Positions 1-64,000 of a stretch of 64,000 nt of DNA are shown in pieces; the first letter of the stretch is position 1; every line of letters starts with the position of its first letter. Below the pieces are notes generated by a model. It was not told where the DNA came from. It made no database searches and saw only the letters and a list, made by a program, of their open reading frames with translations. The translations under genes and the position numbers were made by a program. Location of the stretch: contig JAUCBJ010007036.1 of assembly GCA_032718475.1 (NCBI GenBank), positions 1 through 64,000 on the forward strand, in the 5' to 3' direction. This DNA comes from Nemertoderma westbladi. Taxonomy: Eukaryota > Animalia > Xenacoelomorpha.

Positions 1-820
1 AGGGTTTACTGTGAAAGATCACCCATGGTGGTGAACAGGCATTCCTTTAGGAAACAAAGTGGAAGGGTTTACTGTGGAAGATCACCCATGGTGGTGAACA
101 GGCTTTCCTTTAGGAAACAAAGTAGAAGGGTTTACTGTGGAAGATCACCTATGCTATGGTGGTGAACAGGCATTCCTTTAGGAAACAAAGTGGAAGGGTT
201 TACTGTGGAAGATCACCCATGGTGGTGAACAGGCATTCCTTTAGGAATCAGAGGGGAAGGGTTTACTGTGGTAGATCACCCATGGTGGTGAACAGGCATT
301 CCTTTAGGAATCATAGTGGAAGGGTTTACTGTGGAAGATCACCCATGGTGGTGAACAGGCATTCCTTTAGGAAACAGAGTGGAAGGGTTTACTGTGGAAG
401 ATCACCCATGGTGGTGAACAGGCATTCCTTTAGGAAACAAAGTAGAAGGGTTTACTGTGGAAGATCACCTATGCTATGGCGGTGAACAGGTATTCCTTTA
501 GGAATCAGAGGGGAAGGGTTTACTGTGGAAGATCACCCATGGTGGTGAACAGGCATTCCTTTAGGAAACAAAGTAGAAGGGTTTACTGTGGAAGATCACA
601 TATGCTATGGTGGTGAACAGGTATTCCTTTAGGAATCAGAGGGGAAGGGTTTACTGTGGAAGATCACCCATGGTGATGGACAGGCATTCCTTTAGGAAAC
701 AAAGTAGAAGGGTTTACTGTGGAAGATCACCTATGCTATGGTGGTGAACAGGTATTCCTTTAGGAATCAGAGGGGAAGGGTTTACTGTGGAAGATGACCC
801 ATGGTGATGGACAGGCATTG
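1..820. repeat. 63-bp minisatellite (68-bp variant), ~13 copies, runs off the window start
   Basis: Unit GGAAGGGTTTACTGTGGAAGATCACCCATGGTGGTGAACAGGCATTCCTTTAGGAAACAAAGT recurs at 192, 255, 318, 381; it explains the periodic 156..485 ORF. Confidence 0.97.
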
Positions 821-1458
821 CTTGGCTTAACGAGCCTAAAAGATTCTCCCATTCATTACCCTTATAATATTTATTTATTTTGCAATCTTGGCATTTAATT
901 ACTGCAAACTAAGTTATATGTCACGAAACTGAACACTGATTGTTAAATTCTTAATTTCATATTATAATGACAGCCTAATGTAAATACAACTAATAATATT
1001 GTGTAGTATATGTAAATATCTAAAAACATTGTAAACTTTGGAATTCCATGGCATTATTATACAGTTATAGCTTGTAGGGATAATATACTTTATTACTATA
1101 ATTGACCATATTTTGACACAAGGGGAATTAAATATTTCTGGTTCGTTTACTGAACATAAATGATACTACTACCATGTATGTCAGATTTCTGCCTACAATG
1201 CATATTGTATGTATCACAAATATAAGTTAGTAATTAAGGATTTATGGGGGTAGGCCTACTGCCAATGCATCCTATTGGAAACAACTTCATAGTTAACAAT
1301 TAATATTATTGGTCTGCTGTCTGCAATAACTTCAGACCCTCACGATGAGTATATTAATATCACTGAATCAATAACACGAGGATGTTTACAGGAATAATTC
1401 TGTCCCCCCAAACACTTCTTATAAACCTTTTCTGTATTTACACCAGTTCTATTATTGT

Positions 1459-1673
1459 CTAGGATATCTCCTTTTTGCAGGTGTGTAAGTCAACAGTTTC
1501 TTTGCACAGCACGCATCTTACTTTGCAGCACCAATGGAACTTGCAATGGCATTGAGTTTCTCTCTCCACCTGTCTGATATTGAATCCTCTCCCGCAGCAG
1601 AGATTGTCGCATTTATTTTTGTCGTCCGGGTCCGAAGTAGCGTTGCACGGTCGGTCGCCAGTTCCCAAAGTTC
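1459..1673 (-). CDS. wnt2: Wnt terminal coding exon
   Basis: AATAG acceptor; [10 protein letters not shown]...CDNLCCGRG...[22 protein letters not shown] to TAG. Confidence 0.96.
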
Positions 1674-4600
1674 CTATTGGTATAATAAATATATTTGGGT
1701 ATTATTTATTTAGTAATAAATGTACATATTAAATATATAATATACATGGTATACTATATCGATACAGTTACGAGCATAGGTTGTGGTATAAAAATTATCC
1801 TATCCGAAGGTTAAAGTTATATATGTTTACTTTTTTGTTGGCTTCTTAGACTACATTATTATAATTGTGGGGTCGAACATGTGACCACCAGGTTGGAGGT
1901 CTGGCGTGCTAACTATTCCAATAATAACAGCAGCTCACACCCGCATATAAATTTTATATCTGCAACTTCCAACTTGCAATGGCCGTGAAAATATTAAATC
2001 GCTCGTTTTTGTAAATTGTTATTTCTAAAATTGACTAACTCGGTGACATTTTTCAATTTTTGAATAATTTTGGGTGACTGTGAATTATTTAATTGAATTT
2101 ATTATTTAATACATTCATTAAAAATGAATACAAATTTTATTTAAATGTTTTAGATTGGCGACACTGTTTGACAATGATTACCTGTTTTACTGTCGGTAAA
2201 ACAATAATTTGGCGAGGATTCGAAATAAACGAGTTCAGTGTTTAAGTTTGCGCGATTGTTTTCTACCGGTCTCAATCTCTCTCCCGTCTGATCCATTTCC
2301 ACTCTCACCGCTCTGTCATATTTTTCCCTGAGCTGATCGCCAACCTGAAAATTAAATAAAAGTCAACTAAATTAATATGTGTAGCCTATAGTTACTGTAG
2401 TTACTATAGTTACTTATACTGTAGAGTAGTGGGCCAATTAATAACTCCAGTAGAGAATCAGGTAGGTCCACTCTGTCAAAAAAAATAATATAAAAAAAAT
2501 TGTTCTAACATATTGTAAACATTTTAGACTAGAATTGTGTCTATGTAGTTTCTGGAAATCTGTGTTGTGAAATTGCGAAACAATGCGTACATATGAGCCT
2601 TTGAAGCCAAAACGTTTGAAAAAAAAATATTGAAATTGCAAAACAAATATTGAGAATATAAAAATTATTGATATTACAGAAACGAGTTGGTGTTATAAGA
2701 ATAAAGCTATAAAAATTCTTCCCTTATAGAACACCAACTTTTTTTGGCAATCTCAATAATTTTTATAATCTCAATATGTTGTTTTGTAATCTCAATATAT
2801 ATTTTCTAACATTTTGGCTTCAACTGAGACTCATACATGCGTAACGTTTTTATCTGGAATTATTTTTATAGGCCAAATAACATGAAGCTATAATTTGAAA
2901 TCGTAAAAAATTAATGTTTTTTTTGTAAATGAAAATAATACTGAAGATTGTTTAGGCATATTGAATTACGGGCATAACAAACTTTAGAGTAGTAATAATA
3001 ACTTATAATAATAACAACAATCATGCTGCTCTGAAATTTATTTTGGATAAACTTTCAGTGTAAAGTTAACTAAAGTATCCAAATTGGGCGCCCTGGCAGG
3101 CCGGGCCTAGGAAGCATGCCACGCATCTATAGGCCTATCTATAAATCATAAACCAGAGAATAGTTAGTTTGAGTGAGTACCGGTATGTTAGCTGATGCGA
3201 GCCACATGCTGAGGTTTCACTACTATCCACTACTATGCTACATTTGGAAAAGTAAAATACAGTGTTAGTAATAGTTTACGGTTCAAACTCGAATTGTTTA
3301 GCCTTCCAAATATCTGCACTACTTACACTGCTTAGCATATTAGTTTGTTATTAGTTTGTTTTATAATTATTTATCAATCCTCAAACATATAAAATTCACA
3401 AATAGAAACAGGAACAGTCATTGAAACACAGATACGTGGCGAATAAACAATGGAAAACCTATACAATATCTAAACAAAGAAAAAAACATGAGTTCTACAT
3501 TATTATAGAAAAGGAAAGAAATCATGAAAATAAAAATAACATTCAAGAGATTAATATTTAACATCGACTGAGAGAGAAAACAAACACGTTATTTATTGGC
3601 ATTGTTATTCCTTAGAACAGTCGAAACCAACGTGTTGTGTGAAAAAACATCATCCGTGGCAAAATTTATTTAAAATCTGATTATTAATTTGTTTAAGAAA
3701 ATAAAAGGTGTAAATCGTAATGAGATTATTTTACAATTTTCAAAATTATCCACTAAATATTTCGAACATCAGTAATGTGGGAAAAGGGAAATTGTAAAAA
3801 AGGCGCGTTTGTTTAATCTGTTCTAACGAAAATGTAGTTTAGCAATTTAATTGAAAGTGTTATAATAATAATATACCGTTCTGAAATCGATCATTGACTC
3901 CCAACAGGTTTTTAGTTGACAGTTGGCGCTCGGACCGTGGCATTTACACTGAACTTTTGTCATTTTGCTCGTCGTCTATAGAGAGATTATGGTAAAGATA
4001 AAATTAATTCATTTGAAGCGGGTGATCGTCGCTATAAAAAGTATAATAATAGTAATATAAAATAAAAAGTAAAAAACCACGACTGCTATAATATCTACGT
4101 GAGATTGTTAAATATCGCGTCTTACTTGGGTGTATAGTAATTGTGGATATGATTACGAACTTAGGTGCCCTTAATGCGAATTCGTGTCCCCGACATGCGA
4201 AATTAGGTGTTGAAAATATTGGTGTTTTATCAATAAAATTTAGTGGGACATTCCATATGTAACATCGGTAAATTCATATATGCGAGACAATCTCTAGCAA
4301 AATTGCAATAACATTCACTAAATAAAATATTTTTGCGAGTGACCATATGACCTACTAAAACAGTAGGTCAGGTCGGATTGACTATCCAAGTTTGGTTTAA
4401 TTCCTCTAAGGGTGAGATGAGAACTATAATAATGAGTCCAATATACATTAAGAAGAAGAACACACACGATGCATGTTGTGATTCAATTCGTGCTGTTAGC
4501 TACACTGTATTACCTAAAAAGCTTCCTTAAATTAATTAATAGGTTACATCAGTAAACATGCAGGATCACAGTTTCTCGATGCATAACTTATCAAGAGCCT

Positions 4601-7600
4601 ATCGGCAATCTGACTCGCTTACTTTTTCAAACCTTGGCAGAGTTGTAAAACATGTATGAAAATCACAATTAGAACTCATACCATGACAACGACATACAGT
4701 ACGTTTGCTCTTTTTAACAACCTGAAAAATATAAAAACTGAAGAAGTTAAGCATATAAGATAGAAATCAAGGTCTTCGTTAGATTGGTCATTTTAAATAG
4801 GATTGGCACATAATTTGTATTAATTTAATATAGTCAATAAAAAGAAACGGCAGCTGCAATGCAATATATCAAAGCTCCCGCGCTATGGAGCACATACTTT
4901 CATTCAAAAATTGAATTACAATTTTATGACAAAACGGAGACAAGGCAGTCAGTCTCCTTACCTTTTTAATTTAAGTAGTTACTGTAGACGCCTGCTCCTG
5001 CTACAATATACTAATGCTACCATGCTACCACTACTGCACTGTATAATAAATGGGCAATTACTTGGGTACGGCTGCTGTGGGCGCGGGTCGGCTACCCTTT
5101 TTGCTGCCCAGTGGTATAAAAAAAACTCTGGTAGCATATTTGTAGTTTTGTTAGTTAAATTTTGAAGTTAAATTACAAGTAAGCAAATGCTACCCGCTTA
5201 CAACCAGAAGATGATTAGACGCAGTCCCTGACATATGTACTATCGGGTGATAGCTTTCACTATTGCCTCGCGTAGTAAAATATTATTATTAATAGTTGTT
5301 CTTCATATTAAATTATTTATAGATTTGTGTAACGTCCCGCTACCTATCTCATTTAATCGCCGGTAAACATTTAAAAAGTTAGGCATAAGATTTTATAGGC
5401 ATTGTATGATTGGTATACAGTATGTACTGTATATCTGATGTTGATGTTGTATTCATATTTAAAGTCCTCATTATTAGTCTGCCAAGTTGATAGGGATTAT
5501 AAGAAGGGAATGTATTCAACAGACCATTAAATTAACAGAACCAATACAAGTCAATGATAGTATATACAACCTGATAATTATACATTATCTCATATCTAAA
5601 TCTGAGTTTCTTTTTATAATAATAACAACATTAAAATAGTACATCGTCTGACATTTAAATCGCTAGAAAAGCTTTAATTTTACTAAATTTTGAATTCGCA
5701 TTTCTGGTTGTGCGTAAATCGGACAAGACGAGACAGAGCCGAGGGAGGGGGGAAACTTGACGCAAATGCCATCTCGGCGAATTAATATCTCGTACCAATG
5801 TTAAATCATCAATTAAGGGAAAGGATCAGGTTACAATATCATGGCATTATAACCAAAACAATAAATGAAAGTTAATAGTTTACAATTTTATTTTTGAGAG
5901 TTATCAGCTGTTATTTGAGTTGATTTTCCCCTAGAGAAGGATGAATTTTCATTGAACGAAAGTCCCCCCCCCCCAAATCTGTGTATAAGAAGATCCAAGC
6001 TCAAATATTGTGTATGAATTCAGTTTGATATATAATATTTTGTACAAAATACTCACCCTTCGCCCCGCTCTCGTGTTATGTAGGTTCATTAGGGCCCGAG
6101 GTGTGATTGTCTTCCTGTCCTTGGCATCGATCCATTGTCTCGCCTTATCGGCTCCGTATCGGATATTGTCGCTACATCCGCCCCACTTCGCGTTCTCCTC
6201 GTCGCTAATCCGGGCGTTCCGAGTTTCCGGTTCTTCCGAGTTGTCCACGCACGAGCAGCCCCGGATATTCCCTTTGCTGCATTCGCGAGTGATCGCGTTC
6301 ACTATGGCCGCTGACGTTATCGCGTAAATAAAAGAAACTTCGCGACTCGCTGAAAAGTTAATAATAAAGATTGTGTCGTGGGTTGTCGGGCATAAATCTG
6401 TTATATTCGAACGGGAAACCATGGCGACTAAAGTAACAGAATAATAACCTATCCAGGTCGATTAAAACACAATAATGTATTTTTATTTTACTTTGATTGT
6501 TCGTATTATTTCCCTATTTAGGTAACGGCATAAGAAACGGTATCACTATATAAATAAAAAAAATCCCCACTGAAATCTGCTCCTTTCCGTTACTCACGAA
6601 ACGAATAAGTTATGATAAACCAGAAAGCCAGAAAGAAAAATCAGTCAGAAATCCTCAGTTTGACACTGAGAGTTTATGTATTAGTTTTGTTGTCTGCCTG
6701 GAGGTGTGGTGGGGAGGTGGGGGGGGGGGGGGGGGGGATGTGATTTCCATAACGGGAGGCGTTTATCCTTTATAATTACGTAAAATATTCAACTCTAAAA
6801 TAACTTAAATTCACCGCAGTGTTTTTGCTTCCAAAACCAAATATAATTATCACGCGTTGCTTTCATTAAGGCACAGCAATAAGATTTCATTATCACTTTC
6901 TGTGAGAAACCCCAATAGTAGCGAATAGATAATACGATTACCCACCGGTAACGAGGATATAACACATTTAGTAACAGCTGCAAAGGTTTAATACGACCCG
7001 CAATTCCATGAAAAATATCTTTCGTGTCTCAAATGCTGAGAATCTTGATGGTAAATATGTTGAAATAATAAGTTATCCGTTTCCATGGTAACTAACCGAC
7101 TTGTAGTGCACTGCGGGGTTCCGTTCCCATAGTAACTAACCCACAATGAATGCCCCCAGGGGGTCCGTTCCCATAGTAACTAACCGACACTGAGTGCCCC
7201 GAGGGGGTCCGTTCCCATAGTAACTAACCGACACTGAGTGCCCCGAGGGGATCCGTTCCCATAGTAACTAACCGACACTGAGTGCCCCGAGGGGATCTGT
7301 TCCCATAGTAACTAACCGACACTGAGTGCCCCGTGGGGGTCCGTTCCCATAGTAACTAACCGACACTGAGTGCCCCGTGGGGGTCCGTTCCCATAGTAAC
7401 TAACCGACACTGAGTGCCCCGTGGGGGTCCGTTCCCATAGTGACTAACCGACACTGAGTGCCCCGTGGGGGTCCGTTCCCATAGTAACTAATCGACACTG
7501 AGTGCCCCGTGGGGGTCCGTTCCCATAGTGACTAACCGACACTGAGTGCCCCGTGGGGGTCCGTTCCCATAGTAACTAATCGACACTGAGTGCCCCGTGG

Positions 7601-10585
7601 GGGTCCGTTCCCATAGTAACTAATCGACACTGAGTGCCCCGTGGGGGTCCGTTCCCATAGTGACTAACCGACACTGAGTGCCCCGTGGGGGTCCGTTCCC
7701 ATAGTGACTAACCGACACTGAGTGCCCCAAGGGGGTCCGTTCCCATAGTAACTAACCGACACTGAGTGCCCCGTGGGGGTCCGTTCCCATAGTAACTAAC
7801 CGACACTAAGTGCCCCAAGGGGTTCCGTTCCCATAGTAACCAACCGACACTAAGTGCCCCAAGGGGTTCCGTTCCCATAGTAACTAACCGACACTGAGTG
7901 CTCCCAGGGGGTCCGTTCCCATAGTAACTAACCGACATTGAGTGCCCCAAGGGGGTCCGTTCCCATAGTAACTAACCGACACTGAGTGCCCCGTAGGGGT
8001 CCGTTCCCATAGTAACTAACCGACACTGAGTGCCCCGAGGGGGTCCGTTCCCATAGTAACTAACCGACATTGAGTGCCCCAAGGGGGTCCGTTCCCATAG
8101 TAACTAACCGACACTGAGTGCCCCGAGGGGGTCCGTTCCCATAGTAACTAACCGACATTGAGTGCCCCAAGGGGGTTCGTTCCCATAGTAACTAACCGAC
8201 ACTGAGTGCCCCGAGGGGGTCCGTTCCCATAGTAACTAACCGACACTGAGTGCCCCGAGGGGGTCCGTTCCCATAGTAACTAACCGACACTGAGTGCTCC
8301 CAGGGGGTCCGTTCCCATAGTAACTAACCGACACTGAGTGCCCCGTAGTGCACCGATGGATTCCTTTTCAACGCGGTGCAGTTGAACCTCTCCTTATCGA
8401 ACTGGTGTTCGCACTCATCGAACCCCAACCGCGTCCCGTAACAGATGGCCGTGACGAGATCCGAGTTGGACTTACAGAGTTTCCTCTGCTTCCTCGCGAG
8501 GTTAGAGGTTTTCTGGCAAATCATCTCCACCTGATCGCAGGGCAGGTCGTGGTGGCTCATGAAACTGAAAGTAAATAGGTCAACGAAATTTGTCAACAAT
8601 AACTTACCATAATTTATGTAGTAAAAGAAAAAGGGAATAAAGTTCATTATTTTACTGGTATTACTTTGTAGAATTACCTATATTTCCAATAGATAATTCA
8701 TATAATCTTATCCATTTCACTTAATACAACAACCATTTCTAACAAGTCGGAACCCACCTTCCCCCCCCCCCCCCTAACCCCCTCAGATTTTTTCAAAATT
8801 TTAATAGTATTCTACGAAATTTGGCATGATGATAGTTCGACAATATTTCTTTGATTTTTCGGATTTTTCAATTTCTGAGCTATTTCGATACAACAAGGCT
8901 TATATTTGGCGATATTTAGCCACCTCGGTCGGTTTTATTTTTTGTCTTTTGAATGTAATCTAGATATCATTTGAATTGAACCGCCTTCCTCTGTAGATTC
9001 CTAATCTGAAAAGTTGCCAAAATTATAATCATATCAAATTACTTCGCTAAAAATAAAATATTTACTCAATTCTCTAGAATACTAATCACGCGTAATGAAG
9101 GAACAAGATGGAGAGTTGTAAAAGGGCACGTGTGTGTCAATACATTGAACTAATAAGCTTATGTACCTCTTCTGAAGAATTGGTTCAACAGAATTGCTGT
9201 GGTATGCAATGTGGTATCAGAATAAATAAAAAAATTATTTTGATCACCAGAAATTTTCAAAGTGAAAAATATTATTTTTAAAAGTGAAAAATACAAGTAT
9301 TTTTGTCGATTTTTGTGATGTAACTTTTGAAATGCCGAACTGAAATTTAAGTAATGGAGGTTTTCCTGGTTGGTGAATACATGAAGCCCCGTTCACATCC
9401 AACGGTGCGTGAGCGGTAAAGCATTCTGGCGGTATTGAAGCGGTAAGCCAGCGGTACACTACCCGGAGCCCGTTCACACCCAACGGTACCGTTGCGGTAA
9501 CTGATTGTCTATCTGTCGACTGTGAATTCAACAGGAAATTACATTAATTGTTTTAACATTCTTTAAATAGGCTGCGGTAAACCGCGCGGTGAACAGCACA
9601 ACTACCTGTTGGGTCGTTCACAGTCAGCGGTGTACCGCTGGCCTTCTGTCTGTTGAAATGTAGGAAAGGATACGACCTCTCTAACATTTTAGTTAAAGGG
9701 GTTTCCTGGTCGGTGATTCCATATCTGATGTAGGTATTCCAATATAATGGCTTTGTGTTGGTCTGTATAAATGTCGGTCTGTCCGTCAAAATATAACAGA
9801 CAGACAGACAGCCGGATAGACCATCTAGGTAAAACAGACATCAGAAATTGAATCATAGTCCCGGAAAAGCCCTACAACATTTTAAGTTGTGTATTTATTC
9901 ATTATTTTTGACTGACAGAGAGGCCAACAGACAGACAGACAGGCAGACTGACTGACAGACAGACAGATAGACATGCAGGCAGGCAGAAAGGCAATCTAGA
10001 ATACATAAAACATTAAAACTGACATTAGAAATGTGATCACTAAACAGGAAAAATTCCATAGCAAAAATTACAATGCCTGTGTTCTTTATTTTTGTGAGAC
10101 TGAACGACTGACAAGTAGACAGACCACATCTATAACTCGACAAATAAAAGACATCTCGCTATGTCGTTTTCAGTTTTGAAATCGCCATTAAATGTTTATC
10201 CAGAATTAATAATAATTAGAAATAATCATTATTATTCTAGAATAAAGACAAAAAACATTAGAATTATAGCGATTTTCGTCTCAAAATTTACACCATAGCA
10301 TTTTGATATCTTTGGGGCAATTTTGTGAAATGTAAAACTGTTTTCAGCAGCATGCCGAAACGTGATATCAAGTTGAAACGTCCGTAAACAATAAACATTG
10401 AATCATTATAAAATATCAGAGAATAATCGACAGTTAACAAAAATGATTAAACCGCACACTGTAATACATATTATATCATCGATCAATAATAATTTGTATA
10501 ATACTTACAACCAATGCCCTTGAGCAGTTCCAATTGTTATATACAATATAGCAGACCATATAAACCACAGATTGCAAAACACCAT
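1459..10585 (-). CDS. wnt2: Wnt ligand gene, Wnt2-like; coding exons 10585-10509, 8564-8329, 6349-6057, [4721-4623 or 3975-3877], 2344-2182, 1673-1459; 360 aa
   Basis: All junctions are GT-AG and phase-compatible (1083 nt with one exon 4). Signal peptide plus [79 protein letters not shown]. The Wnt2 subfamily call is by recalled similarity and needs a phylogeny. Confidence 0.93.
2182..2344 (-). CDS. wnt2: Wnt coding exon 5
   Basis: TTTCAG|[21 protein letters not shown]...[18 protein letters not shown]|GTAATC. Confidence 0.93.
2591..2838. mobile_element. Fold-back MITE-like element in a Wnt intron
   Basis: Long imperfect palindrome: TATGAGCCTTTGAAGCCAAAA...TATTGAGAATATAAAAATTATTGA...AGTTGGTGTT mirrored by AACACCAACT...TCAATAATTTTTATAATCTCAATA...TTTTGGCTTCAACTGAGACTCATA. 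Confidence 0.75.
3877..3975 (-). CDS. wnt2: Wnt exon 4b (alternative copy of the lipidation hairpin exon)
   Basis: CTCTCTATAG|[33 protein letters not shown]|GTATAT; 99 nt, phase 0-0. Confidence 0.9.
4623..4721 (-). CDS. wnt2: Wnt exon 4a (alternative copy of the lipidation hairpin exon)
   Basis: ATTTTTCAG|[33 protein letters not shown]|GTAAGC; 99 nt, phase 0-0. Confidence 0.88.
6057..6349 (-). CDS. wnt2: Wnt coding exon 3
   Basis: TTTTCAG acceptor; [13 protein letters not shown]...[11 protein letters not shown]...[11 protein letters not shown]...LHNTRAGRR; GTGAGT donor, phase 0. Confidence 0.96.
7080..8345. repeat. 44-bp minisatellite, ~28 copies, unit spans the Wnt exon 2 donor site
   Basis: Minus-strand unit CGGGGCACTCAGTGTCG|GTTAGTTACTATGGGAACGGACCCCCW; the first copy is the real exon end. 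Confidence 0.97.
8329..8564 (-). CDS. wnt2: Wnt coding exon 2
   Basis: TTTCAG acceptor; FMSHHDLPC...[16 protein letters not shown]...[13 protein letters not shown]...HYGALSV; G|GTTAGT donor. Confidence 0.93.
9380..9640. mobile_element. Degenerate MITE fragments with PIF/Harbinger-like ends
   Basis: Three related (GC)CCGTTCACA..AACGGT starts at ~9385, 9468 and 9612, with GTGAA complements at ~9522 and 9588. Confidence 0.4.
10509..10585 (-). CDS. wnt2: Wnt coding exon 1 (signal peptide)
   Basis: [25 protein letters not shown] then TT|GTAAGT; phase 2 fits the next exon. A possible 5'UTR acceptor (TTTTCCAG) lies at 10648. Confidence 0.85.
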
Positions 10586-13009
10586 TTTGGAAATAAATAC
10601 GAAGCACTAAAAGTCATCCAATTGAAATGATATTGAGGAAAATCACCCTGGAAAATACTATTTTAATAAAATGAAGAAACACATGATGGCGTTGACAACT
10701 TAGATAATTACAACTAAGCAAAAAATCTAGAAATTTATTTTACAGTACACGCTAAAAGCTGCTGAGGGACGTAAAGGTGTTTAAAGTACGCAATTTTATT
10801 CAAAACTCGAAACATTACTTGATGACGGATCAGGTTTCTAATTAGAGAAGGAATTAATCAATAATGTAAAAAAGTGCCATGGAATAGAACTGTTGCCAAG
10901 GAAAGGATAAAATATTATTTATTCCAAAAAATTATTTATACTTTTATTACCTATTAATATAAAAGCTAATAGCAGGTGTTAATGTCCTTTGGCTTTGGAG
11001 TCAATGGAGTTCATTAACCTCGTAATTGAATTCATCCATTTGATGATATAGATTTCATTTCGGTTGGGTCCACTCTTTAATACAAATGCCTCTGGTGCAC
11101 TGGACCTGGACAAGGTAAGGTTATATGTTACCACTCCTATTGTGCTGCTGCTGCAAGCAATGCTGCGAAATTTCCCAGGGTTCTGAAAATAGTATGTCAC
11201 TATGCTGCTTTGGCGATGTGGCCGATGTTGATTATTTTGCATTGATTCACAAGAAGCTGCTGATCATGTTGTTAACGATTATCATGCATTTATCGCAAAT
11301 GGAGATTGCAATGACAGTCTACCTCAACGTCAGTGCATGTAATGAGCAGTGACTTGCAATGTGGCTAATCCATACCCAGTTCCAGTGAGGGGGATATGTT
11401 AGAAAGCTATTCACTCATGTTGGTGGGCCCAAGTGGCAACATATCCAAAATGCACCATATTATCTTTCGGAAGAAATACATATGTAGCAAAATAATATTG
11501 TCTACGATGTAAACTAGCAAACCTAAACCCCCAAAGAGAAAGAATATTCTTTGGGCAGATCAACTCATTATGCTTGCCGAGTAAGTAAGAAGTCTGTGTC
11601 TTCCGAGCTGTTTCAGACTCCTAGGCCTATATTCCTAATTCAAATATTTAACAATGATTAAAAGGCCAGGAGCCCAGTAATGCTAAAAATCTACTATCTG
11701 CTCGAAAGCGCGCTCCAATAGCCAAGGTCAAAGCTAAACGCCTTAACAGGTTCCACCTTAGGTCTCTAAGTTCGAGGAATTTAACGAACTTAACACACCG
11801 TACTCGTGGAAATGTATCAGAACACAGTCGTTACCAAAAGATTTTCGCATTGTACCGGTCCGGTAGAGCAGTAAAACATACAATAATTTGAAACTTCGTA
11901 GTCACGTAATGTTTCTAGTTTCCAATAATATAGCAATAGCGAATGTTAGAGTTACGAGTTTTTGGGATAATTAACCTACTTCTACGTAATTTATACATAG
12001 GGAATTAATTAACTCTCTGTTTGAAAATTTATTTAAGGATTTATTTTATATGGGGTCGTAAAGCATTAATTTAATTACATTTAAGCGTTTATGTCAAACT
12101 TTTTAATTGATTTGAACATAAATAATAGAAATAAAATGTGATGTTATTATAAAAATAAATACCATTTGAAACTTGAGTCACGTTAATTAAACCACACTTC
12201 TATAATTAGCGTAGATATAAACATTGTTTTCCTGCAAAATCACGTTTAGTAAATGAAAGGAATTCGGCGCCCCTATTGGTGAATCACAAACAGGGGTAAA
12301 CCGTGATTGGCTATCGGTAAACATGAATGGGAAATTCAGTATGGCAATCCCAAATCGCAGGGCCTCTAGCAGAGGGCTTATTGCGTCAATAGGACCAACG
12401 GAATATCAATGACAGCCTAAATTGCTGAGTAATTGATCAAGTAGGCGAGCTGGTGAGCTATTGTCTATTGTGGAGTGTTTCAAAAGGATGGGGATTATCT
12501 TTATAAAAACACCGAAATTGAACTCCAACCTGGTCCATAATGAACCAGCAAAGCCTTTTCGTATGAGGCCAAGGGAATTAATAGGAGGAGGTGACCTTTG
12601 TGGACGAAGACCTTTAATATTACCTAACATGCAGTATATAGCATATACTATTACAGTGAGTAGGCGTTTTATAAGCCTAATGTTTCGTGTCGACAAACCA
12701 ATCTGGCATGCGAAGAACAATAACAAGCACGTACGAACACAAAACACTCCAATACGAATGGCTAAACGTGAAATAATTAGGTCTGCCTATTCTGGAGTGC
12801 GTATGTATGTACGTTGTCAATTATATTACGCCCGTTCACTTCAGTTGTTAATAATCAAACCTTCATATTTTTAAAGAATAAACGATTTCACACTGGCGGG
12901 AATATCAATTCCCGCTACCGCTATTGCTATACTATTTACATGCAGTCAAATGCACTGTGTTTTTAGTGACTTCTATTAAAACATTATTTTTTGCCGGATC
13001 TAATTGCAT

Positions 13010-16000
13010 CTTCGTTTTAGATCACTAAGATCAGTAAGACCTCTCAACATGCAGCTTTGTTTTAGGTCACATGAAATTGCAACGTTAATTTAGGTCACAT
13101 TTACTTGCAATTTTGTTTTAGGTCACGTCTACTTGCAACTTTGTTTTAGGTGACATGCACTTGCAATTTTGTTTTAGATCACTTCACATGCAGCTTTGTT
13201 TTAGGTCACATGAAATTGCAACGTTAATTTAGGTCACATTTACTTGCAATTTTGTTTTAGATCACATCTACTTGCAACGTTGTTTTAGGTCACATGCACT
13301 TGCAATTTTGTTGTAGATCACTTCACATGCAGCTTTGTTTTAGGTCACATGAAATTGCAACGTTAATTTAGGTCACATTTACTTGCAATTTTGTTTTAGG
13401 TCACGTCTACTTGCAACGTTGTTTTAGGTGACATGCACTTGCAATTTTGTTTTAGATCACTTCACATGCAGCTTTGTTTTAGGTCACATGAAATTGCAAC
13501 GTTAATTTAGGTCACATTTACTTGCAATATTGTTTTAGGTCACGTCTACTTGCAACGTTGTTTTAGGTGACATGCACTTGCAATTTTGTTTTAGATCACT
13601 TCACATGCAGCTTTGTTTTAGGTCACATGAAATTGCAACGTTAATTTAGGTCACATTTACTTGCAATTTTGTTTTAGGTCACGTCTACTTGCAACGTTGT
13701 TTTAGGTGACATGCACTTGCAATTTTGTTTTAGATCACTTCACATGCAGCTTTGTTTTAGGTCACATGAAATTGCAACGTTAATTTAGGTCACATTTACT
13801 TGCAATATTGTTTTAGGTCACGTCTACTTGCAACGTTGTTTTAGGTGACATGCACTTGCAATTTTGTTTTAGATCACTTCACATGCAGCTTTGTTTTAGG
13901 TCACATGAAATTGCAACGTTAATTTAGGTCACATTTACTTGCAATTTTGTTTTAGGTCACGTCTACTTGCAACGTTGTTTTAGGTGACATGCACTTGCAA
14001 TTTTGTTTTAGATCACTTCACATGCAGCTTTGTTTTAGGTCACATGAAATTGCAACGTTAATTTAGGTCACATTTACTTGCAATATTGTTTTAGGTTACA
14101 TCTACTTGCAAAGTTGTTTTAGGTGACATGCACTTGCAACTTTGTTTTAGATCACCTCACATGCAGCTTTGTTTTAGGTCACATGAAATTGCATCGTTAA
14201 TTTAGGTCACATTTACTTGCAACCTTGTTTCAGATAACTTCACATGCAGCTTTGTTTTAGGTCACATTTACTTGCATCCTTGTTTCATTTAACTTCACAT
14301 GCAGCTTTGTTTTAGATCACATCTACTTGCAACGTTGTTGTAGGTCACATCACACGCAGCTTTGTTTTAGGTCACGTTTACTTGCATCCTTGTTTCATTT
14401 AACTTCACATGCAGCTTTGTTTTAGATCACATCTACTTGCAACGTTGTTTTAGGTCACATCACATGCAGCTTTGTTTTAGGTCACATTTACTTGCAACCT
14501 TGTTTCCGATAACTTCACATGCAGCTTTGTTTTAGATCACATCTACTTGCAACGTTGTTTTAGGTCACATCACATGCAGCTTTGTTTTAGGTCACATTTA
14601 CTTGCATCCTTGTTTCATTTAACTTCACATGCAGCTTTGTTTTAGATCACATCTACTTGCAACTTTGTTTTAGATCACATCACATGCAGCTTTGTTTTAG
14701 ATCACATCACGGGCAGTTTGTTTCAGATAACTTCACACGCAGCTTTGTTTTAGATCACATCTACATGCAACTTTGTTTTAGATCACTTCATATGCAGCTT
14801 TGTTTTAGAGATCACATCTAGGCAGCTTTGTTTTAGATCACATCACATGCAACGTTGTTTTAGGTGACATGCACTTGCAACTTTGTTTTAGATAACTTCA
14901 CAGGCAGCTTTGTTCTAGGTCACATGCACTATTGCAACTTTGTTTTAAATCACAAATCACAGGCAGTTTTGTTTATGTCACATCTACTTGTAAGTTGCAA
15001 CTTTATTTTATGACACATCTTCACGCAGCTTTGTTTTAGGTGACATCTCTGCTTGCAACATTGTTTTAGGTGATATGCACTTGCAACTTTGTTTTAGATC
15101 ACTACACATGCAGCTTTTGTTTTATGTCACATGTACTTGCAACTTTGTTTTAGATCACATCACATGCAGCTTTGTTTTAGATCACACATCACGGGCAGTT
15201 TGTTTCAGATAACTTCACATGCAGCTTTGTTTTAGATCACATCTACTTGAAACGTTGTTTTAGGTCACAGGCACTTGCAACATTGTTTTAGATCACATCA
15301 CAGACAACTTTGTTTTAGGTCACGTCTACTTGCAACGTTGTTTTAGGTCACATGCACTTGCAACTTTGTTTTAGATCACTTCACATGTAGCTTTGATTTA
15401 GGTCACATTAAATTTCAACTTTGTTTTAGATCACATCACAGACATCGTTGTTTTAGGTCACGTCTACTTGCAACGTTGTTTTAAATCACAGGCAGCTTTG
15501 TTTTAGGTCACATCTACTTATAAGTTGCAACTTTATTTTATGTCACATCTTCATGCAGCTTTGTTTTAGGTCACATCTCTGCTTGCAACGTTGTTTTAGG
15601 TGATATGCACATTGCAGCTTTGTTTTAGGTCACGTCTACTTGCAACGTTGTTTTAGGTCACATGCAGTTGCAACTTTGTTTTAGATCACATCACAGACAT
15701 CGTTGTTTTAGGTCACGTCTACTTGCAACGTTGTTTTAAATCACAGGCAGCTTTGTTTTAGGTCACATCTACTTATAAGTTGCAACTTTATTTTATGTCA
15801 CATCTTCATGCAGCTTTGTTTTAGGTCACATCTCTGCTTGCAACGTTGTTTTAGGTGATATGCACATTGCAGCTTTGTTTTAGGTCACGTCTACTTGCAA
15901 CGTTGTTTTAGGTCACATGCACTTGCAACTTTGTTTTAGATCACTTCACATGTAGCTTTGATTTAGGTCACATGCACTTGTAACTTTGTTTTAGATCACA

Positions 16001-17170
16001 TCACATGCAGCTTTGTTCTAGGTCACATGCACTTGCAACTTTGTTTTAAATCACAGGCAGCTTTGTTTTAGGTCACATCTACTTATAAGTTGCAACTTTA
16101 TTTTATGTCACATCTTCATGCAGCTTTGTTTTAGGTCACATCTCTGCTTGCAACGTTGTTTTAGGTGATATGCACATTGCAGCTTTGTTTTAGGTCACGT
16201 CTACTTGCAACGTTGTTTTAGGTCACATGCAGTTGCAACTTTGTTTTAGATCACATCACAGACATCGTTGTTTTAGGTCACATCTACTTGCAACGTTGTT
16301 TTAGGTTACATGCACTGGCAGCTTTGTTTTATATCACATCACATGCAGCTTTGTTTTAGGTCACATGCACTTGCAACTTTGTTTTAGATGACATCACATG
16401 CAGCTTTGTTCTAGGTCACATGCACTTGCAACTTTGTTTTAAATGACAGGCAGCTTTGTTTTAAGTAACATCTACTTGTAAGTTGCAAATTTATTTTATG
16501 TCACATCTTCATGCAGCTTTGTTTTAGGTCACATCTCTGCTTGCAACGTTGTTTTAGGTGATATGCACATTGTAGCGTTGGTTTAGGTCACATCTACTTG
16601 ATTTTAGGTCACACGCACTTGCAACTGTGTTTTAGATCGCATGCACTTTCATCTTTGTTTTAGAACACTTGGGTCACATGCAGCTTTGTTTTAGCTCACA
16701 TGCTCTGGCAAATTTGTTTTAGATTACATCACAGACAGCTTTGTTTTAGATCACTTCACATGCAGCTTTGTTTTAGGTCACATGAAATTGCAACTGTGTT
16801 GTAGATCACTTCACATGCAGCTTTGTTTTTGGTCACATGAAATAATTGCAACTGTGTTTTAGATCACATCACAGGCAGCTTTGTTTTAGGTGCTACTTTA
16901 GGTTCTACTTGCAAATGTATTTTATGTCACATCTTCTCGCAGCTTAATTTTAGGTCACATATTCATGCAGCTTCGTTTTATGTCACGTGAAATTGTTACT
17001 TTTTTGGATCACATCACAGGCAGCTCTGTTTTAGATCAGTTTTATCTAATCTGTTTTATCTGCTTGCAACGTTTTTAGGTTACATCCACCTGCAACTTTG
17101 TTTTGGATTATATCTACATGCAGCTTCGTTTAAGGTCAAATAAATTGTAACGTTTTTGGATCACATCGTT
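13010..17170. repeat. Satellite with a ~28-bp monomer and higher-order repeats
   Basis: Monomer ~CAACTTTGTTTTAGGTCACATGCACTTG. A 5-monomer, 139-bp HOR starts at 13052, 13191, 13330...; other HORs follow and the array decays after ~16550. Confidence 0.97.
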
Positions 17171-17299
17171 AATTAGCGATTTAATGATTTTGTACCAAAT
17201 CTGACATACTAGACATTTCAAACATCAGATGGTTTTTCTATTAAAAATGAAATATTTTAAGTCACAAACATTTTTGCTTTGATTTTGGTCATACATGTA

Positions 17300-17740
17300 G
17301 GGGTCGTCCATAAAGCACGTGCGAGGTAAGAGTGTCGGAGGTGGGTTTTCGAAATCCGGGTCTCTTCGGACAGGGGGAGGGAGTGGGGTTGTGGCTAAAA
17401 TAGGAGGTCCGATGTTTCTATAATTATTAATTTATCACTGTAACAAACGGGCTACCAGATTTACAATACAATACCAGTAGAGTCCGAATAAAGTACATAA
17501 CTTGGCCAGTTTGCTCACATTAGGTATTGGTTGGGAGCAGATCTTATTCATTATATCACAATATCGTTAATGCTAGACTACTGTTAGTACCGGGAGGATC
17601 ACCAAAAAGATAAACAGGCTACCGCTACTTCAAATAGTTTGAGATTTTAGGAAGATGGAGGAAAACGCAAAGGTTTGGCAAAAACCGGACTTGTTTGGAT
17701 GGACAGGGGGGGGGGGGGGGGGGGGTCCTTTATGGTTGAG
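17300..17740. mobile_element. Degenerate PIF/Harbinger-like MITE
   Basis: Left end GGGGTCGTCCATAAAGCACGT, decayed right end GTCCTTTATGG; internal GGACAGGGGG duplicated. Confidence 0.5.
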
Positions 17741-18359
17741 ATTTATACAAAGATAAAATTGTTATACAAAAGAGCATTCGGGGACCTTTAAACAGAAACA
17801 TCCGGTGTGTAATCATGTAAACAGATCGTTAAACGAGATAGAAACAATCAGAGATTGAAAGTATCGAAAAATATGATATACAAATTTAATATGACGGCGT
17901 TTGTATAATTAGACAATAGGAATGTTAACAACTCATCACCAATTCACGGATTAAATAATGTATTAATGTATATAGTAAGTAATTTTATTAATTTACACAT
18001 AGCTTCTTACAAATATTAAATATTACAAGCTATTATATTACAAAATATTAAATAAATATTACAATATTACACTCCATTAAAGATGAACAGAAGTTGCTGA
18101 GAAAAAAAGCATTTTTAAAAAAGCGTGACCAAGATATTGTGATGTAACATGACCTGCTATATTTAGTAACAATATATTACAACTATACTACTATATATAC
18201 TAATAAAATAATAGTGGTTTTAGTCAAGATAGAAACAGGTATAACAAAAAAACATTACAGTAGAAAATAAAATCAAATTCGCCACCACAAAAACTAACTA
18301 AGGTTCACATGTAATACAATATTATTATATTGCCCTTAGATAATAAGGCAGCGATATAA

Positions 18360-20170
18360 ATACTGGTAAACTGTCCTCAATAAATAACCCATTGGTACAA
18401 CTAATGATATACTGTCCACAGTAAATAACCCATCGGTACAACTAATGGTATACTATCCTATGTAAATAACCCAGTGGTACAACTAATGGTATACTGTCCT
18501 CTGTAGATAACCCAGTGGTACAACTAATGGTATACTATCCACAGTAGATAACCCAGTGGTACAACTAATGGTATACTGTCCTCTGTAAATAACCCAGTGG
18601 TACAACTAATGGTATATTGTTATCAGTTAATGACCCCGTTGTACCACTAATGGTATACTGTCCTCAGTAAATAACCCAGTGGTACAACTAATGGTATACT
18701 GTCCACAGTAAATAACCCAGTGGTACACCAAATGGTATATTATCCGCATTAAATGACACAATGGTACAACTAATGGTATACTATCCTCATTAAATGACAC
18801 TGTGGTACAACTAATGGTATACTGTCCACAGTAAATAACCCAGTGGTACAACTAATGGTATACTGTCCTCTGTAGATAACCCAGTGGTACAACTAATGGT
18901 ATACTGTCCTCAGTAAATAACCCAGTGGTACAACTTATGGTATACTGTCCTCAGTAAATAACCCAGTGGTACAACTAAAGGTATACTGTCCTCAGTAAAT
19001 AACCCAGTGGTACAACTAAAGGTATACTGTCCTCTGCAGATAACCCAGTGGTACAACTAAAGATATACTGTCCTCTGCAGATAACCCAGTGGTATAACTA
19101 ATGGTATACTGTCCTCCGTAAATAACCCAGTGGTACAACTAAAGGTATACTGTCCTCTGCAGATAACCCAGTGGTGCAACTAATGGTATACTGTCATATA
19201 CCTCTTTAAATACTGGTACAACTAAAGGTATACTGTCCTCTGCAGATAACCCAGTGGTGTAACTAATGGTATACTGTCCTCCGTAAATAACCCAGTGGTA
19301 CAACTAAAGGTATACTGTCCTCTGCAGATAACCCAGTGGTGCAACTAATGGTATACTGTCATATACCTCATTAAATGACAACGTGGTACAACTAATGGTA
19401 TACTGTCCACAGTAAATAACCCAGTGGTACAACTAATGGTATACTGTCCTAGGTAAATAACACAGTGGTACAACTAATGGTATACCGTCCTCAGTAAATA
19501 ACCCAGTGGTACAACTAATGGTATACTGTCCTCTGTAAATATCCCAGTGGTACAACTAATGGTATACTGTCCGAGGTAAATAACACAGTGGTACAACTAA
19601 TGGTATACCGTCCTCAGTAAATAACCCAGTGGTATAACTAATGGTATACTATCCTCATTAAATGACACCGTGGTACAACTAATGGTATACTGTCCACAGT
19701 AAATAACCCAGTGGTACAACTAATGGTATACTATCCTCATTAAATGACACCGTGGTACAACTAATGGTATACTGTCCACAGTAAATAACCCAGTGGTACA
19801 ACTAATGGTATACTGTCCTCTGTAGATAACCCATTGGTACAACTAATGGTATACTGTCCTCTGTAGATAACCCATTGGTACAACTAATGGTATACCGCCC
19901 TCAGTAAATAACCCAGTGGTACAACTAATGGTATACTATCCTCATTAAATGACACCGTGGTACAACTAATGGTATACTGTCCACAGTAAATAACCCATTG
20001 GTACAACTAATGGTATACTGTCCTCTGTAGATAACCCATTGGTACAACTAATGGTATACCGCCCTCAGTAAATAACCCAGTGGTACAACTAATGGTATAC
20101 TATCCTCATTAAATGACACCGTGGTACAACTAATGGTATACTGTTATCAGTCAATGACCCCGTTGTACCA
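18360..20170. repeat. 41-bp minisatellite, ~44 copies, downstream of the PI3K stop codon
   Basis: Unit CAGTGGTACAACTAATGGTATACTGTCCTCAGTAAATAACC. Confidence 0.97.
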
Positions 20171-20686
20171 CACCACAACTGATATTGCATCTTGTAGCCT
20201 CTATGTACACCAGGTCGCAGACAAATTTCAATAAGATCATTTACATAAAAAAAAACAATATAAAAAGAACGTTATATCTGTTAATTTAATTGCATTATTA
20301 AACGTATTGTTTGTGGCTGCGGGTAAAGGTATGGGCAGTTTCCATTTAATAAATATTTATATTTACTTTATTCTAGAAAAATACAAAATGCATTTTGAAC
20401 TGCAAAAAATGTCAAAGGCGGATAAACAAAGAACAAAAACATTCCATTCCAACGATCTTCGTCATTCAACATTTGTGCGGGTTTTATCATAAATAGATAA
20501 AAAAAACCGGAACCGAGTGCATGGATAACTCCGTAACTAGAATAAGCCTAAACTGAAACAAACAATTAAAACTGGCATATTTGCTATTGTACATAGTTTT
20601 AAGTCTACAGCACCTTATAGTAGAAACATTCGTGAACTGATCATTATAGCACATCGCTGATTATTAATTAGGCCGCCACGTGGTTA

Positions 20687-49551
<28,865 letters not shown>

Positions 49552-49830
49552 ATTTTATATTCAGTGTTTCTTTATATTAGCATCGGTAGGTAATGAGGCA
49601 ATAATTAACTGTTGTTGGGATTACAAATTAGCAGGTTAATGATATTAAGTACCAGAGTTAATCAGTTAATGATCCTGATGAGTTTGCCAGAGTTTCCATT
49701 TTCATCTTGTAGATATTCTGTCTTTCCGTCTTTGATTAAACATATACGTTTTTAAAGCATATTACTGTATTGAACAGTTGTATTATATCACTAAACAACT
49801 ACAATTATTTCTGAAAACGGTTAAAAAATT

Positions 49831-49840
49831 CCACTTCCGG
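49831..49840 (-). promoter_or_regulatory. ETS-type site CCGGAAGTGG, candidate PI3K promoter
   Basis: Consensus ETS motif ~280 bp upstream of the ATG, at the edge of a TAGGCCTA cluster; function is inferred. Confidence 0.35.
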
Positions 49841-50559
49841 TACGACTACTTTTACAGCTTTCAGGCCATCAGGTTTTACATACTCAGATACTACTGTACG
49901 TAGGCCTACATGTTCTAGGGGTGTAGGGTAAGGCGTAAGGGTCAGAGACAGAGGGTCCGCATGGTGTATGAATGGCATAGGCCTACACTACCTGACTAGC
50001 CTACGCATCTACGGTATAGGCCTATGCCATATGCAGATATGGCAAGTACACTACAACACTATGCCCAGATGCCTACTGGCCTAGCTGCCTATCAGCCTAT
50101 TGCAGTAGTGTGTTTTCATTTGGTGTTGTGGCTTAATTTGGATTTTATTTTGGTAAGCAGGTAAGACTATAAGGCAAAGGCAGTAAGGGTTAATTGGTTA
50201 GGCCTAGGCCTCAAGCCCCTCACCTCACTGCCTCAGCCCTAATTAATACTGCGTCTGTGAGCCATGCTTCCATGTAATAGGCCTATTGTAATGACGTTAA
50301 TGTCATGGAACCCTAACTCTGACTCTGCTCTGAGTCACAATCACAAACATTTAGCGAAATATTGACATTGGGCAGTTGGGTAGGCCTATTGCCATACATG
50401 CCATAGAAGCGCGCGCAGGTAGGCCGGATTCCCGATTTCAGAACCATGTCTCTGGCTGTCTTGTCTGCTTGTACAGTTTTAAGCAGTAACCATACTGCCA
50501 TAACCACTAAGTGCCAGTAGCCAGTCTGCCAGTGCACGTAAATTTCAATTCAGTTATAG

Positions 50560-50785
50560 TTCATATCCGTACCTGTGGTATTTTCGTATTGCAAAAATAA
50601 GACTATAAGTATGAAATACCCTATGTTATTGAGATATTGTTTATTGTTTTGGTTAGAAAAGCCCACCACTGTAACCTGCTCCTTTCCGTTAATTAAGTAA
50701 TGGAGATTAGTTTATTGTTTTGGTTAGAAAACACCACCACTGTCAGACTGTAACCTGCTTCTTTTGCCACAGGTACGCATATGAA
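50560..50785. mobile_element. Small MITE (~225 bp)
   Basis: Inverted ends TTCATATCCGTACCTGTGG / CCACAGGTACGCATATGAA (1 mismatch). Confidence 0.7.
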
Positions 50786-52639
50786 TGATAACCTTCAATT
50801 CTAATCATAAGTAAGCCTACGCGCTACGCACGCACGCACGCCTGCCTACCCAGCTACCACTGCAACTGTAACACTGCAGCACACTGGACTGCTGGCACAG
50901 CACTGCTGCAGCTGCATAGACCTGTAGATGGTAGATAATAGCCTTCCATAGCATTAAACATGCAACGTAATTGATCCAAAAAAAACTACCAGTCGCAGTC
51001 AGTAGCATCTACCTACGCTCTACCTAACCTACACTAAAACAACAAATGGGTAAAAGCTAAATCACACACTGACACTCAAATCCAGAAATCTGAAAACATT
51101 ACAGCATTAATCAATAGGTTAAGGCCTAGTCATCCTCCACGCACTGAATTACAGCAAATACTAAATATACACAATACCACAAAGCAGTGAGTCAATCGCT
51201 ATTATATATTAACAACCCATGTCCCTTATCGATTGATAGACAGAATACACAACAGAACCGGTACCTGTTTAGCTATTGGATAGCTGCCCAGCTGTTAACC
51301 TCAACTCCAACCAATCAATAACGGAATCACATAAGGGCCTTCTTGTATTCGTATTGATTGGAGGATGGTTTCTGTTACTGTGTAAAGACAAATATCGCTA
51401 GTGGGGTGAGGCATGTAACTGGTAAAGCTATCAGCGAACCATATTAGCATTAGGGTGACGTCCGTTCCATATACAGTAGTATGTCTAACACAGTTAAACT
51501 TTGGGCACATCCATTTTCGGAATTCTGACATTAAGAAGAAAAGCTAAAATAATGTTATCTATTCACTTGCATTATTGTTCATTTCATGTTAAATTGGTAA
51601 ATTTAAGTTTCCCCTTAGGCCTACCGTTTCATAAAGGCGGATGTTGCAATTTCGCTATAAATACTGTATATGTTATATGCACTCTAGTAATGTACTGTAT
51701 ATCATATTTGTAGGCCTACAGTACGCACGCGTATTGTACCTGTCTACTCCATCTTCCTTATAGTGCGGTTATAATCTACCGGTACTTCCCTTTTATGTCG
51801 GTGCCAAGTATGGGTGTATTAGTTTATGTACAGTAGAATACACTGTATAATAAACTAGTGCCAATCACATTTTTGTCTATATTACACATTTCAATATTTT
51901 CCAAAATGTGTTTCTGTAGTAAACGTGTGATGTGCAATTACTTTTAATTGTCAACATTTAAAATAAATTCTCATGCAATTACAATACTATTGTACTTAAC
52001 AGGTCAATTTAAATGGGGTCGACTTTAATTAAAGTAAAAATATATAAAACGATCATTAACTCTTTCGAAATCAATCAATTTCTTGACACAATTTAAAATA
52101 TTAATTCTCCAACAGGTAAATTATAATTATACAACTTTTATTGACCACACAGTTCAATTTACACATGACCCGTAATAGAGTTTGTGTAATTTCTTTTATT
52201 ACAGGTTGTACCACCCCTATATTTTTCTACAAATCTTTATCATAGGCCTATTGCTTGAAACTTTCCTACTGGGGATATAACTCATGCAGTTTTTATGCAC
52301 CAGTCTCTTCGAACACTCTGATACAACCATTAAAATCGCTCTATGTAGGCCTATACCCGACATAGTGAGTTATTTATTCATATATTTATTATATTACTAT
52401 TAATTATTATTTAATTCAATAATTTTACTTTTAACAATTTTTGTAATTTTATTATCCATGAGGATAAATAAAGCCAAGATTTATTATTTGGAATTTGAAA
52501 TACAACTAATTCAAATCACCGCCAATAAATCCGAAATTTTCGATTTTGTAGAAGCGTTACTGGTACAAAAAAGTGAGTTGCGAAATTGCACCCTTCGTAT
52601 CGCGGCCATTCTTCAAATAGCCGCGATTTTGTTTTATAT

Positions 52640-53100
52640 CCATTAGAAATAAGCTTACATAGTAAGGATTTCAAATTTTTTAACAATGCAGGCGGAGTTT
52701 TGCTGAGAAACAGTTGAGATATGGGCATTTAAAGATTGTAAGTATAATCGTTCGCTGAAGGGCGTTTTTATTATATTTATTAATAATGCACACAATTGTG
52801 TCAACATTTTGACATTATGTTTATGTGTCCGGCCACTCAGGAGCTAAATAACACGTTCCAGAATGTTTTTCATATATTAAATAAAATATAAGATCTCGAG
52901 CAAACGATAGTTCTTTTAATACAGTATTTGAATATTCCAATATTTCAGTTGTTTCTCAACGAAACGCAGACATTGTTACATATTTGGAATCCTTGCAAAG
53001 CTACACAGTACTAAAGCTTTCTATATACACAGTTTAAAAGGAACAAACGGTGAAATTATGCAAAATCAACTTTGCCAAAACGATTATAAAAAAATATTAA
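52640..53100. mobile_element. Degenerate fold-back repeat; related copy at ~37060-37320
   Basis: TGTTTCTCAA..AAA..CAGA.A.TGT.ACATATTTGGAATCCTTGC is shared at ~37170 and ~52950, with an inverted copy at ~52660-52780. Confidence 0.55.
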
Positions 53101-53366
53101 AGACGAATCGAAAGTTCTGGCCTCGTGTGGATATTCAACGGTGGGTTAAAACTAGGCCTACTATTGTGTCTCAAATTTTAAGAAATATGAGAAATATTTG
53201 TGGAAAAATATGGAGGAAAAATATCCGTTTCATAAGCATGATAAAATTACACTATATTACCGGTCACGTTGACTGTAATAGTAATAGGCCTATAGAAGAT
53301 TTATAATGTAGTTAATTATAAACAAATCAACAAAGGAATTCGTTTCACATTATAGGCCGGGGAATT

Positions 53367-55049
53367 ATGAATAAAGCTTGGATTCATAATGAGCTACCGC
53401 GGTGGATTCTCATTGGTTGTTGGGTAATTATCAACCTTGGATTATTCATTTCAACCTTCCTCAAATACAGCCTCGCTAAACCGAACCTCTACCTGGTACA
53501 ATTGACCGGGTATAGTTTGCCCTTATCTCGCGCAAGCGCCAGCTGTCTCAATTTCAACTGCTGCCTTATCATTCTCCCCGTGTGTAGGAACCTTATATCT
53601 TTCGTGAGGACTACAGTCGGACCCAATTGTTTCCGGAATTTCGGACGACTTCTCGACCATAACATATCTTACCACAAGTTCCTAGGATATGCAGTGTTGC
53701 TTCTTTCAGCAGTTCATATTTACGCCCACTGTTACAATTTTATTGGTCTTGTTGAATCCTGGGATCCTAAAAACACTGTCAATCATGCACTTAGCTCCCT
53801 TCCTACAGTGATTAACGGCACCCACATCAACCCAGTTCGTCAGGCGAACTCGAAACCCTTATTCGAGGTTTTCAAACACTGGCCCGGATATTCTGGAATC
53901 GTCATAACAATAGCTCTGGTGGTCATAGTAACCTCTAGTACTGAGTTAATTCGACGATCGTATTTCGAATTGTTCTGGTATTCACATCACATGTTCGTAG
54001 TCTTCTATATTGGGTTCGTCGTTCATGGTATTCAAGGTTTGGTGCGTTTCGAGGCAAACACAGAGGAAAACGATCCCGAAATATGCAAAGATCAGATCGA
54101 TAAATGGTCGGACGATGTGAATTCTGTTTGTAAGAATGCTGTTTTTGCACGAACGTCACCTTCTTCGTGGATGTGGGTTCTCATACCGATAATATTATAC
54201 ATTCTAGAACGAATACTGAGATTCGCAAGGAGCTTACGCCCTTATAAAGTTTTAAAGGTTGTATTCCATCAGTCGCAAGTCGTCGAAATAGTTCTTCAGA
54301 AAAAGGAAGGTTTTGTGATTCATTCAGGCCAGTATTGCTTCATTCAGTGCAAAGAAATCTCTCGTTTCGAATGGCACCCGTTTACCCTGACCTCATCGAC
54401 TCAGGATGATTTCCTCGGGTTTCATATACGAAACGAAGGCGATTGGACCGGCGAGTTGATCGATCGAATGAAATCCCCCAATCCTCCGAATCTCGCATTG
54501 GACGGCCCTTTCGGTACGTCAAGCGAAGATATTTTTCGTTACACCGTGGCCATTTGCGTGGCCACCGGAATCGGGGTTACACCTTTCGCTTCACTTCTAA
54601 AGACGATTCACCACCGCATAAATTCAAATTCCGAATTAATTAAATTAAAAGTTATATATTTTATCTGGGTTTGTCGCGATATGAGGGCGTTCGAATGGTT
54701 CGCAGATCTCTTGCGTTCGTTGGAAGAAGACATGAGATCGACCGGACTTATTCGACTTGTGTACAAGATTCATCTATCACGCGGCTGGAACAACGAGAAA
54801 GCGAAAGAAATCTACGGTCATCGCTTCTCCGAATTCGACGATGTCACCGGATTGGCGCATAAGACCCAATACGGACGGCCAGAGTTCGACAGGTTGTTCG
54901 AGGACGTTGCCAACGAACAGAAAGGAAAACACATCGGTGTTTTCTGTTGCGGTGCGGCAGCTGTCACCAAACAGCTGAAAGACATCGCGAAACGCAGATC
55001 CGACACGGAAACTGATACTATATTTTTCTTCAACAAGGAAAACTTTTAA
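53367..55049 (+). CDS. nox2: NADPH oxidase, NOX2/gp91phox (NOX1-3)-like, 560 aa, intronless CDS
   Basis: Heme His pairs HKFLGYAVLLLSAVH and FWYSHH...VVHG; FAD motif EWHPFTLTS; NADPH motifs DGPFG, GIGVTPFAS, VFCCG; C-terminal FNKENF; no EF-hands. AATAAA overlaps the stop codon. Confidence 0.95.
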   Translation: MNKAWIHNELPRWILIGCWVIINLGLFISTFLKYSLAKPNLYLVQLTGYSLPLSRASASCLNFNCCLIILPVCRNLISFVRTTVGPNCFRNFGRLLDHNISYHKFLGYAVLLLSAVHIYAHCYNFIGLVESWDPKNTVNHALSSLPTVINGTHINPVRQANSKPLFEVFKHWPGYSGIVITIALVVIVTSSTELIRRSYFELFWYSHHMFVVFYIGFVVHGIQGLVRFEANTEENDPEICKDQIDKWSDDVNSVCKNAVFARTSPSSWMWVLIPIILYILERILRFARSLRPYKVLKVVFHQSQVVEIVLQKKEGFVIHSGQYCFIQCKEISRFEWHPFTLTSSTQDDFLGFHIRNEGDWTGELIDRMKSPNPPNLALDGPFGTSSEDIFRYTVAICVATGIGVTPFASLLKTIHHRINSNSELIKLKVIYFIWVCRDMRAFEWFADLLRSLEEDMRSTGLIRLVYKIHLSRGWNNEKAKEIYGHRFSEFDDVTGLAHKTQYGRPEFDRLFEDVANEQKGKHIGVFCCGAAAVTKQLKDIAKRRSDTETDTIFFFNKENF

Positions 55050-55192
55050 TAAAATATTATTAATTATTTGCATTGATATATTTATTTTTAATTATTATTT
55101 TTTTTCTATTGATAATCGTTTAGTATATTATCCCACATGGGTAAAACTATAAAATAATGTAGTGGATAAATTGGTGATCTTACAATTCATTT

Positions 55193-55383
55193 ACTTTTTC
55201 GGTATTGGGGCCCCATTTTTTGGATATTTTTTACTAGCTAGTAATTTTTGGAAATTATTTTGGTCATTAATATATTCTTCAACAGTTTAACCTTAAATAT
55301 CATGGACTTTCACATTTTTATAATTTATAAAAATACTAGCTAGCAAAAATATCCAAAAAATGGGGCCCCAATACCGAAAAAGT
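55193..55383. mobile_element. Palindromic MITE (~190 bp) just 3' of NOX
   Basis: ~55-bp inverted repeats ACTTTTTCGGTATTGGGGCCCCATTTTTTGGATATTTTT...CTAGCTAGTA / TACTAGCTAG...AAAAATATCCAAAAAATGGGGCCCCAATACCGAAAAAGT. Confidence 0.8.
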
Positions 55384-58094
55384 GCCCCCCACTGTTGAAT
55401 ACAAAGTAAAATTATGCTAGAGTTTCGATGTAAATACTATGATGTAAGCACTAAATATAAAACGAATAAAATTAACTGAAAATAATTACTGATATAATAG
55501 TTATAGTTTATAACAAATTTTCATATAAATTCATGTAAAAGGTACAATGCAGTGCTAAATAGTAAGTTTACAATTTAAACAGTAGGATACACAGGTAGAA
55601 TTAAGCTAGAGTTTTTTAATAGAGCTAAATACATAACGCATAAAATTACAAATTACATTACATTACATCATTACTGAAATATATTTACTATAATATAATA
55701 TGTTTCGAATCATGTAAATGTATAATGGAGTTTTAAGTGACGAAACAAGACTCGGTATTTTAGAAGTGTTGGGCGAGCCAGGAAAGTAAGGGAGGTTAGC
55801 ATACAGGCACCACTAACTCAATCGGTGTGGCTGTCGATCTGTTGTGTTCAACTTTAAACGTTAATAACTCAGCAAAATGTTGATGAAATCTATCCAAACT
55901 TGGTACACATGTTTTTTGGCAAAAGTTTAGAAATTTTCCAAGTTGAATTTCCGTGTGGCCTTCGAGAAGCTAAGATAATTATTATTATATAATTTCATAC
56001 ACGCCCCGAAGGGTGGTACATAGTACATACACGTTCGTGGGGCCTTCGCGCAGGACGAGGCCCAGTTATGAGATACATAGTTAGATAGGAGTGAGATACT
56101 TAACAATTATACAGCTGTATTCCCCATACCCCCTTATTAAAATGCCCAGTCTCCAGCTATAGCTCCCTCCTTCGTTGGCATGCTTGCAATAGCAAGCATT
56201 AGAAGGGTAACCAGTCCAACCACACCTCACCTCTACTCAAAGGCATCATTGTAATGAACCAGACTAATAAGCCAGCTTGGTTATTGTGTTTAGCTTACAA
56301 AATGATTGGCCGAGTACTTAATCATGATTCTTCGGAATAATTAGCAAAATAATTTCGTTGAGGTGTTGACATGATAAATTAATATCTCAGTATCAATACT
56401 ATCGGCATAAGGTAAGTTTTATATTTCTTACAAATAGGGTCGCCTCCACGCCTACAATATTTAATATATTACTTTATGAGTTTAACATGTTACCAATAAT
56501 ATGAGTTTATTGATTTCTTTGTTGGTTAAATAATTTAAATAATATGCGATCTTTAATTATTTTTGCTAGAAATTTGTGCTGTTTGTATATTTGTGAATCG
56601 CTTCCAGTTGTATTTTGTGTTATATTAAAAATAAATATAACATATTACTTGTAAAACACAAATTTTATGTTAATACCTCTGCCTTTCATAAATCCTGTGT
56701 GCGCCTTTGGGTTGGGATGGTGTAGATTAAGAGGGAGGTTAAGAGGGGGGAGGGGGGGGGGGGCTTTTCCCTCTCTTTGATTTACTGGTGTTTGGTTAAA
56801 TTTCTTAGATACCGAGTTTGTGATACAGTAGAATTGCTCGTGTTGCGTGTATATAATGGGCAGGGTCTACACTACAGTATTTTTGCACAATTTACATATA
56901 CAAGTACAATTCTCAGTTGGACACCAGCACTTTTACCCTGTGCAGAATTTGTGGTGATGGCCTTTAGCTATCAGTTGCGCCGCTACACTGCGTCTTAGGG
57001 TCGGATTGTCCTGTGTCTTGCGTCTTGTGGGTCGGATTCTTTATTGATTTTTCTCTGAATAACAATACCAGGTGTATAAAATACTGTACCTCATACACAC
57101 CCATAGGTTATGCAGGGGAAAATTATCGCTAACCAGAGAGATTAAGCCGTTTCGAAGGATAATTTGTAATTATTACATAAATAATAATCAACTCACTATT
57201 ACGAACATACTGTAAAATCTATATGCATGATCACGTATGCACACACCTACACACACACACACACCCCCCCACACACACCCCCCCTACACACGTACACACA
57301 CACCCTTCTGCAAATCGTATATTATCCTAACACCAACACATTTACGTTTTTTACGCGACAGTACTAACACCTAATGACACTGATTTAATTGTGCTAACAC
57401 AACCAGTTCAATGAATGACCGCTAGTAGTGCACACCACACATCAATTCCCCTAACAGGGTAATAACTGGTGTTTAAATTGCCGGCTTCTGAACATTCATT
57501 AAGGAAATCTGTATAAAAGCAATATTGGCTGGAATATATGACTATAATTTAATTTCTAGAATACAACTATTGTGCTAACAACAACCAATAGTAGTATGCT
57601 GATAGCAACTACTGACAACTAAATGTGGTGTAATATAATATGCAATACTGCACATCGCATTATAGCAAAATTAATGCAACATTTATTTCCTACGAGATTG
57701 ACACCGGAATTATCAGTTATTCTGTTAGTCGAAGTAATGAAAGAAGTGGGGTGCTGCACTGTGCTGCACTTCTGTGCTGCACTAACAGACACAAATGTCG
57801 CGTTAGCTCCATGCGCGTTAGATCCCACCGAATTAGATACCACTGCAATGCCTGTCATTAAGTCTTGCGTCGTTAGGTTTCGCCGTATTTTGCAGCAATA
57901 ATTTGTACTTACTGTATATTTGCAGCTGATTTCTAGTATAAATAAGTATAACCAGAGTTATTGACTTTCGTTTTTTGTTTTGGTTAGAATAACATGTTGG
58001 TGGACCTATCGCTGCATGACCTTATGACACAGAAACATCGCGCTAGACTTAAAGCAGAAGGTCTTACTACACTGGAATTTATATTTACGCTCTT

Positions 58095-60145
58095 CACACT
58101 GTACTGTAGTTCAGTTATTAGGAAGCGCAATATTAGCCAGATAAAATACACACTCACCAATATTGGTTACACCTTGCCATATAATTGATTACACTGTAGT
58201 TCAGTTGTTAGCACAATATTAGTTAGCCAGATAATATAAACACACACTCACCAATATTGGTTACACCTTATCATATAATTGATTACACTATAGTTCAGTT
58301 GTTAGCACATTAAGGGTTAGCCAGATAATATAAACACGCACTCGCTAATATTGGTTACACCTTGCCATATAATTGATTGCGCTGTAGTTTAGTTGTTAGC
58401 ACAATATTAGTTAGTCAGATAATATAAATCCACACTCGCTAATATTGGTTACTACTACTACTAGAATCGGCATGCTGCATTACAGCTGCATTTTTAAGAA
58501 TGCTGTGCCGGCTTATCGACAACTCCCTATCACCCATGACATTTGCTAGATCATCCGCATCTTCAAGGCCAGTGTCCTTTAAGATGCGTCTCAAGAAAGT
58601 CATGGGCTTGTCCACCATGCTTATTCACTCCATGAGGCTGCCAAAGTACAAGATTATGCACTGGCTGGTCCTCACGGCGAAAGCAATGTCCTGCAAAGCG
58701 GAGGCGATTTTGTTCTAGTGTCAAGCTTGGGGGAACCAATGAGACACCTCCAATGTTATATAGTGTCTGGTTGGAGATGTGTGCATTGTACTTGACACAA
58801 TGAACCCGGCGTAGCATTCTTGTGAAAGTGCCATCCAGAGATTTCGTGTCCTCCGCAGTTAGAGCCCAGCATGGACTCCCATAGAGGAGTACTGGAACTA
58901 CTGCTGCTCTAAATAATCGGACCTTAAGTGTCCGATTAATTCTCGGTGACTTCCAAATCCTGGAAAGCCTATTAAAGGTTGCCCATGCCTTTCCCTTACG
59001 TATTCGAAGGTCCTCATCTGACTTCCGGATACATGATCCCAGGTAACAGAAGTCATCCACATGCTCAAGCATACCATCTTTTGAGCTTATGCTCATCCGA
59101 TCAGAGACTTGCTGAGGACTTTCAAAGTTAACTGTCAAAATTTTGGTCTTTCTGGAGTTAATAAAAAGACACTAGAAGCAGCATGATCTAATGAGCTGAG
59201 GAGCCGTTGGGCTCCCTCTAGTGATTCTGAGAGTACTCCTAAGTCATCAGCAAAGTCTAGATCAGTTAGGTACTTGGCAGGATTTCCTCGACTTCTGGAG
59301 CCAGTAGGTGGAGTTATGAGCACCCCATCATCATTATGATGATCTAAGGACATGCGTAGAACATAGTCAACAACAATTATTAACAAGAATGGTGCAATTG
59401 TGTCTCCCTGGAGGACGCCCTATAACACTTCAAATGGTTCTGTGTCACCGTCAACAGTAGACACAAATGTTGTCGAACCATCGTATACTGATCGGATTGC
59501 TGCAATAATTTCATCAGGAATCCCATATAATGAAAGTATGCTGAACATACGTGAGCGAGAGACTGATTCAAAGGCCTTGAAGAAGTCAACAAAGATAACA
59601 GCCAGATGCCTGTCTTTCTTTTTTGATAACTCTTCAATTATCCTTCTAAGTGCCAAAATGGGCTCCATGGTCCCACGACCTTTACGGAACCCATTCTGAT
59701 TTCCACGGAGCAGTCTCTCAATGGGATCCCTGATGCGATTTAATAGAATTATATTGTATAGCTTTGCAGCAATCGAGATCAATGAGATTCCCCGAAAAGA
59801 ACCATAGAGTGTTAGGTTGCCCTTCTTGGGAACTGGCACCAACTTATTTGTTTTCATTTCTTGTGGGACTCTTGTTGTTCGGTACATGTCTACTATGATG
59901 GGATAGATGAGCTTTAAACACTCAGGTATTTTAAAGAACTAGAACTAGCTCTTAATATTGGTTACACCTTGTCATATAATTGAATACACTGTAGTTCAGT
60001 TGTTAGCACAATATTAGTTAGCCAGATAATATAAACACACACTCGCTAATATTGGTTACACCTTGTCATATAATTGATTACACTATAGTTCAGTTGTTAG
60101 CACAATGTTAGTTAGCCAGATTATATAGGTACACACTCGTCAATA
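58095..60145. repeat. 94-bp minisatellite (~6 copies) interrupted by a LINE
   Basis: Unit starts (ACACTGTAGTTCAGTT) at 58191, 58285, 58379, then 59986 and 60080. Confidence 0.9.
58453..59952 (-). mobile_element. Second RTE-like LINE copy, more 5'-truncated and frameshifted
   Basis: Near-identical to 38648-40143; the RT is broken into ORFs 59420-59887, 59135-59386 and 58563-59138; (TAG)n tail; TSD TAATATTGGTTAC at 58440-58452 and 59953-59965. Confidence 0.93.
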
Positions 60146-60324
60146 TTTGTTTTATTATAGATACATTTAATTTTAGATGTTAGATGAAAAATAGTTTGCC
60201 ACCCATTTGATACGACTACAGCTTTATTAACTTTAGGAAATGTATCTAACATTAGAATTGTTACACACATATGTGAATTTTTGGAATCTAAAAGACCTAT
60301 TATCCAATACATGGAAATGATACA

Positions 60325-60462
60325 TGATACACCTAACAGTAATCTTATGGAAACAACACACCTAACAGTAATCGGGTGGAAATAGTACACCTACACCTAA
60401 CAGTAATCGGGTGGAAGCGATACACCTAACAGTAAACGGGTGGAAGCGACACACCTAACATG
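60325..60462. repeat. Short tandem repeat, ~26-31 bp, 4-5 copies
   Basis: ACACCTAACAGTAATCGGGTGGAA recurs. Confidence 0.8.
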
Positions 60463-61237
60463 TGTATTTACAATATATTCACATTGCAGCTGCATGGGGG
60501 CGCAAGATAAAAAAACACACTGAAAATTTATCTGGCAAATTAAATTCACCTAACATAGCTTGAAACTTCGCGAGATGATTTTTTTCGTAATTTGAGACAA
60601 CTGTTAGCGGAAAGTGTTAGCACAATTGCGAAGTTAGCACAATGATTGTGGGAATCTGGCGAAATGTTAGGTGTATTACGCGTTTGCACGCGCACACCCA
60701 CACACACACACACACACACACACAACACATGCATGCACAAGCATTTGCTTGCATAAATAAATCTTATTTATTGTGAAATTTAGTGTATATATTAAATTAA
60801 TCCTACATATATACCAACATGTCATATAAATCTGTATATAATATTTATGTATCATTTTCTTTATAATATGCGGTTCCTTGGGGTTGCCTCCTGTGTTTCT
60901 TCTTTCACATTGACAATTACTTAGTTTATTAGCCCAAACGTGAGCGAATTTACCCGCTTAACCTTCTACAGTATCATAAGCTTTACTAATATTAATCATT
61001 GATGTGCCTTTAGTCTTAGTTAGGGATAGTGGTGTTTGTAAGTAGAGTATAAAAAAAGGTTCAGGTTGTCAAGGTGGTTAAAGCGTCGGTGTTCAAACCT
61101 GAACGTCGAGCCCAAGGTACAGCCCAGTTTTCGTTAACTTTAATTAAGGAACTACAGTAATGTAACTTCAGCCCAAGCAGTTGTAACGGGAAACTGCCAT
61201 ATGCGGGGGGAATAAAGAATAGGGTTGGATAGTGAAT

Positions 61238-61320
61238 CTTGGGAGTTAGTGTGACGCCCTTGGGAGATAGTGTGGCGCCCTTGGGAGATAGTGTGGCGCC
61301 CTTGGGAGATAGTGTGGCGT
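61238..61320. repeat. 21-bp tandem repeat, 4 copies
   Basis: CTTGGGAGATAGTGTGGCGCC. Confidence 0.85.
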
Positions 61321-62210
61321 CCTCCCTGCCTTTACAGATAACAGCCGAGAGAGAGGAGCTTCGGGTTGACTCCGGAGGTTCGTGTTTCTCACGTTCACCG
61401 AAACCAGCGATAGATCAACACGTATAAACAGAATAACATTGAATCAAGGTTATATATATAAACAACAAGTGATCTTTTTCGATTGCGGAGGGTAATCATG
61501 AAAGCCTGTTAAACACTTTAATATTGGACGAAAAATCGTGCGTGCCCAAAAGTATAACGCGAAATAATAACGGTGTAGTACTGAGTAGTATGCAGTGGTT
61601 AGATAGATATATGTATTTATTTATATATTATGTAAAAATCAATAACAAATACACCAAACAATGTATAGGTATTGTCCTACAGTACATTGCTACATATCAC
61701 ATAGGATTACCCCTAAAACTTTGAAGCTTTACTTCCAAGGGGGTCATTTATGTTACTTGGTTACAAAATACAATATTACACTACGCTAACCTAAAACGAA
61801 TATAAAACGTAATTACACAACGTACAAGTTTACCGGCTGCGAGACAATACTCCGACTCAACGATAAATATGTACTGGGTAAGCTATAGAGAGTAATGGGA
61901 TGACAAAATAGGTTCTCTTAAAGAATGTATAACAAACGTGGGGCAAAAAAGTGAAATAGTAAATAAGCCGCAAAGAGGATCATAAAAGCAATCATGAATG
62001 ACTGTAATTAATTATAACGGAATTTTGAATTAATTACAACCGTATTGTAAATATTAAATTGCAAGGGGTTCAACACAAGATACAATTAAATTAGTAAATA
62101 TTATGTAGTTTGTGATTTAAAGTTTTTTATTTGTATAACAGCACGCCACAGCCTTCTAAACAACTCTTAAACGATGTATTACACCCTTTAATTAGTTTTA
62201 CTAGGAACTA

Positions 62211-62230
62211 AATATGGCGGGAATTTTAAA
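62211..62230 (+). promoter_or_regulatory. CDE/E2F-CHR module, candidate SIVA promoter
   Basis: GGCGG-GAAT-TTTAAA has the canonical 4-nt spacing; a GTAAGT donor-like site follows at 62344. Confidence 0.45.
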
Positions 62231-62924
62231 CTATATCGAACCCAATATTAGCAATACTGCTATTTAGCTGATTAGTGCAGTAAGCAGTACTGCAGTAGAG
62301 GACCAGGACAGTGAAAGTGAACACAGCTCAGTCAGCAAATTCTGTAAGTACTCAGGTACTATACCGGTACTCTTGTTCTGGTAATCCATAATCAGGACGA
62401 TGAACTTCCAGACTTATCTTCTAGTCGAGTAGACTATAAGTCTGTAAGTTCAGACGTTATACATTATATACAGATATAGGCTATTGAATGCAGTACAGTC
62501 AGATGGTTATCTCAGTATCTAAATGTATATATATATTCGGTCTACCTGCGTCATCCAGTCTTGTCTTGTAGGGCGTAGGGGTAGGGTAGGGTTATACCTA
62601 GTCTCTAAATTGTCTGATTCTGTCAGACTGAGACGGTATTGTATTGTATCGTATCATTTATTGTTTTGGTTCCTTTCAACTCGCCTCTGTAATCTGCTCC
62701 TTTACTAACTGGGCACTAGTAACTTCAGTTTAGGTGATTTCAGGATTTGCAGATTAGGAGGGTCCCCAATTTGACAGAAGTGCCAGAGCTTAGATCTTAG
62801 ACGTTTACTCGTAAGTACTTTATTATGAAGCGCTGTTTACGCCAAAACCATCTGAATAAATCAGTAAATATTATACTCAAGATGTATCAATAAAAAAAAA
62901 ATACTTAAGATGTATCTAAATTCT

Positions 62925-63110
62925 CCGCCGATATTCTCGGGCGAGTTTTTCTCGGCCGAGATTGTCGGCCGAGTTTTCTCGGCCGAGTTTTTCTCGGCCG
63001 AGAATTTATAATATTAAAGATTGTAACGGCGGGAAATTTAAAAGGAAATTACAAAGGGAAAGGAAAGTAACATTTTAAATTTCCCGCCGTAACAACTTTT
63101 AAGATTATAA
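62925..63110. repeat. CTCGGCCGAG palindrome cluster plus a ~35-bp inverted repeat (MITE-like)
   Basis: 4-5 CTCGGCCGAG-like units at 62925-63001; IR ...TTGTAACGGCGGGAAATTTAAAA / TTTTAAATTTCCCGCCGTAACAA... Confidence 0.65.
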
Positions 63111-63520
63111 ATTCACTTTATACTTAGTTTAAAATAGTCTCATTACATAGTTTATTGCTTTCGTCAAATCCATACATAAACACCGTCTCAGTCAGTGTTG
63201 GCTTGTATATCATTACGTAGTGTAACATAGTACAATCAGACAGTAGCCGAGTACACCTAGCTACATCAAGAGCTGCCAGTAGTATCATAAATTCTACCAA
63301 GTACAGACGTACTGCTGCCCGGTGCAGTGCTTAAGCAGACCTCTCTCGTGGCGTCCAGCTACCCTAGCCTTAAAATAAAACTGTGAGTCCCTGTTGTCTG
63401 CCCACTACTAGTCCAGCATGTTTACAATACAAATACACCCTGGTGTAGGCTTACTACTCCCTTGGTTCGCTTGTTTGGTTGTCCAGTGATTATTTCGTAT
63501 TTTGCTACCGACGGAAAACA

Positions 63521-64000
63521 ATGCCTAAACGTCACTGTCCATTCACAACCTCCAGTCCTCAACTGAAAGTTAACGTTGGCGTTAAAGAAATTAACGCAGG
63601 GGTTGATTGTGTGGAACGAATGAAAAAAGTTTACGAAAGGACACAGAATCTACTAGCAATGGGTTCGGCTATTGCGTTTACGAGTGCAACAGCGGCCTCA
63701 CCAGTATGTACTTGTAATGATCAAGATCATCGCGAAACTGCAGAAGCGTCCAACGGACAGGCTACTATCACTGAAGCAATGGGTCTGCATAAACCCGCGA
63801 ACAATAATGTCGGCATCAATAGACCGTGTTGCAGCAACCAACAAGCAAACACCCAACATCTATGTTACTACTGCTCAAGTGTTCTTTGTAGCCATTGCGA
63901 TTATGTTTGTGCTATCTGTTCCCGTTATTGCTGTTCAAATTGTTCAGTCACTAATTATGACAACTCCGACAATCAACAGATTTGCTTAGATTGCGCTTAG
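63521..64000 (+). CDS. siva1: Apoptosis regulatory protein Siva, 159 aa, intronless CDS
   Basis: MPKRHCPF...PQLKVNVG.KEIN.GV......KKVYERTQNLL..G matches the SIVA N-terminus (MPKRSCPF..QLKV..V.EKT..LL); C-terminal Cys-rich zinc fingers (C..C...LC..C...C..C...C..C...CLDC); TAG at the window end. Confidence 0.9.
   Translation: MPKRHCPFTTSSPQLKVNVGVKEINAGVDCVERMKKVYERTQNLLAMGSAIAFTSATAASPVCTCNDQDHRETAEASNGQATITEAMGLHKPANNNVGINRPCCSNQQANTQHLCYYCSSVLCSHCDYVCAICSRYCCSNCSVTNYDNSDNQQICLDCA

Follow-up and report, generated by a model that had tools for sequence, protein, structure and literature searches.

Two candidate alternative exons for the acylated thumb of a Wnt2-like gene in Nemertoderma westbladi

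Wnt diversity is normally attributed to gene duplication into subfamilies, and no part of the Wnt ligand is under tighter constraint than the thumb. The locus described here raises the question of whether a single Wnt gene could instead place either of two selected thumbs on one body by splicing, which would amount to a natural swap experiment. We analyzed a 64,000-nucleotide stretch of Nemertoderma westbladi DNA (the window), in which a Wnt2-like gene lies on the minus strand at 10585-1459.

The gene begins with exon 1 (10509..10585; all exons are on the minus strand), which contains the ATG and a hydrophobic, signal-peptide-like start assigned by sequence and frame, and which ends in phase 2. 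Exon 2 (8329..8564) was assigned by frame and by its match to positions 2-53 of the Pfam wnt profile (PF00110), and exon 3 (6057..6349) matches positions 62-151 and ends with ...RAGRR in phase 0. It is followed by two 99-nt exons, both phase 0-0: exon 4a (4623..4721), which encodes an atypical thumb that retains the acyl-Ser, and exon 4b (3877..3975), which encodes a Wnt2-type thumb, with an intron of 647 nt (3976..4622) between them. Exon 5 (2182..2344) matches profile positions 185-239, and the coding part of exon 6 with the stop (1459..1673) matches positions 243-305. All six scanned pieces scored above the Pfam cut-off, and together they tile positions 2-305. It was found that the frame is open from exon 1 to the stop codon over 360 aa with either 4a or 4b alone. 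A scan of the window with the Wnt profile, as 2,809 six-frame pieces, found only the six exons of this gene at E<0.05; therefore, 4a does not come from a second Wnt gene here, and an interleaved second gene was rejected within the window on the basis of this search and the frame. An assembly or haplotype artefact was also rejected, because 4a and 4b are identical at only 42/99 nucleotides and have unrelated flanks. A NADPH oxidase gene (best match 48%) neighbors the Wnt gene. In trees of this oxidase, its position was unstable: it grouped with Dimorphilus, with gastropods or, after 20 and then 21 of the 53 rows had been removed, with an unnamed sequence, which fits a long-branch invertebrate and nothing narrower.

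The named matches of exon 3 were mostly Wnt2/2b, with a best identity of 58% among the best 150 of 1,750 matches. In a tree with references that left out Wnt5, WntA and Wnt11, the gene was closest to Wnt2 by path and identity, on a long branch at a fork that left its order relative to Wnt2, Wnt7/16 and Wnt4 open, and the nearest row was an onychophoran Wnt2 (45% over 318 columns). Searches of proteins and metagenomes found no close relative of the gene; the metagenome scan gave one distant locus (L001, 39%), and 4a with its flanks retrieved no protein with three words in common. The ESM Atlas returned wnt clusters only (0.83), which we regard as a lead only. The protein P0045, which is without a thumb, was considered as a parallel case and rejected as a frameshifted isoform.

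Our translations of 4a and 4b agreed letter for letter with those of an earlier sequence-only reading, and its description of two stop-free paralogous exons, each of 99 nt in phase 0-0 with AG/GT borders and 647 nt apart, was confirmed, as was its claim that either exon gives a normal 360-aa Wnt. The proportion of shared residues, given there as about one third, is 11/33, and the four Cys, the HG and the acyl-Ser are kept in both. Each exon alone matched the Pfam wnt profile over the same stretch (about 152-183), at 32.4 and 34.8 bits (cut-off 20.3), so that the score of 4a is near that of 4b. Alignment to Wnt3a (7DRT, 7URD) placed a CxCHGxS hairpin with the four Cys and the acyl-Ser in both exons, each of which aligns with the hairpin peptide of Wnt3a in PDB 7URD. 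There are no other open 99-nt AG...GT frames in 2345-6056.

The identical bases of the two exons are distributed as 16, 17 and 9 of 33 over the three codon positions, with a pS of 0.88 (saturated) and a pN of 0.50. When neutral decay to the observed 42/99 identity was simulated, the open frame, the four Cys and the AG/GT borders were retained in 0/50,000 runs; at 60 and 70 identities they were retained in 0.01% and 0.15% of runs. Therefore, 4a was long under selection, and the earlier suggestion of purifying selection on both exons is supported, as long selection, by both pS versus pN and the simulation. At the level of the DNA, these results show 4a and 4b to be long-diverged copies with an old divergence under protein-level constraint.

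As judged from their composition and residues, the two exons are not equivalent: 4b is orthodox, and 4a stands apart in its GC3 and in its residue at an invariant Trp. Of the nine columns that at least 31 of the 32 reference thumbs conserve, exon 4a retains eight; at the ninth, where a Trp is present in 32/32, it has a conservative W>F, and at several columns it has residues found in 0/32. The GC counts of 4a by codon position are 12/16/5, a T-rich shift only at third positions, as coding constraint predicts. Its GC3 is 4/32, as against 196/322 for the remaining mature-domain exons (p=1e-7), and is below that of all 39 blocks from two neighboring genes. We infer that this low GC3 is a signal of a minor form, but GC3 is also low in exon 1 (5/21), and so it is no proof of rare use.

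The splice sites are ttttcag/GTT...AAA/gtaagc for 4a and ctatag/ACG...ACG/gtatat for 4b. The donor of 4a scored 3.6 (top 2.3% of GT sites), whereas that of 4b scored -0.5 (top 16.6%), and the acceptor tract has 11 T in 4a versus 5 in 4b. The exons are neighboring, similar in length, in the same frame, homologous, stop-free and bounded by GT-AG, which are the sequence criteria used for human mutually exclusive exons, where sequence proposed 6,541 candidates, 1,399 of them validated and 1,741 left undecided (PMC5740500). The anatomy thus bears out the earlier proposal of mutually exclusive exons as far as candidates are concerned, and exclusive inclusion remains a prediction.

For several known means of enforcing exclusivity, no sign was found at this locus. 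A length of 99 nt is a multiple of 3, which gives no frameshift and no NMD; simple steric exclusion (donor-to-branch distance <50 nt) is not expected with an intron as long as 647 nt, the nearest AG lying 54 nt upstream of the 4b acceptor (an AG-free zone); and the donors gtgagt, gtaagc and gtatat are without the U12 consensus that a U2/U12 mismatch would involve. The best intron-intron duplexes in this one species were equalled by 15, 25 and 18 of 40 shuffles, and repeat and duplex searches for docking or selector stems at the locus gave nothing above chance. A folding constraint was found, in that the exon ends lie within secondary-structure elements of a predicted homologue: in the AlphaFold model of the onychophoran Wnt2 (mean pLDDT 74), the stretch 200-232 corresponds to the exon; helix 185-203 runs into its beginning, strands 205-212 and 220-227 lie within it, and its end falls in helix 230-242. 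From exon 3 the cell would splice to either 4a or 4b, and from there to exon 5; inclusion of both exons, or skipping of both, would preserve the frame but interrupt two core helices, so that exclusivity would probably come about by regulated exon choice and misfolding of the wrong products. On this evidence, we consider it fairly probable that the two exons are mutually exclusive, 4b likely giving the principal product and 4a a minor one that is probably acylated and less well secreted.

Other fates of 4a were weighed against this reading. Routine inclusion of both exons would add 33 aa, and the resulting 393-aa Wnt would have two thumbs and might carry two lipids. This double-thumb product, already raised in the sequence-only reading, does have an open frame, nothing found in the RNA sequence forbids the joining of 4a to 4b, and many similar neighboring human exons are not exclusive (PMC5740500). 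It is nevertheless disfavored by folding, because both exon ends fall inside helices of the homologue model, and two adjacent thumb motifs were present in 0/152 Wnt relatives (31 had the motif, and the others were mostly fragments), the sole two-motif protein (P0003) being a tandem of two complete Wnt domains. We therefore regard it as very unlikely. Use of 4a as a terminal exon is highly improbable as well: an in-frame stop lies 8 codons past the 4a donor, with ATTAAA at 4401-4396, and read-through would add 7 residues to yield a truncated Wnt without the index finger, a possible inhibitor, but the 4a donor is good and exactly matches the position of the 4b donor, AATAAA was not seen in the 4a-4b intron, and ATTAAA is frequent in AT-rich DNA. 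It is also conceivable, though rather unlikely, that 4a is a formerly functional alternative exon that has recently fallen silent, with just the 4b form made today. The loss of the otherwise invariant Trp, the unmatched residues and a GC3 unlike the rest of the gene would fit such a history, and all intact features would survive neutral drift of d = 0.01, 0.02 and 0.05 substitutions per site with P of 0.69, 0.49 and 0.16, respectively. The exon would, however, have to have died only briefly before the present in relation to its long history (at d=0.1 and 0.2, P falls to 0.024 and 0.001), the 4a splice sites are equal to or stronger than those of 4b, and the T-rich shift is limited to third codon positions.

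If 4a and 4b are mutually exclusive, as we favor, the substitutions in each thumb suggest how the ligands might differ. In Wnt3a numbering, 4a carries K202V, K204R, L208M, G210S, S211N, K215H and W218F, and 4b carries K202Q, L208P, G210A and S211N, with K215 and W218 retained. The Wnt3a residues K202, K215, T216 and W218 form Wntless interface 1, and K215A/W218A reduced Wntless binding and secretion with about 60% of signalling retained (PMC8316347). Secretion of W218A was about 60% less, and G210A was wild-type-like (PMC4068752); W218A was elsewhere reduced yet still lipidated, and G210T lost surface display (PMC13434646). These data come from Ala, Thr or Arg changes in mammalian Wnt3a; 4a carries H, F and S instead, and W>F may be harmless. 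The 4a changes map best to Wntless-contact and secretion residues, with Frizzled contacts touched only secondarily. Because 4a alters the equivalents of K202, K215, W218 and G210 that contact Wntless, a lower output or shorter range is predicted for it. Both isoforms retain the Porcupine-site Ser, and both are predicted from the motif and the Wnt3a mutants to be palmitoleoylated by Porcupine and secreted through Wntless. The changes at L208 and W218 might also shift Frizzled preference, but this has less support. Thus, of the earlier idea of two ligands with different receptor or secretion properties, the secretion side gains support from the 4a changes, and the receptor side less so.

As to origin, a lineage-specific intron 3′ of the thumb would have created a symmetric 99-nt exon, which would have been duplicated long ago, both copies being kept under protein-level selection. 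A fish-like Wnt2 genomic ORF (P0082) is uninterrupted across the 3′ junction of the thumb exon. Exon 4b is nearest to Wnt2 thumbs, and the mean BLOSUM scores of 4a were 93 with Wnt7 thumbs, 86 with Wnt16, 77 with Wnt2 and 71 with 4b. The introns flanking 4a and 4b are no more alike than shuffles. Compatible with mutually exclusive use, though unlikely in our view, is that 4a arose not by duplication of 4b but from the thumb of a Wnt7/16/1-type paralogue, acquired by recombination or gene conversion, in which case splicing would make a chimeric ligand. The best ML placement of 4a was on a Wnt16-like branch, 4.1 log-likelihood units over sister-to-own-gene, and Wnt7- and Wnt16-like references share its TLPRF and CRCHG motifs. 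However, the sister-to-own-gene placement was not rejected (AU p=0.205; 33 columns), an Asn at the S211 column is common to 4a and 4b and found in 0/32 references, both exons are without G210 and use AGY for the acyl-Ser, their boundaries are identical, including the lineage-specific 3′ intron, and a Trichinella protein grouping with Wnt2 also has LP. It is more doubtful still that splicing swaps the gene's own Wnt2 thumb for one captured from a Wnt7/16-type gene, with differing Wntless handling, range and Frizzled preference; if true, Wnt diversification would here proceed by a swap of the lipidated hairpin, not by gene duplication.

If our preferred reading of duplicated, mutually exclusive thumb exons is true, a morphogen can be adjusted at its lipid site by splicing, and the locus makes hairpin control of acylation, Wntless release, range and receptor choice directly testable. 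A further suggestion is that ligands can go unnoticed where a single isoform is annotated. Its scope may be one lineage, and the expression of 4a is a prediction.

The sequence-only reading knew of no Wnt diversified in this way, and we likewise found no precedent in the literature searched, nor any WNT row in two catalogues of human exons that are duplicated or exclusive. The alternative, tandem-duplicated exons of NRG1 and NRG2 alter the receptor-binding EGF domain (alpha and beta forms), and the mutually exclusive FGFR2 IIIb/IIIc exons swap an interaction surface. NRG1/NRG2 would be the closest ligand precedent, as secreted ligands with homologous internal alternative exons (both in the human catalogue of PMC8373072, and NRG1 in that of PMC5740500), but they have another fold and no lipid site, and NRG splicing is proven whereas the Wnt exon choice is predicted. 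FGFR2 resembles this gene in its duplicated internal exon (a row in the human catalogue), which there belongs to a receptor and here to a ligand. Unlike Wnt2 ligands, this gene has an extra intron after the thumb, and the usual VSGS is replaced by PSAN or MSSN. Several proteins per Wnt locus are also made by Wnt5a, with a long isoform that has an additional N-terminal helix (PMC13434646), and by mollusc Wnt2b, in which the N-terminus is the sole difference between X1 and X2 of Mercenaria. Those changes are N-terminal, whereas here the acylated hairpin itself would be swapped.

The minus-strand Wnt2-like gene comprises exon 1 (10585-10509), exon 2 (8564-8329), exon 3 (6349-6057), the thumb exons 4a (4721-4623) and 4b (3975-3877), exon 5 (2344-2182), and exon 6 (1673-1459). 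The anatomy proposed in the sequence-only reading was confirmed: re-translation of 4a and 4b gave identical letters, re-measurement gave 99 nt, phase 0-0, AG/GT borders, and a spacing of 647 nt, and in the assembled frame either exon yields a 360-aa Wnt. The interpretation, that the two exons are spliced mutually exclusively, was supported in part. Each exon alone exceeded the Pfam wnt cut-off (32.4 bits for 4a and 34.8 bits for 4b, over one stretch of the profile), both aligned to the Wnt3a hairpin peptide 7URD, and no other open 99-nt frame with AG-GT borders lies between exons 3 and 5. When the window was cut into 2,809 six-frame fragments, a Wnt profile identified no further Wnt pieces. 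A 44-nt minisatellite of 28.9 copies (7076-8345) begins where exon 2 ends and duplicates the exon-2 splice donor 24 times; a TAG lies directly past the first donor, and therefore this copy alone would be productive. The intron 3′ of 4b holds nested, MITE-like inverted repeats (2601-2823) with 58-nt arms that are 81% complementary.

We found that 4a and 4b share 11 of 33 residues and 42 of 99 bases (16/33, 17/33, and 9/33 at codon positions 1, 2, and 3), with pS 0.88 and pN 0.50. When 4b was mutated neutrally to the observed 4a/4b identity (substitutions only, no indels), the frame, the four Cys, and the splice dinucleotides were retained in 0 of 50,000 runs, and in 0.01% and 0.15% when the simulation was halted at 60 or 70 identities. 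Nine columns are conserved in at least 31 of 32 reference thumbs, and 4a retains eight, the sole change being Trp to Phe. Taken together, the simulation and the conserved columns indicate that 4a has long evolved under protein constraint, which bears out the past selection that had been suggested.

The two exons are not equal. Exon 4b scores highest against Wnt2 thumbs (a mean BLOSUM of 103), in agreement with the remainder of the gene, the nearest relative of which is an onychophoran Wnt2, and the tree assigns no firm subfamily. The GC3 of 4a was 4/32. The remaining mature-domain exons together reached 196/322 (p=1e-7), and each of 39 blocks taken for comparison from two genes nearby was also higher than 4a; exon 1, like 4a, was low (5/21). 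We infer from the low GC3 that 4a may be seldom used, with its silent sites drifting.

Past constraint is no proof that 4a is alive today, because intact features can outlast neutral drift. The probability that they survive is 0.49 at 0.02 substitutions/site, 0.16 at 0.05, and 0.024 at 0.1; we regard a recent death of 4a as unlikely. The donor and acceptor of 4a looked equal or superior to those of 4b, the donor being scored with a generic matrix. Inclusion of both exons is very improbable: in the onychophoran Wnt2 as modelled by AlphaFold from a 26-row alignment (pLDDT 74), the equivalent residues 200-232 start inside helix 185-203, contain a two-strand hairpin, and finish inside helix 230-242, so that both exon ends lie within helices. 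Use of 4a as a terminal exon seems slightly more remote still. On balance, 4a and 4b are probably mutually exclusive thumb exons. A frameshift as the enforcer of exclusivity is inapplicable. The 4a-4b intron is long, and its AG-free zone spans 54 nt. Tandem duplication has been tied to competing RNA stems (PMC6071210); the best intron duplexes here were equalled by 15/40, 25/40, and 18/40 shuffles. Folding constraint, given as one way in which exons come to be exclusive at the protein level (PMC5740500), does fit the modelled homologue. The human candidates in the same source (n=6,541; 1,399 validated and 1,741 undecided) are, in our analysis, a sobering base rate for 4a/4b.

Regarding the origin of 4a, several genomic ORFs among the exon-3 matches end after GRR/GRK, which indicates that the intron 5′ of the thumb is old, whereas P0082, a fish-like Wnt2 ORF, is continuous across the 3′ junction, and the 3′ intron is thus probably lineage-specific, with few examples behind it. 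When 4a was grafted onto each of the 53 branches of a 28-row tree, the best position was a Wnt16-like branch, as capture from a Wnt paralogue would predict; placement as sister to its own gene was 4.1 units lower and not rejected (AU p=0.205). However, 4a and 4b have in common an Asn at the S211 column (0/32 references), the loss of G210, AGY codons for the acylated Ser, and identical exon boundaries. These shared features favour local duplication, and capture appears rather unlikely.

Residues were numbered as in Wnt3a through alignments to the structure 7DRT. Exon 4a carries K202V, K204R, L208M, G210S, S211N, K215H, and W218F, and 4b carries K202Q, L208P, G210A, and S211N. Wntless interface 1 consists of K202, K215, T216, and W218, which according to the authors make no Frizzled CRD contact in Wnt3, and K215A/W218A reduced Wntless binding and secretion with ~60% of signalling retained (PMC8316347). 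Elsewhere, W218A lowered secretion by ~60%, G210A was wild-type-like, G210R was inactive, and K204, L208, and W218 were secondary Frizzled contacts (PMC4068752); W218A was also described as reduced yet lipidated, and G210T as having lost surface display (PMC13434646). From these data and the residue changes, we predict that both isoforms would be acylated and the 4a form released less well, an extrapolation because the mutants come from a mammalian Wnt and carry different substitutions.

Other features of the window include an intronless NADPH oxidase 2-like gene (53367-55049, plus strand; 560 aa, top match 48%) of unstable tree placement, by which the host can be put no more narrowly than among long-branch invertebrates, and a PI3-kinase p110-like gene (20690-35807, minus strand) of about six large exons, identified by eye from ORFs; its introns contain two arrays, one of 6 kb built from a 20-nt unit (26402-32402) and one with a 36-nt unit (21209-23669). 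Also recognized by eye were two LINE-like reverse transcriptase pieces related to each other (38628-40493 and 58566-59938, minus strand), and an open frame of 183 aa with a hydrophobic end lies at 63449-63997 (plus strand).

Protein and metagenome searches found no close homologues of the Wnt gene. Among Wnt relatives, P0003, a 636-aa Owenia entry, joins Wnt9-like and Wnt1-like domains, probably because clustered genes were merged during annotation. The earlier statement that no Wnt is known to be diversified by thumb splicing agrees with the matches listed from the open full-text literature, including those on known Wnt isoforms, where no Wnt with duplicated or exclusive exons appeared, and with two human exon catalogues as far as their supplements were accessible: ten supplement files of PMC5740500 gave 0 WNT matches, and that of PMC8373072 had 0 WNT entries, with NRG1, NRG2, CALCA, and FGFR2 present. 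The accessible text of PMC12592216, on Wnt repertoires, added nothing further for 4a/4b. The swapping of duplicated exons is known in ligands and receptors elsewhere, and no case was found among Wnts in these sources.

What the first reader, a model, noticed from the sequence alone, without database searches (positions are those of the whole stretch)
7080..8345. Second donor-seeded array: ~28 copies of the Wnt exon 2/intron junction
Seen: the 44-bp unit is ~17 exonic nt (GALSV codons) plus GTTAGT and further intronic sequence. It starts inside the exon, extends into the intron and decays at the distal end (~7080-7160). Downstream donors meet an in-frame GGT TAG stop. The unit is unrelated in sequence to the PI3K 20-mer but has the same geometry in a different gene.
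Basis: seen in the sequence. Interest (0 to 1): 0.7.

Follow-up and report, generated by a model that had tools for sequence, protein, structure and literature searches.

The report
Splice-donor minisatellite in a Wnt intron
The end of one exon of an animal Wnt gene, together with its splice signal, is repeated 29 times head to tail into the next intron; the cell likely uses only the first signal, and repeats of this kind are already known from human and lancelet genes.

Summary
Real, but a known kind. A 44-bp minisatellite (28.9 copies, 94% match) begins in the second coding exon of a Wnt2-like gene. It repeats the donor G|GTTAGT at 29 sites, 26 with GT. Protein homology puts the true donor at the first site, in an old Wnt intron. 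All 28 later sites read into a stop at codon 80. One exon-shaped contig has the length expected from first-donor use; the junction itself was not seen. One refinement: about 33 of the 44 bases look exon-derived, likely by a 54-bp duplication between imperfect 10-bp repeats and then a 10-bp loss. Three of 15 donors in the window sit in arrays (P 0.004; 0.23 given the two already flagged). Closest known: human F7/CBS/6-16 repeats and amphioxus 'mirages'. This scan noted the type before on other DNA: 13 findings, at least 9 genomes. More interesting in passing: two intact alternative copies of the exon for the Wnt lipid-bearing hairpin.

The parts
7076..8345 (-). 44-bp minisatellite, 29 donor-like sites (first one authentic; 25 further GT, 3 AT)
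8329..8564 (-). Wnt coding exon 2 (236 nt, phase 2 in, phase 1 out); last 17-20 nt are the start of the array
   Evidence: X4 contig begins matching at 8564
8323..8328 (-). authentic donor G|GTTAGT (inferred from homology; the same hexamer follows 2 PI3K exons in the window)
8362..8371 (-). exonic copy of the imperfect 10-bp direct repeat that bounds the inferred 54-bp founder duplication
   Evidence: 8/10 match to 7076-7085; 34 of 125,144 positions elsewhere reach this
8336..8355 (-). two adjacent 10-mers in the exon, 8/10 alike; likely site of the 54 to 44 bp contraction
   Evidence: sequence; best one-deletion alignment is 10 nt for both consensus and unit 29
7086..7129 (-). distal boundary unit 29, 35/44 to consensus, 20/27 to the exon 10 nt out of register
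7076..7085 (-). intronic copy of the imperfect 10-bp repeat; end of the array
6350..7075 (-). non-array remainder of intron 2, ending in the acceptor
6057..6349 (-). Wnt coding exon 3 (starts with split codon then SREV)
10509..10585 (-). predicted Wnt coding exon 1 (signal-peptide-like, phase-2 donor GTAAGT)
   Evidence: only candidate in the scan of 8700-20650; in frame
4623..4721 (-). Wnt exon 4a (99 nt), one of two copies of the same segment
3877..3975 (-). Wnt exon 4b (99 nt), second copy
2182..2344 (-). Wnt exon 5
1459..1673 (-). Wnt last coding exon with stop
26402..32402 (-). comparison: PI3K 20-bp donor array, about 300 copies, donor 32392
35813..35882 (-). comparison: small worn 18-bp repeat starting at PI3K donor 35877

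Best explanation
A 44-bp minisatellite starts in the last 17-20 bases of coding exon 2 of a Wnt gene and repeats the splice donor at 29 sites; it likely arose on the spot by slippage, is likely tolerated rather than useful, and the first donor is likely the only productive one. Shown: array anatomy, Wnt exon identity and frame, and an in-frame stop behind the first donor. Inferred step 1: mispairing between two imperfect 10-bp repeats (exon 8371-8362 and intron 7085-7076) duplicated 54 bp, made of 43 exonic and 11 intronic bases. Inferred step 2: a 10-bp loss between two adjacent look-alike 10-mers gave the 44-bp unit. Inferred step 3: unequal exchange amplified and homogenised it, with the exon's last 17 nt taking part and the distal boundary unit left out. 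Inferred step 4: splicing picks the most upstream donor, as shown for human F7. Any transcript from a later donor carries TAG at codon 80 and would be non-productive, probably removed by nonsense-mediated decay. A donor array can grow into the intron without touching the reading frame, which explains why it survives.
For: Anatomy. Donor position: linker of 17 residues against 16-18 in 33 of 39 homologue matches; human WNT7A alignments leave 11 residues where the first donor gives 12; the full frame is open. Old intron: 140 of 146 Wnt database fragments with the RWNC-like motif do not run on into the SRE motif, and many show G-K/G-E read-through there. Origin: the first 19 nt of the unit match the exon 10 nt out of register at 13/19, the best place in the exon, with 3 of 125,126 positions elsewhere as good. 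Unit 29 matches there at 20/27, with 0 of 125,110 elsewhere reaching 19. At 4 of 10 sites where consensus and exon differ, unit 29 has the exon base (P about 0.001), and a 10-nt deletion is the best of 0-30 tested for both sequences. Homogenisation: 0/17 differences in register against 6/16 in the older part (Fisher P 0.007, boundary chosen after looking); neighbouring units differ less (2.0 nt) than units 7-12 apart (about 3.0). Splicing hint: a 1,972-nt contig of run X4 matches 8564-8344 at record 356-576 with 2 differences, starting exactly at the acceptor. First donor plus one exon 4 predicts its end at 848, 26 nt past an AATAAA-type hexamer; five of the six other models tried give 2 or 109-153 nt. 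Precedent: PMC1557585 (abstract and passages), PMC3087553 (passages), short flanking repeats as minisatellite seeds in PMC6947457 (passage citing Haber and Louis 1998).
Against: The exon 2-exon 3 junction was not seen in any read or contig. X4 is on record only as a guessed DNA run, so its being spliced RNA is my inference, and a processed copy is possible. Its match stops at 8344, 15 nt short of the donor, for a reason I could not see because the loose-end table was cut. A model with exon 2 shorter by 15 nt gives 41 nt past the hexamer, also not absurd, and contig ends are not transcript ends. In sample S2 (X2, X3) a synonymous change at 8342 lies in the exon-bearing contig of X3 but in only 20 of 149 (X2) and 22 of 75 (X3) of summed depth, and none of the 28 array units in the window has that base, so exchange with the exon is slow or past. 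For the consensus alone the 10-nt deletion (27/33) barely beats 9 or 5 nt (26/33). In human 6-16 and CBS, two pseudo-donors are used besides the true one, so leakage here is plausible. Neutrality was not tested.
Confidence: 0.8

Rival explanations
1. Splicing rheostat: the 25 extra GT sites divert part of the pre-mRNA into stop-carrying products, so copy number tunes the Wnt dose.
For: 25 near-identical donors; all lead to a stop at codon 80; in 6-16 and CBS the two nearest pseudo-donors are used, and a CBS VNTR is linked to lower activity in a cited title.
Against: The stop is simple intron read-through. Three copies have lost GT and one its +4 A, so there is no sign that donors are being kept. 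F7 pseudo-sites do not compete with the first donor, and mirages do not disturb splicing. No RNA or DNA structure beyond shuffles (z -0.47 to +1.52). The X4 contig length fits first-donor use.
Confidence: 0.07
2. Donor-biased repeat birth: in this animal 5' splice sites are favoured places for minisatellites to arise or survive, and this array is one case of a genome-wide bias.
For: 3 of 15 donors in the two genes lie in the first unit of a TRF array (8328, 32392, 35877); 0.34 expected, P 0.004. One acceptor (33081) is abutted by a 27-bp repeat. Amphioxus is described as rich in such repeats.
Against: One window, chosen because of these arrays: P is 0.03 given the Wnt array and 0.23 given both flagged arrays. 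7 of 11 arrays in the two genes are 42 nt or more from any junction, including the 2.5-kb 36-mer. Of the 6 arrays over 500 bp in the window, only 2 touch a mapped donor. No genome was available. This rival is compatible with the best explanation; it adds a bias.
Confidence: 0.25
3. Intron gain by tandem duplication (Rogers model): the intron itself was made by the repeat.
For: Proposed for mirages in PMC3087553; the array fills 1,253 of 1,979 intron bases.
Against: 726 non-array bases and a normal pyrimidine-rich acceptor follow. 140 of 146 Wnt fragments from other genomes break off at this same place, so the intron is old.
Confidence: 0.02
4. Assembly artefact: the array is a collapsed or over-extended repeat.
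For: No contig spans the array; copy number rests on the window alone.
Against: Units carry ordered variants in local blocks. Contigs of three runs from two samples cover the unit with summed depth 3-28 times that of the exon next to it. That shows a repeat is present but is not a copy number, and X1 may be the source of the window.
Confidence: 0.03

Closest known systems
Human F7 intron 7 37-bp VNTR, with 6-16 (25 pseudo-sites), CBS intron 13, lamin B2 and PDGF listed beside it; Borensztajn et al. 2006, PMC1557585 (abstract and 11 passages read)
   Same: First unit spans the exon-intron boundary; the donor is repeated down the intron; copy numbers of 5-25 are in the same range as 29; F7, lamin B2 and PDGF use only the first donor.
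   Different: Invertebrate Wnt2-like gene. The F7 unit holds 4 exonic nt, here 17-20 in register and about 33 by ancestry. Length polymorphism and donor use are measured there, not here.
Amphioxus 'mirage' minisatellites (Adh3, globins BflGb6 and BflGb9, troponin C, PGBD5); PMC3087553 (7 passages; supplements not read) and PMC3902484 (1 passage)
   Same: Tandem copies of an exon-intron boundary, unit 10-160 bp, several per gene or genome, concerted evolution inside the cluster with the boundary unit left out, no reported effect on mRNA.
   Different: The host here is an unidentified long-branch invertebrate (best Wnt hit 46%, best NOX hit 47%). That paper calls the mechanism of origin unclear; here a two-step origin can be read from the distal unit.
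Minisatellite birth between short flanking repeats (Haber and Louis 1998, seen only as cited in PMC6947457, passage)
   Same: A 10-bp imperfect direct repeat bounds the inferred founder segment, and the array ends in that repeat.
   Different: The repeats are 54 bp apart, not 44, so a second 10-bp loss has to be inferred.

Membership tests
Donor-repeating minisatellite / 'mirage' | Head-to-tail array with a unit of about 10-160 bp | tested here: met
   44 bp x 28.9, 94%
Donor-repeating minisatellite / 'mirage' | First unit spans a real exon-intron boundary | tested here: met
   By homology, frame and phase; junction not seen in RNA
Donor-repeating minisatellite / 'mirage' | Most copies keep the splice signal inside the intron | tested here: met
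   25 of 28 downstream sites keep GT
Donor-repeating minisatellite / 'mirage' | Normal mRNA uses the first donor (or mostly so) | tested here: inconclusive
   Length of one exon-shaped contig fits; its match stops 15 nt short of the donor
Donor-repeating minisatellite / 'mirage' | Length differs between alleles or cells | not testable with these tools
   Short-word contigs do not span the array; depth is no copy number
Donor-repeating minisatellite / 'mirage' | Inner units homogenised, boundary unit left out | tested here: met
   Units 2-28 are 40-44/44, unit 29 is 35/44; local blocks of variants
Minisatellite born between short direct repeats | 5-10 bp repeat flanks the founder segment and ends the array | tested here: met
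   8/10 match at 54-bp spacing; 34 of 125,144 positions elsewhere; needs a later 10-bp loss
Intron gained by tandem duplication | Intron absent from homologues and made of the repeat up to its acceptor | tested here: not met
   726 non-array nt; 140 of 146 homologous fragments break at this place
Wnt2 subfamily (host gene) | Groups with Wnt2 proteins in a tree | tested here: inconclusive
   Best hit onychophoran WNT2; sister to Wnt2-named rows at support 74 on a long branch, quick tree of 32 rows lacking most subfamilies

The most novel reading that the evidence does not exclude
In this animal splice donors are hot spots for minisatellite birth (3 of 15 in this window). The arrays keep exchanging sequence with the exon end they grew from, so an intronic repeat pulls the last five codons of a Wnt exon into concerted evolution, and its length sets how much mRNA leaks to stop-carrying donors.
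Probability: 0.1. Interest if true: 0.55.

Novelty: new member of a known kind. Interest (0 to 1): 0.17.

Why it matters
As it stands it is one more example of a repeat class described in human and amphioxus genes, and noted many times by this scan. Its small added value is a readable history (a 54-bp founder shortened to 44 bp, preserved in the boundary unit) and a natural test bed of 25 competing identical donors outside mammals. It would matter more if the donor bias held genome-wide, or if allele length changed Wnt mRNA level. The twin exon 4 of the same gene is probably the better lead.

Tried and rejected
No whole genome is held, so there was no genome-wide count. No RNA holder was listed for the Wnt stretch; this blank is not used as evidence. 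X4 has no cover over the intron bases next to exon 2; this is not used as evidence. Contigs on exon 3 and the exons after it could not be read, so the exon 2-3 joint, the use of exon 4a or 4b, and the distal edge of the array in other samples remain open. No close orthologue was found: best identity was 53% for exon 3 among 39 hits and 54% for exon 2 among the best 150 of 739, so orthologous introns could not be compared. The NOX search gave at most 47% and did not place the animal. Folding of three RNA and three DNA pieces showed nothing beyond shuffles, so hairpin-driven slippage and structural masking of donors were dropped. The distal site 7096 as an ancestral donor was rejected: it has the wrong phase for exon 3 and loses the Y/F-G motif. 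A cryptic exonic donor A|GTGTCG was rejected as a poor consensus, untested. A founder duplication of 44 bp in register was disfavoured (6/14 against 13/19). Earlier notes held nothing for this genome or for look-alike DNA. PMC12783039 (passages) is about intronic repeats, not donor arrays. PMC306954 is not held, so 6-16 is known only through. The careful tree did not finish; the quick tree was used, leaving out three fused proteins and those under 280 aa. In one search the last exon was started 3 nt too early; this was corrected.

Full report
What is there. Tandem Repeats Finder gives a 44-bp array at 7076-8345 with 28.9 copies, 94% matches and no indels. On the minus strand it begins in the last bases of an exon and runs into the intron. 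A donor-like site recurs every 44 bases from 8328 to 7096: 25 read GTTAGT, one GTTGGT, three ATTAGT. Units 2-28 match the consensus at 40-44 of 44 bases; unit 29 matches at 35. A 14-nt motif of the unit occurs 28 times in the window, all inside the array (0.16 expected).

The gene. The flanking exons are Wnt: Pfam wnt profile 2-53 for 8563-8330 and 62-151 for 6347-6057. A scan of 8700-20650 found one candidate first coding exon, 10585-10509, hydrophobic with a phase-2 GTAAGT donor. Exons 1, 2, 3, either exon 4, 5 and 6 give 360 residues with no internal stop. The best hit is onychophoran WNT2 at about 45%. A quick tree of 32 proteins puts the gene next to Wnt2-named rows with weak support (74) on a long branch, so I call it Wnt2-like. 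The animal was not placed; its intronless NOX gene is at most 47% identical to anything listed.

Which donor is real. With the first site, the stretch between the conserved NC and SRE motifs is 17 residues; 33 of 39 homologue matches have 16-18. Alignments to human WNT7A leave 11 residues where the first donor gives 12. The same GTTAGT hexamer follows two PI3K exons in the window. Every later site retains the first donor's own GGT TAG, so all 28 give a stop at codon 80; this is ordinary read-through, not something the array adds. The intron is old: of 150 database proteins, 146 have the RWNC-like motif, 140 of these do not continue into SRE, and many read G-K or G-E there, as donor read-through would. 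I take these to be single-exon gene calls; that is an inference.

RNA evidence is indirect. Four runs were laid on 8290-9300. Run X4, on record only as guessed DNA, has a 1,972-nt contig that matches 8564-8344 at record positions 356-576 with two differences, beginning exactly at the predicted acceptor. I read it as spliced RNA; a processed copy is not excluded. If it uses the first donor and one exon 4, its end falls at 848, 26 nt past the AATAAA-type hexamer at 879. The other models give 2 (second donor), 153, 109, 142 (both exons 4), 125 (no exon 4) or 41 nt (exon 2 shorter by 15 nt). That is a fit, not a proof: the match stops 15 nt before the donor for a reason the cut table did not show, contig ends are not transcript ends, and the exon 2-3 joint was not seen.

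How it arose. But the supposedly intronic part resembles the exon 10 bases further upstream. The first 19 bases of the unit match there at 13/19, the best place in the exon, and 3 of 125,126 positions elsewhere in the window do as well. The first 27 bases of unit 29 match at 20/27, with none of 125,110 positions reaching 19, and they read WERNPAVHY against the exon's LKRNPSVHY. At 4 of the 10 sites where consensus and exon differ, unit 29 has the exon base (P about 0.001), and a 10-base deletion is the best of 0-30 for both sequences, clearly for unit 29 (24 against 20) and barely for the consensus (27 against 26). The array ends in a 10-mer (7085-7076) that matches exon 8371-8362 at 8/10, and the exon holds two adjacent 10-mers that are 8/10 alike (8355-8336). 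The simplest history, inferred, is a 54-bp duplication between the first pair, a 10-bp loss between the second pair, then amplification. Short flanking repeats as seeds are the Haber and Louis model (seen as cited in PMC6947457). Folding showed no unusual structure.

Exchange with the exon. The exon's last 17 bases equal the consensus, while the older exon-derived part differs at 6 of 16 (Fisher P 0.007, boundary chosen after looking), which suggests the exon end took part in homogenisation. Against fast exchange: sample S2 has a synonymous change at 8342 in the exon-bearing contig of X3, but most summed depth there keeps the window's base (20 of 149 in X2, 22 of 75 in X3), and no array unit in the window has it. 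Summed depth over the unit is 3-28 times the exon's in X1-X3, which shows that a repeat exists in a second sample but is not a copy number.

Is there a pattern? The PI3K gene upstream has a 20-bp array of about 300 copies at donor 32392 (10 exonic + 10 intronic bases). It also has a worn 18-bp repeat at donor 35877 and a 27-bp repeat against acceptor 33081, which the finding did not mention. Of 11 arrays in the two genes, 3 cover one of 15 donors, with 0.34 expected: P 0.004 raw, 0.03 given the Wnt array, 0.23 given both flagged arrays. Seven lie 42 nt or more from any junction. PI3K exons upstream of 36040 were not mapped. No genome was available, so this is a hint from one selected window.

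What is known. PMC1557585 (abstract and passages) describes minisatellites whose first unit spans a donor in human F7, 6-16 (25 pseudo-sites), CBS, lamin B2 and PDGF. F7 uses only the most upstream site by a scanning-type choice, while 6-16 and CBS also use two pseudo-sites. PMC3087553 (passages) and PMC3902484 (passage) describe amphioxus 'mirages', with homogenised inner units, excluded boundary units and normal splicing; I took that lead from earlier notes of this scan and checked it in the papers. Their supplements, which hold unit alignments, were not read and may already show origins like the one inferred here. The scan lists 13 findings with these words in at least 9 genomes (unchecked notes, not support). 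Searches for a published genome-wide excess at junctions returned nothing relevant (listings, and passages of the one paper), in a library that lacks most subscription journals.

Verdict. Observation confirmed, interpretation supported, class already known. It works like, and meets the structural tests of, a donor-repeating minisatellite; first-donor use is likely but not shown, and allele length variation is untested. Interest 0.17. The same gene carries two intact 99-nt exons for one segment of the Wnt fold, which deserves its own follow-up.

Noticed in passing
window 4623-4721 and 3877-3975 (minus): The Wnt gene has two 99-nt exons for the same segment (Pfam wnt 151-187 and 154-185). Both are AG..GT, phase 0/0 and open, 11/33 residues and 42/99 nt identical. 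They cover the C-[KR]-C-H-G hairpin that carries the lipid-modified serine (role recalled): [10 protein letters not shown] against [10 protein letters not shown]. 4b scores higher against homologues in all but 2 of 33 segments (means 89.6 and 80.4). The X4 contig length fits use of one copy only. Candidate mutually exclusive exons in a Wnt ligand; two literature searches (listings only) and earlier notes showed no such case. Probably more interesting than the array.
   Followed up: partly
window 35813-35882 (minus): A third donor-seeded repeat: a worn 18-bp unit, about 4-5 copies, starting at PI3K donor 35877, which also reads G|GTTAGT.
   Followed up: partly
window 33081-33202 (minus): A 27-bp repeat, about 5 worn copies of a pyrimidine tract plus TAG-like end, abutting PI3K acceptor 33081: an acceptor-side counterpart.
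   Followed up: partly
window 26343-32402 (minus): The PI3K 20-mer fills all but about 60 nt of its intron, and each unit ends in a sequence 12/14 like the intron's real acceptor, so every unit holds both YAG and GT. It is a better candidate than the Wnt array for intron origin by duplication.
   Followed up: no
window 1-823, 13047-16995, 18364-20168, 21209-23669: Four other long minisatellites (63, 28, 41, 36 bp) do not touch a mapped junction; the six long arrays together cover about a quarter of the window.
   Followed up: partly
window 8750-9043: A 294-bp segment is absent from sample S2 (X2, X3 contigs join 8749 to 9044 with 13 other letters); it lies in a high-depth dispersed repeat, so it is probably a polymorphic insertion in Wnt intron 1.
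   Followed up: no
window 53361-55046 (plus): NADPH oxidase gene encoded in one open frame of 561 aa with no intron; possibly a retrocopy or intron loss.
   Followed up: no
window 38628-40493 (minus), with partial copies near 58566-59640: Reverse-transcriptase element (RVT_1 plus weak DUF6451); the second copy is interleaved with a 94-bp repeat.
   Followed up: no
window 63449-63997 (plus): Siva-family open frame.
   Followed up: no
window about 10648 (minus): An acceptor-like site lies about 62 nt upstream of the predicted Wnt start codon, and the X4 contig has 355 nt ahead of exon 2 against 77 coding, so a further non-coding first exon is possible.
   Followed up: no
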